Position numbers and translations under genes: made by a program. Shown here in pieces: positions 1-64,000 of a stretch of DNA of 64,000 bases (position 1 is its first letter; every line of letters starts with the position of its first letter). Under the pieces are notes generated by a model. The model did no database searches. It had not been told where the DNA came from and saw only the letters and a program-made list of their open reading frames with translations. Where the stretch lies: NCBI GenBank assembly GCA_963765765.1, contig CAVXYC010000017.1, forward strand, positions 71,125 to 135,124, written 5' to 3'. Source of the stretch: an uncultured Chloroflexia bacterium (GTDB lineage: Bacteria > Chloroflexota > UBA6077 > JACCZL01).

Positions 1-196
1 GGATATCCGTTGAACTCGGCAATCAGCACAGTTTCGTTCGGCAGAATCTCTGTATGAAAGCGCTGTTCCCACAGCTCGATCGGCTGCGGGTGCTCCAGAT
101 CCGTGATGTCGCGTGCCAGGTATCGAACCAGAACTTGACAAGCTGAGGGACATCATCTTCCGATGCCGCCCGAAACACGATCTCGGAGTCAGTCAC
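1..196 (-). CDS. GNAT family N-acetyltransferase, 5' part (runs off window; frameshift near 105)
   Basis: N-terminus IVFRAASEDDVPQLVKFWFDTWHAT continues in another frame as DLEHPQPIELWEQRFHTEILPNETVLIAEFNG, a typical GNAT N-terminal pattern. Confidence 0.6.
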
Positions 197-571
197 GCGC
201 CTCAACACCGGGCCAATTCTCTGGACTTTGCGTCACCATCCGATGCATGTTCTCAAACATGCTCAACTGAGCCTCCGTCGCATCTGATGTCGTGAGTCAC
301 TCACCTCCGAGCCGGCCATCCGGACGGATACGGATGTAGTTTACTCGAAGCCCAAACCATGATTTGCGTGCGCCCCACTAGTGTTCAGCAATCGCTACGC
401 ACGTGATAAGTTACTTGGAGAGAAATAGGTGCCCCAAGGTGTCGATTGGAGAAGCGCGACGAATAGTGACGCAAAGCCATCAATTCTGCCCAGAAATGGG
501 TTCAGTTCTTGCCTACGGCACCCTGGGGGTTACCCCTCAGGTCCCAGTGGCACGTTTCTGGTACATATGGA

Positions 572-1060
572 ATGGAGGACAAAAGACCGGTGGTAAAGAC
601 GAATAGCGCTCGAATTAGGAAATGGGCCTGGTCGACGTTGGCGGGTTTGGGCATCGGCCTGGTAGCGCTGCTACTGCAGGAGCCCCTGGTTGGATTTGCC
701 AAGGAATTTGCAATCTCTGGAACGGTGGACTGTGGTCGCCGTGCTGAGCAATTGTGCTCGTTCGATGATTCTCAACCAATGATGGTGGTTCACACCAGGG
801 ATATCAGTGGAGTGATGGAGCGCGTCGTGGTTGACATCTCCTGGATCATGCCTCATATCCGGGAGCAGGACATAGATCAGGACGACCCCATCTGCATGGA
901 TGTGGAGAACAAGCCCGACGGCACATTGCGGGCGATCGCTTACACACATCTGTGCGGCGAGAAGGGGACGGATAATCCTGGCATGTCGACCGAAGATGAT
1001 GACGTCGAAGAGCAGGGCGATGATGACGATGATGATGACGATGATGATGATGACGACTGA
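572..1060 (+). CDS. Hypothetical membrane-anchored protein with Cys-containing domain and poly-Asp tail
   Basis: ORF 509..1060; ATG at 572; one hydrophobic helix (WAWSTLAGLGIGLVALLL); C-terminal Asp run; followed by a strong hairpin. Confidence 0.6.
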   Translation: MEDKRPVVKTNSARIRKWAWSTLAGLGIGLVALLLQEPLVGFAKEFAISGTVDCGRRAEQLCSFDDSQPMMVVHTRDISGVMERVVVDISWIMPHIREQDIDQDDPICMDVENKPDGTLRAIAYTHLCGEKGTDNPGMSTEDDDVEEQGDDDDDDDDDDDDD

Positions 1061-1092
1061 TGATGATGACGACGATCGATGACGACGACGAT
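1018..1092. repeat. (GAT/GAC)n trinucleotide repeat
   Basis: gatgatgacgatgatgatgacgat... continues past the annotated stop codon to about 1092. Confidence 0.9.
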
Positions 1093-1136
1093 TAGGAAGG
1101 CGGCTTCAGCCAGAGATTAACATCGGAACCGAGTAG

Positions 1137-1180
1137 AACCATAGGGGCTGGTCAACTACAGTTGACCAGCCCCTATGGTT
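1137..1180 (+). terminator. Long palindromic terminator hairpin
   Basis: aaccataggggctggtcaact-ac-agttgaccagcccctatggtt followed by T residues. Confidence 0.8.
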
Positions 1181-1404
1181 TCTATCTGGGTCTCAACGGA
1201 GCCACCAAAGGTTCTTGATCATTCGAGGTAACGTCGCATCCGTGACCCACTAAATTGGAAAAGGCCGTGGTGTAGCAAGTCGCTGCCCGGTCAGATCGCC
1301 AGGTGCGCTAGTCCATTGTGACTAGTCCGTCAATTTTGGTACCCCGGACACTTGGATGCGTGACGTGCCAGGGCCGGCGTACCGCGGAGATCCGGAGCGG
1401 TCCA

Positions 1405-1731
1405 TTATTCGCCAGGCGCGCGATAGCCGATCGTTTGGGCGCGCTCCAGGGCCGCCAGTGTCTCCTCGACGGCCAATAGAGCGGTCGTCTCGCACTTGGA
1501 GAGGGCTCCACCGGCACTCAGCGCCATTGCTACGGCCGCCATAGACACGTTGTCCGGAGCTTCCCAGAGGGTGATGCCGTCGTACTCTCCGAACGCGTAC
1601 CAGAAGCCGTGGAGTTTGCCGCCAACCGACTCGATGTAGGACCGGGCCGCGTCGCGTCGGTCCTCGGGATGCTTGGCCAATCGCGCCCAGGTCTCGGGCG
1701 TGTAGCTGAAGCGCGTCAAGTACATCGGCAT
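1405..1731 (-). CDS. GYD domain-containing protein
   Basis: MPMYLTRFSYT...GGKLHGFWYAFGEYD motif, about 108 aa. Confidence 0.85.
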   Translation of the reverse strand: MPMYLTRFSYTPETWARLAKHPEDRRDAARSYIESVGGKLHGFWYAFGEYDGITLWEAPDNVSMAAVAMALSAGGALSKCETTALLAVEETLAALERAQTIGYRAPGE

Positions 1732-1924
1732 AGTCCAGCTCCTTGGTCTTTTAGGCACTCATTATTGTCCCAACGTCCGAGGGTGACAAGCCTCGTAGAG
1801 GATGGGGCGCCCTTGAATTCCCAAGTTGTGTGAACGGTGAAAACGCTCAGCGGGCCGAGTCAGGGTCCGAAGTCCAGCATCTAGTGAGTCGTGCTTCGAT
1901 GCCTCGCAAATCGAGACTTCGGAG

Positions 1925-2262
1925 TCAGTCATGTGGCTCCACGACCCAGAACTCATTTCCCTCGGGATCTTGCATAACGGTCCAGTCCATGTTCTGATAC
2001 GAGCTCATCTCGCCCTGGGTAGCGCCTAGTACAACTCTAGTCGCTGCACCTCACGCTCGCGACTGTCCGCCTCGAGATCGACGTGCGTGCGGATCTTGAC
2101 CGTTTTGGATTCAGGCACCTGGAGCAGCAAGATGTGTGGGAGGCCTCGCTAGGGCGGGACCGGGTCGGCCACCCACTCATTGGAGACGCAATGGAGAGCC
2201 GTCGCGGCCTGCCACAAGGCAGCCAGGCGTGACGGGTCCTTGCCGTCCATTGTGATGTCTAA
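1925..2262 (-). pseudogene. Degenerate VOC/glyoxalase-family paralog
   Basis: Manual translation DITMDGKDPSRLAALWQAAT...QVPESKTVKIRTHVDLEADSREREV...WTVMQDPEGNEF, with in-frame stops and indels; parallels the 2342-2726 gene. Confidence 0.8.
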
Positions 2263-2341
2263 ATCAACTTGGTACCCAGCGCCGGTGAATTCGCTGGGAG
2301 GCAGGAGTAGGGGGCTTTAGCCCGGGGATCCCAGCGTTGGA

Positions 2342-2726
2342 CTAGAAGTCTGGCGCGACGGCGGTCTTGTTTGACCCGCCTTCAGGCTCGGCCACGCAAA
2401 ACTCATTTCCCTCAGGGTCGTGCATCACGGTCCAAACGAGGTTCTGCATATGGTGAGTTTCCCCTCGCGTCGCACCGAGCTTTACGAGCCGCTCGACTTC
2501 CAGCTCACGATCGTCGGCTTCGAGATCGATATGCGTGCGGTTCTTGACGGTCTTTGGCTCCCGCACTCTGACGCAGAAGCAGGCGCGGTGAGTGTGGTTC
2601 GTTGGCGCCGAGGTGCGCGATCCACTCATTACTAAACTCGATGGAGTAGCCAGTAGCCGCCTGCCAGAAGGTCGCCAGCTTCCCTGGATCGTTGCAGTCG
2701 ATAGTAATGTTCTTGATTCGAGCCAT
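2342..2726 (-). CDS. VOC family (glyoxalase-like) protein, one frameshift
   Basis: MARIKNITIDCNDPGKLATFWQAATG joined to EPKTVKNRTHIDL...WTVMHDPEGNEFCV. Confidence 0.85.
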
Positions 2727-2848
2727 GATGACCTCGTGGCAACGTGACGTTTCGTAGTCGGGCCATGTTGTTGTCCAGGCACTTGAAGGCGGGTTGATGT
2801 GTGGAGGATGAGGGTTTGTCATCCTCCACATGGACAGATGTGCGGTAT

Positions 2849-3352
2849 CTAACCGCCGTAGAAGACGTTGTCGCCGAGGTCCCTGAGCCACAGGGTGGCG
2901 TCATCAGCGCGGCCGTCTGGCTGCTTGCTGACACCGGCGTCGACGACCTCGCCTACGAAGATCGAGTGGTCGCCGATCTCCACAGTCTGGACGACTTTGC
3001 ACTCGACATACGCTGGCGTGCTGTCCAGGATCGGCGCCCCCGTGGATCCGGAATGGAAGGATTCACCCGAGATGGAATTGCCATCCCGCTCCGCTGGCTT
3101 GAAAAAGGTGAACGCTAGACCGTTCTGCCCCTTGCCAAGCACGTTGAGCGCAAAGCTTCCCGCGTCTTTCACGTGCCCGTGCGATCTGGAATCCTTCTTG
3201 ACTCCCACCGCTACGAGAGGCGGGTCAAATGATGCCTGCGTTACCCAGTTCACGGTCGCGGCGCTCACCGATCCGTCCTTGCCCTCGGCGGTAAGCACGT
3301 ACAGGCCGTATGGAATCATGCGCAGGGCAGTCTTCTTGTCGTTGGCATCCAC
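2849..3352 (-). CDS. Flavin reductase family protein
   Basis: LRMIPYGLYVLT...QASFDPPLV...GDHSIFVGEV motifs. Confidence 0.9.
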   Translation of the reverse strand: MDANDKKTALRMIPYGLYVLTAEGKDGSVSAATVNWVTQASFDPPLVAVGVKKDSRSHGHVKDAGSFALNVLGKGQNGLAFTFFKPAERDGNSISGESFHSGSTGAPILDSTPAYVECKVVQTVEIGDHSIFVGEVVDAGVSKQPDGRADDATLWLRDLGDNVFYGG

Positions 3353-3500
3353 GGGTCATTCCTCCTTGTGTCATCGCAATAGCCGCGTCATGGCGCTTGG
3401 AGCGCGAATTGATCGCGGCGCTCTCGCCATTGTTCCGCACACGATGCGTATCTGTCCATGGTGGGATAAGCGACCCGGGCCTACGGTCAGGCGGGGCTGT

Positions 3501-3740
3501 TTACGAGAAATGCGAACCGCGGCTGCTACGTGGATCGAGCGTGTCCCGCAGTGCATCTGCCAGGAGGTAGATACACAGGACGGCGGTAAAGATGCACGCG
3601 CCGGGGAAGATCACCAGCCAGGAACTGGTGTACAGGTAGCGAAGCGAGTTGGTGAGCATGTTTCCCCGGCTCGCGTCGGGCGGCTGGATGCCAAGCTCAA
3701 TGAAGCTGATCCCGGACTCGGCCATGATTCCGGCGGCAAA
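3501..3740 (-). pseudogene. C-terminal fragment of a DppC/OppC-type ABC permease
   Basis: AESGISFIELGIQPPDASRGNML...WLVIFPG...ADALRDTLDPR; N-terminal part and partner genes absent. Confidence 0.8.
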
Positions 3741-3963
3741 TCTGGAACCCGGCTAGTGGATCCGGCGCCTTGAGTGAAACGTGTTTCAGGGGAAGGCCCG
3801 ATTAAGCAGCGGTCTTCTTTTCCGTCGCGCTGGTGCGCCGCGGCCTCAAATCGGCGATCTAGACCGCCTCAATTTGTTGCCACCGTGACTAGTGTCTGCG
3901 TAGCCAACGTACCGTTGATATGGACCAGGCGCAGTTATACTGGCCTGAATCGGACGGGGGAGC

Positions 3964-4783
3964 ATGAGTGTGGACAGTCCAGCCGACGGCGGGGCGCGCG
4001 ATACGTCGCCAGTTGAGGTGTTCAGCATCGGAAAGGAGCTCCTCATCGGTCAGATCCAGGACTCCAATAGCTTCTGGCTGGCCAAGTCGATCACGCAGTC
4101 TCGGTGGGGCGATGCAGCGGATCAGTATTCTCGACGACGACCAGCCGTCCCTCGTCTGCGCCTTTCGAGATGCCGTAGCTCGCGGAGCCAAAACAGTAAT
4201 CACCACGGGAGGACTGGGACCCACCCCTGATGATCTCACGGTCGCCGCGCTAGCCGAGCTAACCGGCGTCCAAACGCACGTAGATGATGCTGTGGTGGCG
4301 GACCATCTTCGTCGGCGCGGAATTACGCTGGAAGAGCACACCGATAATCTCAAGCGCATGGCCACCATTCCGGACGGCTCCACGGCGTATCCCAGCCCCG
4401 CGGGTTGGGCGCCGTTGATTCGCATCGACGTAGACGGCTGCGCGATCTTCTCCATGCCCGGCCCACCACGAGAAATGGAGGCGGTGTTCGTGCGTTACCT
4501 GGAGGAATACTTCAGCTCTGGCGCTGGCGCACACCGCGCCGTCACGCATCGAATCTACGTGGACATGTATGAGTCCGAGGTAGCGCCCCTTCTCCAACAG
4601 GTGATGACTGCCGTCCCGGGCACCTACTGCAAGGGATACATCGCCCTTGGAAATCAGCGTTTTCTACCCATCGATGTCGTGACGCGTGGTGAGGACGAGA
4701 CGAGCGCCAACGCTGCATTGGAAGATGCGCTGACTCTGCTGGAGCGCCTCATCAGAGCGGTTGGCCGAGACTTCCAGCGCTAG
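3964..4783 (+). CDS. CinA-like competence/damage-inducible protein (molybdopterin-binding domain), frameshift near 4105
   Basis: EVFSIGKELLIGQIQDSNSFWLA, ITTGGLGPTPDDLT and MPGPPREM motifs across two frames. Confidence 0.85.
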
Positions 4784-5005
4784 CGGCCCGCAGAGTCGCG
4801 TGTCTAGGGCGTGGTTTGCGGGGCTCTGTCGCCGGTTGATAGATCTCGTCGCGCCTGACCTGTTCGCACAAGAGGAGCCTCACAAGATGCCGCTCGGCGG
4901 GCCAAGGCCTTGAGGCAATTCGCACACTTGACAGCATTCCGGCCGGGTCTAATGTCGAGTGGTCCGTATCATAGGTGCGGAATGCGGCACATAGGGAGTT
5001 CCACA

Positions 5006-5485
5006 ATGGCGCAGGTTCACGAGCCGGAGGTTGGTGCACAGCCAACGCCTAGTCCATTCCAGACGTTTGATGTTCGACCGCAGCTTCTGGAGTACGGCAA
5101 GGTTGTCACGTCAGCGGCAAAGACGGACCTCATCTCCTGCAGCGTTCAGGTGATCGCCCATGGCGGTGAGACCAATCTCCATGCGCATAACGGCAGTGAT
5201 GCCATCTGGCTCGTGCTCGATGGGAAGGCCAAGTTCTACACGACTGACAATGAAGTGGTCGGGATCATCGAAAAGAACCAGGGTCTTGTCATCCCCCGCG
5301 GGACACCGTACTGGTTCGAGAGTGAAGGCGATGACAATCTCGTGATTCTTCGTTTCGGCGCCACGGCTCAGAATGAGCCCGACACCCGGACGAACTACAC
5401 GCATCGCAATTTCTCAGTGGACGGGCAGCAGTCGGCAGAGCGTCCCACGAAGATACTCGAAGGCGTCTTTTTCGGCGACAAATAG
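5006..5485 (+). CDS. Cupin domain-containing protein
   Basis: GGETNLHAH...WLVLDG...IPRGTPYWF cupin motifs; RBS gggag upstream. Confidence 0.85.
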   Translation: MAQVHEPEVGAQPTPSPFQTFDVRPQLLEYGKVVTSAAKTDLISCSVQVIAHGGETNLHAHNGSDAIWLVLDGKAKFYTTDNEVVGIIEKNQGLVIPRGTPYWFESEGDDNLVILRFGATAQNEPDTRTNYTHRNFSVDGQQSAERPTKILEGVFFGDK

Positions 5486-5623
5486 CCTCAAGCACTAGCA
5501 ACAATTTCATAACGACGCGCGCGGGCGCATCCTTTCCCACAGGCAGAGCGCAATCCGCTGAGGTGAGTGCGTGAGCTAGAGGGTTTAGGAATGTGCCCGC
5601 TCCACGCGTCCGGGGAGCGGCAC

Positions 5624-6802
5624 ATGGCAACACCTTTCCTCAGGTCCAGCGTGCGAGCATCGCTTTTCCCAATTGGCGCGGCACTGCTTGTGGCGTGCGC
5701 GCCCGCGGCTGCGCCGTCTTCACCGGCTGCCTCGGCGCCGACATCTGCGCCCGCTAAGCCGGATGTACCCAAAGCTGAGGCGCCGAAGCCTGCGGTACCG
5801 GCCGCTCAGCCGGCTTCCACGAGCAAGCCGGACAGTATGGCGGCGCTAACCGCGCTATATGAGAACGCTCGCGCCTCTGGGCAAACGAAGGTCAGTCACT
5901 ACGGGGCAGGACTGAACGAGTTCGAACCAGTCGTCGAGGCCTTCCGTCAGCGGTTTCCGGGCATCGATGTGGAAACGTCCCTCCAACGCGCACCCGAGTC
6001 AATTCAGCGTTTGAGTGCTGAAGCGAGCGCGGGCAAGCAGATCGCCAACGTTCTGAGCCATGGGGAAACGGCGATGTTGACGCTGGATCAGCAGGGCGCG
6101 TTTACCGATTGGGATGGCCCGCCCACGGCGGCGCAGCTGCCCAGGATCCCAGCCACCGGCGGTCGTACTCGATGGTCGATGAACGAAGCCGTCCACGGTT
6201 TCATGGTCAACACGAGCATGGTGCCGGCGGACAAGATTCCGACGACACCACAGAGCTTCCTGGATCCATTCTTTAAGGGTAAGGGGAAGCTTTTGCTTGA
6301 GGACCCCCGCTCTACAGGCGCCGCGCTGGATTTCTTCACGCAGGCGTCGGACAAATTCGGCCGTGAATACCTTGACAAGATCAAGGCCCAGGAAGTCACG
6401 TTCACGCGTGATCGTACGCTTGCGCCTATCCAGGTGGCTCGTGGGGAGTTCGCAGTCTACTTCCCGGTGAGTTTGGCCGCTGAGCACTTCGCCCTCCAGT
6501 CGACGGGTGGAGTCAAAGTCGACATTTTGAAGGAGATGCCGACGACGACCACCACGTCGATTGCCGTTATCAAGGGCGCGCCAGCTCAGGATGCGGCCAA
6601 GCTGTACGTGGGCTGGCTACTCTCAGAAGAAGGGCAGAAGACGCTCGTGGAGAAGAAGGAGCAGTATGCGTCATTGCCGGGCATCTCGCCACCGGCCGGC
6701 TGGCCGACCTTTACGGATCTGCAGCTAGCGCGTCGTACTGAGGATCAAACAGCACGGAATGCCGAATATACGGAACTGTTCGATCAGGTCTTCTTCAAGT
6801 AG
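5624..6802 (+). CDS. Extracellular solute-binding lipoprotein (iron/thiamine/polyamine-type SBP), orphan
   Basis: Lipobox LLVAC, Pro/Ala linker, AFRQRFPGIDV and AAKLYVGWLLSEEGQ motifs. Confidence 0.8.
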   Translation: MATPFLRSSVRASLFPIGAALLVACAPAAAPSSPAASAPTSAPAKPDVPKAEAPKPAVPAAQPASTSKPDSMAALTALYENARASGQTKVSHYGAGLNEFEPVVEAFRQRFPGIDVETSLQRAPESIQRLSAEASAGKQIANVLSHGETAMLTLDQQGAFTDWDGPPTAAQLPRIPATGGRTRWSMNEAVHGFMVNTSMVPADKIPTTPQSFLDPFFKGKGKLLLEDPRSTGAALDFFTQASDKFGREYLDKIKAQEVTFTRDRTLAPIQVARGEFAVYFPVSLAAEHFALQSTGGVKVDILKEMPTTTTTSIAVIKGAPAQDAAKLYVGWLLSEEGQKTLVEKKEQYASLPGISPPAGWPTFTDLQLARRTEDQTARNAEYTELFDQVFFK

Positions 6803-7019
6803 TGTTGTCGCAGATAATGAAGCGCGGTCGTCACGCGAGCACGCTTCATTGCCCGGTCGATTACGTCAATAAGTCAACCGCGTAAAACGCCTCCATTTTG
6901 AATTTGGCTGTCCCATTATTCGATGTCGAACATCCGGACAGCCTTATATTGTCTGCATCAGTCGACATTGCCTCTCCCAGCTGGGCGGTAAATCAAATCC
7001 GCCGAGGCCGAGGCAGGTC

Positions 7020-7260
7020 GCGAGTATCATCGCCTGGTGACCGGGGCTGGCTCGCGGGCATGGCGATGGCGGTCGCGGTTTCGGTGTGCTGGGCAGCATC
7101 TTCGTCGGCATCATCGGCGGCTTCCTTGCGAGCACGTTCCTTGGTCTAGATGTGTCCGGGTTCGAACCTCCCGAGCATCCTGGTGGCGTTCGTGGGGTAC
7201 ATCGTGTCCCTGTTTATCCTCAGGGAAGTCCCCGGACCCCAACCATTTGAAGGATAGCGT
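7020..7260 (+). pseudogene. GlsB/YeaQ/YmgE (transglycosylase-associated) membrane protein remnant
   Basis: Across frames: GWLAGMAM-GRGFGVLGSIFVGIIGGFLASTFLGLDVSGF-LPSILVAFVGYIVSLFILR; start region degraded. Confidence 0.65.
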
Positions 7261-7456
7261 TCACTGGCGTTCAGGACCTTTCACGAAAGCAGCGGCCCGA
7301 TTTGGCCCCTTCCTTGCATCCTAGTGGCGTTCGTGGCGAGCATCGTGTTCCTGCTCATCCTGAGGGCAGTCCCGGATCCCAGCCATTTGAACGATAGAGT
7401 TCACTGGCGTTCAGGACCCTTCACGAAAGTAGCGGCCCCATTGGGCCCCTTCCTTC
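7177..7456. repeat. Imperfect tandem duplication, period about 141 bp
   Basis: gtggcgttcgtgg...gttcactggcgttcaggacc...ggccccttcctt occurs at about 7183-7315 and 7324-7455. Confidence 0.9.
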
Positions 7457-7620
7457 GTTTGTCCGCTATCGCACCCAAGTCACGCGCCCGAGGAACGAGA
7501 CACGTGCTGCATCTCGATATCGATGGCGAAACAACGAGTGATTGGAGAAAAAACATTCCCAAAACTCTGAGGGAAATGAAGACCAAGCCGGGGATTCAAC
7601 GGCTCGCGCAGTAGTCGCGG

Positions 7621-8516
7621 ATGATTGAGCAGACGGGGCTTAACATTGGGGCGCTTGCCCGCCGAAGCGGTGTGCCTACGGCGACCTTGCGTGCCTGGGA
7701 GCGGCGTTACGGACTTCCCGCACCCCGTCGCACGATGAGCGGCCGACGAGTGTATTCGAACCTCGACCTGACCGCTGTCCTGCGCATGCGTCAACTGGTG
7801 GCCGAGGGTGTAGCTCCCGCGCGAGCCGCAATTCTGCTGACAGCGTCGGCGCAACAGTCAGCCGTTCCTGCGTCGTCAGAGCGTTTGGCCCTGGGCTTCG
7901 CGGAACGGTTCGTCGACGCGTGCATTCGGTACGATGACGTCTCAGCCAACAGTATCCTCGACGAAACATTGGCCGTATATCCCGTCGAGGACGCCTGTTT
8001 AAAGGTCTTCATCCCGGCCCTGTGGCGAATCGGCGATCTCTGGCAAAACGGCGGGCTTCCGGTCGCAACTGAGCACCTCGGCAGCAACCTCATTCGCGAC
8101 CGAGTGGCGATGCTGATGCGGGTGACCAGCACATGGCCTGAGGCAGGCCTTATCGTCTTGACCTGCGCACCGGCGAGCAGCACGACATCGGCCTGCTGAT
8201 GCTGGCAGTTCTCTTGAAGCGGCGAGGGTGGCGAGTACTCATCCTGGGAGCCAATACACCGCTTGACGAAATCGATCGTGTTGTAGCCGTCCTCGAGCCT
8301 CACGCCATCATCATCTCTGTCACCCAAGAGGCCGTGGCCCGACGAACGTATGAACGTTGCCAGGTTCTCGTTGCTCAGCTTGAGCGCCATCGGACTATTC
8401 TGGCGTTGGGAGGTCGCGGTGTCGCATCACTCCCGCGTGAGCAGACGTCAGACAAGATCATCATTCTCCCCCAGGAACTGCTCGAGACAGTTGCGGTTCT
8501 TGAGAAATCATCTTGA
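7621..8516 (+). CDS. MerR-family regulator with cobalamin-binding domain (CarH/LitR-like), frameshift near 8175
   Basis: IGALARRSGV..TLRAWERRYGL MerR HTH; W-x9-EH (LWQNGGLPVATEH); EQHDIG B12-binding motif after frame correction. Confidence 0.85.
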
Positions 8517-9022
8517 GCCGCGTCCGTAACTCTCGCGAGCCGGTCTAATATGTCCAGATTTCGTCCCTGTTGACATTGAATTCTTAGACGATCGGAGCGG
8601 CACCGTGATGCTGTCGCGGCTCCACGACACTTACGTCCGCCACCATGGCTCAGGATCAACCGATTGAAATTTGATTTTGAGCGGGGCCGTACATACAAAT
8701 TAAGCCAACGTGGAGCTCGCCGACCTGATGTCCAGCAATTGGGTGATCAGGTAATCGACTCCGTGCTGCTGCCACCGGCTCACGCGAGTGAATCCCAGCG
8801 GGGTCGCTGACTAGCGACTCGGCATCACAGCTCCATTCGTTGGTGCGTCTGTACGTGCATCGACGAACATTCCACAAGTTTGGGCTCAACGTGCCCAGCA
8901 GGAGCCGAAAACGGCCATCGGGAAACCCGTAGCGATGATCATCCAAGTCGAGATTTGTCGACGTTTTGTTCAACTCGCAGGATCTGTGCGCGCTACCACA
9001 TGGCTATCGTGAAGGAGGACCC

Positions 9023-9298
9023 ATGTCCCGTGGGCCTGTCGTTAGGAGTTGCTCGATGTGCATTGAACCCGATCTCCACCCGAATTCCGGCCGCGATGGC
9101 CCAGGCGCCCTTACTCCGCTCCAGAAGGATATTGCCGCACTTGTGTCCGAGGGACTCTCAAATCACGAGATTGCCGCGCGACTCGCGGTGACGCCCGAAG
9201 CCGTCTCCGACGAGATAGCGCGCGTGTTCGGGGCGTTGGGACTGTTCACCCGCGTACAGCTTGCGGTGTGGACGATGGAGCACGTATTGCACCGTTGA
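9023..9298 (+). CDS. Small stand-alone LuxR-type HTH protein
   Basis: LTPLQKDIAALVSEGLSNHEIAARL...LGLFTRVQLA; RBS aggagg. Confidence 0.75.
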   Translation: MSRGPVVRSCSMCIEPDLHPNSGRDGPGALTPLQKDIAALVSEGLSNHEIAARLAVTPEAVSDEIARVFGALGLFTRVQLAVWTMEHVLHR

Positions 9299-9459
9299 CC
9301 ATCATCACGGCGGTGGTGGAGCCACCGCGCACTCCGCCATCATCCAGGGTCTGCTGCATCCTCGCCATGGACCGCGGCCGCCTGACCTCACGCGTCGCGA
9401 ATCAGCGACCGGCGCCGCGCCTGCGCCGCTGGCGCTCGGCCGCCCGCGCGGCATCCGCC

Positions 9460-9715
9460 TACACCCTCGACGCTCGCAATGTCGATTTGGTAGTTCCACC
9501 AGCTTCGTGCTCAAGCGGACCTGCCTCAACCTCGGTTTCACGATCTCCGGCAGAGCGCCGCGACGCTGCTGCGGTCGCAGGGCGAAGGTTTAACCACCAT
9601 TCAGGCGATACTCGGGCATAGCAGTTATCAGATAACGGCGGACTTCTATACGCACGTGTTGCCATCCGTCCAGCAACGGGCGGTGGATCGGCTACATCAG
9701 CTCCTCGCGGAGTGA
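9460..9715 (+). pseudogene. Tyrosine recombinase/phage integrase C-terminal remnant
   Basis: Manual translation FHQLRAQADLPQPRFHDLRQSAATLL...IQAILGHSSYQITADFYTHV contains the HxxR, LGH and catalytic Tyr boxes; not in the ORF track. Confidence 0.85.
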
Positions 9716-9794
9716 CTGGTGGTCGGTTTGGTGGTCACATCGTCAATTGTCGTTGTTCAACGGTTATTGCTGGCCGCCATATGAGCTTAAAGAA

Positions 9795-9869
9795 GGTGGG
9801 CCAGGTAGGGTTCGAACCTACGACCGTCGAGTTATGAGCTCGCTGCTCTAACCACTGAGCTACTGGCCC
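9795..9869 (-). tRNA. tRNA with CAT anticodon, most likely tRNA-Ile2 (lysidine)
   Basis: GGGCCAGTAGCTCAGTGGTTAGAGCAGCGAGCTCATAACTCG...GGTTCGAACCC...GGCCCA cloverleaf; lacks initiator features. Confidence 0.9.
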
Positions 9870-9885
9870 GCTTGGCGCGGCCGAA

Positions 9886-10553
9886 TCAGGCGGAGGCTTC
9901 CACCAGGACGCGCACTTTGGATGCGGCGGCATTGCCGAGAGAAACTTTTCGCCACCGCGCGTAAGTGTAATCAGACCATTGTACGGGGCCGATTCTGCAA
10001 CCGAAAGACGGGCGCCCGGCACCACACCGAAGCGCTGGAGGTATTCCATGAGCTCCGGGCTCTCTTCTGCCTCTTCCGTGATGCGCTGCACAAGCACGTC
10101 ATCACCCGTTTGGCGAGTATCCAGCCCGACCTCGCGAACGTTCACTGGATTGCCTGGCATGGGGTTGCCATGCGGGCAGGTAGACGGGTTTCCCAGCACT
10201 TCCAGAAGACGTGTCTCGAGATGGTCCGTGATTGCATGCTCTAGCTTGTGGGCGTATTCGTTTGCCTCGTGCCAGGGCATCCCAATCAACTTGGTGAGCA
10301 GCCACTCGGCCAATGCGTGCCGGCGTACCACTCGGTCCGCTTCAACGCTGCCTTTGGGCGTAAAGGAGATCGTTTTCGATCGATCCATCTTGATCAGATC
10401 GTCACGAATCATGCGCTGAAGGGTGGCCGCCACGGTTGCAGGGGTCACGCCAAGGCGCTCCGCAAGTCGTGCGGAGATCACCCGCTCGCCATCCCGGGTC
10501 ATGTAATGGATGGTCTGAAGATAATCTTGAACTACTGCGCTTGTGTCTTCCAT
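9886..10553 (-). CDS. DtxR/IdeR/MntR family metal-dependent regulator with FeoA-like domain (frameshift near 9945)
   Basis: QDYLQTI, LAERLGVTPATV, RRHALAE, AHKLEH and CPHGNPMP motifs. Confidence 0.9.
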
Positions 10554-10701
10554 GACCCCGCCAATCACCTCTGCACTCTTCGGAAGTATATGGTCCCCCT
10601 GTTCACGGAGCAACGCTTTATGGCTTGTGCAGCGAGCACGAGAGGCTGGGCAGGATAAGAGAAACAAAGCGATGAATGGGAATCTCTCGCCAACCGCCAC
10701 G

Positions 10702-11253
10702 TCAGCCGAGTCCGTGCAGCGCCCGGTACGTCGGTAGCGATTCAGGAAGCTCGGCGGGCAGGCGCTCCCCTTTGTAGTGTTTACGGAATTCGCTCGCCAG
10801 GCCGGCCGCCAGCTCTGACATGGGAAGGTAGTACCAGCAGGCAAGGACGCGTTCCGCGAAGAGCCACTCCCGGTCAATCCGAACGTAGCGGTCAGAATAG
10901 CGAAACGCTGCGATGAAAGCCTGCCCGTCAAGAACCATCTCAGCATGGGCTCTGACCTGACCGTGGCCAGTGTCCAGGGAATCAAACTCGATCTGGTGCG
11001 TATGCGGGTAGTGGAATGTGACGCCATAAGTCTTGAAGCGCTCGGCGTAGTAGCTGCGAATCGCAGCCCGACCGTCAAGTCGAAACATGCCATCGGCGTG
11101 GCGCATCAAGCCGTCCTCGGCGTAGACGCCGGTAAAGGATTCCAGGTCACGATCGTCAATGGCACTGCAGTAGCGCCTGACCAGATCCTGAATTGCGATG
11201 CGATCCTCCATTCGCTGCAGACGTGCCAGAAGATCCGTTTCAGCGTGGCTCAT
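10702..11253 (-). CDS. SnoaL-like / NTF2 family protein
   Basis: LQRMEDRIAIQDLVRRYCSAIDDRD...RYSDRYVR..WLFAER. Confidence 0.85.
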   Translation of the reverse strand: MSHAETDLLARLQRMEDRIAIQDLVRRYCSAIDDRDLESFTGVYAEDGLMRHADGMFRLDGRAAIRSYYAERFKTYGVTFHYPHTHQIEFDSLDTGHGQVRAHAEMVLDGQAFIAAFRYSDRYVRIDREWLFAERVLACWYYLPMSELAAGLASEFRKHYKGERLPAELPESLPTYRALHGLG

Positions 11254-11591
11254 GAGCGATTGGGCTGCCTGATGAAGAGTCGCTCCTCGAGCTGCACGGA
11301 CTCATGGACGCTAATGCCGCGGTCCTTCCAGGCGTAGAACTCGGCATTGATGGCCTGTCGCTCCGGAGTGCGCATCTCCGCTATTGCGATCGCCATATCG
11401 TCAGTGGAGGTCTCATACTCGGTGATGTAGACACGCTCACCGTTGAGCTCGCCCACCAGCCGGCGCGCACTGTAGAAGTGTGGCACCGCCTCCATGAGGC
11501 TCGGCATGTACTCGCTCTCATACCAAGCATTGAACTCGTCTTCTAATTCCTGCTTCAGTACCAGTCGTACCTGGTAGATGGCTCTAGCCAT
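11250..11591 (-). CDS. DUF4286/EthD-like dimeric alpha-beta barrel protein
   Basis: EDEFNAWYESEYMP...VPHFYSARR...YITEYE pattern; ATGA overlap with the next gene. Confidence 0.6.
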   Translation of the reverse strand: MARAIYQVRLVLKQELEDEFNAWYESEYMPSLMEAVPHFYSARRLVGELNGERVYITEYETSTDDMAIAIAEMRTPERQAINAEFYAWKDRGISVHESVQLEERLFIRQPNRS

Positions 11592-11648
11592 GCGACTCTC
11601 CCGGTTGCAGCTTCGGTGGTCCGCGAGTCTATCAGAAGGGCAGGGAGA

Positions 11649-12887
11649 TCACGTCTGTGTCGCAGCCTGCCGTATTGATTGATGAACGGAACCGAACTCG
11701 GCGCGTAGTTTCAACATAGCCAGCGACCCTGCCAGCCCCACGCCGCCCATAACCAGCCACGTGAGCAGGGGAAAACCGATGGATATGGAGATGTCGTAAA
11801 GTGCTCCGCCCAGCAGGTTCCCCAGCGATCCGCCAATGGCAAATGCGAGCATCGAAAACCCGATATATGCGCCCATCTTGCCTGGCGGTGCGATTTCAGA
11901 CACGAGATTGAGCTGCACGGGGTCAATGATCAAGCGACCCATGCCGTATAGCGCGATACAGGCCAGCATTAACGTAAATGTGGGCGACAGTCCAAAGAGT
12001 AGTAGCCCCGCCCCCATACACGTGAGTCCAATGGTGATGGCCACAAAGGGTTGAATGTGCACAGCGACGAATCTAGCAACGGGGTACTGCAGCGCGATGC
12101 CCATCCCCGCCGTGAGTGCATAGATTACTCCCGGTGTCGATGTGTCACCTGTTACCGCCATAGCAGCCAGGGGCACCGCGATGAAGAGCTGGTTGTACAG
12201 AAACCAGAAGGTGGTGAGCGCAGCCGTAAAGCGAACGAACCTGCGATCACGCGCTGCCATGAGAAGTCCTTGTAGTGATTCCTTCAGATCCACGGTCTGA
12301 CCGGTTCGCGGCGGTGTTGGTAAGAGAATCAGGGATTGCAGGGAGATCAGCAGGAAAAATGCGCCAGAAACGACTCCGATGACCTTGAAGTCATACGGGA
12401 GCAGCAGTACGCCAATCAGAGGGCCAATTGTGGATCCGATTGCGCCAGCCATGTTGGACAGGGCGAATGCGCGTTGTCTTGCCAGCCCCGGGGCGGTGTA
12501 ATGGGCGATTCCTGCTCGGCTGGGTGCGTCGAAGAGCATGCCGCCCAGTCCACTGAGCGCCGCGCCTAAAAATAGTCCCGTTTCAGATTCGGCATAGCCC
12601 CAGACGAAGAATCCCGTTGCCCGAATTGCCATGCCTAACACGATCATCGGCTTGTGGCCAATTTGATCAGCAGCGGCGCCACCGAACATCGTCAGCCCTT
12701 GCTGCAAGACAATCCTCAGAGCAAGCGCAGCCCCGACCGCTGCCGCCGAAATCCCGAGTTGCCCCGTGAACCTCACGGACAGTAATGGGAAGATCATGAA
12801 GAAGCCGACGCTAGTGAAGAACGAGTTGGCGATGAGGACCGCGACGGCCCGTACCGAGGTCATTGGCTTCGCTGGATGAGATGTCAC
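11649..12887 (-). CDS. MFS transporter (MdtH-like)
   Basis: About 12 hydrophobic segments; QQGLTMFGGAAADQIGHKPMIVLGM motif A. Confidence 0.85.
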   Translation of the reverse strand: MTSHPAKPMTSVRAVAVLIANSFFTSVGFFMIFPLLSVRFTGQLGISAAAVGAALALRIVLQQGLTMFGGAAADQIGHKPMIVLGMAIRATGFFVWGYAESETGLFLGAALSGLGGMLFDAPSRAGIAHYTAPGLARQRAFALSNMAGAIGSTIGPLIGVLLLPYDFKVIGVVSGAFFLLISLQSLILLPTPPRTGQTVDLKESLQGLLMAARDRRFVRFTAALTTFWFLYNQLFIAVPLAAMAVTGDTSTPGVIYALTAGMGIALQYPVARFVAVHIQPFVAITIGLTCMGAGLLLFGLSPTFTLMLACIALYGMGRLIIDPVQLNLVSEIAPPGKMGAYIGFSMLAFAIGGSLGNLLGGALYDISISIGFPLLTWLVMGGVGLAGSLAMLKLRAEFGSVHQSIRQAATQT

Positions 12888-13132
12888 GCGGCAAGCTTTC
12901 CGAAGTCGAACTGGAATTCTTGGTCGGCACTTGAGAAAGGCGCGAATAGCTTAAGCACTTTGCGCGCACAGTGGACTAATGGGAAAATCTGCGTCAAAGC
13001 CTAAAACGCTCAACAAAAATTCAACCCACAATCGTTATCCCTGCGCACGACACAGCCGCTTGCTGGGCTGACTGGAGATATATGCTGAGGGATTCGAGGC
13101 CGCTCGAAAAGCGTTTTCCCAATCCCTCAGTC

Positions 13133-13312
13133 TCCGAAGCCTCGTACCAGGAGCATGGGCTACGGCGGAGTCCACTCTTCGGTCCCGGTCAGAGCCATGG
13201 AATCGCCATGGCATGCATCATATGGACTCGCACCAGAACGCTGATGGGACCTGGATTGCCACCGTCAATTGGTTCACTTCGGTGCTGCTCCTCGATAGTC
13301 GGCGGGTATTCC
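13133..13312 (-). ncRNA. Candidate structured ncRNA (6S RNA-like rod)
   Basis: Nested complementary blocks (GAGGAGCA/TGCTCCT, ACGGTGGCAATCCA/TGGACTCCGCCGT, GGTCCC/GGGACC) over about 180 nt; upstream TTAACA-N18-TACCGT; downstream hairpin. Confidence 0.45.
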
Positions 13313-13397
13313 GAGCACGGTAGGACGGCGATTCGCGTCCTGTTAAATGTTGAGCCAGCGTCTCTGGAGCGGGTATACTCCCACCCCAGTGAAGCGC

Positions 13398-13473
13398 GGG
13401 CGATTAGCTCAGTTGGTCAGAGCGCACGGTTCACATCCGTGAGGTCACTGGTTCGAGCCCAGTATCGCCCACC
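13398..13473 (+). tRNA. tRNA-Val(CAC)
   Basis: GGGCGATTAGCTCAGTTGG...CACGG-TTCACAT-CCGTG...GGTTCGAGCCC...TCGCCCA. Confidence 0.95.
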
Positions 13474-13488
13474 CGCATTCGAACATGA

Positions 13489-13517
13489 AGCGCACCCGTG
13501 TGGGGTGCGCTTTTTTG
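13489..13517 (+). terminator. Intrinsic terminator after tRNA-Val
   Basis: gcgcaccc-gtgtg-gggtgcgc followed by a T run. Confidence 0.8.
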
Positions 13518-13978
13518 CGTCCCGCCGACCCTAAATTTAGGAGCCAACTGTGTCCTAGTTGCTCGCAAATCGCCGATCGTCTCTCATTCGGCGGTTTTGG
13601 ACGAATGATCATTGTCGTAGTGGTTACGCTGCTCTTTCTTATGGTCTTTGTCTCGGGAGCCACCGTGCAGGCTGGCTAGGTCAGCGTGCTCCCGACGCTT
13701 GGCCGCGTGAATGCCGGCGTTCTGGAACCTGGCTTTCATCTCACCGTTCCCGATGGCTCAGCGCATCCTTCAGGCGGACACCCGCTTACTTCCGCACGCT
13801 TTAGAAAGATCGCAGCTGCGATTGGGGAGTATCAGACTGTCCGATTGACTGGCACGATAACTACCACCGAAGGATCCTGTTGTCCGGAGGCGATTTACCG
13901 CGCTGAGGAGCCCTCGGCGCGGCACAAGACCACCGCGCCACAAAGACTTCGCTACCAACATGCGGTCTTCAACCAACG

Positions 13979-14013
13979 AAAAAGAGTGGCCTCCACAGAG
14001 GAGAGCCACTCTT
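13979..14013 (-). terminator. Intrinsic terminator of the DUF3105 gene
   Basis: aagagtggc...gccactctt stem with a T tract on the minus strand. Confidence 0.7.
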
Positions 14014-14032
14014 ACGTTTCCAGGTTCTAGCC

Positions 14033-14647
14033 CTACAGCGCCTGCTCTGGCCCCTTATCGACATACGCGTTGTAGAAGCGCAGCAGTTGATCGTAGTCGA
14101 ACTCGTCGAGCTCCTGTATCTTGCCCCATGCCGCGAAGGCGATCTTCGAGCTCATCCCGGGGTAAGGGGTTGCCACCAGTTTGACACGATTGAACGCTCG
14201 GCTGCGCGGCAGGTTTACAGACGCGTCGCGGAGCTGTGCCACAACATCTGGACAGGGCTCAGCGCAGTTGTAGAGCACCACAACTCCGCCATGTTCCAGG
14301 TTGTGAACCCAGTAGCCCGGTGGGATTGTCTGTTCGCTAACGCCATAGGGCGCAGTCACGGGGTAATGTGTGCCCGATGCAGGTGGATTGTTCTGGTATG
14401 AGATCACCGAGCCCTCGTCTACGTGGTTCTGACCTTCTATCGGAACATTTCGGCCGATGGTCTCTCTCGAGCCCAGGACGAGCCAGAGAAGTCCAACGAA
14501 GACGGCAACGGCCAGCGCAATGAGCGAGCCAATGATGAGCTTGCGCCGTGTTTTCTGCTTGGCTCGAGCCTTCTCCACGCGATTGCGACGCTCGTCTCGA
14601 GTTCGGTTTCGTCGCTCCCGTTTTGTGGCTCCGACATCCTGAGTCAT
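14033..14647 (-). CDS. DUF3105 domain-containing membrane-anchored protein
   Basis: PPASGTHY, VHNLEHGGVVVLY and AAWG motifs; basic N-terminus plus TM helix. Confidence 0.9.
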   Translation of the reverse strand: MTQDVGATKRERRNRTRDERRNRVEKARAKQKTRRKLIIGSLIALAVAVFVGLLWLVLGSRETIGRNVPIEGQNHVDEGSVISYQNNPPASGTHYPVTAPYGVSEQTIPPGYWVHNLEHGGVVVLYNCAEPCPDVVAQLRDASVNLPRSRAFNRVKLVATPYPGMSSKIAFAAWGKIQELDEFDYDQLLRFYNAYVDKGPEQAL

Positions 14648-14659
14648 TTCGGCTTGGCC

Positions 14660-15139
14660 TTAAACGCGCGCTGCCACGGCGGTTTCGCCAATGGCAAGCG
14701 CACTGTCGACGGAGTGAACGACGCCAAGACTGGTGGCGATCTCAATGGCTCGCTGCGCCAGCGCATCGTTTGGCACGGTACCCAGAAGTGTTACTTCGCC
14801 CAATTGAGAGATCACTTGAATGGCTTGTGAGGCAAGGTCGCTATCCTGCGCCAGTGCGAGCGCAACGTCCCGCGCTATCTCGGGATCAGCCACGATCTGG
14901 TTGTGTACGGCCCGAACGCCCTCAACTCGAAACAGCAGCGCTTCGATGAGCTGTTTCTGAGCCCAGGAGCGCACCCTCCCGCTGACATAGACAACTTGAT
15001 GCTCGACGTCGACGGCGAGCTGGGCGCCCGACGCTCGAAGTGGCTCATAGTCCCAGAGCGCGTTTCTGACTTTGAAGAAGAGCCGCCGATCCGTTTCATC
15101 CGCGGCAACCGGGGGGCCTTGAATCCACTGGTGTGCCAT
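14660..15139 (-). CDS. BON domain-containing protein (two BON domains)
   Basis: VYVSGRV...VEGVRAVHNQI and GEVTLLGTV...GVVHSV patterns. Confidence 0.8.
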   Translation of the reverse strand: MAHQWIQGPPVAADETDRRLFFKVRNALWDYEPLRASGAQLAVDVEHQVVYVSGRVRSWAQKQLIEALLFRVEGVRAVHNQIVADPEIARDVALALAQDSDLASQAIQVISQLGEVTLLGTVPNDALAQRAIEIATSLGVVHSVDSALAIGETAVAARV

Positions 15140-15230
15140 TCCGTCTCCAGTTACTGAGCCCAGCCCACGGGCTAAGCGTTCGCGCTAATCATAATGGGAG
15201 CAGGCTAGTTCACGCCGCGAAGAACTGAAC

Positions 15231-15557
15231 CTACGAGTTTGCCCGCTGAGACGCCACGATGGTGCGCAACTCCGCGACCTCGGTTTCCAGCTCACGCACG
15301 CGCTCGGAGAGGCGGACGATCGCTTCCACGCCCGCCAGATTTACTCCAAGGTCCTGGATCAATCGTTTGATTTGCTGAGCCTGCGCAATGTTGCGCATCG
15401 AGTACCGCCGTACGTTCCCCTTGGAACGAGCCGGTGTGAGGAGCCCCGCTCGCTCGTAGTATCGAAGTGTCTGGGGATGCACGCTGAGCATTTCGGCTGC
15501 TACTGAGATGACGTAACAGCCAAAGTCCTCGTCGAATGGCGGTCTCGAGCTCCTCAT
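15231..15557 (-). CDS. hspR: Heat-shock repressor HspR (MerR family)
   Basis: YVISVAAEM..HPQTLRYYER.GL...LGVNLAGV; directly downstream of a dnaJ-type gene. Confidence 0.85.
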   Translation of the reverse strand: MRSSRPPFDEDFGCYVISVAAEMLSVHPQTLRYYERAGLLTPARSKGNVRRYSMRNIAQAQQIKRLIQDLGVNLAGVEAIVRLSERVRELETEVAELRTIVASQRANS

Positions 15558-15558
15558 G

Positions 15559-16461
15559 TCAACGAGCAGCTCGCAGAGATGCGAGCTGCTTGATCAGCTC
15601 ACGCTCTCGATCACTGAGATCCTCGGGAACGGTCAATCGAATTTCGGCATAGAGATCACCGCGGCCCGTGCCTCTGAGTCTGGGCATACCTTGCCCCGTC
15701 AGGCGAAACCGCTGACCGCCGCGGGTCCCCGCCGGTATGGCCAGTGCGAGTCGACTCCCGGCCGGTGTCGGAACCTCGACTTCTCCCCCAAGTGCCGCTC
15801 GGTAGAATGGGATGTCGACAACGGTCTTGAGATCATCGCCGCTGCGCTCGAAGCGCGAGTCAGGCACCAGTCTGACAATCAGGATGAGATCGCCCGCCGC
15901 GGCGCCGCCTATTCCAGGCCGGCCCTGGCCCGCCATTCGGATTCGGGTGCCATTGTCCACGCCAGGCTGGATCGTGACTTCCAGCGTCTTTGAGGCCTCG
16001 CCTGGCTGCGCCACCTGTACGCGCCGCCTAGTGCCTGCAATGGCTTCAGCCAGGGTGACTTCAATAGGCTGCTCGACCGTTTGACCGCGCCGAGTCGCGC
16101 TTCCTCCGGGCCGCTTGCGGCCGACGCCCTGGAGAAGCTGATCAATGAGATTTTCCATCCCCGGAGCACTTCCAAAGCCTCCGTTCGTGCTCCACTGGAA
16201 GTCTCCGAACCCGGTGCCCTGCGGACCGCCTGCGCGCCCGTTCCCAACGTGACCGAAGCGATCGTACTGTGCACGCTTCTGCTTGTCGCTCAGCACCTCG
16301 TACGCCTCGCTGATCTCTCGAAAGCGCGACTCCGCCGCCCGGTTCTCGGGATTCATGTCCGGGTGGTGTTCTCGAGCGAGTCGACGATAGGCCTGTCGAA
16401 TCTCTTTGTCCGAGGCGCTCTTGGAGACGCCGAGCACTGAATACAGATCGCGTGTTGGCAT
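15559..16461 (-). CDS. DnaJ-class chaperone without zinc finger (CbpA/DnaJ2-like)
   Basis: J-domain with HPD, G/F-rich region, C-terminal DnaJ domain, no CxxCxGxG. Confidence 0.9.
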   Translation of the reverse strand: MPTRDLYSVLGVSKSASDKEIRQAYRRLAREHHPDMNPENRAAESRFREISEAYEVLSDKQKRAQYDRFGHVGNGRAGGPQGTGFGDFQWSTNGGFGSAPGMENLIDQLLQGVGRKRPGGSATRRGQTVEQPIEVTLAEAIAGTRRRVQVAQPGEASKTLEVTIQPGVDNGTRIRMAGQGRPGIGGAAAGDLILIVRLVPDSRFERSGDDLKTVVDIPFYRAALGGEVEVPTPAGSRLALAIPAGTRGGQRFRLTGQGMPRLRGTGRGDLYAEIRLTVPEDLSDRERELIKQLASLRAAR

Positions 16462-16531
16462 ATAGGCCGGTTCAATCCCCTCGGAGGATTCTAAAGGCTG
16501 ACTATCTCGTTATCAAGAACGGTGCGCGATG

Positions 16532-16921
16532 TCACTGAAAGAGTGGAAACTCGGCACTCTGATGGAGGCTGAGACTATTCGGTCGGCGCAGGATGAATCG
16601 ACGTAGTGCGACGAATGCGAGAAGGTGAAGGCAGAGAACCCCAATCACGAGTCCAAGCCAGATGCGCCGGCTAACCACAGGAACGCTCATTGATTGCAGC
16701 ACGAGTATGGATGCTCCCGCGATGGCGAGGATCGCCATGCTTGCGCACGCGAGTCTGAGAAATCGGGACTGCGGGCTCTCGATGATCCAGTGGGGGATAC
16801 CTCGAAAGGCGTAAATCGCCGCGGCCCCCACGATGATGAACTGGATGAATAGAGCCAGATAAATTGGGCTCGCGGGCGGCTCGCTGAGCTCAGCGAACCA
16901 GAATGAGATCCAGAAATCCAT
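16532..16921 (-). CDS. Hypothetical membrane protein (about 3 TM)
   Basis: 129-aa ORF with three hydrophobic segments. Confidence 0.6.
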   Translation of the reverse strand: MDFWISFWFAELSEPPASPIYLALFIQFIIVGAAAIYAFRGIPHWIIESPQSRFLRLACASMAILAIAGASILVLQSMSVPVVSRRIWLGLVIGVLCLHLLAFVALRRFILRRPNSLSLHQSAEFPLFQ

Positions 16922-17213
16922 TATGCTGCTCGGGTCTCAGAATTGATGGCGGGGATCGTGTTTTGAACCATAAGTGCGATGTGATAGCCGCTTGAGCGGC
17001 GGGGCAAAGATTGGGCATTTCGTACCAGGTTATTTACCCCATCAAGGCTGGTACAGTAGCGCAACTCAATTGGGATGATTGCTTGCGAATGGCAATTCTG
17101 CCAAATGAGGGCATTCGAAGGATCGATTGCGGGCTATCCGATCTGAGCCTGGACAATAATAAGGTGGGCCCAGGTCATTTCGGGCGACTGACTTGCCCCG
17201 GTGGAGGAGATTT

Positions 17214-18572
17214 ATGACAGCTACCCGAAATCTCGCTTGGTCTCGTGTCTTAGTTGGAATCGCAGCCATGATGGTTGCGCTCTGGAGTGTCGGATGCACC
17301 TCAGCACCGGCTGCAAGCCCAACCAGCGCGCCGTCGAAGCCCGCTGAGCCAGCTAAGCCCGCCGGGGCGGCGTCACCCGCGGCCGCGGGCTCACCATCAG
17401 CGGCGGCAAGTCCGGCGGCCAAACCTGCCGAGCCTGCACCGGCGGCTAAGGCGGCCACCGGTCCGGCGATCAAGATTGGCGTGCTGCATTCTGTTACCGG
17501 ACCGTTTCTGTTCGAAGGCGTTGGCGGTAATGAGGGACTAAAGCTCTACTGGGATTCGGAGAACAACCAGGTCAACGGACGCCCGGTCCAGTTCATCTTC
17601 GAGGACACCGAGGGGAATCCGAACAATGCGCTAACGAAAGTGCGCAAGCTCGTTGAGCAGGACCAGGTTCAGCTCCTCGTTGGACCAATTGGGAGTAACG
17701 AGGCGCTGGCAATTCGCGACTACGTTCACGCGAACAAAGTGCCGATGGTGCTTGGATACTCGATTGCCAAAGATCTCACCCAGGATAAGGCCAGTCCGTA
17801 CGTTTTCAGAACGGTTGGCAGCCTTCAGATCGGCGCGGGAGGCGGCTGGTATGCGGCTGCGAAACTGAATTACAAGCGGGCGCTTGTGGTTTCCGCCGAT
17901 TACGCCGCGGGACGCGATGCGGCTGAGATGTTCAAGACGTACTTCGAGGGCGCGGGCGGAAAGGTGCTCAACGAGATCTTCGTTCCGCTCGGAGCCACTG
18001 ACGTAGCGCCATACATTACTCAGCTACGGTCGGAGGTGGCCGGAGCCGATGTTCTCGTGTTACCGCAAATCGTGGGTGGCACGGCGAGTCAGTTCGTCAA
18101 GGCCTACGACCAATTTGGTCTCAAGGCTCAGATTCCTATGTACGCATCAGCGGTCACGTTTGATGAGGCGTCCACGCTCCCTCCGGCTGGCGATTCGGCC
18201 GTGGGACTCGTGAACTACGGCGAATGGGCCCTGACCCTCGACACGCCAGAGAATAAGCGCTTCGTCGAGTCCTTCCAGGCGAAGTACCAGAAGGAGCCTG
18301 GCCAGCATCATCTCTTTGGCTATATGGAGGGTCGCGTTATGGGCGAGGCGCTCAAAGCCGTTGGCGGCAACGCTGATGATAAAGACAAGGTCGCTGATGC
18401 GATGCGCAAGGTCACGTTCGAATCTCCGAAGGGGCCGTTCAAGTTCGACGAGAAGCAGCAGGCCGTTATAACGGTCTTCATTCGAAAGGTGGAGAACCAG
18501 GCTGGAACACTGCGAAATGTCGTGCTAGATCAAATCCCCGACGTGGATCAGTTCTGGAAGGCGCCGAGCTAA
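17214..18572 (+). CDS. Branched-chain amino acid-type ABC substrate-binding lipoprotein
   Basis: Lipobox SVGC, IKIGVLHSVTG, DYAAG and ESPKGPFKFD motifs; heads a liv-type operon. Confidence 0.9.
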   Translation: MTATRNLAWSRVLVGIAAMMVALWSVGCTSAPAASPTSAPSKPAEPAKPAGAASPAAAGSPSAAASPAAKPAEPAPAAKAATGPAIKIGVLHSVTGPFLFEGVGGNEGLKLYWDSENNQVNGRPVQFIFEDTEGNPNNALTKVRKLVEQDQVQLLVGPIGSNEALAIRDYVHANKVPMVLGYSIAKDLTQDKASPYVFRTVGSLQIGAGGGWYAAAKLNYKRALVVSADYAAGRDAAEMFKTYFEGAGGKVLNEIFVPLGATDVAPYITQLRSEVAGADVLVLPQIVGGTASQFVKAYDQFGLKAQIPMYASAVTFDEASTLPPAGDSAVGLVNYGEWALTLDTPENKRFVESFQAKYQKEPGQHHLFGYMEGRVMGEALKAVGGNADDKDKVADAMRKVTFESPKGPFKFDEKQQAVITVFIRKVENQAGTLRNVVLDQIPDVDQFWKAPS

Positions 18573-18601
18573 ACCGGGCTTCAGAGGCACGTAAGGGCAT
18601 G

Positions 18602-18656
18602 GTCGCGAATTGTCGTAGAGCGGGCCTCTGAGGCCCGCTCTACGACAATTCGCGAC
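18602..18656. repeat. Perfect 27-bp-arm palindrome (REP-like)
   Basis: gtcgcgaattgtcgtagagcgggcctc-t-gaggcccgctctacgacaattcgcgac. Confidence 0.9.
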
Positions 18657-18809
18657 GGTTTCAGCATTGACAATGTGGGTCCGCACAAACTCAACGTCTT
18701 GTGTCGACCGACCGGGCTGTAAGTTGACCTGGATTATAGGATTCGCGTCACCGGCGCGGGATCCGCGCACATCGCACGAGCAGCGTAGATATCAAAGGAC
18801 CGATGTTGG

Positions 18810-19664
18810 ATGTCGTACTGGTTTGAGCAGACTCTCAACGGCATCTCGTATGGGATGCTCCTGTTCCTGCTCACGGCTGGCCTCTCACTCATTACAGGCC
18901 TTATGGGGATTGTGAATCTAGCCCAGGGCTCGTATTACTTGGTCGCGGCCTATATCGGCCTGAGTGTCATCAATGCCACGCAGAATTTTGTGCTGGCGAT
19001 TCTAGCTGGCGCACTGGCGGTTGCGCTGCTCGGTGCAGTGATGCAGCGTTTCTTTTTGCATCGCTTTTACAAGAATGACCTCGCTCAGGTGCTCATGACA
19101 TTTGGCTTCCTGTTCGTGTTTCAAGACCTCGCGCTCATGAACTGGGGAGGCAACTCCTATCTCCTGCCGCCGCCATCATTCCTGGAGCAGTCGATACGCG
19201 TCGGGGACATCATTTATCCGAGCTACCGCGTGTTTGTCATTCTTATGGGCCTGCTGGTGGCCGCCGGCCTATGGTGGTTCCAGGAAAAAACCAAGGTAGG
19301 CGCCATCGTCCGTGCAGGTGTTGACGACGAGGAGATGTTGAGAGGCCTTGGAGTCAATGTACCGCTCCTGTTCACAGCAGTATTTGCGCTGGGCGCTGGA
19401 CTAGCGGGCCTCAGCGGCGTTCTGGGCGGTCCGTTCGCGGGCGTAGCTCCCGGCATGGATCTTCAGGTGCTGCTTCTGGGATTTGTGGTGCTCATCGTGG
19501 GCGGACTCGGAAGTTTGCGTGGCGCGTTCATCGCCTCGCTATTGGTCGGCCTACTGGACAACTTCGGCAAAGCGCTCTTCCCCGACCTGGCGCTGTTCAC
19601 CATTTTTGCCCCCATGGCGATCATTCTCGCTATCAAGCCGTCAGGTTTGTTCGGACGCGCATGA
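18810..19664 (+). CDS. livH: Branched-chain amino acid ABC permease LivH-type
   Basis: GLSLITGLMGIVNLAQG and GGLGSLRGA motifs. Confidence 0.85.
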   Translation: MSYWFEQTLNGISYGMLLFLLTAGLSLITGLMGIVNLAQGSYYLVAAYIGLSVINATQNFVLAILAGALAVALLGAVMQRFFLHRFYKNDLAQVLMTFGFLFVFQDLALMNWGGNSYLLPPPSFLEQSIRVGDIIYPSYRVFVILMGLLVAAGLWWFQEKTKVGAIVRAGVDDEEMLRGLGVNVPLLFTAVFALGAGLAGLSGVLGGPFAGVAPGMDLQVLLLGFVVLIVGGLGSLRGAFIASLLVGLLDNFGKALFPDLALFTIFAPMAIILAIKPSGLFGRA

Positions 19665-20620
19665 AGCGCTGGGTACTTGTTGCGGCGACCGCGCTTGTCA
19701 TACTGGCATTGATCATCGCGGGACAATCTCTCTCGCGGTACCACCTTGGCCTGCTCACCCAAGTTCTGATCTTTGGCATCTTTGCCATGAGCCTCGATCT
19801 ACTCGTCGGATATACCGGCCTCCAATCGCTTGGACACGCGGCCTACTTTGGTGTGAGCGCGTACACCATCGCCATTCTTTCGAAACGCTTGACAGACAAC
19901 GTCATGATCGATGTGGCCGCCGGCCTCGTTGCAACGCTGTTGATCGCCGCGCTCTTTGGCCTGCTCACACTCAGGACCACCGGAGCGTACTTCTTGATGG
20001 CCACCATGGCTGTTGCCCAGGTGCTGTGGGGTATCGCTTATCGGTCGCGTAGTCTCACGGGCGGTGATGATGGTTTGCCGGGAATCTCCCGACCCGACAT
20101 TGGTCTTTCATGGCTCTCGCTCTGGGACACGACGAACTACTTTTACTTCACGTTGGCCATCGCCCTACTCGTCCTGCTGGTCCTCAACGTGATTGTGCGA
20201 TCACCGTTCGGCTACGCGCTTCAGGGTATCCGTGAGAGTGAAACTCGAATGCGAGCTCTCGGCTACAACACCTGGCGCTACAAGTACGCCGCGTTCGTGC
20301 TTGCGGGCTTCTTTGCCGGGGTCGCAGGGATGATCTACGTCTACTACAACAGTTTCGTGAGTCCCCACGAGCTGAGCGTGGTGCTTTCCGCTGAGGCGCT
20401 GCTCATGGTGATCCTTGGCGGTCCTGGCACGCTTTTCGGGGCACTCATCGGAGCAGGGACAATAGTGTTCCTACGGAATATCGTGAGCGGCATGACCGAT
20501 CGCTGGCTCCTCATTCTTGGCGCCGTCTACATTCTGGTGGTCCTGTTCGCTCCCCGGGGCATCGTTGGCGAGATCAAAGATCGATTGGACCGGAGGTCAC
20601 GTGCAGCCGTTGCGCGTTGA
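19661..20620 (+). CDS. livM: Branched-chain amino acid ABC permease LivM-type
   Basis: GYTGLQSLGHAAYFG, TGGDDG and SPFG..LQGIRESE motifs. Confidence 0.85.
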   Translation: MKRWVLVAATALVILALIIAGQSLSRYHLGLLTQVLIFGIFAMSLDLLVGYTGLQSLGHAAYFGVSAYTIAILSKRLTDNVMIDVAAGLVATLLIAALFGLLTLRTTGAYFLMATMAVAQVLWGIAYRSRSLTGGDDGLPGISRPDIGLSWLSLWDTTNYFYFTLAIALLVLLVLNVIVRSPFGYALQGIRESETRMRALGYNTWRYKYAAFVLAGFFAGVAGMIYVYYNSFVSPHELSVVLSAEALLMVILGGPGTLFGALIGAGTIVFLRNIVSGMTDRWLLILGAVYILVVLFAPRGIVGEIKDRLDRRSRAAVAR

Positions 20621-21407
20621 CGACGTCGGCATCCGATTCGGTGGACTGCAGGCGCTCGAGGCAGTGTCATTTGTTATGGAGCCAGGCGAGCGCCGCGTCA
20701 TCATCGGTCCCAATGGTGCCGGCAAGACAACGCTGTTTAACGTGATTAGCGGGCAGCTTCGACCCAGCACGGGATACGTCTACCTATTTGAAAAGGACGT
20801 CACGCGTTTGCAGCCGTATGAGCGGGCGGGTCTCGGTCTGGCGCGGACGTTTCAGATCACCAACCTATTTCCTAACTTAAGCGTGTCCGAGAACCTGATG
20901 CTGGCAGTGCAAGCGCTACGGCCCATGAAGAGTGCATTGCATCGGACCATGCGGTCATACAAAGAGGTGACGGGACGTACACAAGACATGCTGGAGCAAT
21001 GGAATCTCTGGGACAAGCGCGAAGAGCTGGCCCGCCATCTTTCCTATGGTGACCAGCGGGAGCTCGAGATCCTGATGGCACTGGCCGGATCGCCTCGACT
21101 TTTACTGCTCGATGAGCCGACGGCCGGTCTGTCCACCGCCGAGACCCACCTGGTGGTGGACATCGTGCAAAAGCTCGACCCGTCGATCACCATCCTGCTC
21201 ATAGAGCACGATCTGGACGTCGCATTCGAGCTTGCCAGTCGCGTGATGGTGTTGCATCAGGGGCGTCTTCTCCTCGAAGGAACTCCCGCCGAGGTGCGGG
21301 GCAATGCCCAGGTCGCGGAGATATACCTGGGGTCCGACGAGCTCCTGGCCGAGATCGACGAATCGCCAGCGCTCAAAGCTAAAGCTCGAGAAGCAGAGCA
21401 TGCTTGA
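20601..21407 (+). CDS. livG: ABC ATPase LivG-type
   Basis: Walker A GPNGAGKT, LSYGDQR, LLLLDEPTAG. Confidence 0.88.
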   Translation: MQPLRVDDVGIRFGGLQALEAVSFVMEPGERRVIIGPNGAGKTTLFNVISGQLRPSTGYVYLFEKDVTRLQPYERAGLGLARTFQITNLFPNLSVSENLMLAVQALRPMKSALHRTMRSYKEVTGRTQDMLEQWNLWDKREELARHLSYGDQRELEILMALAGSPRLLLLDEPTAGLSTAETHLVVDIVQKLDPSITILLIEHDLDVAFELASRVMVLHQGRLLLEGTPAEVRGNAQVAEIYLGSDELLAEIDESPALKAKAREAEHA

Positions 21408-22098
21408 AGTACGGGATATCCATACCTACTACGGTGACAGCTACATCCTTCAGGGATTATCGCTCCAAGTGGACGCGGGAAAGATCGTCGCTGTGCTCGG
21501 CCGCAATGGGGTCGGTAAGACTACCCTGATTCGGTCCATTATGGGCTTCACATCCCCGCGAGCTGGCACGATTCTCCTGGACGGGAAGGACTTGACCGGG
21601 CTCTCGCCAGACCGCGTCGCGCGTCTAGGGGTAGGATTGGTTCCGCAAGGTCGGCGCATCTTCGGAAGTCTGACCGTGAAAGAGAATCTTGCTGTGGGTG
21701 AACGCGAAAGCTCCTCGAGTCAGCGCTGGTCACTCTCGGACGTGTTCGAAGTCTTTCCAAGATTGCAGGAGCGGCTTCAGTTCAGCGGAAAGAGCTTAAG
21801 CGGTGGCGAGCAGCAGATGCTCGCATGCAGTCGAGCGTTAGTAGGCAATCCAAGAGTCATGCTCATGGACGAACCCACTGAGGGACTATCGCCGCTTTTC
21901 GTCCGCGAGCTTGGGAAGCTGATCCAGGAGCTACGATCGCGCGGGACAACCGTTTTGCTCATCGAACAGAACCTCGGGTTTGCCCTTCGACTGGCCGATT
22001 ACGTGTACGTCATGAACAAGGGGCGAATCGTACATGAGTCGCCCCCAGATGAGCTCGCGACCAATGAAGAGATCAAAGGCCGCTACTTGGGAATGTGA
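21400..22098 (+). CDS. livF: ABC ATPase LivF-type
   Basis: GRNGVGKT, LSGGEQQML, DEPTEGL. Confidence 0.88.
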   Translation: MLEVRDIHTYYGDSYILQGLSLQVDAGKIVAVLGRNGVGKTTLIRSIMGFTSPRAGTILLDGKDLTGLSPDRVARLGVGLVPQGRRIFGSLTVKENLAVGERESSSSQRWSLSDVFEVFPRLQERLQFSGKSLSGGEQQMLACSRALVGNPRVMLMDEPTEGLSPLFVRELGKLIQELRSRGTTVLLIEQNLGFALRLADYVYVMNKGRIVHESPPDELATNEEIKGRYLGM

Positions 22099-22215
22099 GC
22101 CAGGCCGGCACGGTCTCCGTTGACACGCCTCATGGGTGATTGATGATACCTGGGTCGACACCTATAATCCTCAGCTAGCGCGGCGTGCTGGTCAACATGA
22201 GTTTGGATGAGCTAA

Positions 22216-22668
22216 GTGGCCCTGCAAGAGCAACTAATGGACGATTTGAAGGACGCCATGCGCGCCGGCGACGAGCCGCGCCGAGAAGCGATCCGAATGC
22301 TGCGTGCGGCGGTCAAGAACGAGGAGATTAGCCGCGGCCACGAGCTTGGCGACGCGGAAGTGCAGGAAGTCATCACCCGTCAGGCGCGGCGCCATCGCGA
22401 GTCGATCGACGAGTTCACCAAGGCCAATCGAACCGACCTGGTGGATCGCGAAGTCACGCAGCTCAAGTCGATTGAAGGATACCTGCCCAAGCTCGAGCCC
22501 GCGTCAGCCTTCGAGTCGCAAATTCGACAAGTCATCCAGGACATGGGTGCTAAAGACGTCAAGGAGCAAGGCAAAGTAATGGGTCGAGTTGCGCCACTAT
22601 TGCGCGGTAAAACAGACATGGGCGAGGTTGGCCAGATCGTCCGTCGTGTCCTCGAGGAAGGCGGGTAA
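22216..22668 (+). CDS. GatB/YqeY domain-containing protein
   Basis: DDLKDAMRAGD...ESIDEF...YLP...GKVMG. Confidence 0.9.
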   Translation: MALQEQLMDDLKDAMRAGDEPRREAIRMLRAAVKNEEISRGHELGDAEVQEVITRQARRHRESIDEFTKANRTDLVDREVTQLKSIEGYLPKLEPASAFESQIRQVIQDMGAKDVKEQGKVMGRVAPLLRGKTDMGEVGQIVRRVLEEGG

Positions 22669-22695
22669 CCTACGTCTCAGACCCGTGAGCGGCGT

Positions 22696-24828
22696 ATGGT
22701 CCACAGGACCGAAACGGGCCCGCCCGGACCCTGGGGTGCCCGCTCGTTCTTGCGTCTGGGGACTTATTCGCTCATTGCGGCGTTGCTGACAGGCGTCTTC
22801 CTGACGATCTCGCTCGTTCCGCGCGCATTTGAGCTGCACGAGGGAGACGTTAGCCCAACCAACGTCCGCGCCCCCACGCGCGTGACATACGTGAGCCAGG
22901 TGCGAACGCGAGCCGAGCGCGAGCATGCTTCGGCCGCTGCGCCGCCGGTGCTCGAGATCGATCTGGCAGGCGCGGAGCAAGAGCGCAGACAGCTCGCATT
23001 ATTTCTGCAGAGCATTTCCTCGGTACGTTCCACCCCCGGCCTATCTACCGATCAGCGGATTGAGCGCGTAGCCAGGCTGGGAGATCCCGCGCTCGGAGAA
23101 TCCGATGCTCGCTGGATCGTCCTATTGCCCGAGTCGGGGTGGTTTGCCCTGGCCACAGAGGCGCAGCGGCTTCGACAAGACGTTATGAAGGAGCGCATCT
23201 CCGATACGCGCCTCCCGGAGGTGCTGCGCGAGCTGCCGCTGCGAGCGAGCGATCAGCTCAATGAGACCGATCGAAACCTTGCGGTCAATATTGCCGGGCG
23301 CTTTATTCGCTCCAATCTCATCGTCAATGCAGAAGCCACGGCTCAGCTCAGGCGCCAGGCGCTTGAAGCCGTTGCACCTGTGCAGGTGACGGTAGAAGAG
23401 GGCGAGACGGTGTTGGCCCAGGGGCAGGTGGCCACCGCACAGGACCTCGAGAAGCTCGAGATGCTGGGACTTCGGAATCCAAATATCGACTGGCGATCGA
23501 TTCTGGCGGGTTTCGCGTTGTCTGCCCTCTGTGTCGCTGCGGTGGCGTTATACGTCGTTGCCTTCCAACCAGGTCTGGTTCACCGCGAGCGCGCTCTCTG
23601 GCTTGTGGGGCTCTTGATCATCTTGACGGTTCTTGCCGCCAAAACGGTACTTCCGGCCCGACCTCTATGGGTCTATGTCTTCCCGCTTCCCGCCGTAGCG
23701 ATGCTTCTTGCCACGCTTCTGGATGGGCGCCTGGCGATAATGGTGACCACCCTCCTCGCGATACTGGTTGCATACATCGCCGGCGGTTCGCTCGAGATCA
23801 TGACGATGTTCACGTTGGGAGGCATCGTTGCCGCCGCTGGCGCCTCCTGGACCCAGCGGCTTCACACGTATTTCTTCGTCGGACTGGTAGTGGCCGCGGT
23901 CCAGGCGATGGTCCTGGGGATCTTCCGAATTCCTACGCTCGTTGACGACTTTCAAACCCTGTCGGTCATGATGGTCGAGTGTCTCATCAACGGAGTGCTG
24001 TCCGCTGTCCTCACCGTGGGAACGGTAAGCCTCCTTGGACGATTATTCGACATTACAACGACGATGCAGCTCCTGGAGCTGGCTAACCCCTCGCAGCCGC
24101 TCCTGCGGCGACTGCTCGTCGAAGCGCCGGGAACGTATCACCACAGCATCATGGTGGGAAATCTAGCGGAACGGGCAGCAGAGGAAGTCGGCGCGGACGC
24201 ACTTCTCGTGCGCGTGGGTGCCTACTACCACGATATCGGGAAGCTTCAGCGGCCGTACTTCTTCGTTGAGAACGCGGCGCAAGGTGTCAGCCCGCATGAC
24301 AGCCTGGGCCCTGAGGCCAGTGCTAGAATCATCGCCTCGCACGTGCCTGACGGGCTGGCGCTTGGGTCGAAGCACGGACTTCCACGAGCGGTGATGGACA
24401 TGATTCCCCAGCATCACGGCACGCGGATGGTGAGCTTCTTTTACCAGCAGGCTTCTGAACAATCGCCAACTCCGCCTGATCCGGCTCGATTCACTTATCA
24501 GGGACCGCGCCCACAGTCGAAGGAAGCGGCCATCCTCATGTTGGCTGACGGAGTGGAGGCTGCAACCCGCGCGATGCGGCAGCATTCGCGCGAAAGCATC
24601 GCGGCGTTGGTGGACCAGTTGATCATGCAACGGCTCTCAGAAGGTCAGCTCGACGAGTGTGAACTCACACTACGAGATCTACAGAAAATCAAGGCGGTGT
24701 TCAGCACCCTGCTGGTGGGTGTCTATCACCCGCGCATCGAGTATCCCGCGTCTGCCACCACCCCCGTGAGCCCTCGGCCGCTTATCGCTGGAGAGGCGAT
24801 TGAATCGACCACGCGCGCTGGGGGCTGA
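22696..24828 (+). CDS. 7TM-HD phosphohydrolase (PgpH-like c-di-AMP phosphodiesterase)
   Basis: Extracellular domain, 7 TM, EAPGTYHHS, YYHDIGK, QHHGT, LADGVEAA; precedes ybeY. Confidence 0.9.
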   Translation: MVHRTETGPPGPWGARSFLRLGTYSLIAALLTGVFLTISLVPRAFELHEGDVSPTNVRAPTRVTYVSQVRTRAEREHASAAAPPVLEIDLAGAEQERRQLALFLQSISSVRSTPGLSTDQRIERVARLGDPALGESDARWIVLLPESGWFALATEAQRLRQDVMKERISDTRLPEVLRELPLRASDQLNETDRNLAVNIAGRFIRSNLIVNAEATAQLRRQALEAVAPVQVTVEEGETVLAQGQVATAQDLEKLEMLGLRNPNIDWRSILAGFALSALCVAAVALYVVAFQPGLVHRERALWLVGLLIILTVLAAKTVLPARPLWVYVFPLPAVAMLLATLLDGRLAIMVTTLLAILVAYIAGGSLEIMTMFTLGGIVAAAGASWTQRLHTYFFVGLVVAAVQAMVLGIFRIPTLVDDFQTLSVMMVECLINGVLSAVLTVGTVSLLGRLFDITTTMQLLELANPSQPLLRRLLVEAPGTYHHSIMVGNLAERAAEEVGADALLVRVGAYYHDIGKLQRPYFFVENAAQGVSPHDSLGPEASARIIASHVPDGLALGSKHGLPRAVMDMIPQHHGTRMVSFFYQQASEQSPTPPDPARFTYQGPRPQSKEAAILMLADGVEAATRAMRQHSRESIAALVDQLIMQRLSEGQLDECELTLRDLQKIKAVFSTLLVGVYHPRIEYPASATTPVSPRPLIAGEAIESTTRAGG

Positions 24829-25288
24829 GCGGCTGAGCCTCTCGGTTGAGATTCTGCCGAGGTCAATGCCGGCGGCAATCCGGGCGCTTATTCGGAAGGT
24901 TTCTCGCAAGACGCTCGCATACACAGACCTGACGGGGCCTACTCGCCTCACTGTACATTTGGTGGATAACGAAGAGATTCACCGCATCAACGCAGAGCAT
25001 CGCGGTGTGGATGCGCCGACCGACGTGCTCTCCTTTCCGCAGATCGAGACGTCTGGGTTCGTTACGCCGCCGGGGGAGCCTCAACACGTTGGGGATATCG
25101 TGCTATCGCTGGATCGAGTGCACACCCAGGCAGAGGAGTATGGTCACAGCTTTGAGCGGGAGATCGGTTATTTGACGGCGCACGGGATCCTACATTGTCT
25201 GGGTTACGATCATGAGGACGAGGCCGATCAAGCCATCATGCGTGAGCGAGAAGAGTTCGTCATGCAGGCGGCAGGATTGACCCGCTGA
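24800..25288 (+). CDS. ybeY: rRNA maturation endoribonuclease YbeY
   Basis: PTDVLSFP and HGILHCLGYDH motifs. Confidence 0.95.
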   Translation: MNRPRALGAERLSLSVEILPRSMPAAIRALIRKVSRKTLAYTDLTGPTRLTVHLVDNEEIHRINAEHRGVDAPTDVLSFPQIETSGFVTPPGEPQHVGDIVLSLDRVHTQAEEYGHSFEREIGYLTAHGILHCLGYDHEDEADQAIMREREEFVMQAAGLTR

Positions 25289-25671
25289 TGGTGACCGGAC
25301 AAAGCGATGTCGGGAGGGTGATGCGGAGCTTTGGCTTTGCGACTGCTGGCATCAAGTCGTTGGTGGTCACCCAGCCCAACGCGCGTGTGCACATGGCGCT
25401 CGGCGCCGGCGCGGCTTCAGTAGCGTTCTGGCTCGGACTCTCTGCGTTGGAATGTGCCGTACTCGCCTTGACCATGGGGCTTGTGCTGGTGGCGGAGGCT
25501 GTGAACACTGCCATCGAGGCGGCCGTCGATCTCGCGAGCCCCTCGATTCACCCGCTTGCGCGTCAGGCCAAGGACATTGCAGCCGGCGGTGTGCTACTCA
25601 GCGCAATTACCGCGGTGATCGTCGGTGCGGTGCTGTTTGGCCCCCGGCTGATCGCGATGATCGCCAAGTAG
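25288..25671 (+). CDS. dgkA: Diacylglycerol/undecaprenol kinase family protein
   Basis: EAVNTAIEAAVD...AKDIAAGGV. Confidence 0.9.
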   Translation: MVTGQSDVGRVMRSFGFATAGIKSLVVTQPNARVHMALGAGAASVAFWLGLSALECAVLALTMGLVLVAEAVNTAIEAAVDLASPSIHPLARQAKDIAAGGVLLSAITAVIVGAVLFGPRLIAMIAK

Positions 25672-25695
25672 CGAACGGCACGCCGCGGCGGGAGA

Positions 25696-26694
25696 CTAGC
25701 GGTTCCACTCCCACACGGCGGCACCCCAACATAGACCCGCGCCGAAGGCGACCATGGCCAGATGGTCGCCAGTCTGGAGCTGGTGATCCGCCATCGCCTC
25801 GGTCAGGGCAACTGGGATCGAAGCGGAAGACGTATTTCCGTACCGATCGACGTTCGTGAACATCACGCCATCGGCCACAGCGAGTTTCCCTTTCGCGGCG
25901 TCCATGATGCGGATATTCGCCTGGTGCGGAATCATGAGACGGATATCACTGGTGCAGAGATGCGCCTGACTGATCGTCTGGTTGAGCGCCTCGGTCATCT
26001 TGGTGGTGGCGAACCTGAATACCTCGCGACCGTTCATGCGCAGGTAATTTCCGCGCGCTTCGAGGACCTCCTGCGTCATCGGACGACGACTTCCACCATC
26101 CGGCACGATCAAGTGCTTGGCGCCCGCACCATCGGATCCCAGAACAAACGACCGCAGTCCGCCCGGCGTCTCGGTGGCTTCCAGCACAACCGCGCCCGCG
26201 CCATCGCCAAAGAGTACGCAGGTGGTGCGGTCTTTCCAATCGACAATGCGCGACATCACATCAGACCCAACGACCAATACCCGTCGATAAGCGCCTGAGA
26301 GAATGAACTGCGATCCGGTGACCAGGCCATAGACGAATCCGGTACAGCCTGCGTTCAAATCGAAGGCACCTGCTCGCGCTGCTCCCAGGGCTTCCTGCAC
26401 GAGCGATGCTGTAGCCGGAAATCCGAGATGGTCTGGTGTGGCCGTGGCGACTAGCACCAAATCAAGTTCTGCGGCATCCAAAGCTGCGACGCAGAGTGCT
26501 TCTCTGGCAGCCGCTACAGCCATGGTTCCGGTACTCTCGTCCTCGCCTGCAATGCGGCGTTGTGCAATTCCGGTTCGCGACTTGATCCATTCGTCAGACG
26601 TCTCGACGAGCGCTTCGAGCTCATCATTGGTCATGATGCGCGGCGGAAGGTATTTACCCCAGCCTGCGATCTTTACATAGGGATGATGACTCAA
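25696..26694 (-). CDS. fabH: 3-oxoacyl-ACP synthase III
   Basis: AGCTGF, FGDGAGA, PHQAN and GNTSSASIP motifs. Confidence 0.95.
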   Translation of the reverse strand: MSHHPYVKIAGWGKYLPPRIMTNDELEALVETSDEWIKSRTGIAQRRIAGEDESTGTMAVAAAREALCVAALDAAELDLVLVATATPDHLGFPATASLVQEALGAARAGAFDLNAGCTGFVYGLVTGSQFILSGAYRRVLVVGSDVMSRIVDWKDRTTCVLFGDGAGAVVLEATETPGGLRSFVLGSDGAGAKHLIVPDGGSRRPMTQEVLEARGNYLRMNGREVFRFATTKMTEALNQTISQAHLCTSDIRLMIPHQANIRIMDAAKGKLAVADGVMFTNVDRYGNTSSASIPVALTEAMADHQLQTGDHLAMVAFGAGLCWGAAVWEWNR

Positions 26695-26745
26695 ACAGAG
26701 ACCTCCGATGCCCGTGGGACGCGCTGGTAGTTCGCGTCCAATGAG

Positions 26746-27984
26746 CTAATCACCGTATCGGGCAAAGGCCAGGCTGTTGTTGTGTCCGCCGAAGCCGAAC
26801 GTATTCGATAGGGCGTGCGTTACCACCGCCACGCGCGCCTCATTTGGGACGTAGTCAAGATCGCAGTCGGGATCGGGCGTGAAATAGTTGATTGTCGGAG
26901 GAATAATCTCTGACTGGATGGCGCGGATCGTGGCGATAGCTTCTACGACCGCACCGGCTCCTAGCATGTGCCCCGTCATGGATTTGGTGGAGCTCACCGG
27001 AACGCGATAGGCACGATCGCCGAAAAGGGTCTTGATGGCTTCCGACTCCGCTCGGTCATTCAACGGAGTGGATGTGCCATGAGCGTTGATGTAATCTACG
27101 TCCTCGATAGTGAGGTTGGCTTTCTGTAGTGCGATGCGCATGGCCCGTACCGCGCCTTCACCGCCTGGTGCGGGCGCGGTCATGTGATAAGCGTCCGCCG
27201 TGTCTCCGTGGCTAAGCATCTCTGCTCTAATTTGAGCGCCGCGCGCTTGAGCGTGCTCGAGCGACTCGAGGACGATGATTCCTCCGCCCTCGGCCATGAC
27301 AAATCCGTCGCGTTCGGCGTCGAACGGTCGGCTCGCGTGCTGCGGGTCGTCATTGCGTGTCGAGATTGCTTTCATTGAATTGAAAGCCGCGACACCGATC
27401 GGGACGATGCCTGCCTCAGCCCCACCAGCAAGCACAACGTCAGCGTCACCTCGACGAATAATCTCCATGGCTTCGCCGATGCTGTGTCCGGAGGTTGCGC
27501 ATGCTGAGACAACGCCGAAATTTGGCCCCTTTGCGCCAACGGCCATCGAGATCTGGCCGGCCGGCGTATCGGCGATAAACATCGGAATCAGGAAGGGACT
27601 GATTCGACCGGGCCCACGGTCACGGAGGACATCGAACTGCTCCGAGAGCGTACCGATCCCTCCAATGCCGGTGCCCACGATTACGCCAATGCGCTCGGCA
27701 TTGGCATCCGTGATTTCTAAGCTGGCGTCCTTCATCGCTTCCAGTGCCGCGATCACCGCGAACTGGGTCGTGCGATCCATGCGACGTGCCTCTTTGGCCG
27801 TAAAGAAGTCAGTGGCTTGGTAGTCCTTGACCTCTGCCGCGATATGAGTCTCGAAGTCGTCCGGGTCAAAGAGAGTGATCGTACGCACCCCCGAACACCC
27901 CTTGATCATTGCTGCCCAGGTGGACTCGACATCTCGACCGAGCGGAGTGATGGCGCCCATGCCGGTAATAACGATTCGCGTCAT
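26746..27984 (-). CDS. fabF: 3-oxoacyl-ACP synthase II
   Basis: SACAT, NAHGTST, TGHMLGA and FGFGGHN motifs. Confidence 0.95.
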   Translation of the reverse strand: MTRIVITGMGAITPLGRDVESTWAAMIKGCSGVRTITLFDPDDFETHIAAEVKDYQATDFFTAKEARRMDRTTQFAVIAALEAMKDASLEITDANAERIGVIVGTGIGGIGTLSEQFDVLRDRGPGRISPFLIPMFIADTPAGQISMAVGAKGPNFGVVSACATSGHSIGEAMEIIRRGDADVVLAGGAEAGIVPIGVAAFNSMKAISTRNDDPQHASRPFDAERDGFVMAEGGGIIVLESLEHAQARGAQIRAEMLSHGDTADAYHMTAPAPGGEGAVRAMRIALQKANLTIEDVDYINAHGTSTPLNDRAESEAIKTLFGDRAYRVPVSSTKSMTGHMLGAGAVVEAIATIRAIQSEIIPPTINYFTPDPDCDLDYVPNEARVAVVTHALSNTFGFGGHNNSLAFARYGD

Positions 27985-28157
27985 CTGCTGTGCTTCCGCA
28001 ACGTCCCGTCTTATTGGTCTGACGGGCTCGGAGTATACCAAAGGGAGGGTCGGACACCGTCGCTTCAGGGAATGTTCCCTAAGAACGGTGCGCCTGATAC
28101 TCCTTCATTCGATGTGCCGAAAGGCAATTCACGTCAGTACAATTGCATCTGCTCACT

Positions 28158-29189
28158 ATGGAGAAGCTCACCAGCAGACGTCAGCAGATCATGAAGAGCC
28201 TCGTTGAGGCGTATGTAGAGAGCGCGACGCCCGTCTCGTCGGACGCGATTGCTCGCCGCACATCCACGGGCGTTTCCAGCGCCACGGTGCGGAATGATCT
28301 GGTAAGCCTCGAAGAGCTGGGATTGGTGAGCCACCCGCATACGTCAGCCGGACGTATGCCCACAGAGCTGGGCTACCGATACTTCGTCGAGCATTTGATG
28401 GAGCAAGAAGCGCCGCCACCCGTTGAGCAGCGGACGATTCGTGATCAGTTTCACCAGATTCAGTGGGCCGCGGACCGGTGGGCGGTGCTCGCCGCGTCCA
28501 TTCTGGCAAGTGCCGTGCGGTCCGCCTCGATCGTTACGCTCCCGTTGGCGCCGCGGGCGCGGGTGCGCAGCCTTGAGCTGCTGTCCGTGCAGGACGAGCT
28601 CGGTCTGCTGGTCCTGATCGTGCAGTCCGGCATAGTGCGACAGCAGCTTATTCACTGGAGTCGGCCGGTCTCACGCGATGCACTGAATCAGCTCAGTAAC
28701 CGCTTGAGTCATGAGTGCGAGGGATGCACGGCTGAGGAGCTTCTCCAGCGAGCTTACGGAGCCGAAACCGAGGACTCGGAGGCGCTTAGAGCGGCGGCGC
28801 AGCTTCTGAGCGAGGCCGAGCAGCACATGTACGAGACGCTCTATTTCGAGGGCATCTCACACGTACTGGACCAGCCAGAGTTTGCTCGGAGCCAGGCGTT
28901 GCGGCCATTTGTCGAGCTTCTGGAGCGAACTCCTGTCCTTGGAACGTATCTCGTTGAATCTTCGGCGCCGGACGCGGTGCGAATTATCATAGGAAATGAG
29001 CATGCGCTGGACCGTATGCAACACACCAGTACGGTCTTGGCTCGGTATGGCGCGCGAAGCGGACCGTACGGCGTGCTCGCGGTGGTGGGACCAACCCGTA
29101 TGGCCTACTGGCGGGCGGTTTCAATGGTGCGGTTCATGGCCAGCGTTATGGACGTTGTAATGGACGACGCCCCAGAGCGCGTCTCTTGA
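28158..29189 (+). CDS. hrcA: Heat-inducible transcription repressor HrcA
   Basis: SSATVRNDL..LE..GL..HPHTSAGRMPT..GYRYFV; GPTRMAY. Confidence 0.95.
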   Translation: MEKLTSRRQQIMKSLVEAYVESATPVSSDAIARRTSTGVSSATVRNDLVSLEELGLVSHPHTSAGRMPTELGYRYFVEHLMEQEAPPPVEQRTIRDQFHQIQWAADRWAVLAASILASAVRSASIVTLPLAPRARVRSLELLSVQDELGLLVLIVQSGIVRQQLIHWSRPVSRDALNQLSNRLSHECEGCTAEELLQRAYGAETEDSEALRAAAQLLSEAEQHMYETLYFEGISHVLDQPEFARSQALRPFVELLERTPVLGTYLVESSAPDAVRIIIGNEHALDRMQHTSTVLARYGARSGPYGVLAVVGPTRMAYWRAVSMVRFMASVMDVVMDDAPERVS

Positions 29190-29212
29190 GCGGATCTCAC
29201 GATAGGGAAACG

Positions 29213-29827
29213 ATGGCAGACGACGAACAACAGCAGGAAACGACAAATGAAGTTGAGGCGCCTGAGGTAGAGGCGCCCGAGAGCGAGCTCGACGGGCTCA
29301 AGCGAGAGCTCGCGGAGACGCAGGCGCGCTCGGAGGAGTTCTTCGGCAATTGGCAGCGATCCGCGGCAGATCTTTCGAACTTCAGAAAGCGCGTGGATCA
29401 GGAGCGATCGGACTTACAGAAATACGCTTCCGCGGAGGTGTTGGCCGATCTGCTGAATGTGTTGGATGACTGGGAGCGAGCCCTGGCCGTGCTTCCGCCG
29501 GAGATGCTCAAGTTCACCTGGATCCATGGCACTGCTCAGATTTTTCAGAAGCTTCAATGGACGATCAGCCGCCACGGAGTGACGCCCATTGATGCCGCGG
29601 ATCAACCATTTGATCCGCACTTGCACGACGCTGTGATGCGCGATGAAGACGTGCCAACTACGGAACAAACGCACGTAGTACAAGAGCTCCAACGCGGTTA
29701 CCGCATTCACGAGCGGGTTCTCCGACCGGCCCTCGTAAAGGTGGGACGGCCGCCCGAGCCAGCGAGCGCCACGGATGCTGAGCCTGACGCGGCGGAACCG
29801 ATGCCCGACGCGACGGCAGAAGCGTGA
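29213..29827 (+). CDS. grpE: Nucleotide exchange factor GrpE
   Basis: ADLSNFRKR, FDPHLHDAV and GY..HERVLRPALVKV. Confidence 0.95.
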   Translation: MADDEQQQETTNEVEAPEVEAPESELDGLKRELAETQARSEEFFGNWQRSAADLSNFRKRVDQERSDLQKYASAEVLADLLNVLDDWERALAVLPPEMLKFTWIHGTAQIFQKLQWTISRHGVTPIDAADQPFDPHLHDAVMRDEDVPTTEQTHVVQELQRGYRIHERVLRPALVKVGRPPEPASATDAEPDAAEPMPDATAEA

Positions 29828-29893
29828 TGAAAAGCGGAGCCGGGTGCGGATTCGAGTTAGAATATACGTTCAGGAAGAATATGTGAACCACGT

Positions 29894-31051
29894 ATGGCTA
29901 CGACCAAACGCGACTACTACGAAATACTAGACCTGCCTCGGAACGCCACCGCGGAAGATATCCGCAAGGCCTATCGCCGGCTTGCCTTTCAGCATCATCC
30001 CGATCGTAACCAGGATGTCGGCGCGGCTGAGCGATTCAAAGAGGTCAAGGAAGCCTACGAGATCCTGAGCGACAACGAGAAGCGGGCGATGTATGACCGC
30101 TTTGGCCATGCCGCTGCGGGTGCAGGTGCGTCCAATTTTGGAGGCGCAGGATTTTCAGGCTTCGGCATCGAAGATATCTTCGAGACCTTTTTTGGAACAG
30201 CCCAGAATGGGCGACAGCGACGCCGCGCCAGGCCCGGCGATGACCTCCGCGTGGACATGCAGATCTCCTTTGAAGAGGCGCTCTTTGGCACCGTCAAAGA
30301 AGTGGTCATCCAGAAGCGCGATCTCTGCAACACCTGCACCGGTACTGGTTTGGAGCCTGGCAGTCAGCCAGAGCCGTGTCCCAAGTGCAACGGGACAGGC
30401 GAGATTCGGCGCGTTCACCAATCGATCTTCGGGCAAATGGTGAACGTGAGCGTGTGCGACCGTTGTAATGGCGAAGGCAGCTACATCGCCAATCCCTGCC
30501 ATACCTGCCAGGGGCGCCGTACGATCAAGACTACGAAGACGCTGGAAATCAAAGTGCCCGCGGGCGTGGACGAGAACGCGCAGCTCCGTCTGAGTGGCGA
30601 AGGCGAGCCCGGCGATCCCGGGGCGCCAAACGGCAATCTCTACGTGGTACTCCACGTGCTCGCGCATCGGCATTTCCGGCGCCAGGGAACTGAGCTCCTG
30701 TTGGATGTCAACATCAACATGGCCCAGGCCGTGCTCGGCGACGAGGTGGAGATCCCAACGCTGGAGCGCCCGAATGCCGATGACGAGCCACAGGTGGTCA
30801 ACGTTCCCATCAAGATCCAGCCGGGCACCCAATTTGGTGAAACGATCAGACTGCGCGGCAAGGGTGTTCCCATGCTGCAACAGGCCGGACGCGGCGATAT
30901 GCTTGTTCGGCTCAAGATAGAGACGCCAACCAAGTTGAATGAAGAGCAAAAGAAGCTCTTCCGGCAGCTTGCCAGTACTTTCGACGGTGGCGTTGCGCCA
31001 GAAGAGAACAAGGGTTTCTTCGATAAGGTGAAGGACGCCTTTGGTGTCTAG
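29894..31051 (+). CDS. dnaJ: Chaperone DnaJ
   Basis: HPD J-domain and four CxxCxG zinc-finger repeats. Confidence 0.95.
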
Positions 31052-32003
31052 AGCGGCTCCTGCCGCTCCTTCGCGAGCCAGGCGACGGATCGAGACTGTC
31101 GAGACTGAGTGGCTCGAGATCGTCGTTGAAGCCGAACGCGAGGCTGTCGAATCCGTATCAGAACTGTTCTCCAGACACGGCACTGGAGTCGCCGTTCATG
31201 AGCCCGTTCAGAGCAGTCGGGATGGCGAAGAAGTTCACATCGATCCGGCCTCGACAGTGCGCGTCGTCACGCACATTCTGCTCGATGCGGACACTGAGCA
31301 GAGGCGAATGGCGATCGAGGAAGGCCTGTGGCACCTGGCGCAGCTTCGTCAGGTGCGCATGCCGTCCGTCAACAGGGTCTCCGACCGCGACTGGGCAGAT
31401 GCCTGGAAGAAGTACTTTTCCGTGCATCGCATCGGGCGCCGAGTGGTCATCGTCCCATCGTGGCGCCGGTACCGGTCACAGCCAGACGACGTCATCGTCC
31501 GGCTTGATCCGGGCATGGCTTTCGGCACTGGCCTTCACCCGACGACGCGCTTGTGTACCGAGGCGCTCGAAGAAGCAGTTAAGGGCGGAGAGTGCGTGCT
31601 GGATCTCGGTTGCGGGTCGGGCATTCTCAGCATCGTTGCCGCCAAGCTCGGTGTGAATTCCGTCCGGGCCGTGGATATCGAACCGATCGCGGCCCAGGTG
31701 GCCGAGGAGAACGCGCGACGGAATAGAGTCGCGCACACCGTGAAGGCCCAGGCTGGGACGCTGGACAATGCTCGAAATGGCGCCCCCTACGATCTTGTGG
31801 TGGCGAACATCTCCTTCCGCGTGCTTTCGACGCTTCCAGCTGAAGTGCATCGCATGGTTCGCGAGAACGGGCACGTCGTCCTTTCGGGCGTGCTTGATGA
31901 ACGTGCCGATGAGCTGATTGACCTCTGGCAGCGAGCTGGCTGGCGATTCTTGCATCGCGCGGATGAGGCTGACTGGACAGCGGTTCAGCTCATCCGCGCG
32001 TGA
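31041..32003 (+). CDS. prmA: Ribosomal protein L11 methyltransferase
   Basis: [31 protein letters not shown]. Confidence 0.95.
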
Positions 32004-32779
32004 GCGCCCGTGGCTGGGGTCATCATCACCGTTTCTTCGTTGAGCCTTCGGCCATCGAAGATCAATCGGTTCGCTTCACCCGAGATCAATCGCATCAGCT
32101 CATCCGCGTCCTGAGGGTCGGCCAGAACGAGCCCGTCATCGCCCTCACGGGCGATGGTGTGGAGCATCTGGTCCAGATCGTCGATGCGAGCCCCAGAGCT
32201 TGCTTCGGGACGATCCTTGATAGTCGTGATTCGGCGGACCACCCCGTTCTGACCATCACGCTCTACCAGGCGCTTCTTCCGCGTGAGCGATTCGAACAAG
32301 CGCTCTCGAGGTCCACCGAAACGGGAATCTCAGGATTTGTGCCCATTCGGACGCAGCGCACCGTGGCGAAGATCGATGAGCGGGACTGGCCCGGTCGCTC
32401 CGAGCGCCTGACAGCAATTGCGCGCGAGGCCGCTGAGCAGTCCGAACGAGCGAGGGTGCCTCAGATCGGCCCGCCGACGACGTTGCCATCGGCGATTGAC
32501 CTAGCTGTTCAGTCGGGAGTGGCGCTGGTGGCGTGGGAGCGCGGAAAGACAAGTATCACTCGGCATGAGCTCGCACGTGTCGCCAATGGGTCCGAAGGGG
32601 TTGTTTCGGTATTCATTGGCCCAGAAGGTGGATTTACGGAGGACGAGATCACCCTGGCCGCATCTCGTGGAGCGATGCTCGTCTGGCTTGGGCCCCGAAT
32701 TCTAAGGGCCGAAACAGCCGGGCCTATACTCACGGCCCTACTGCTTCATGAGGCCGGCGATATGGGGATCCGACCTTGA
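32000..32779 (+). CDS. rsmE: 16S rRNA m3U1498 methyltransferase
   Basis: EAAEQSER, IGPEGGF and LGPRILRAETA. Confidence 0.95.
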   Translation: MSARGWGHHHRFFVEPSAIEDQSVRFTRDQSHQLIRVLRVGQNEPVIALTGDGVEHLVQIVDASPRACFGTILDSRDSADHPVLTITLYQALLPRERFEQALSRSTETGISGFVPIRTQRTVAKIDERDWPGRSERLTAIAREAAEQSERARVPQIGPPTTLPSAIDLAVQSGVALVAWERGKTSITRHELARVANGSEGVVSVFIGPEGGFTEDEITLAASRGAMLVWLGPRILRAETAGPILTALLLHEAGDMGIRP

Positions 32780-32927
32780 AGCACGCCGTCCCACACTTCG
32801 CACTCCAGGGCGCAGAGCGCCATGCGAGTAATGAAATGGCGGTACCTGTGGGCATTGGCTCATCCAGCCACGATATCATCGATCGGCGGATTCATTGGTT
32901 TGCCACTCCGGAGGATTACCGAGCGCC

Positions 32928-34463
32928 ATGCATGACGATCACGATTTTCCCGATCACGTTCACTGGCATGGTGCCGTTGCCGCGGGACACGTGGAAGCTA
33001 CCGATATCGAAGGCCTGGAGATGTTCAAGCTCCGAAGCGTCGGTATCGACATCGGCTCATCGACCAGTCACCTGATCTTTTCTCGGCTGACGTTGCGGCG
33101 CGAGGGCGCCTCGCTCTCAGCGCAGTTCAAGGTGAGCGAGCGGGAAGTCGTCTACCGATCGAACATCATGCTGACCCCATACCGGTCGAGCACGCTGATC
33201 GACACAGATCGCTTGCGAGACTTTTTCCTGGGCGAATATCAGTCAGCGGGATTTACGCCGGACGACGTGGATACCGGTGCAGTGGTCATTACCGGCGAGG
33301 CGCTAAAGAAAGAGAACGCTCAGCCGATCAGTGAGATGTTCCAGCAATCATCGGGACGATTCATATGCGCCTCGGCAGGGCCAAACCACGAGGCGCTGCT
33401 CGCTGCATACGGGTCCGGCTGCGTTGATATGTCCACAAGGTCAGATGGCATGGTGCTCAACGTGGACGTGGGCGGCGGCACGTCCAAGCTGTCGCTCATC
33501 AAGGACGGCGTCGTGCTGCAGACGGTGGCCGTTAACGTCGGCTCGCGTTTGATGGCCTTCGATGAGTCTGGCGCCGCGACCCGTGTGGAAGAAGTAGCCA
33601 GGCTCATCATGAAGACGCTGGGACGCGATGTGGCCGTGGGCGATGTCATTGACGACTCTTTGCGGGATCGATTCGCAGGTGCCATGGCTGACGTGCTTTT
33701 CGACGTCATTCTTGGCGGCCGGTTGAGTCCGCTCACCCAGGAGCTCATGATCACCGTTCCGCTTGAAGGTGCTCCGGAGCTGGCAGGTGTGCAAGCGATC
33801 GTCTTCTCCGGGGGTACCTCGGAGTACGTGTACCATCCAGAGACCCCGAACTATGGTGATCTCGGCACATTCTTCGCTCGGCACATTCGAGCGCGTCTGG
33901 ATTCAGCACCCTGCAAAGGGCTCTTGCGTCCACCGACAGAGGGCATTCGTGCCACGGTGATTGGCGCGGGCGAATACACCATTCAGGTCAGCGGGAATAC
34001 CAGCTATCTATCGAACACCGACTCGCTTCCAATGTTCGGTCTTAAAGTGATTCAGGTCGCGCGCGACTACACCGACCTTCCGCAGGCCATTTCGCGAGCC
34101 CTGGAGAAGTTCGACCTAACAGAGATCGGTCCGGGCATCGCCATTGCCCTGTCGGTTCCACCACAGCCGAATTACGCGACACTGCGCGGGATTGCTGAGG
34201 ACTTGAAGTCCGTGGCCGATCGAGCCAGCGATCATTCCAGCCCGCTGCTGCTCGTGCTCGATCTCGACGTGGCGAAGTCCCTGGGCGGAATTCTTAAGGA
34301 AGAGCTCGGCCTTGCTCAGGAGCTCATCGCCATCGATGGTATCGACGTGGGTGACTTGGACTACATCGATATCGGACGTCCGGTGGGCGTGTCGGAGGCC
34401 CTTCCCGTGACGGTCAAATCTCTGATGTTCCCAACGCACGCGGACGTGGCCACCGTTGCCTGA
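32928..34463 (+). CDS. EutA-like (ethanolamine ammonia-lyase reactivating factor family) ATPase
   Basis: SVGIDIGSSTSHLIFSRL, TGAVVITGE, NVDVGGGTS, IRATVIGAG and DYIDIG...PVTVKSL. Confidence 0.85.
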   Translation: MHDDHDFPDHVHWHGAVAAGHVEATDIEGLEMFKLRSVGIDIGSSTSHLIFSRLTLRREGASLSAQFKVSEREVVYRSNIMLTPYRSSTLIDTDRLRDFFLGEYQSAGFTPDDVDTGAVVITGEALKKENAQPISEMFQQSSGRFICASAGPNHEALLAAYGSGCVDMSTRSDGMVLNVDVGGGTSKLSLIKDGVVLQTVAVNVGSRLMAFDESGAATRVEEVARLIMKTLGRDVAVGDVIDDSLRDRFAGAMADVLFDVILGGRLSPLTQELMITVPLEGAPELAGVQAIVFSGGTSEYVYHPETPNYGDLGTFFARHIRARLDSAPCKGLLRPPTEGIRATVIGAGEYTIQVSGNTSYLSNTDSLPMFGLKVIQVARDYTDLPQAISRALEKFDLTEIGPGIAIALSVPPQPNYATLRGIAEDLKSVADRASDHSSPLLLVLDLDVAKSLGGILKEELGLAQELIAIDGIDVGDLDYIDIGRPVGVSEALPVTVKSLMFPTHADVATVA

Positions 34464-34541
34464 CTTGTCACTAGTGTGTGCTCACAACATGCCCCGGGAG
34501 GCTCTCGGACGACACTGAGGGAGTCTGCTAGCATTTTGTCT

Positions 34542-35916
34542 ATGACAGACGCGTCGACCGCTGAAGCTGATGCGCCGCGAAGTCCTGCCAGGACCGCGGC
34601 GCTCTACACGTTAGGCTGCAAGGTCAATCAAGCCGAGACGCGCGAGTGGGCCGCAACGCTTGCGCGGGCCGGCGTAGAGCTGGTGCCGTTCGACGGTCCG
34701 GCGGATCTCTACATCGTCAATACCTGCACCGTGACGCACATGGGTGATCGAAAATCGCGCCAGGTGGTACGGCAGGCTGAGCGCGCGAATCCGGACGCGT
34801 CGATCGTGGTGACCGGATGTTACGCGGAGATCGCCCCGGACGAGGTGGCACAGTTACCTGGCGTAGATTTGGTAGTGGGCACTCAGAGTAAGGAGACGCT
34901 GGTCCGCACGCTCGCGGAGCGGGGGATTGTCACTGGGTGCGAGACGGACGCCTGGACCCACCCTTCCGAGAAAGATGGCTGGATCACGCTCATGCCCGCC
35001 ATTGAGCGGCGGGCGCGTGCCTTCGTGAAAGTCCAGGACGGCTGTGATTGGCATTGCACGTATTGCATCGTTCCGCGGGCACGAGGGCACCAGCGAAGTC
35101 GCTCCATCAATGCGCTGGTTGAGCAAGTCCGGCTTCTCCACGGGCTTGGTTACAAGGAAGCCGTGCTGACAGGTGTGCAGATCGGTGCATATGGCCGGGA
35201 TTGGGACGCGGAATCGCGCCGCATCAGACGGGACTCGGGTCCAAACCTGACGGCGCTGGTGGAGCGGCTGCTAGCTGAGACGGATATTCCGCGAATCCGG
35301 CTCTCGTCGATCCAGCCACAGGACTGGCCTGATGGGCTCTTGGAGCTCTGGAGCGATCGGCGGATGTGCCGACACATTCATCTGCCGCTCCAGAGCGGAT
35401 CAGACTCAGTTCTCAAGCGCATGGGGCGTCGATATCGGCGGAATGATTTCCGCGACCTGGTCGACAAGCTGAGGCGTGTCATGCCCGACGTGGCGCTAAC
35501 GGCAGATATCATGGTGGGTTTTCCCGGTGAGACTGATGCCGAGCACGCTGAGAGCATGGCGTTTTGCGAGGAGATCGGATTCTTCGAGCTGCACATCTTT
35601 CGATATTCGGCTCGCCCGCAGACCGCCGCGACGCGGCTTGCTGGTGAAATTCCGGCCGACGTCAAAAAGGAAAGAAGCCAGGAGATGCACACCCTCGGGC
35701 GCTCGCTTAGCGAGCATTACCGACACACGGTTCCTCGGTCAGCGGGCCGAAGTGCTCTGGGAAGAGCCGGTCGAGACGGGCGGGAATCGTTGGACCGGTT
35801 TGACGGATAATTATCTCCGCGTTTGGGCGGAGGAAGACGAGATGGGCGAAGGAAATCTAAGTCACGTTCTGCTCCAGTCGCTCCAGGCCGAGGGTTTTTG
35901 GGGTGTGCCTCAATGA
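34542..35916 (+). CDS. mtaB: tRNA t6A37 methylthiotransferase MtaB (frameshift near 35730)
   Basis: TLGCKVNQAE, NTCTVT and CDWHCTYC radical-SAM motif; TRAM end GLTDNYLRV in a second frame. Confidence 0.92.
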
Positions 35917-36254
35917 GCTGTCTGTTCTGCTCGATCTTGGCAGGTGAGATACCGGCAACGATCGTGTTCGAGAACGATGAGCTGCTCGCTTTCCGAGACA
36001 TCAATCCGCAGGCGCCGACGCACGTGCTGGTTATTCCGCGAGTGCATAGAGAGCACCCAAGTGAGCTGACGTCGGAGGACGAGGCGCTCATGGGGCGAGT
36101 CATCCGAGCCGCTTCAGAGATTGCCCGGCAAGAGGGGATCGCGGACTCAGGCTACCGTCTCATCGTGAATGCTGGCCCGGACGCCAATCAGACGGTCCCG
36201 CATATTCATGTGCACGTGTTGGGCGGTCGTACCATGGGCTGGCCGCCGGGCTGA
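35913..36254 (+). CDS. HIT family nucleotide-binding protein
   Basis: CLFC...DINPQAPTH...HIHVHVLGG..MGWPPG. Confidence 0.92.
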   Translation: MSCLFCSILAGEIPATIVFENDELLAFRDINPQAPTHVLVIPRVHREHPSELTSEDEALMGRVIRAASEIARQEGIADSGYRLIVNAGPDANQTVPHIHVHVLGGRTMGWPPG

Positions 36255-36331
36255 CCCGCTGATTACGCGCTAACCATCGGATTCAGGAGTGGCGAGACTA
36301 GAGTTTCCTGTCCGAGGTTGAAGGAGGTCAT

Positions 36332-37462
36332 GTGAAGCTTTTCGAATTCCAGGCCAAGGAAGTGTTCGCCAAATCGGGGATACCGGTTCCGCGAGGACGC
36401 ATGGCGTCCACTCCCGATGAAGCTGCCGCGATAGCCGCGGAGCTGGGTCGATGTGTGGTGAAGGCTCAGGCGCACGCGGGCGGACGTGGGAAGGCCGGCC
36501 TGATAAAGCTGGCGAATTCACCTGATGAAGCTCGGGAGCATGCGGCCGCGATTCTTGGTCAGACATTCAAAGGCTTCGTCATCCAGAGACTCCTGGTTGA
36601 AGAGGCTGTCTCAGCCGCGATGGAGTACTACCTCGCGATTACCATCGATCGGACCAGCAAGGGCCCGATGATGATGTTGAGCGCTGAGGGCGGTGTGGAG
36701 ATCGAGGAGGTCGCGGAAAAGACTCCCGAGAAGATCATCAAAATCACGATCGATCCCTCATATGGGCTCTTCGACTTCCAGCTTCGAGACGCCGTTGAGC
36801 AGGCCGGCCTGGATCCCAAGGCATCTCGCCAGGTTCAAGCCATCGCTCACAAACTCTACCGCTCGTTCTGTGACAACGACGCGGCGCTGGCCGAGATCAA
36901 TCCTCTCATGGTGACCACTGATGGAGCGGTGATCGCGGCGGATGCCAAGGTGGATGTGGACGATAATGCGCTCTTCCGACAGCAGGATTTGCTGGTGTAC
37001 AAGGAAGAAGCCGAGGAAGATCCAATTGAAGCCGAGGCGCACCGCCGTGGCGTAACGTATGTGCGGCTGGATGGCAATATCGGGATCATCGGCAACGGCG
37101 CTGGCCTCGTTATGACGACGCTTGACCTGGTGACACGTGAAGGTGGTAGGCCGGCCAACTTCCTCGATATCGGTGGTGGCGCGAGAGCAGAAAGCGTGAC
37201 GCAGGCGCTTGAGATCGTGCTCATGGACCCTAACGTCACGGGCATTTTGTTCAATATCTTTGGCGGCATCACACGTGGTGACGAGGTTGCGAAGGGCGTG
37301 CTGGAAGGCACAAGTAAAATTGACATAAACGTGCCAATTGTCGTCCGGATGGCTGGGACGATGGCGGAAGAGGGGCTGGCGCTCCTTCAGGGAAGCTCGC
37401 TTATACCGGCCAATAGCCCCGTCGAAGCGGCGCGCAGAATCATCGAGCTGGCGGGGCGATAA
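36332..37462 (+). CDS. sucC: Succinyl-CoA synthetase beta subunit
   Basis: KAQ..AGGRGKAG, GNGAGL, ANFLDIGGG, NIFGGI. Confidence 0.95.
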   Translation: MKLFEFQAKEVFAKSGIPVPRGRMASTPDEAAAIAAELGRCVVKAQAHAGGRGKAGLIKLANSPDEAREHAAAILGQTFKGFVIQRLLVEEAVSAAMEYYLAITIDRTSKGPMMMLSAEGGVEIEEVAEKTPEKIIKITIDPSYGLFDFQLRDAVEQAGLDPKASRQVQAIAHKLYRSFCDNDAALAEINPLMVTTDGAVIAADAKVDVDDNALFRQQDLLVYKEEAEEDPIEAEAHRRGVTYVRLDGNIGIIGNGAGLVMTTLDLVTREGGRPANFLDIGGGARAESVTQALEIVLMDPNVTGILFNIFGGITRGDEVAKGVLEGTSKIDINVPIVVRMAGTMAEEGLALLQGSSLIPANSPVEAARRIIELAGR

Positions 37463-37464
37463 CG

Positions 37465-38337
37465 ATGTCAGTGCTTATTGACTCAAACACACGAGTAGTC
37501 GTTCAGGGTGTCACTGGGCGTGAGGGCGGATTCCACACTCAGCAAATGGTTGACTACGGCACTCCGGTTGTCGCGGGAGTGACCCCGGGCAAGGCTGGCA
37601 CCGAGCACGCCAGCGTGCCGGTATTCGATTCCGTTGCTGACGCGGTGGCGGAGCGCGGCGCCAATACCTCCATCATCTTTGTCCCGCCACCCTTTGCTGG
37701 CGACGCGATCTGCGAAGCGGCGACAGCTGGATGCAAGCTAGTGATCTGCATCACCGAAGGCTTGCCGACACTCGATGCATTGCGAGCTGTGAAATACGCT
37801 GGCGAAAAAGGCGCGCGAGTCATCGGTCCTAACTGTCCCGGTGTCATGACGCCCGGACTGGCGAAGATCGGCATTATGCCCGCGAACATCTTCACCAAGG
37901 GCAATGTCGGCGTTGTGTCGCGCAGCGGCACGCTTACATACGAGATAGTGGCGCTGCTTACCGAGGCTGGCCTCGGCGTATCGACGTGTGTCGGGATCGG
38001 CGGAGATCCGGTCATTGGAACGGTCTTCGTAGACGTGCTGGAGCTTTTCCAGAACGATCCGGACACGAAGTCCGTCTTTCTGATTGGTGAGATCGGCGGC
38101 TCGGACGAGGAGATGGCGGCGGACATGGTGGGAACGACCTTCACCAAGCCGATCATCTCGTTTATCTCCGGCCGCTCGGCTCCTCCTGGGAAGCGCATGG
38201 GCCACGCCGGGGCCATCATCTCAGGGACAATGGGCACCCCACAGAGCAAGGTCGCCGCATTCGAGTCCAAGAACGTGCCTGTGGCCGACACGCTACCAGA
38301 CATGGTCCGCATCCTCAAGGAGAGCGGACTAGCTTAG
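37465..38337 (+). CDS. sucD: Succinyl-CoA synthetase alpha subunit
   Basis: GPNCPG, SRSGTLTYE and RMGHAGAI. Confidence 0.95.
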   Translation: MSVLIDSNTRVVVQGVTGREGGFHTQQMVDYGTPVVAGVTPGKAGTEHASVPVFDSVADAVAERGANTSIIFVPPPFAGDAICEAATAGCKLVICITEGLPTLDALRAVKYAGEKGARVIGPNCPGVMTPGLAKIGIMPANIFTKGNVGVVSRSGTLTYEIVALLTEAGLGVSTCVGIGGDPVIGTVFVDVLELFQNDPDTKSVFLIGEIGGSDEEMAADMVGTTFTKPIISFISGRSAPPGKRMGHAGAIISGTMGTPQSKVAAFESKNVPVADTLPDMVRILKESGLA

Positions 38338-38342
38338 TGCAG

Positions 38343-38426
38343 TAATGAGCGGAGAGTGATGAATCATGAGTGAGGTGAGGCTACCCAGTCCTTACTCATG
38401 ACTCATCACTCATGACTCATCACTCT
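38343..38426. repeat. Heptamer-based inverted/tandem repeat overlapping the next start codon
   Basis: gagtgatgaatcatgagtgagg...ccttactcatgactcatcactc, with atgactcatcactc repeated twice. Confidence 0.7.
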
Positions 38427-39677
38427 CCCGTGGACCATCCCGCGATCCTCCGCTCTCTTCAACGTGACGGGCGAATCACTTTCGCTCGATACATGCAAAT
38501 GGCGCTGTACCACCCGCGTTGGGGCTATTACTCCAGACGCGATGCGCTCGGAGAATCCGGGGATTTCTACACGAGTCCCGAGCTGCACCCACTGTTCGCG
38601 GCAGCAGTTGCAGTGCGCGCATACGGCGTTTGGCAGGGCTTGGGCTCTCCGAATTCCTTCGACTTTGTCGAGGTGGGTGGCGGGTCCGGTCGATTTGCGC
38701 GAGACTTCCTGCTGTATGTCGATGAGTGTTTCCCCGAATTCAGTCGAGTTCTCCACTACCGCATCGACGATCGCGGAGCGAATCTCAGAAGGACTCAGCT
38801 CGAGCGTCTGATCCGTGCGAAACTCGATCGGCGTGTGCGATGGACCGATGGCTCACCGGCCGTATGGACCAAAGGCTCGGTGCGCGGCATGATCGTGGCC
38901 AACGAGTTGATCGACGCGCTTTCGGTGCATCTGGTTACGGCTAGGGACGGAGAACTGCAGGAGCTCTATGTCCACGGGGATGATTCCGGGCTCGCTCTGG
39001 AGCCCGGCCCGCCGTCAACGTCCAGTCTTGAGCGGTATCTTCGGGCGATCGACATCACTGTGCCCGACGACGTGCAGTGGGAGATCAATCTCAACGCCCC
39101 CCGCTGGATTCAGCGCACGAGCCGAGCGCTAGAAGCCGGTGCCTTGCTGCTCAGTGACTACGGCTACCCAGCGTCGGAGCTCTACAGCGCCGGGCGCCCG
39201 ACGGGATCGCTCCTGTGCTACTCGCAACACACGGTTGATAGTGATCCGCTCCGTGCTCCGGGTGCGCATGACATCACTTGCCATGTCGATTTCACCACAC
39301 TGCGAAGCTCCCTCGCGTCGGTCGATATGACGATCGTGGAGGACACACCCCAGGCAGAGGCGCTGGGCCGCCAGGCTCTATCTGAGTGGCGGGCATGGAC
39401 GCTTGATGGGGATGCTGCGTGGACGCAAAGGACAGGGCTTGTTCGTTCGCTCGATGCATTGAGTGATCCCGGCGGACTTGGTCGGTTGCAATGGATTACG
39501 AGCGTCAAGGCAATGCGAGATTGGACGTGGCAATCCATCCCGTTAATCCCAGTACCTTCTACCAGATCATTAATTGGGGATCATCTTGTCTTGCCCGATC
39601 CGGCCATGCTTGACCCGATCTCCGATATCGAGGAACAGTGGCACGAGCTCTGGCAGGGAGATGGTGACGAGGCATAA
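38412..39677 (+). CDS. SAM-dependent methyltransferase, MidA/NDUFAF7 family
   Basis: ITFARYMQMALY...GYY...GDFYTSPE, EVGGGSG, ANELIDA, DYG and DITCHVDF. Confidence 0.9.
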   Translation: MTHHSPVDHPAILRSLQRDGRITFARYMQMALYHPRWGYYSRRDALGESGDFYTSPELHPLFAAAVAVRAYGVWQGLGSPNSFDFVEVGGGSGRFARDFLLYVDECFPEFSRVLHYRIDDRGANLRRTQLERLIRAKLDRRVRWTDGSPAVWTKGSVRGMIVANELIDALSVHLVTARDGELQELYVHGDDSGLALEPGPPSTSSLERYLRAIDITVPDDVQWEINLNAPRWIQRTSRALEAGALLLSDYGYPASELYSAGRPTGSLLCYSQHTVDSDPLRAPGAHDITCHVDFTTLRSSLASVDMTIVEDTPQAEALGRQALSEWRAWTLDGDAAWTQRTGLVRSLDALSDPGGLGRLQWITSVKAMRDWTWQSIPLIPVPSTRSLIGDHLVLPDPAMLDPISDIEEQWHELWQGDGDEA

Positions 39678-39772
39678 CCGAGTCCGGCGCCAATATTCCC
39701 GATAATTCGGATCGCAAATGTTTACATCGCCGAATTCGTTAACTTAGAATACAATCGCCAAGAGGAGGAGCT

Positions 39773-40441
39773 ATGCCCCTACGAATAAACGATACTGCCC
39801 CGAACTTCACAGCTGAGACAACTCAGGGCACCATTGATTTTCACGAGTGGATCGGGGACGGCTTCGCGATCCTTTTTTCGCACCCCAAGGACTTCACTCC
39901 CGTCTGTACGACTGAGCTTGGCTACATGGCCGGTCTTCAGCCGGAGTTCGAGAAGCGAAACACCAAAATCATCGGACTAAGCGTTGATCCGGTGGACAGC
40001 CACGGCAAGTGGGCGAAGGACATCGAAGAGACTTCTGGTAACGCTGTGAATTACCCGATGATCGGCGACCCGGAGCTTAAAATCGCCAAGCTGTACGACA
40101 TGCTTCCAGCCGATGAGGGAACTACGTCCGAAGGGCGAACGCCGGCGAACAACGCGACCGTGCGTACTGTGTTCATCATTGGCCCGGACAAGAAGATCAA
40201 GCTTTCGCTCACGTATCCGATGAGCACCGGCCGCAACTTCAATGAGATTCTGCGCGCTCTTGACTCGATTCAGCTCACCGCCAAGCAGGCGGTAGCGACA
40301 CCAGCGAATTGGAATCCTGGGGACGAGGTCGTCATAGCTGGTACGGTCTCCGACGAAGAGGCGACAAAGCTTTATCCGCAGGGCTGGAGGGCGCCACGAC
40401 CGTACCTTCGCTTGGTAAAGCCGGGACCCGATCAACGATAA
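39773..40441 (+). CDS. 1-Cys peroxiredoxin (Prx6 type)
   Basis: FSHPKDFTPVCTTE and YPMSTGRNF motifs. Confidence 0.95.
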   Translation: MPLRINDTAPNFTAETTQGTIDFHEWIGDGFAILFSHPKDFTPVCTTELGYMAGLQPEFEKRNTKIIGLSVDPVDSHGKWAKDIEETSGNAVNYPMIGDPELKIAKLYDMLPADEGTTSEGRTPANNATVRTVFIIGPDKKIKLSLTYPMSTGRNFNEILRALDSIQLTAKQAVATPANWNPGDEVVIAGTVSDEEATKLYPQGWRAPRPYLRLVKPGPDQR

Positions 40442-40747
40442 GCACACAGTAATTGGTACCGCTTGGCCCGGTCGCTTGACCCTGGCCGAGACGCGTGAAC
40501 AACTGCCCCCTCTTTAGCGTCGAAATGCGGCGGTGAGGAGGGGGCTTTTGATTTTGATTTGGATATACGTTTGATGGATGCGAGTCGGCCGCGGAGTTGC
40601 GCGAGCTCGGTGTGACGACCTCCGCTGGTTGCGGGTGTGGGGTGCAGTTCACTATGCTGATTCACTGAATAGAGATTCATTTCGGCCGTCGATCGTCACT
40701 GGGACGACGAGGCCGTTTTTATCGTTGAGCCCATGCGGGAGTCCCCA

Positions 40748-43445
40748 ATGACTGATCAAGCGGAACGTCAGGGTCCTGAGCGCGCCTATACGCCGTTCGA
40801 CCCCTCCGACGTTGAGGAGCGCACGTATAAGTCCTGGCTGGATGCCGGCTATTTCAAGCCGAGCTGGACGCCCGGCAAAGCGCCCTTCGTCATGACGATG
40901 CCGCCGCCAAACGTCACGGGCGAGCTCCACATCGGCCACGCGCTGACGATTGCAATCGAGGACGCTCTGGTCCGCTGGCATCGGATGATGGGCGAGCCAA
41001 CCTTGTGGGTGCCCGGGCGCGACCACGCCGGAATCGCCGGCCAGCTCGTGGTGGAGAGGCAGCTCGCTCAGGATTCCAATCTCTCGAGGCACGACCTTGG
41101 TCGAGAGAAGTTTCTGGACCAGGTCTGGGAATGGATGAACGATTACGGCCGTCGCATTCAGTTTCAGCTTTACCGGCTGGGAACCTCGGCTGACTGGGAC
41201 CGTGAGGGCTTCACGATGGATTCGGGCCCTTCTCGGGCGGTCCGCACGGCATTCGTTCAGCTCTTTGAGAAGGGGCTGATCTACCGCGGGCATCGCATCA
41301 CGAACTGGTGCCCGAGATGCGCGACCGCGCTTTCCGATCTCGAGGTGGTTCATTCGGAAGAGGTGCGGTATTCTTGCGTATGTCCGATATGCCCTCGTGG
41401 ACGAGCCCGGGAAACCGAGCGGGTCCATCACCGTGGCCACTACCCGACCCGAGACCATCCTGGCCGACACCGGCATAGCCGTCCACCCGGAGGACGAGCG
41501 CTATAAGGCGATGATCGGTCGTCGAGCCATCGTCCCTTATGTGGCACGGGAGATTCCGATCGTCGCGGATGACGTGGTGGATCCTACTTTCGGAACGGGC
41601 GCCGTAAAGGTGACCCCCGGCCATGATCCCACCGACTTCGATATCGGCCAGCGACATTCACTGCCGGTGATCATGGTGATGAATCTCGATGGCACGATGA
41701 ACGATGATGCCCTAGGGCTGGCCGGCATGCCGGTGGCTGCCGCGCGCGAGCGATTCCTTCAGATGCTGCAGGAGGAAGGTGCTCTGGAGCGAGTGGAACC
41801 ACATCGACATGCCGTCGGCCACTGCCAGCGCTGTAACACTGTGGTGGAGCCTATCGTCACGGACCAATGGTACGTGCGTATGGAGCCACTTGCCGAGCCG
41901 GCGCTTGAAGCCGTGCGCGACGGACGCATTCGCATCGTTCCCGAATATTTCACCAAGGAATACAACAATTGGATGGAGAACATCCGCGATTGGTGCATTA
42001 GTCGCCAGTTGTGGTGGGGACATCGGATTCCGGTCTGGTACTGCGAGGACTGTGGCGGTCAGACGGTGGCCGTGGTGGACCCGGACGCCTGTGCATCGTG
42101 CGGAAGTAAGAAGATCGAGCAGGATCCCGATGTCCTCGACACGTGGTTCTCATCCGGTCTCTGGCCATTCTCCACGCTCGGTTGGCCCGACAACACGGAG
42201 GACATGCAGCGATACTACCCGACGACGGTCATGGAAACGGGCCATGACATTCTCTTCTTCTGGGTTGCGCGGATGATCGTGATGGGCCTGGAGTGCACCG
42301 GCGACATCCCCTTCCGCGACGTCTTCCTCCATGGCATGGTCCGCGTGGACGGCGAGAAAATGAGCAAGGTTCGAGGGAATGTCCAGGACCCACTGGACAT
42401 CATCGGGCGGTATGGAACCGATGCGCTGCGTCTCGGTCTCGTCATGGGTACAACGCCGGGTAAAGACGTCTCCATATCCGAATCGAAGTTCGATTTTCAA
42501 CGCGACTTCGTCAACAAGATGTGGAATATCGGTCGCTTCGTCCTGGGAAACCTTCCGACGGAAGCGCGGGCGTCACTCCCTGACGGTGTAGCGAGCTCGT
42601 TGGCGGATCGATGGATCCGCAGCCGCGCCGCCGCGATCGTGACTGACGTGTCGCGCCTCCTTGGCGAGTTTCAGCTTGGGGAGGCATCACGCCTGGCGGA
42701 AGAGTTCCTCTGGGAGGACTTCGCGAGCTGGTATCTGGAGATCGCCAAGATTCAGCTCCGATCCGCCGAATCCGATGCGGAGAAGGTCGCCACGCTTTCT
42801 ACGCTGAGAGACGTGTTTACCGTGTGTCTCAAACTGCTCCATCCGTTTGCTCCGTTCATCACCGAGGAGCTCTGGCAGCAGCTGCGCGAAGGTCAGCAAG
42901 GGCTGGAGCCATCGATCATGATCAGCGCCTGGCCGACTCCCGGTGATCGAGATGCTGTCGCCGAGGCGGAGTTCCAACGGGTGGCAGATCTCATCCAAGG
43001 TATCCGTCGTCTGCGATCGGAGTATCGGGTGGACTGGTCGCGGCGAGCTCCGGTGACGATTGAAGCGTTGGATACGCCGCAGCTATTCAAAGATCAGAGT
43101 GATGCGATTGCTTCGCTCGCCCGGCTGGATCCGCTGGAAGTTGTGGAGCGCGTTCGAGAAGAGCCGTCCGATGCGCTCACGGTGGTGGCCGGCGGCGTTC
43201 GTGCCTTTGTCGCGGCATCGGGTCTTTTCGACGTCGCCGGTGAGCTCAAGAGGCTAACCGTCGGTATTCAGACCACCACGCAGGCTGTTCAGCGCAAGGA
43301 GGCATTGCTCGGACGTGAAGGGTTCGTAGCGAAGGCTCCGCCCGCGGTGGTGGAGCGAGAACGCCGCGATCTCGAGCAGCTTCGTTCGGAGCTCGCCCTC
43401 ATGCAAGAGCAGCTCAGCCGCCTCCAGGGGATGGCGGGTGGATAG
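40748..43445 (+). CDS. valS: Valine--tRNA ligase (frameshift near 41370)
   Basis: PPPNVTG.LHIGH, ATTRPET, DWCISRQLWWGH, KMSK and C-terminal coiled coil. Confidence 0.95.
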
Positions 43446-44193
43446 CCGCCTCCTTCTAGCTGTTCCGCCCGCCATAGCGCTGCTAGGGCTGGTGGGACTG
43501 CTGTACGGGATTGAGCCAGTTGGCCCCATCGCGCTGGCGCTTGGGCTGGTCGTTGGAGCCCTGGCCGAGCTGAGCGGACGGGCGTTCCTCGGTTGGGACG
43601 AAGTCAAAGGTCGGCTGGGCTGGACGCTGTGGATACTCCCGGCCGCTTCCACGTTGGCCGCCGCCCTCGCCGTGGCGCAGCTTGACCCACGCCTCTCGCG
43701 TGTCGTGCCGGTTCTGGGCGCGGCGGTCGTTGGAGTCGAGGTGATCCTGCAGCGGCTCGAGGTGGAAGACCGTCCGAACAGCAGCGGCTATCGAGTGGTG
43801 TTCCACATCCTTGCGTATCTGACCGCCTTTGTCCTCTTCACGCTCATCTATCAGACCAAAGAGCGCGGCCTTATTACAGGAACTGGCATTGCGGCATCGT
43901 CAGCACTCCTGTCGATAGCTTTGCTGCGGGAGGTCAGCGTTGAGCGCCGCCGCACAATTCTGTTCGCCTGCCTCATTGGGCTCGTGGCTGGAGAGATCAC
44001 CTGGGCAGCAAATTACTGGGTCGTCTTAGCCCTTGTCGGCGGCGCGTTGCTCTTACTTGTCTTCTACCTCCTAGTCGGCATCGCCCAGGCGATTCTGGCT
44101 AAGAGCTTGAGCAGGAGTGTGCTCTTGGAGTACACGCTGTTCGGATTGCTGTGCTTTGCGATCATTTTCTCCACAGGCCCGTGGAAGACTTGA
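43438..44193 (+). CDS. Hypothetical multi-pass membrane protein
   Basis: 251-aa ORF with many TM segments, overlapping the valS stop. Confidence 0.7.
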   Translation: MDSRLLLAVPPAIALLGLVGLLYGIEPVGPIALALGLVVGALAELSGRAFLGWDEVKGRLGWTLWILPAASTLAAALAVAQLDPRLSRVVPVLGAAVVGVEVILQRLEVEDRPNSSGYRVVFHILAYLTAFVLFTLIYQTKERGLITGTGIAASSALLSIALLREVSVERRRTILFACLIGLVAGEITWAANYWVVLALVGGALLLLVFYLLVGIAQAILAKSLSRSVLLEYTLFGLLCFAIIFSTGPWKT

Positions 44194-44242
44194 TCTGCAC
44201 CCGATCGCCAAGTTGCACTCCTCAAGACGTTGAGCTCGTGAC

Positions 44243-44401
44243 GCATGTAGTGAGCGCTTCAGCGCTTTTTCGCCGAGATCGGGTAGCAAGCGTAGCGAGG
44301 CGAACTTCGAACGTTCTTTCAATCAACCGATCTCGACGGGACGCTTATCTGTGCTCGCTTTGAATTGTTCGGCGAAAAAGCGCTAAAGCGCTACTACATG
44401 C
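44243..44401. repeat. REPIN/MITE-like element, copy 1
   Basis: Inverted termini catgtagtgagcgcttcagcgctttttcgccga ... tcggcgaaaaagcgctaaagcgctactacatg. Confidence 0.8.
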
Positions 44402-44409
44402 CTTTAGAG

Positions 44410-45123
44410 CTATTCGATGCCAAGGTACGAGCGCTGGACGGCTTCGTCGTTCCTCAGCTCCGCGGCGTTACCCTGGAGCACAATTCGGCCGGCTTCTAAC
44501 ACGTATCCGCGGTGTGCGATTTCGAGCGCCATGAGAGCGTTCTGCTCCACCAGCAGGATAGTTCCACCTTGCCGATGGATCTCGCGAAGCGTATCGAAGA
44601 TTGTCTCCACCAGAATTGGAGCGAGGCCCATTGACGGCTCGTCAAGAAGCAGGATACGTGGGCTGGACATCAGCGCCCGGCTGATCGCCAGCATCTGCTG
44701 CTCTCCTCCGGAGAGCGTTCCGCCCCTCTGATTCAGGCGCTCCTTCAATCGAGGGAAGAGTGTCAGTACTCGATCAAGGTCACTTGCCACAGAGGATGGA
44801 TCCTTCCGTGCAAATGCGCCCATCTCGAGGTTTTCCAGAACGGTCATTCTGGAGAAGATACGTCGTCCTTCCGGGACCTGGCAGATTCCCAGTCCGACGA
44901 TCTCGTGCGCTGGTCGTTCTTGAATGTTGCTGCCGTCGAAGCGCACCTGTCCCGAGCGCGGGCGGAGTAGTCCTGAGATGGTCCTGAGCGTCGTAGACTT
45001 TCCCGCGCCGTTAGCACCGATCAGCGTCACGATCTCATTCTCGTTGACGTCCAGTGATACGCCGTGAAGTGCCTGGATGCTCCCGTAAAAACTCTGAATC
45101 CCCTGGAGCTCAAGCAGGGGCAT
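44410..45123 (-). CDS. livF: ABC ATPase LivF-type
   Basis: GANGAGKS, LSGGEQQML, DEPSMGLAP. Confidence 0.9.
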   Translation of the reverse strand: MPLLELQGIQSFYGSIQALHGVSLDVNENEIVTLIGANGAGKSTTLRTISGLLRPRSGQVRFDGSNIQERPAHEIVGLGICQVPEGRRIFSRMTVLENLEMGAFARKDPSSVASDLDRVLTLFPRLKERLNQRGGTLSGGEQQMLAISRALMSSPRILLLDEPSMGLAPILVETIFDTLREIHRQGGTILLVEQNALMALEIAHRGYVLEAGRIVLQGNAAELRNDEAVQRSYLGIE

Positions 45124-45898
45124 GTTGCGTACTTGCTCCGGCCGCCCCACGCCCGAGGTAGGCTTCGATCACCCGGGGATTGTGTTGAATCTCCGATGGT
45201 GTGCCTTCGGCAATCTTCTCGCCGTGATCGAGCACGCACACGCGGTCCGAGATGTTCATGACCACGCGCATATGGTGCTCGATGAGGAGAATCGTGAGGC
45301 CCATCTCCGTGCGGATGCTCTGGATCAGATCCGTGAGCGCGCCCGTCTCTGAAGGATTCATGCCGGCAGTTGGCTCATCCAGTAGAAGCAGCCGCGGCTG
45401 TGTCGCGAGCGCCCGAGCGATCTCCAGTCGGCGCTGGTCTCCGTAGGGGAGATTTCGTGCCCAGGTCTCCGCGCGAGCGTCTATTCCGACACGAGCGAGG
45501 AGTTTATGCGCGCGTTCGCGTGCTTCCTTCTCTTCCTTCTGAACGCCGGGGGTGCGCAGAATGGCGCCGATCACGGAAGATCGCAATCGACTGTGCATGC
45601 CGACCAGGACATTGTCGAGGGCGCTCATATTTCCGAATAGACGGATGTTCTGGAATGTGCGGGCGATGCCCATTTGCGTAATCTCGTGGGGCTGTCGTCC
45701 CACAATAGATTGATGCTGGAAATGGATTGTGCCCTGTTCGGGCCTGTACCAGCCCGCGACGCAATTGAAGAACGACGTCTTTCCAGCGCCGTTGGGGCCG
45801 ATGACGCTCACAATGGAGCCCTCATCGATCTCGAGGTCCACATGATCGACGGCCACCAGGCCCCCGAAGCGCTTTACGACTTGATGCGCGGAAAGCAT
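45110..45898 (-). CDS. livG: ABC ATPase LivG-type
   Basis: GPNGAGKT, RTFQNIRLF, LPYGDQRRLEIARAL. Confidence 0.9.
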   Translation of the reverse strand: MLSAHQVVKRFGGLVAVDHVDLEIDEGSIVSVIGPNGAGKTSFFNCVAGWYRPEQGTIHFQHQSIVGRQPHEITQMGIARTFQNIRLFGNMSALDNVLVGMHSRLRSSVIGAILRTPGVQKEEKEARERAHKLLARVGIDARAETWARNLPYGDQRRLEIARALATQPRLLLLDEPTAGMNPSETGALTDLIQSIRTEMGLTILLIEHHMRVVMNISDRVCVLDHGEKIAEGTPSEIQHNPRVIEAYLGRGAAGASTQHAPA

Positions 45899-45900
45899 AT

Positions 45901-47074
45901 TTAGTGTGTCCGCGTCGCCCCCACGGGCTCCATCGTAGTCGGCGGTACAGGGGCCGCGGGATCAGGTTCGAGCAGCTCACTGCGGCGCTGCATACTGGGG
46001 AATAGGCCCTGCGGGCGAATTGCCATCAGGAGAACCAGTACCAGTCCAAACATCAACAGCTTGGCGCTGGAGAGATCGACACCCTGAAGCCAGGGGCTGA
46101 CCACCGGTACATTAATGAGCGCGCCAAAAGAACGAATCCATGGTGTGGCGGCGTCGGTCACGATGAAGTTGAAGATGCCCATTACCACGGCGCCGACCAT
46201 CACGCCCCAGACGTTCCCAATACCCCCGAGAATGACCATGGAAAGCACAATCACCGAGATGCTGAAGTCAAACTGGAACGGATCGATAAACTGCAGCATC
46301 GACGCGTACATGGAGCCGGCGAACCCGGAGAAGGATGCTCCCAGTGCGAAGGCGAGAAGCTTGGTCTTGACGAGATCAATACCCATGCTGGCCGCGGCCG
46401 CCTCGTCTTCTCGCATGGCCATCCAGGCCCGGCCAAGCCGTGAGCCATGCAATCGAACGATCAAGAAGACGGAGACCAGCATGACGACCAGGATCAGGTA
46501 GTACCACTGCACCTGGTCAGATGCGAGCAGCTCTTTCTCCCCGAGATGGGGTCTGCCGATAGGGTTCATACCCTTGGCTCCGTTACTCCATTTCTCGAGG
46601 TTGAGAAAGGCACGCGGAACGATCTCCCCAAACGCCAGCGTCACGATGGCCAGGTAATCTCCGCGTAGCCGCAGCGTGGGAGCACCCAGGATGACTCCGA
46701 AGATGGCGGCGACGCACCAGCTGATTCCGAGAGCCGGCCAGAAGTCGGTGCGAAATGGCAGGGGGCTCTGCGGAGCTGTCAGGAATGCGACTGTGTATCC
46801 GCCAATGGCAAAGAACGCCGCGTAACCGAGATCCAAGAGCCCGGCATACCCAACGACGATGTTCAAGCCGAGCGCCAGAATCACGTAGATCAAGATCGGA
46901 TTCATGCTGCCCATGCGTTGCCAGCCGAACGTCTGGTCAAGCGCGGGATAGACCAGGGCAAGCGCCAGGAATACGAGGAAGACGATGCGGTTACGCCGGT
47001 CTTCGCCAAAGATGCGCCAGTCGCTGAGCGCGCGCCTGTGCAGCGGGTGCGGCCGCGGCCGCCGAATCAGGCAC
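45901..47074 (-). CDS. livM: LivM-type permease (frameshifted 5' part)
   Basis: GLNIVVGYAGLLDLGY and LRLRGDYLAIVTLAFGEI. Confidence 0.88.
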
Positions 47075-48080
47075 GCTCGGTGGTCTCCTCACCAAGAAGG
47101 CCGTTGGGTCTGAAAACGAGAATCAAGAATGAGAATCCCGAATACGACGGCCTGCGTCCAGCGCGCGTCGAAAACGAAGTCGCTTCTGGCCGCGATCAGG
47201 CCAATGATGAACCCGCCAAGCACCGCGCCAGTGATATTGCCTATTCCTCCGAGCACAGCCGCGGTGAAGGCCATGAGGCCGCCTCGAAACCCCTGAAAGA
47301 ACCAGGCGGTGTTGTTGTAGAGGCCAAAAATGAGTCCCGCGGCCCCAGCAAGCGCACCGCCAATGAGAAACGTGAGCGCGATGGTCTGGTTGATATCGAT
47401 GCCCATGAGCGCGGCGGCTTCACGATCCTGCGCCGTGGCGCGCATCGCCTTGCCTAATCGTGTTCGGGTGATGAAGAGATGCAGTGCATACGTGAGCGGC
47501 ACGCTGAGAGCAATGACGAAGAAGTCTTTGACCGTGAATGTGACGATGCGAGTCTATGCCCAGGATATCGCCCACAATGTCGATGTTCGGAATCAAGTTC
47601 GGGAAGTCCACGGCCGACGCGCCTTTCCAGAACAGCCCGACGTTCACCAGGATGAACGATACGCCAATAGCCGAGATCAGCGGCGCGAGGCGCGGCGCGT
47701 TGCGCAAGTCGTCGGTATGCGAGCCGCTCGATCGCAGCGTTCAATAGCGCGCATACAAGCATGCTTCCGACCAGTGCCAGGACGATAAGCAGCACAATCA
47801 ACGGGGGGTCGAGCTGGCTCGCTCGGCTAAGGCCCAGCATTGCTGGAATCGCCGTGATGATCGTGAGGGCGGTCATCGTGCCAATCATGAACACCTCGCC
47901 ATGGGCGAAGTTGATCAGCTCGATGATGCCGTAGACCAGCGTGTAGCCAAGAGCGATGAGTGCGACGATCGCGCCGTTGGCGGTGCCGATGAGCAGGATC
48001 TGCAGCGTGAGCTCAGGACCCTGCCAGGGAAAGACGAGCGCCGCCACCAATGCGGTCACGAGCAGCCACGTTGCGCTCAC
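47067..48080 (-). CDS. livH: LivH-type permease (several frameshifts)
   Basis: ALGYTLVYGIIELINFAHG, GKAMRATAQD and AAVLGGIGN across three ORFs. Confidence 0.88.
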
Positions 48081-48176
48081 GACGTCTTCATCCTTGTTTG
48101 ATTATCAACGAACACTGACGCGTGCGAAGATTGACTCTCGCACGCGCCAGCAATCGTACTGGTTTTATCGATGTGC

Positions 48177-49548
48177 TTACTGAGGCGCCTGGAGCGTCAC
48201 GGCATTCTCGTCGTCGAACTTGCCGTCATTGACCTGTCGGCCGCTCATCGTCGTGAGGCTGGTATCGCCATTGGTGTCGAAGCGACCACCGGTTACCTAG
48301 TACCCCGTCGTAGTCCTTCGTGGCAAAAACCGCGTCACGAATCTTTGCGCGATCCTTTACCCCGGCGCGTTTGATTGCATCCAGGACGACCTTCATGGAC
48401 TCGTAACCGTAGGCCGCGTATGCTTCGGGCTCGGAGTTGTACTTGGCCTTGTATGCCCTATACCAGTCTGCGCCCTTTCCGGTGAGCTTCGAAGGCGGGA
48501 CTCCGCCGAATGTGATGTAGGCGCCTTCAGCCGCGTCGCCCGCGTCGTCGAGAAACGCCTTCTCATAGATACCATCAGGCCCCATGAACTTGACGTTGTT
48601 GCCCAGTGTTGAGCGGATGTCCTTCAGGAGCTTGCCCGCCTGATTCTGGGTGATGCCACCGTAATAAATGAGGTCCGGGTTGGCACCGCGGATCTTCGTC
48701 GCAAGCGCGCGATAGTCCGAAGCTTGCGGATCGATGCCTTCCGGGCCACCCACGATGTTAATCCGACCTTGGGCGCGGTATTGTTGAATACCGCCGCGAG
48801 GCCGTTGCCGTAAAGCTCGGTGTCGTGAAGAATGTAGACACGCTGAGCGCCGAGCTGCTTTGGCCCAGTTTGCGCCAACGGACCCCTGCAGATCTCGGCG
48901 GGCACCACGCGCGAGTAGTTACGCTGGCCGTTGGGGTAGTAGACATCTGGCTCGTCCGGCTCCACGCCCTCAACCTTCTTGGTAAGCCCAGGATAGGTGT
49001 TGGCCGGGGAGATCATAAGCAGGTTCGACCGATTCAAGATCGGGATCGCGACCTTAGCCGCACCCGAGTTGAAGGTACCAACGTATGCCATTACGTCCGG
49101 GTCGTTCACTGCCTTGTTGGCGTTCTCAGCTTCCTTGCCAGCATCCCACTGGCCCCTTGCAGGCGTAGCATCATCCATGTCCTCGTAGTCCAGCGTTGCG
49201 CCATCTATGCGCATGTTGACCTCGTCAAGGGCCATTTTGATGCCGTTGACGATCGTGTCAGTCTGACCCTTGGAGCTTCCTGTCCTCGGAAGGCTCGAAA
49301 CGATCTTGATGCGACCCGTTAGTTGGCTGGCGCCGGCGGCAGGCGATGCGGCGGGTGACGCGGCCGGAGACGCGGCGGGTGACGCCGCGGGGCTTGCGGA
49401 TGGGGCCGATGGGCTGGCCGCTGCGGCAGGCTTCGCGGTCGCCGGCGCTGTTGTGGGCGTCGCGGGAGCCGGTGAGCAGGCGCTCAGCAGCACAGCCAGT
49501 GACGTGGTCACGAGCGTAACCGCTCCGAGACGCTTGGCGCTATCGCAT
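48177..49548 (-). CDS. Branched-chain amino acid ABC substrate-binding lipoprotein (several frameshifts)
   Basis: Lipobox LLSAC, SPAA linker, GTFNSGAA, ISPANT and YAAYGYE across ORFs. Confidence 0.85.
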
Positions 49549-49994
49549 AAATACTTCCTCCACAGTGGTCGAGCTCAGGAAATGGTGTACGATCTCGAAT
49601 CTTGCAACTGCTGCACCAAAAATTCACCGGGTCTTCTCGCATGTGATATACATGTACGAGATGAGACGCCAACGTCGACCGGACGTGCTCGGCAAACTCA
49701 CGCCACTGCGCGACGAGAGCTAGCGCTCAACCAAGGCCCAATCTACCACAGCCTCTGTACGTGCGCAAAGGTTATCTCCGCACAAGCCGGCTTGTTCATT
49801 CCCGGTCGCTTGCACGGAAGCCGATGCTGCTCCGAGACGTCGATTTGAGTGTCCCATCGCTATAATGGCGTTGGCCTATCCACGAGGCACATGCTCTCAC
49901 CGTGGAGCTTGATCTGCCGCCTCGCCCCCTGGCCTATTTCCTGCACTTACGTTGCGGTTCAGTAAAAGACCGCAAGGTCTGAGGTGATGGTCGA

Positions 49995-50850
49995 ATGACC
50001 GCGTTTCAATCCGAAGACCGGACGCGTATCAAAAGAATACGCGCCGAGAAGGCCATCCAGCTAGCGATGCAGAATCGCTGGTCGGAGGCCTCTGAAGTCA
50101 ATCGCCAGATCATTGAGCTTTTTCCGGACGATGTGGATAGTCACAATCGACTCGGAAAGGCATTGATGGAGCTTGGCCAGTATCCTGAGTCACGCAATGC
50201 ATATCGTGAGGCAGCCAAACTCGATCCATCAAATACAATCGCCGCCCGAAATCTTCAGCGGCTTGAGCAGCTCACCGATGGTGACAGCGAAGCAACCCCG
50301 GCGACACCGGTAGACCCACGGCTCTTCATTGAAGAAGCCGGGAAAACGGCGGTCACGGCCTTGAACGACCTCGCCAATCGCACGGTGCTTGTTCGACTCA
50401 CCGCCGGTGATCCGTTGTCCATTGACGTGGATGGCAACACCGTCAAAATGTCAGACCAGACGGGAGAAGTCGTGGGTCAGGTTGAGCCAAAGCTGGCTCA
50501 ACGGATCGTCCGGCTCCTTGAGATGGGAAACAAGCTATCGGCAGCCGTAACCGCCGCCGATGACCAGTCCGTGCGCGTGATCATTCGCGAGGTCTATCGG
50601 GACCCCTCGATGGGGAATCGTGCATCCTTCCCCATGGCAATTGCCCCCGATCAATTTCGTGCCTACGTCAAGGATTCGCTACTTCGTTACGACCTTGATG
50701 ACGACGAGGATATCGTGGACGAGGTCGATACCGAGACCGGAGCTGAGGTGGAGGCGGATGCTGAAGCCTCACCTGACACTGAAGTTTCACTTGACGACCC
50801 GTCGGTCGTTGCCGCCGAAGGGAAAGGACGACGATGACGACGAGGATTAA
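49995..50850 (+). CDS. Tetratricopeptide repeat protein with acidic C-terminus
   Basis: WSEASEVN...NRLGKALMELG.Y..A...Y..A..LDP.N.IA TPR pattern. Confidence 0.85.
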
Positions 50851-50894
50851 CACAGCGCCACATTAATCACCGCGATTTTCGGTGCAACGTAACG

Positions 50895-50944
50895 GGCGCG
50901 TGCGCGATGGAGCATCTGCATCCACGCCACGCGCTTTGTTTTGT
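50895..50944 (+). terminator. Terminator-like hairpin after the TPR gene
   Basis: gcgcgtg...cacgcgc stem followed by tttgttttg. Confidence 0.55.
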
Positions 50945-50974
50945 CTGGTAGCCGGGCGTGCTCGGAATAAGAAG

Positions 50975-51023
50975 TGGAGCGGAGATAGGGAATCGAACCC
51001 TCACGTCTAGCTTGGGATGCTAG
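50975..51023 (-). repeat. Duplicated 3' part of tRNA-Gly (att site)
   Basis: tggagcggagatagggaatcgaaccctcacgtctagcttgggatgctag nearly matches 61129-61177. Confidence 0.92.
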
Positions 51024-51109
51024 TCCCTATCTGTGATGTCTGGTGCGTAAATCGAGGAATGAGTCGGCCGTGTGAGGGACGGGCGGGAGAGGAGCCGGCA
51101 GAGTGACGA

Positions 51110-51760
51110 CGAGGGCACGCGGATCGGCTCTGATCTGAACGACAGCGGCGGCACGCCAATGTGGGCGTCGTCCGTTGCTCGACAGCTTCCTGATCGACGC
51201 GCTGCGGGCCTGGACGTCCCGCGTGAGGTGACCTACTCGACGACAAGCGTTGCCAGGCAGACCGCGTATGCCCTGCCGTGCGTCAGTCGTCGAGATCGTC
51301 AGGGTCGAGCACCCGGCGGGAGTGTATTCCGTCAGCCTCGCCCCGGCCATTCGGGCGAACTGAGGCCTGGAACTGAGCTCGCGCCTGCCGGTGCGATCGT
51401 CGTGCCGCCTGGCGGCCTGTGGTACGAGGCCTGGGCTTGGGGAGCTGGTGCTTACGTCCGCACCTGACGTATCGGGTCAGTCGATCGCTGTTCGGTACGT
51501 GGGTGCGTATACCGAGCCGTCAGCTGACGGCTCGGTGCTCGACGTGGCTTCTCGCGACGAGGACGCGATCGTGGCGCACGTGTGCGCGCACGCTATGGAG
51601 TGGATCGGCGCCGACGAGGCCAAGCGCATGCGATTCGAGCGTGAGCGGGGCGCATCACCTGCGGAGTCACGGCGACTTCTGGACGATCGGTACCGGGCTG
51701 CCAAATCCCGTCGTCTGGCGGGTGTGAGGTCTCGGAACAAGCGGATTGGCCGGGCATGGG
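51110..51760 (+). pseudogene. Degraded phage-like gene (possible head-tail adaptor)
   Basis: Across frames: TRIGSDLNDSGGTPMW...LIDALRAW...TAYALP...IVRVEHP...LVLTSAPDVSGQSIAVRY...; resemblance recognised by eye only. Confidence 0.45.
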
Positions 51761-51810
51761 GTCTTTGCCGGGTTGATCGCGCGTCGCAGACGGAGCATAG
51801 TAACCACAGC

Positions 51811-52818
51811 ATGGAGTATCAGAGCCGCCGCCACTTTCTGAAGGGCAGCCTGGCGCTGACCTGTCTCGGGCTTCTGGGCGGTTGCGGGGTCCTCCCGTTT
51901 CAAGGACGGGGGCCGACAAAAGTCCCGCGTGTGGGTGTGTTGTGGACTTCCGAGCCAGTGTCGCTCGAGGCGTTCCAACAGGGCCTGCGCGATCTGGGGT
52001 ACGTGGACGGGCAGAACATCGTCCTGGAGTATCGATACCAGGAGGGGCAGACGGAGCGCCTTCCCGCCCTCGTGGCTGAGCTGGTCGCCCTGCCCGTGGA
52101 CGTGCTCGTCACAACCGCGTCGCCGGCTTTGCGGGCCGCTCAGCAGGCCACCGCTGAGATCCCGATCGTCATGGCCGCCATCGGCGACGCGGTGGACTCG
52201 GGGTTCGTCCGCAGCCTGGATCAGCCAGGGGGCAACATGACTGGTCTTTCGTTCCTGGGCATCCCGATGGCGGTCAAGCAGCTCGAGCTGCTCAGAGATG
52301 CGGTGCCCGGCGTCTCACGGGTCGCAACGATTCGCGATGCGACCACCGCGCCACTCCTGGGCGAGACATTCCGCCAGATAGGGGAGGCGGCGCGGGCCCT
52401 GGGCATTGAGCTCGAGCCGCTCCTGGCGACCGCACCTGAGGGACTCGCGGGTGCGTTCGATTCCGCGCGCGAGGCTGGCGTCGGGGCGGTTCAGGTCCAC
52501 ACGTCCGCGTCGTTTTCCAACTCGGAGCATCGGAAGGCGCTGGTCGACCTGGCCGCGCAAGTCGGCCTGCCGACGATGTATCCGCAGCGCATTTTTCCCG
52601 AGGTCGGGGGCTTGCTGAGCTATGGCGCCAACTTGTCGGACCTCTACCGCCGCGCCGCGACCTACGTAGACAAGATTCTCAAGGGAGCCAGGCCGGTCGA
52701 CCTGCCGGTCGAGCAGCCCAGGACGTTTGATTTCGTGGTCAATCTCAAGACTGCCCAAGCCCTGGGGCTAACCATTCCCCAGTCAGTGCTCGCCCAGGCT
52801 ACCGAGCTTATCCAGTAG
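51811..52818 (+). CDS. ABC_sub_bind (COG2984-type) substrate-binding Tat lipoprotein, paralog 1 (intact)
   Basis: SRRHFLK Tat motif, LLGGC lipobox, [37 protein letters not shown]-terminus. Confidence 0.9.
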   Translation: MEYQSRRHFLKGSLALTCLGLLGGCGVLPFQGRGPTKVPRVGVLWTSEPVSLEAFQQGLRDLGYVDGQNIVLEYRYQEGQTERLPALVAELVALPVDVLVTTASPALRAAQQATAEIPIVMAAIGDAVDSGFVRSLDQPGGNMTGLSFLGIPMAVKQLELLRDAVPGVSRVATIRDATTAPLLGETFRQIGEAARALGIELEPLLATAPEGLAGAFDSAREAGVGAVQVHTSASFSNSEHRKALVDLAAQVGLPTMYPQRIFPEVGGLLSYGANLSDLYRRAATYVDKILKGARPVDLPVEQPRTFDFVVNLKTAQALGLTIPQSVLAQATELIQ

Positions 52819-52872
52819 CGAGCGTGTTCTCGTGATCAGGCTCCAGGACTCGGCTCAGCCCATGATTAAGCC

Positions 52873-52897
52873 CGGCCGATAATGGGGTTATCGGAAC
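52873..52897. other. dif-like palindromic site 1
   Basis: GGCCGATAA-TGGGG-TTATCGGAAC. Confidence 0.5.
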
Positions 52898-53060
52898 GAA
52901 CCGTGATGTCTCACGGTGCTCAGCAGCTCGTCGTATATATCCATCGGCTTGGCGATCACCGATGCTGGCCCGGTAATCGGAGTTCTCTGAACGAATGATG
53001 CCGAATGGCTCAGTCCCCGGCGGCCGTACCAGGTGCTTGGGTCCTATCCGCGAGCAGCGC

Positions 53061-54065
53061 CTACTGGATGAGCTCGGTAGCCTGGGCCAGGACCGACTGT
53101 GGCAGTGTGCGCCCCAGCGCCTGAGCGGTCTTGAGATTGATCGTAAAGTCGTACTTCACGGGTCGCTCGATGGGCAGGTCGCCTGGATTGGCGCCTTTGA
53201 GGATCTTGTCCACAAAGGTCGCCGCGCGCCGGAAGTTGTCCGTGATACTGGCTGCATAGATCATCAGCCCCCCGGCGTTAATGAATTGGCTGCTCGAGTA
53301 CATCGTGGGGAGCCGGTGTTGCGCCGCGAGCTCCACGATCCGCGGGGCCACGACAACAAACGCGACGTTCGCCGTGACAATCACGCCGTCGGCCCCGGCG
53401 GTGATTGCATCGGCCACAACAGTGTCGATATCGTCCGGGCTATGGAGCTGCAGGGGCACAAGCTGGACGCTCAAACTGCGCGCGGCAGTCTCCAGCTCAC
53501 TGGAGATACCCACGGCATTCTGATTCCACAGGACGGCTACACGGGACATGCCCGGAAGGCCTCGAGTAGCTCCAGACGCTCCCCCTGCTCCTCCCCGGCG
53601 GACAAAGTCAAGCCTGTGATGTTACCGCCCGGCCGAGCCAGGCTCGCCACCACACCCTCCGCCACCGGATCCCCGCCCGTGGCAGCAAAGACAGTCGGAA
53701 TCGTCGTTGTACGCTTGCTGGGCTGCGCGGATCGCCACGGGCTTTCCGCGTACGATCACGTCGAGCTCGAGCCGGACCAGGTCGGCCGCCAGCTCCGGAA
53801 GGCGCTCCTCCCTGCCATCGGCGTAGCGCTGCTCGATGGCCAACATGCTCGCCATCGATGTACCCGAGCTCACGCAGGCCCTGCGGAACGCCGCGAATTC
53901 CCGGTCGCGCTGCCGAGTGCCAGGAAGCCAATCTGGGGAATCCGCGGCGGGTTGCGCTCATGTGCGGCCGGAAGCGGACACCGCAGCCGGCCAGATGCCG
54001 CTCTGGCCATGGCCAGCCCGCCGCGCAGGAAATCGCGCCGCTGTAGAGGTTGGTAACCAGGTCAC
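53061..54065 (-). CDS. ABC_sub_bind Tat lipoprotein, paralog 2 (multiple frameshifts)
   Basis: QRRDFLRGG N-terminus by manual translation; FVDKILKGANPGDLPIERP...QATELIQ C-terminus. Confidence 0.8.
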
Positions 54066-55169
54066 TGGATGACCTCCGTCGCCTGGGCCAGGACGGTTGA
54101 CGGAATCGTCAAGCCCAAGGCCTGGGCCGTCTTGAGATTGATCGCAAAGTCAAACATGACTTGGCTGCTCCACGGGCAGATCAGCCGGATTTACGCCGCG
54201 GAGAATCTTGTCTACGTAGATCGTCGAGCGCCGGAATAGGTCGGCTCGATTCGGTCCATATCCCATCAGCGCACCGTGGGCGGTGGCGTCGGCTATCTGC
54301 CACATGGAGGGCAAGCCAAACTGGTTCGCCAGCTCGATGATCCGCGCCTGAGAGCTCCCAGTGCCAAATAATGGCCCACTCAGGACGTACAGCGCACCCG
54401 CCCGCTCCTGGACGGCGGATTCCATGACAGCATCAAGGTCACCGAGGCCGCTCACAGCCAGGAAATGCAGCTCCAGACCCAGGTTGGCGGCCGCCGTCTC
54501 ATAGGGCTGGCGGCCATCCAGGATCCCGATAGTGGCATCAAACAGGAGACTGACGCGTCGGAGTCCCGGCACGGTCTCCTGGATGAGCTGAAGCGGCTTG
54601 CCCGCAAGGAGGGTGAGTACTGAGACCGGTCACATTGGTGCCGGGGGCGGGCGAGGGTCTCCGCGAGCCCGCTGGTCACCAGATCGCCCTGGCCGATGCT
54701 CACGATGGGAATCGTGGTGGTGATGGAGCGGACCGCACGGGCAACCGTAGCGGCCGGAACCACGATCACCTCGGGCTGGAAGCGCTCGATGATGGCCGTA
54801 AACTCGTGGACCTGCTCGTCGCCACTGGCGTACGCCTGTTCGATGACCAGGTTCTGTCCCTCCGCGTAGCCGCGATCGCGCATGGCTTCGCGGAATGACA
54901 TCCATGAATACCGAGGTTGCCGGGTCCGAGGGCACCGGATTCGAAAGATAGGCAAGCCGCCGCTGCTGCATGGGCCGCGACGACGAGAGTCGCTCGAAGC
55001 CACAAGCTGAGAGCAGACTTAACCCAGTGACGGCCAGGCTTCCGCGCAGAAATCTGCGGCGAGCAAGGTGCCTCACGGGATCTTCTCCGTTGCCTGCGCG
55101 ATGACCACCCACCACTGGGGTCGGGAGTGCCAGTGGTGGCGCCAGCAAGATCCGCTCAGGACGCTTCAC
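54062..55169 (-). CDS. ABC_sub_bind Tat lipoprotein, paralog 3 (frameshifts)
   Basis: RRRFLRG...LLSAC; YVDKILRGVNPADLPVEQP; ends QATEVIQ. Confidence 0.8.
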
Positions 55170-56139
55170 TGAATCACTTCCGTAGCCTGAGCGAGCACGC
55201 TGGGTGGGACGGTGATACCCAGGGATTGTGCGGTCGTGAGGTTCACCAGGAAGTCAAACTGCGTTGGCTGCTCGATGGGCATCTCCGCGGGGTTGCTGCC
55301 CTTCAGGATGCGGTCCACGTACGACGCCGCGCGACGATGAAGCTCAGCGCGGTTGGCGCCGTAGGCCACGAGGCCGCCGCGAGCCACCGCCTCGGTCTGG
55401 AACCATGCTGTTGGCAGCCGATGACGAATCGCCAGCTCAGCGATCCGGTCCTGGTTCGCAGCAAATATGGCGCCGCCTACGATGTAGAGTGCCTGCGCAT
55501 GCTCACCTAGAGCGGTCTCCATGGCGGCGGGGAGATCCTCGGCCGTCGCGACGCCGACAAAGTGAATATCGAGGCCCAGATTCCGTGCGGCGGTCTGATA
55601 CGGATCACGTTCTTGACCCGGTGTGACTGTCGAACACCACGGCAACGCGCGTCAGATTCGAAACGACTCTGCTGGAGCAGCTCGAGCTGGCGGCCGATGA
55701 GATTCGGGGTGCTCAGCCCGGTTACATTGCCGCCCGGCCGAGCGAGGCTCGCCGCAAGTCCGCTGGTTACGAGATCCCCGGCGCCGCCACAGACGATAGG
55801 AATCGACGTGGTGGCCGCGCGGACGATCCGCGCATCAACGACCGAGGGGACGAAGATCGCTTCTACCTGGAGCCGCACCACTTCTGCCGACGCTTCGGCA
55901 AGACGCTGCGCGCCATCAGCGTAGCGCTCCTCGATGATCAGGTTGTGACCTTCCATATTTCCCAGGTCATTCAAGCCCTGCCGAAACGCCACGGTGAGCG
56001 CGTCGGTAGTGGGATTGCGGAGCGTTCCCGAGAGTCGGGCAATACGGTGTGTCGGAACTGATTGAGTCACCGGGAACGAGCAGCCCGCGGCGCCAGCAAG
56101 TCCGACGCCGAGAAGTCCCAGGAGCCGCCGACGATTCAC
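55166..56139 (-). CDS. ABC_sub_bind Tat lipoprotein, paralog 4 (frameshift)
   Basis: MNRRRLL...AAGC; [11 protein letters not shown]; [19 protein letters not shown]. Confidence 0.82.
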
Positions 56140-57126
56140 TGAATGAGCTCGGTCGCTTGAGCCGCGACGCTGGGTGGAATTGTGACTCCCAGCGCCTGGG
56201 CGGTCTTGAGATTGATGATCAGATCGTAGAGAGACGGCTGCTCAATGGGTAGATCGCCTGGCCGGGCACCTTTGAGGATCTTGTCCACGGAGGTGGCCGC
56301 GCGGCGGAAGAGATCGGCGCGATTGGCGCCATAGCCCAGCAGTCCGCCGCGTCGAACTGGCTCCGCACGCGTCCATCCAGACGGCAATCGGTGCTGCAGG
56401 GCAAGATCCGGGATTTGCCCCTCGGCGGCTTGCTGGATGAACGGCCCGCCTGACAGGACAATGCCATCCGCGCCGACGAGCATCGGGGAAGAGAATGCGC
56501 GTTCCAGATCGTCGGGCGTGCCCACGCCGACGATCTGAATCTCAAGGCCCAGGCTGCGTGCGGCGGCCTCGTATTGAGCGTGAAGATCGCCGATGAGCGC
56601 CGTGTCCACGAGCGCCGTGACCCGACTGAGGTTGGGTATCGCCTCCTGGAGGAGTTGCAGGAGCTTGCCGTGGAGTGATGGTGTGCTCATCCCCGTGACG
56701 TTGCTGTTCGGCCGGCCGAGGTTGTCCACAAGCCCCTTCTCACGCAGGTCCTCCTGGCCCACGCTGACGATCGGAATCGTTGGAGTGGCGGCATGCACGG
56801 CGCGAGCAACGGTGGCCGACGGCACCACGATCACTTCGGGCAGCAGGCGCGTGATCTCAGTGGCGAACTCCGCCACCTGGCTCTCGCCATTGGCGTATCG
56901 CTCCTCGAGCACGAGGTCACGACCGATCGTATAGCCACGGTCGGTGAGCGCCTGGCGGAAGACGCCCACCGAGCTTGCAGCTCCAGCGGCGTCGCCGCCG
57001 GAGAAGATACGCAACGCGGCGAACGGGAGGGGCCGGAGCGAAAGGCGAGGCGCAGCCCGAGAGGAGCGCCATGCCAGCCAGGGTCAGGCTCCTCTTCAGG
57101 AGCGCTCGACGGCGTTCGAGGTACAT
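56136..57126 (-). CDS. ABC_sub_bind Tat lipoprotein, paralog 5 (one frameshift)
   Basis: RRRALLK...LLSGC; VDKILKGARPGDLPIEQP...QATELIQ. Confidence 0.85.
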
Positions 57127-57215
57127 TCTCCCGAAAGCCCTACGCTTTCCGTCCTACGATCACCACCGGTTCCTGAGAGGTGGGTGGGTATTTTGAGAGT
57201 ATGTCGTGGTCACAT

Positions 57216-57242
57216 GGGCCGATAATGTGGGGCTATCGGAAT
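57216..57242. other. dif-like palindromic site 2
   Basis: GGGCCGATAA-TGTGGGG-CTATCGGAAT. Confidence 0.45.
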
Positions 57243-57304
57243 GAAGGCTAAAGTGAACCTGCTTCCAATCCGTCGGCACTAAAGCGCAAGCCGTAGCAGC
57301 TGCG

Positions 57305-58324
57305 CTATCGGATGATCTCGGTCGCCTGGGCCAGGACCGAAGGGGGGATTGTCAGGCCGAGGGCCTGCGCCGTTCCGAGGTTGATCACGAGCTCGAATGT
57401 CGTCGGGTAGCTCGACTGGCATCTGGGCGGGGTCGGCGCCCTTGAGGATCCGGTCGACGTAGCCGGCCGAGCGGCGGTATAGCGCAAGCCGATCCACGCC
57501 ATAGGCGAGCAGCCCGCCGGCCGCCGCCATGGGGCGGTTGGCCGAGCTCATCGGCAGCCGGTGTCGCCGGGCCAGCTCGCTCACCCGGGGCGCGCTGCTG
57601 CTCGGCACGGGGTTATCGAGCAGGTAGAGCCCGTCCACCCGTTCCGCCGCGGCGCGCTCGAACGCCGCCCCGAGCGCGTCGGCGTCGCGCGCCTCCAGCG
57701 AGCGCAGCTCCAGCCCGAGGGCGCTGGCCACCGCCCTCGACCACCTGGAATTCGTCGGCCCGGTCGGGCATGCCAGGATTCCAGAGCACGCCGACGCGCG
57801 CGAGGCCCGGGACGGCCGCCTTGAAGAGCTCCAGCCGCTTCTGGATCAGCTCCCCCGAGCTGCTGGTCAGACCCAGTGACATTGCCGCCGGGGCGGGCCA
57901 GGCTGGCGACGAAGCCGTCCTGGAACGGGTCTGGCGCTCATGGCCATCACGATCGGGATGGTGTCGGTGGCGTCTTTCAGGACCCGGGTTGCGGTCGGTC
58001 CCATCCGCGACAAGGACGTCGACCGGGAGGCGGACCAGCTCGGCAGCGAGCTCGGGCAGCCGGTCGATCCGCCCCTCGGAGTCGCGCCACTCGACCGCGA
58101 TATTCCGCCCCTCGGCGTAGCCGTGGTCCGCCAGGCCCTGACGGAAGGCCGTCGGCCCGCTCCTGCCCGCCGCCGCTCGCCCAGATATCCGACGCGAGGG
58201 AGCTGGTCGACTGACGCGGCGGACCGATCGGTAGGGCCGTGCAACCCGATAGGAGCCCCAGACCCGCCAGGATCATGCCATCCCGCAGGAATGCGCGACG
58301 CTGTAGAGGGCGGAACGAGGTCAC
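57305..58324 (-). CDS. ABC_sub_bind Tat lipoprotein, paralog 6 (multiple frameshifts)
   Basis: QRRAFLR...LLSGC; [12 protein letters not shown]; [11 protein letters not shown]; ends QATEIIR. Confidence 0.8.
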
Positions 58325-59336
58325 TGGATCAGCTCGGTCGCCTCGGCAAGGACCGACTGAGGAATCGTCAGACCCAGCGCCTGTGCGGTCTTGAGATTGA
58401 TCACCAGGTCGAATTTCTCCGGCCGCTCCACCGGTAGCTCCGCTGGATTGGCGCCCTTCAGGATCTTGTCCACATAGGTGGCGGCGCGCCGCTCCTGGGC
58501 GGCACGATTTGCCCCGTAGGCGATCAGTCCGCCGGCTGCCACATATCGCCGATCGGCCGACATCATTGGCAACCGGTGCGTGAGCGCCAGCGCGCCGACA
58601 CGCGCCACATTGCTCGTCAGCACGATATTGTCCAGCAGGGTCAGCGCATCCACCCGCTCACGCACCGCTCGCTCGAACGCGCCCTCGAGGGCGGCGGGCT
58701 CACGCACCTCCAGCGGCACCAGCTGTCAGCCCAAGGGGGCCGGCCGCGGCCTCCGCTATCTGCAACTCGCCGGCCTGGTCGGAGAGCAGGGTCAGGGTTC
58801 CAGATAACGCCTACGCGTGACACGGACGGGAGTGCCTGCCTCAGGATTTCCAGCCGCTTCCCGATCAGCTCGCGGGAGATGCTGGTCTGCCCGGTGACGT
58901 TGCCTCCTGGCCGTGCAAGACTGGCCACAAAGCCGTCCGCCACCGGGTCGCCCGTCCGTGCCATCACAATCGGGATGGTGCTGGTGGCACGCATTGCGGC
59001 CTGGATAGGAAGGGCCCCGGAGGCCACGATCACGTCGACGGGCATGCTTACGAGCTCGGCGGCCAGCTCAGGGAGGCGATCGACCTGCCCATCGGCGGGT
59101 CGCCACTCCACGGTGACCGTGCTGCCCTCAACGTACCCCAGCTCTGCCAGGCCCTCCCGAAAGGCGTCGGCCCATTCCTGTGCGCCGGTCCACAGGTAGC
59201 CGATACGCGGTGTCCGAACCGCCGGCTGAGACCGTGGCGATATCAGCCCGCAGCCGGCCAGCAGACCGAGGCCGGCCACGGACAGGCCACCCCTCAGGAA
59301 GCGGCGACGGGGGCAGGATGGCCCGAGTGGCGTCAT
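58321..59336 (-). CDS. ABC_sub_bind Tat lipoprotein, paralog 7 (frameshifts near 58730-58790)
   Basis: RRRFLRGG...LLAGC; [11 protein letters not shown]; YVDKILKGANPAELPVERP. Confidence 0.85.
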
Positions 59337-59438
59337 GATGGGGCTAGTGTACGCCCGCGGGACTGACGGCGCTATGGCGCGCTCCGTGCCCGCGCGGTTA
59401 CCGGAGCGCAGGCAATTCGACGATAGGTGATGTCTCGA

Positions 59439-59590
59439 GTGCTGGACGTGGCTACGCGCGACGAAGACGGGGCCGGGGTGCATCCCCTGTAGAGCTTGGC
59501 GGCTTTTGGGCCAGCGGTACAGCGCGGCGAAAGAGCGTCGTCTGGCGGGTGTGAGGTCGCGGCGACTCGTGTCGCGGGGGTTGAGCTAGC
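59439..59590 (+). repeat. Second, internally deleted copy of the 3' end of the 51110-51760 phage-like gene
   Basis: gtgctggacgtggctacgcgcgacgaagac...cgtcgtctggcgggtgtgaggtc aligns with 51535-51735. Confidence 0.8.
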
Positions 59591-59633
59591 GGCCGCGTAG
59601 GGATTAGCGGAACGAGTTTGCCTTACTTCTGGT

Positions 59634-60651
59634 TTACTCAATGAGCTCGGTTGCTTGCAGGAGGAGGTCCTGCGGGATCTTCAGCCCGAGGGCCTGCGCT
59701 GTCCCGACGTTAATCACGAAGTCGACGTCCGTCGGCCGCTCCATCGGCAGATCGCCGGGGCGGGCACCTCGCAGGATTTTGTCCACGTACGGTGCTGCAC
59801 TCCGGTAGATCTCGGCTCGACCGAAGCCATAGGCCAGCAAGCCTCCCGCCCGAGCGAACTCCGGATATTCCGCGACCGACGGCAGCCGATACTGGAGCGC
59901 TAACTCGGCGACGCGGTCCCACGCAGTGTCGAACTGGGTGCTGGAGAGAATCTTGAGGGCATCAGCGCCGGCTGTGGACATGGCCGCGAACGCATCGTCG
60001 AGGCCGCTGATGTTCGGCATGGCGACGACGTGAAGGTGTACCCCGAGGCCGGGCGCGGCCTCCTGGAGCGCCCGCACGCGGCGGGCGCTCGCCTCTGAGC
60101 TGCCTATGCGGAGCACGGCTACACGGGAGGCGTGCGGGACCGCTTCCTTCAAGAGTTGCAGCTGCTTGCCTTCCAGTTGCCACCCGCTTATGCCGGCCGT
60201 CCCGGTGATGTTCCCGCCGGGCCGCGCGATGTTGTCGACGAGCCCGCTCTCGATTGCCTCGCTGCTGACCAGGATCGCCACGAGCGGGACGGTGGCGGTC
60301 GCCTGCTTGGCGGCGATGCTGGCCGTCGACGTCCCCGCTACAATCAGCTCGACCTTCCGCTCGACGAGCTCGGTCGCGTTGGCCCGTTGCCGTTGGGGGT
60401 CTCCCTCGGCCCAGCGGGACTCCACGGCGAGGTTGCGGCCCTCGACCCAGCCCAGCTCCCGCAGCCCATCCCAGAACGCGTCCCAGCGCCCGCCGGGCGT
60501 GTCGCCGAGGACCCCGATCAGGCGCACCCGCTCGGAGGTTGGGGCCTGGGGAGGGAGCAGCCCGCAGCCGGCCAGCAGACCGAGGCCGGCCACGGACAGG
60601 CCACCCCTCAGGAAGCGGCGACGGGTGCGGGACGGACCCGGTTGGCGTCAT
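59634..60651 (-). CDS. ABC_sub_bind Tat lipoprotein, paralog 8 (one frameshift in the signal region)
   Basis: RRRFLRGG...LLAGC; NIARPGGNITG; YVDKILRGARPGDLPMERP. Confidence 0.88.
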
Positions 60652-60742
60652 GATGGCGCTAGTGTACGCCCACGAGACCAAGGGCGTCATGGAACGCTCC
60701 GCCGCCGCATGGCTACCAAGACGCAGGCAATTCGGCGTTAGT

Positions 60743-60810
60743 TACTCGACTGCTAAATCCCGTCGTGTGGCGGGTGTACGGTCACGGGGACTAATGCCGC
60801 GTGGCTTGAG
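60743..60810 (+). repeat. Third copy of the phage-like gene 3' end
   Basis: gctaaatcccgtcgtgtggcgggtgtacggtc (AKSRRVAGVRSR) versus AKSRRLAGVRSR at about 51700. Confidence 0.75.
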
Positions 60811-60919
60811 CCGGACGGCGAGGGAGGTCGGTATGTCGGTTCCGGAGCCTGATCCAGGGCGGGGCTACGTGTCCGCGCCACGCCGGTCAAAATCCGGAGT
60901 GGCAACCCGACTGCACGGG

Positions 60920-61023
60920 CGAGCCGACGCTGACGTCGATACGGACGCGGCGGCCGAGACGGAGGGCTCACTAGACGATCGCCGCCGTCGTCGCGGCTGA
61001 GGGAAAAACCGACGACGAGGACG
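60920..61023 (+). pseudogene. Diverged copy of the 3' end of the TPR gene
   Basis: ETEGSLDD-AVVAAEGKTDDED versus DTEVSLDDPSVVAAEGK-DDDDED at 50775-50850. Confidence 0.75.
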
Positions 61024-61060
61024 GTTTCAAGCGTCGAGGCTGATTACTGCTTCTGAAACC

Positions 61061-61101
61061 AAAGCGCGCGGTTCGGGAACCCGAGGCGCGCGCTTCTTTT
61101 T
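61061..61101. terminator. Bidirectional terminator-like hairpin downstream of tRNA-Gly
   Basis: aaagcgcgcg...cgcgcgctt followed by cttttt. Confidence 0.65.
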
Positions 61102-61128
61102 GCTCTGATGTGAAATGAGGCTAGGACG

Positions 61129-61202
61129 TGGAGCGGGAGAAGGGAATCGAACCCTCACGTCTAGCTTGGGAAGCTAGCAGGCTACCACTACATCACTCCC
61201 GC
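61129..61202 (-). tRNA. tRNA-Gly(CCC)
   Basis: GCGGGAGTGATGTAGTGGTAGC...CTAGC-TTCCCAA-GCTAG...GGTTCGATTCCC...CCCGCTCCA. Confidence 0.95.
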
Positions 61203-61356
61203 GTGGCAGAGATCATTATATGGGATAGCAGGTCTGTGACCCGACTCGATTCGGGGCGACATTTTTGCTCTTGTCGAGCCCGATCGATAGACTGGCAAGT
61301 GCTGCGCCATCGAGTCGGCTTCTACGCCAACTCACTTAGATCGCTGGAGAACTACT

Positions 61357-62564
61357 GTGTCTCGCCTCACGCGATGCTTTCAGTTAAGCATCGTATCGGT
61401 CCTGTTCATACTCTCGGGCTGCGATGCGGTGCGACTGCCCGGCGCGGCCGCTCCTACGCCAACCCTCGTGCCCACCGCCGTTGTCCCGACGGCTACGCCC
61501 GCCCCTACGCTTGCGCCAGCAACCAGTGTCCCGACCATTGTTCCTCGGACGGGCGCTCCCGGACTCGAAGCGGTCGTAGACGTGTACAAGCGAGTGTCTC
61601 CGGGCGTGGTCCTGGTAACCAGTAGCGTGGTGCGCCCGGACTTTTTTCAACAGGCAACGCCGCCGCAGCAGGGAACTGGATCTGGGTTCATTCTTGATAC
61701 GCAGGGACACATCGTGACGAATAATCACGTTGTTGAAGACGCTAATCGGCTGGAGGTGGCATTGCCGGACAATTCCGTCGTGCCCGCTCGGCTCATTGGC
61801 CGTGATCCATGGTTCGACCTTGCCGTTATCCAGGTCGACGTTTCGGCGGAGCGTCTGCATCAGCTCACACTTGCGGATTCTGACGCGGTGGAGATCGGCG
61901 AGCTTGCAATAGCAATCGGCAACCCGTTTGGTCTCGAGCGTACCGTCACGAGCGGCATCGTGAGCGCCCGTCGCGCCACCGTTGACTCACCGGGTGGCTC
62001 AGGCGTATTGGTCGATGCGATTCAGACTGACGCGGCGATCAACCCCGGTAACTCAGGCGGTCCGCTGCTCAATGCTCGTGGCGAGGTCACTGGGGTGAAC
62101 ACGTTGGCTCGACTCGGGCCAACCGGGGGCAGGCTGGAATTAACTTCGCCATTCCCATCAACGCGGTAAAGCGCATCGCTCCGGAGCTCATTGCCAGCGG
62201 GACTTACAAGCATCCCTTCCTCGGTGTGGGCGCCGTGGCAATCACCGAGGCAATTGCCGACGAGTTCAAGCTTCCAGTGCGAGAGGGGCTCATTGTTCAG
62301 TCCGTCACGCCTAGCAGTGGCGCCGCCACTGCTGGCATTCGCCCGTCGTCCCAGCCACAACAAGTGCGGAGTCGGGAAGTCGGAATCGGTGGTGACATCA
62401 TCGTGTCAATCGACGGCCAGCCGATGCGACGCTCGCCTGATCTCCTGGTATATCTGGAGCGAAACCGCCGTCCCGGCGACATGGTCACCGTCACGGTCAG
62501 CCGTGAGGGACAGACCCGGGATCTGACTGTCCGCGTCGGTGAACGGCCACTCCCGCAGCGCTAA
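61357..62564 (+). CDS. HtrA/DegP-like serine protease with PDZ domain (frameshift near 62130)
   Basis: Lipobox LSGC, GSGFI, TNNHV, DLAV, QTDAAINPGNSGGPL; PDZ GDIIVSIDG in a second frame. Confidence 0.92.
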
Positions 62565-62678
62565 GAGCACGGGCCAGCCGCGGCGCTTCACCCTTTCGCT
62601 ACTTGCGCCACGGGGCGCATACTAGGTCCGGGCCAACGTGTGCCTCGCGGAGCATTCCGCGCTGACGAGGGAGGATTG

Positions 62679-63446
62679 ATGATGGCCGAGAGCCGGGAAG
62701 CGCTCGTTGAAAAGCTGGCATTAGCAAATAAGGTGCTTGGAACGCTCGACATTACGCACGAGGCGCTCGGGCACGTGAGCTGTCGTCTCGAAGGCACTGA
62801 GAGCATGCTCATCAAGGGTAAGGGACCAGGCGAGGTCGGCCTACGCTATACCGAGCCGAGCGACATTCTTGAAGTCGATTACAAGGCCGACAAGCTTCAG
62901 GGCGCTGATGATCTCCAGCCCCCGAGCGAAAGCTTCATCCACATCTGGATGTACAAATCGCGATCCGATGTGAACGCGGTTGTCCACATGCACCCGGAGG
63001 AAGCGGTCATCCTGACCGTTTGTGAAAAGCCCATCATTCCGATCTATGGAGCATTCGGCGGTGGAGCGAAGCTAGCTATTCAGGGAGTGCCGCTGTACCC
63101 CAAGAGCCTGACAGTGAACAACGACGAGCTCGGCGAGGAGCTTGCCCAGACGATCGGTCAGTGCAACGTGTGCTTGATGCGCGGACACGGAATCACCGCG
63201 GTTGGGAATAGCATCGAGCAAGCTACTCTGAACTGCATTTATCTTGTGGAGCTCACACGCATGCTGTACAAGGCGTATCTCATTGGCGATCCGAAGCCGA
63301 TCTCGGATGCGGATATCGAGGAAAGCGCGGCGCGGCTGAACCAGAGCGGACGGACGCGCGGCAGCGCTGGCGGTGTCACTGGCATGATGGCCACCTGGAA
63401 CTATTACGTCCGACTCGCTTCAGAGAAGTCGAACGGGCGGTTTTAG
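62679..63446 (+). CDS. Class II aldolase/adducin family protein
   Basis: GHVSCR, PPSESFIH, VVHMHP and LMRGHG metal-binding motifs. Confidence 0.9.
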   Translation: MMAESREALVEKLALANKVLGTLDITHEALGHVSCRLEGTESMLIKGKGPGEVGLRYTEPSDILEVDYKADKLQGADDLQPPSESFIHIWMYKSRSDVNAVVHMHPEEAVILTVCEKPIIPIYGAFGGGAKLAIQGVPLYPKSLTVNNDELGEELAQTIGQCNVCLMRGHGITAVGNSIEQATLNCIYLVELTRMLYKAYLIGDPKPISDADIEESAARLNQSGRTRGSAGGVTGMMATWNYYVRLASEKSNGRF

Positions 63447-63475
63447 CTCGAGGACTTCAGGGGTTCGACACACCC

Positions 63476-63648
63476 CGGTGCTTTTAGTGAGCGCTTCAGC
63501 GCTTTTCGACGATGACGAAAAGCGAGCGCAGCAATGCGACGAGCGAGACCGGCAGCACGCAGCCGTACTGTCGATCCCGGGCCGTCTCGCTGCGCTCGCT
63601 AGCAGTGCTCCTGAAAGAGCGCTGAAGCGCTCACTACATGCACCCGGT
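63476..63648. repeat. REPIN/MITE-like element, copy 2
   Basis: tagtgagcgcttcagcgctttt ... aaagagcgctgaagcgctcactacatg; same termini as 44243-44401. Confidence 0.8.
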
Positions 63649-63682
63649 TATCGGCCCCTTGAGTTCCTCACAGGAGCGCAAG

Positions 63683-63723
63683 AAAAAACGCTGCCGACGG
63701 ATTCTTCGTCGGCAGCGTTTTTT
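63683..63723. terminator. Bidirectional intrinsic terminator
   Basis: aaaaaacgctgccgacg-gattctt-cgtcggcagcgtttttt between convergent genes. Confidence 0.85.
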
Positions 63724-63741
63724 ACCAAAGTCCTTGTTCGG

Positions 63742-64000
63742 TTAGGCAGTAACTGCCTCTTTGGCGCTCTTCCCAGCGGGCGTAATCGCTGGCAGGTGGA
63801 AGAACTCGATCGCGTTACCCGCGACCATGGCCCAACGGTCCTCCTCTGGAATGCCCGCGAAGTTGCGCTCCAGCACCTTATTCGAGTTCGGATACTCCGA
63901 CTCCTGGTGCGGGAAATCCGTGGCCCAGATCAGGTTCTGCACACCGATCCGATGGCGCATCTCCACGGCAGCGGGGTCACACTGGAAGCCCCACAGGAAA
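63742..64000 (-). CDS. Amidohydrolase family protein, C-terminal part (start outside window)
   Basis: IGVQNLIWATDFPHQES.YP...MVAGNAIEFF motif. Confidence 0.85.
   Translation of the reverse strand, partial: FLWGFQCDPAAVEMRHRIGVQNLIWATDFPHQESEYPNSNKVLERNFAGIPEEDRWAMVAGNAIEFFHLPAITPAGKSAKEAVTA

Follow-up and report, generated by a model that had tools for sequence, protein, structure and literature searches.

The locus belongs to an uncultured soil Chloroflexota represented by a metagenome-assembled genome (MAG; G000) of 33 contigs that is 91.8% complete with 6.85% contamination. All positions refer to the window, the whole 64,000-nucleotide stretch of DNA analysed. A GC-rich 10.1-kb block with eight PF04392 (ABC_sub_bind) genes sits between an intact tRNA-Gly(CCC) gene (61129-61202, minus strand; ARAGORN, Rfam RF00005 at 59.4 bits), its right boundary, and a displaced, degenerating copy of that gene's 3' 49 nt, reaching from the anticodon arm to the acceptor end (50975..51023, minus strand), its left boundary. 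Eight paralogs, one on the plus and seven on the minus strand, had been described in an earlier reading made from the DNA letters (the sequence-only reading), and this layout was borne out: of the 15 ORF pieces from the island that were tested, 11 exceeded the curated 25.9-bit cut-off of PF04392 and together covered all eight copies, as did tblastn, and the four pieces without a Pfam match were N-terminal or out-of-frame.

Copy 1 (51811..52818, plus strand; 335 aa, SRRHFLK ... LGGC) matched the profile with 139 bits, needed zero frame corrections and is 91% identical to an intact metagenome protein (P0001). It is the only copy forming one open frame in the assembly; the other seven, all on the minus strand, are frame-broken, a feature that went unmentioned when the block was first presented as eight genes. 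These are copies 2 (53061..54061; QRRDFLR, with LAGC in another frame; 4 breaks), 3 (54062..55169; ARRRFLR ... LSAC; 4 breaks), 4 (55166..56139; NRRRLLG ... AAGC; 2 breaks), 5 (56136..57126; RRRALLK ... LSGC; 1 break, signal peptide and mature part in different frames), 6 (57306..58324; QRRAFLR ... LSGC; 7-8 breaks, zero in-frame stops), 7 (58321..59336; PRRRFLR ... LAGC; 2 breaks) and 8 (59634..60651; TRRRFLR ... LAGC; mature part open, one break between the start codon and RR). Frameshift-aware alignment of copies 2-8 required 4, 4, 2, 1, 7, 2 and 0 corrections, respectively, with one more in copy 8 ahead of the RR motif.

A regex motif scan located an RR motif, a hydrophobic stretch and a lipobox Cys in all eight copies, as claimed, although in copies 2, 5 and 8 the full set appears solely across a frame break. 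The conserved C-terminus was likewise present in all eight, with NV for NL in copy 8 and a frame break inside it in copies 3 and 6; however, it is a PF04392-wide block (LKGxxPxDxPV...N...A..LG..IP) shared with the importer receptors of the family, including the transporter-linked 3LFT. The central divergence noted earlier amounts to 35-53% identity between copies. The host encodes TatC (PF00902, 193.8 bits), Lgt (PF01790, 172 bits) and LspA (PF01252, 135 bits). An AF2 model of copy 1 (pLDDT 87.6, pTM 0.81) shows the two lobes of a type I binding protein and comes closest to L-Trp-bound 3LFT, which was the best Foldseek match (E=1.8e-26, TM 0.78/0.87), followed by 3LKV and 6HNI (TM 0.74-0.89 overall); phmmer against the PDB returned 3LFT at 7.5e-30. 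From their Tat-signal and lipobox motifs and their family, the proteins are predicted to be surface-type ligand-binding lipoproteins, in line with the sequence-only reading, and would leave the cytoplasm folded and be held at the cell surface by a lipid anchor. The small ligand captured may differ from copy to copy; aromatic or amino-acid-like compounds are the most likely ones in view of the family's known ligands and of the neighbours of its other clusters. The solved PF04392 structures in Table 1 of PMC10443332 bind L-Trp, L-Tyr or L-Phe. Aromatic-catabolism genes neighbour other clusters of the family and provide a lead to the ligands.

The block is flanked on the left by a TPR-repeat gene (49995..50837, plus strand; Pfam TPR families), which is convergent with tRNA-Gly in relatives and whose 80% identical orthologue adjoins tRNA-Gly in the congener G001, and on the right by an HtrA-type protease gene (61291..62564, plus strand) with one frame break and Trypsin_2 and PDZ_2 in different frames, the G001 orthologue of which is a single ORF. 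The displaced tRNA copy yielded no tRNA call with ARAGORN or Rfam, and 45 of 50 aligned columns are identical between it and the intact gene. The bounding 49-nt repeat reported earlier is therefore present but imperfect, and it runs past the tRNA: the direct repeat 50968-51023/61122-61177 (56 nt, 88% identity) continues into a decayed second copy of the TPR gene 3' end (60840..61000, plus strand; EGSLDD ... VVAAEGK), detected by alignment next to the intact tRNA. Its local score reached z=8.3 against the TPR end of the host and z=5.5 against that of G001, and either score was reached by 0 of 500 triplet shuffles. A TPR-3'/tRNA-3' segment is present at both block ends in this way, forming direct repeats of ~300 nt that extend ~270 nt past the tRNA into the TPR gene 3' end, with 54% identity in the TPR part. 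GC content is 0.64-0.70 in the block and 0.57-0.64 outside, with sharp steps of ~6 points exactly at the borders.

The remaining DNA of the block includes a stretch without a recognisable gene (51024..51810), whose ORF pieces all fall below Pfam cut-offs. An ORF remnant within it (~51530-51735) is one of three block-specific copies, the others lying at 59440-59562, its sole tblastn match besides itself, and at 60723-60787 (repeat family D9). Altogether, 0 of 44 ORF pieces from the block outside the PF04392 genes reached a Pfam cut-off (E up to 1), which upholds the statement that it contains no permease, ATPase, sensor kinase or integrase; a recombinase was not found among these pieces either.

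The tRNA-Gly locus was compared across relatives. G001, a member of the same genus, has a contiguous LivK-TPR-tRNAGly-HtrA-aldolase order without substrate-binding protein (SBP) genes, an empty site, and the block is therefore lineage-specific. Among the loci fetched from 16 relatives, four (G001, G018, G033 and G012) have TPR next to tRNA-Gly; ordinary genes separate the two in G037, and in the other 11 no tRNA-Gly was found within the stretch retrieved. Among the ~20 clusters of the family in the host, only the block is tRNA-adjacent. The same picture could arise without any insertion if the array were ancestral here and the congener had lost it by recombination between the TPR-3'/tRNA-3' repeats, in which case the block would not be mobile. 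Direct repeats of this length are a substrate for a deletion that leaves a clean 'empty' site, so that loss from G001 would look identical; the divergence of their TPR part marks the repeats as old, the eight copies are deep branches and not a recent local burst, and the block has no integrase. We consider this explanation rather unlikely nonetheless. The TPR/tRNA-Gly adjacency is shared by four genomes that belong to different genera and families within the order and thus represents the older state, making the repeats itself required an insertion or duplication event, the GC content rises exactly at the borders, and PF04392 was found at 0 of the 16 loci fetched.

We infer instead that recombination at the TPR-3'/tRNA-3' segment, now duplicated at both block ends, brought the block in or rearranged it. 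Genomic islands associated with tRNA genes are elements that carry a tyrosine integrase and duplicate the 3' part of the tRNA. The block resembles them in its position on the 3' side of the tRNA, its 49-nt 3' repeat starting from the anticodon arm, the empty site and the deviating GC content, but differs in having no integrase or other mobility gene and in a duplication that extends well past the tRNA. The latter is more in line with homologous (Campbell-type) recombination, or with flanking DNA having been carried along, than with a clean att site. The description of the block as mobile is partly supported, by the empty site, the tRNA 3' repeat and the GC jump, but no integrase was found in it; integrases or transposases occur beside sister copies elsewhere in the genome (contigs C20, C30 and C1).

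The host genome contains 67 PF04392 matches and 42 full-length copies of the family in ~20 clusters, of which the block is one, a wider setting missed in the sequence-only reading. In a tree of the genome-wide copies, the eight copies of the block are scattered across the 42-member family and are long-diverged. Copy 7 belongs to a young clade with seven other copies (83-92.5% nt identity) and copy 8 to one with eight others (84-91%). The SBPs of G001 are only 40-65% identical to any host copy, whereas flank orthologues are mostly 70-92% identical, and pairwise dN/dS was 0.44 and 0.64 in these two young clades. The family would therefore appear to grow through dispersed duplications the size of a gene, some of them on elements with an integrase, and to turn over quickly. 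This turnover of the repertoire between congeners and the dN/dS values agree with the term 'diversifying' used in the sequence-only reading, but they cannot tell positive selection apart from relaxed constraint.

The frame breaks are a property of the family as a whole: 32 of the 42 copies are broken, with 105 frame breaks vs 2 in-frame stops, a density of ~2.5 breaks per gene and ~25 times that of other genes. Outside the block, split genes account for 6 of 48 Pfam-annotated window genes and for 4 of the 23 genes for which a comparison with G001 was made. The breaks look mostly like assembly errors because of the ratio of breaks to stops, because copy 6, when read through, is identical at 285 of 335 positions (85%, whole length) to an intact metagenome protein (P0241), and because the essential valS gene is broken as well. 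Alternatively, most copies could be real pseudogenes of a birth-and-death family in which only copy 1 still works. Seven of eight block copies and three quarters of the family are affected, far above the share among other window genes; dN/dS is raised, and lineage-specific substitutions are even across codon positions, intact copies included; most indels seen on aligning the clades of copies 7 and 8 lie outside long homopolymers; and the broken copies include unique ones with no more than 75% nt identity to any other copy, for which read mis-mapping is unlikely. Set against this, bacterial pseudogenes are expected to carry roughly one stop per few indels, every break fits a 1-2-nt skip (66 of 105 being a single extra base), and the family motifs survive read-through, copy 6 with its 8 breaks remaining 69-95% identical per segment to its intact homologue. 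Frame breaks also affect the conserved genes LivH, LivK and HtrA, and the source is a MAG of 33 contigs with 6.85% contamination. We judge wholesale decay unlikely. We cannot account for the bias of the breaks towards this family by assembly error alone, and given their excess and the raised dN/dS, some copies may be real pseudogenes. The case illustrates that frame breaks in long-contig MAGs may look like pseudogene arrays.

The characterization of the genes as orphans was supported throughout the host genome. Classical PF04392 receptors are encoded with, and work through, a BPD_transp_2 (COG4120-type) permease and an ABC ATPase. No PF04392 match (67) was adjacent to any of the 13 BPD_transp_2 matches, and the five BPD_transp_2 systems each have their own Peripla_BP_5/6 receptor. 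Relatives do carry a canonical permease-ATPase-SBP operon (G005 and G007), but the G005 permease had zero tblastn or HMMER matches in the host; as the genome is 91.8% complete, a permease could sit in its unsampled part. Orthologues of this permease were present in 6 of 41 genomes and, among the nine genomes with at least six PF04392 matches, only in G003. By Pfam family and modelled fold the block copies are like the tryptophan/tyrosine-type receptors of PF04392/COG2984 (3LFT with L-Trp, 3LKV and CD0873, that is 6HNI/6HNJ), and a lipoprotein nature is predicted for them as well as for the canonical SBP of the relatives (signal RRRF...LAAC), to which they are ~25% identical. They are unlike canonical receptors in having no co-encoded permease or ATPase and in their number, with 42 copies vs 1-3.

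A comparable pattern is known from the Bug/TctC receptors of Bordetella, Rhodoplanes and Rhodopseudomonas. PMC11452294 counts 76 TctC homologues for B. pertussis and 434 for Rhodoplanes. Most of the receptors are without a nearby membrane component, and shared, distant partners have been proposed for them, with signalling roles also under discussion. By analogy, the host family matches this orphan-receptor pattern as a large family of extracytoplasmic binding-protein paralogs mostly without adjacent membrane components, albeit in a different protein family: the sole Pfam match is PF04392 and not PF03401, so the likeness is one of pattern only. Further differences are that the associated transporters are of the ABC and not the TTT class, that a permease of the type usual for the family was not found in the 91.8%-complete genome, that the proteins are predicted lipid-anchored Tat substrates of a Chloroflexota host, and that the genes frequently form same-strand tandem arrays. 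As proposed for the Bug/TctC orphans, the ligand or a signal may be handed to partners encoded elsewhere and shared among many paralogs. Neither an expansion of PF04392/COG2984 orphan receptors nor such arrays were found described in the portions of the literature covered by our search.

Of the non-transport roles suggested in the sequence-only reading, phage exclusion and sequestration found no support, and sensing is only hinted at, by neighbouring genes away from the block. Stimulation of signal receptors by SBPs is established (PMC10443332 and PMC9602780), and the proteins could be sensing co-receptors that dock on dCache-HAMP-GAF histidine kinases or sigma-54-response-regulator systems, with the arrays widening the detection range of a few pathways. 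At C1:128.4-133.3 kb, a divergent host member sits immediately upstream of the genes for a dCache-HAMP-GAF-HisKA kinase and for two response regulators, and signalling neighbours occur at 4 of the 17 foreign array loci examined: HAMP/GAF proteins and response regulators come after the arrays in L037 (a beta-proteobacterial MAG) and L047 (a proteobacterial MAG), and sigma-54 response regulators lie directly upstream of those in L029 and L034. Over their TM2-HAMP part, the kinases of the host and of L037 share 58% identity, and sensing would also suit a family found without a transporter in its genome. On the other hand, a kinase or regulator is found neither in nor beside the block, kinases adjoin just 1 of the ~20 host clusters and 2 of the 17 arrays elsewhere, the two other paralogs of the host kinase (C16 and C32) have no PF04392 neighbour, and 13 of the 17 foreign loci show no such neighbour. 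A purely sensory role appears improbable to us. We favour, with reasonable though far from full confidence, a lineage-specific insertion of eight long-diverged PF04392 orphan receptors that work through shared distant partners, with frame breaks that are mostly assembly errors.

Beyond the Chloroflexota host, same-strand arrays of this subfamily without transporter genes are common among soil bacteria, which the sequence-only reading had also missed; they were seen in MAGs from many soil phyla, whose labels read Binatia, Rokubacteria/Methylomirabilota, Delta- and Betaproteobacteria, Acidobacteria and Verrucomicrobia. It is conceivable, if doubtful, that these arrays and those of the Chloroflexota host constitute a cross-phylum system independent of the family's ABC permease. 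Its ligand catchers, fast-evolving and horizontally spread, would serve a small number of common membrane partners, with dCache-HAMP-GAF kinases or sigma-54 pathways as plausible candidates, in sensing or scavenging the many soil aromatics. The arrays raise the question of what ABC-type receptors dock on in a genome without a permease of their type and, if functional, would make up a large, as yet unassigned share of the surface proteome in abundant uncultured soil bacteria.

The block of about 10.1 kb between tRNA-Gly(CCC) and a displaced copy of the tRNA 3' part is a real, lineage-specific set of orphan receptor genes. Among the 15 ORF pieces submitted to Pfam from between the repeats, 11 matched PF04392 (ABC_sub_bind), and tblastn with the three longest copies as queries delimited eight genes, one on the plus strand (copy 1) and seven on the minus strand (copies 2-8), confirming the eight divergent paralogs proposed from the sequence alone. 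Their mutual identity of 35-53%, together with two flanks that are syntenic with the same-genus relative G001 on one contig, rejects an origin of the copies by collapse or duplication during assembly. The twin-arginine motif and lipobox Cys attributed to all eight proteins are present (for example SRRHFLK...LGGC, ARRRFLR...LSAC and TRRRFLR...LAGC) once frame breaks are read through, but not as intact frames. The conserved C-terminus likewise appeared in all eight after read-through in a frameshift-aware alignment; it is a family-wide block also found in the transporter-linked 3LFT protein and not a mark of these genes. The AF2 fold model of copy 1 (pLDDT 87.6) returned 3LFT, 3LKV and CD0873 as top Foldseek matches. 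Solute-binding proteins (SBPs) exported as Tat lipoproteins are known from haloarchaea and actinobacteria, and the genome under study (G000) encodes TatC, Lgt and LspA. In other receptors of the lineage, LivK (48229-49574) and a canonical SBP of the related genome G005 (L109:5771-6985), a long Ala/Pro/Ser-rich linker (ASPAASPAASPAASPAA...) comes after the lipobox; the expanded PF04392 family has no such linker.

The tRNA-Gly(CCC) gene was located at 61129-61202 on the minus strand by ARAGORN and confirmed by Rfam, which detected this tRNA alone between 50800 and 61400 at E up to 1, without any riboswitch or leader ahead of the genes. A repeat finder identified a 56-nt direct repeat (50968-51023 versus 61122-61177, 88% identity), in which 45 of 50 aligned columns of the tRNA 3' part are identical, so that the 49-bp tRNA repeat described earlier exists in imperfect form. 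Beside the intact tRNA, at about 60840-61000, lies a decayed second copy of the 3' end of the TPR gene that flanks the block on the left, with EGSLDD and VVAAEGK still legible; local alignment scored z=8.3 with the native end and z=5.5 with that of G001, and none of 500 shuffles attained either value. Together with the repeat, this remnant indicates that a segment of about 300 nt comprising TPR 3' end, spacer and tRNA 3' part is duplicated at both block ends, its TPR part now being 54% and its tRNA part 90% identical. GC content is raised exactly between 51 and 61 kb, from 0.57-0.64 outside to 0.64-0.70 inside. Pfam on 44 ORF pieces from the block's non-SBP DNA detected no integrase, transposase or any other family, in agreement with the earlier statement that an integrase is missing. 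An ORF remnant encoding a peptide like ...RYxAAKxRRLAGVRSR occurs in three copies of the same orientation (51530-51735, 59440-59562 and 60723-60787) upstream of copies 1, 7 and 8, its orientation relative to copy 1 being opposite to that for copies 7 and 8. It had no Pfam match, and a repeated mobile element was rejected as its identity, as tblastn of the genome matched inside the block alone.

An orthologue of the TPR gene is present in 40 of 41 related genomes, and the TPR loci of 16 of these 40 were compared. At none of the 16 was a PF04392 gene seen beside TPR/tRNA-Gly. In G001 the order is LivK, TPR, tRNA-Gly(CCC), HtrA and aldolase; a 107-nt spacer separates TPR from the tRNA, and the locus carries no SBP gene. 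G018, G033 and G012 share the adjacency of TPR and tRNA-Gly, and in the remaining 11 loci tRNA-Gly was not in the fetched stretch. In G037 the two are 2.7 kb apart, with ordinary genes in between; the idea that this gap marks an insertion hot spot was rejected because its contents are an epimerase gene and ORFs without annotation. The site without the block in G001 fits the description of the island as mobile, to the extent that this is possible for a block without a mobility gene. Loss of the block from G001 through recombination between the repeats would also yield such a site, but is less likely because TPR and tRNA-Gly are adjacent in four genera. For acquisition, a single crossover with a circle carrying the TPR 3'/spacer/tRNA 3' segment would leave the duplicated ends; alternatively, the element may have taken up flanking DNA in an earlier host. 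A general association of the family with tRNA genes was rejected, since this block is the only one of about 20 family clusters that adjoins a tRNA; one other cluster is 3.5 kb away from tRNA-Thr.

Within the block, copy 1 (51811-52818) alone is a single open frame in this assembly, so the repertoire is not intact as read. When the DNA was aligned, allowing for frameshifts, to a profile derived from the family protein alignment A2, copies 2-8 required 4, 4, 2, 1, 7, 2 and 0 frame corrections, respectively, and no in-frame stops were met; copy 8 has an additional break between start codon and RR motif. The assembly is a MAG (33 contigs, 6.49 Mb, 91.8% complete, 6.85% contamination), and frame splits also affect six of the 48 Pfam-annotated window genes outside the block, encoding a glyoxalase, a CarH-like regulator, valS (40673-43442), LivH, LivK and HtrA (the other splits at 2345-2900, 7615-8513, 47092-48101 and 61291-62564). 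Compared with G001 orthologues, frame changes were present in four of 23 genes (valS 1, LivH 2, LivK 2, HtrA 1) and there were none between 22.6 and 40.7 kb. The G001 orthologues of these four are each a single ORF, and the splits in valS and five other ordinary genes thus point to indel errors in the MAG. Genome-wide, 47 loci with the C-terminal block were analyzed, of which five scoring under 400 were removed; the 42 full-length copies contain 105 frame breaks (66 skip-1 and 39 skip-2, positions being accurate to a few bases and a "skip 2" possibly representing a 1-nt deletion) and two in-frame stops. Copy 6, the worst of the block, is identical at 285 of 335 positions to the intact 335-aa metagenome protein P0241 when read through eight breaks, with 69-95% identity in each of the nine segments. 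Since stops are nearly absent, motifs are kept and the essential valS is broken as well, we consider it probable that most breaks are assembly errors. Genuine decay as the main cause would draw on the bias towards this family, which errors leave without explanation: with 32 of 42 copies broken and 10 unbroken, the rate of about 2.5 breaks per SBP gene far exceeds that of other genes, and among the broken copies are unique sequences for which read mis-mapping is unlikely. The bias may stem from a mixed-strain consensus at hypervariable loci.

The 42 full-length copies correspond to 67 PF04392 matches on 12 contigs and form about 20 clusters. In the family tree the eight block copies are dispersed, copy 2 pairing with C1_277018, copy 3 with C1_281807, copy 4 with C1_278027, copy 5 with a G001 gene, and copies 1 and 6 with metagenome proteins, so the array is not the product of local tandem duplication. 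Copies 7 and 8 fall into two young clades, which comprise seven and eight further copies on eight contigs (83-92.5% nucleotide identity) and in which similarity extends about 60 nt past the stop and 100-150 nt ahead of the start. Median pairwise dN/dS was 0.44 and 0.64 within these two clades, and lineage-specific changes were evenly distributed over codon positions, intact copies included. The raised dN/dS would fit positive selection or relaxed constraint alike and does not separate the two. SBP genes of G001 are 40-65% identical to any G000 copy, compared with mostly 70-92% for flank orthologues, which points to fast repertoire turnover. A relocated array was not found in G001, where the best match was 65.5% (copy 5) and the others 40-57% on short SBP contigs of 2.9-9 kb. 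Turnover between congeners and raised dN/dS are thus what stands of the term "diversifying"; diversification itself goes beyond these data.

Copies of the young types also occur in two apparent integrated elements, one at C20:548061-552938 with tRNA-Thr, integrase, an SBP and a small terminase, and one at C30:93979-97543 with an integrase beside a copy-8-like/copy-7-like pair, a Phd antitoxin and DUF4917. A DDE transposase adjoins a sister copy at 182 kb on contig C1. In the six-copy array at C1:274284-281807, the closest relatives of copies 2, 4 and 3 (window 53061-56139) are arranged as a cyclic permutation of the block order, a hint of unequal crossing-over or of circular intermediates between the two arrays. 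Three contigs start or end near or inside copy-7-like or copy-8-like genes (within about 2 kb; C1:1935-3053, C7:272-1317 and C6:37937-39029), so the young repeats apparently interrupt the assembly, and the family may have more copies than counted here.

The search for a cognate transporter, run genome-wide, found no permease of the family's type near any PF04392 gene of G000; for the island itself the sequence-only reading had already noted that a permease is missing. The 13 matches to the ABC permease family BPD_transp_2 represent five systems (two in the window on C17, the others on C11, C4 and C15); all own a Peripla_BP_5/6 receptor, and an SBP-less transporter serving the orphans was rejected on this ground. 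Classical operons of permease, ATPase and PF04392 SBP are present in G005 and G007, whose SBPs share about 25% identity with the expanded family. In G000 (91.8% complete) no match to the G005 permease was obtained, and the G007 permease had one weak match (E=6e-4), the C11 permease. Orthologues of the permease (66-100% identity) were detected in six of 41 genomes (G002, G003, G005, the unpublished genome G006, G007 and G008), and among the nine genomes with six or more PF04392 matches in G003 alone. For G000, G001, G004, G009, G023, G033 and G035 (7-45 PF04392 matches) it is to be regarded as not found rather than absent, because the genomes are incomplete MAGs.

Arrays of PF04392 genes that lack the family's permease are distributed over soil phyla. 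In the protein collection, copy 1 matched at least 7994 relatives at E up to 1e-10, and a scan of one genome per species yielded 77 loci with 40-51% identity, from MAGs whose labels include Binatia, Rokubacteria/Methylomirabilota, Delta-, Beta- and Alphaproteobacteria, Pyrinomonadaceae and Udaeobacter. Counted with HMMs built from sequences of this analysis, 28 of the 77 loci contained four or more same-strand family ORF pieces, and up to 11-18, pieces not being equal to genes as overlapping frames inflate the number. Within the available flanks, many loci being short contigs, an ABC ATPase was detected in seven and a BPD_transp_2 permease in three of the 77. Neighbours were surveyed by Pfam on 118 of 179 ORFs, from 17 of 25 chosen loci. 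Arrays in L029 and L034 are directly preceded by sigma-54 response regulators, and those in L037 and L047 are followed by HAMP/GAF proteins and response regulators. Further neighbours are transposases or an integrase (L040, L068, L081), other orphan receptor genes (TctC, SBP_bac_1/8, NMT1) and assorted enzymes. Orphan receptor expansion and the PF04392 family are both known; their combination and its spread are new, and no account of such arrays across soil phyla was found in the literature searched.

The block proteins would be exported folded via Tat and act as lipid-anchored receptors, each binding a different small ligand. These ligands are probably aromatic or amino-acid-like, because solved family members bind Trp, Tyr or Phe (PMC10443332, its Table 1) and neighbouring genes are catabolic; other G000 clusters adjoin LigB dioxygenases, Amidohydro_2, luciferase-like monooxygenases, glyoxalase-fold proteins and an IclR regulator. 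The receptors may act through partners encoded elsewhere and common to many paralogs, as is likewise proposed for Bug/TctC orphans (PMC11452294). Candidates for the partner are sensor kinases, a Liv-type BPD_transp_2 permease, or a permease encoded in the 8% of the genome that is missing. One operon of G000 (L119, C1:128393-133254) encodes SBP, kinase, regulator and regulator on one strand, with a divergent PF04392 gene directly upstream of a dCache-HAMP-GAF-HisKA kinase. The TM2-HAMP region of this kinase is 58% identical to that of the kinase beside the beta-proteobacterial SBP array L037, and paralogs of it are encoded on C16 and C32. For phage exclusion or sequestration, which the sequence-only reading had offered as non-transport roles, no evidence was found. 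Elsewhere in the window, a short stretch after sucD (about 38342-38426) has dozens of matches, at 21-nt spacing, on many contigs of G001 and probably represents a dispersed 21-nt tandem repeat of the genus.
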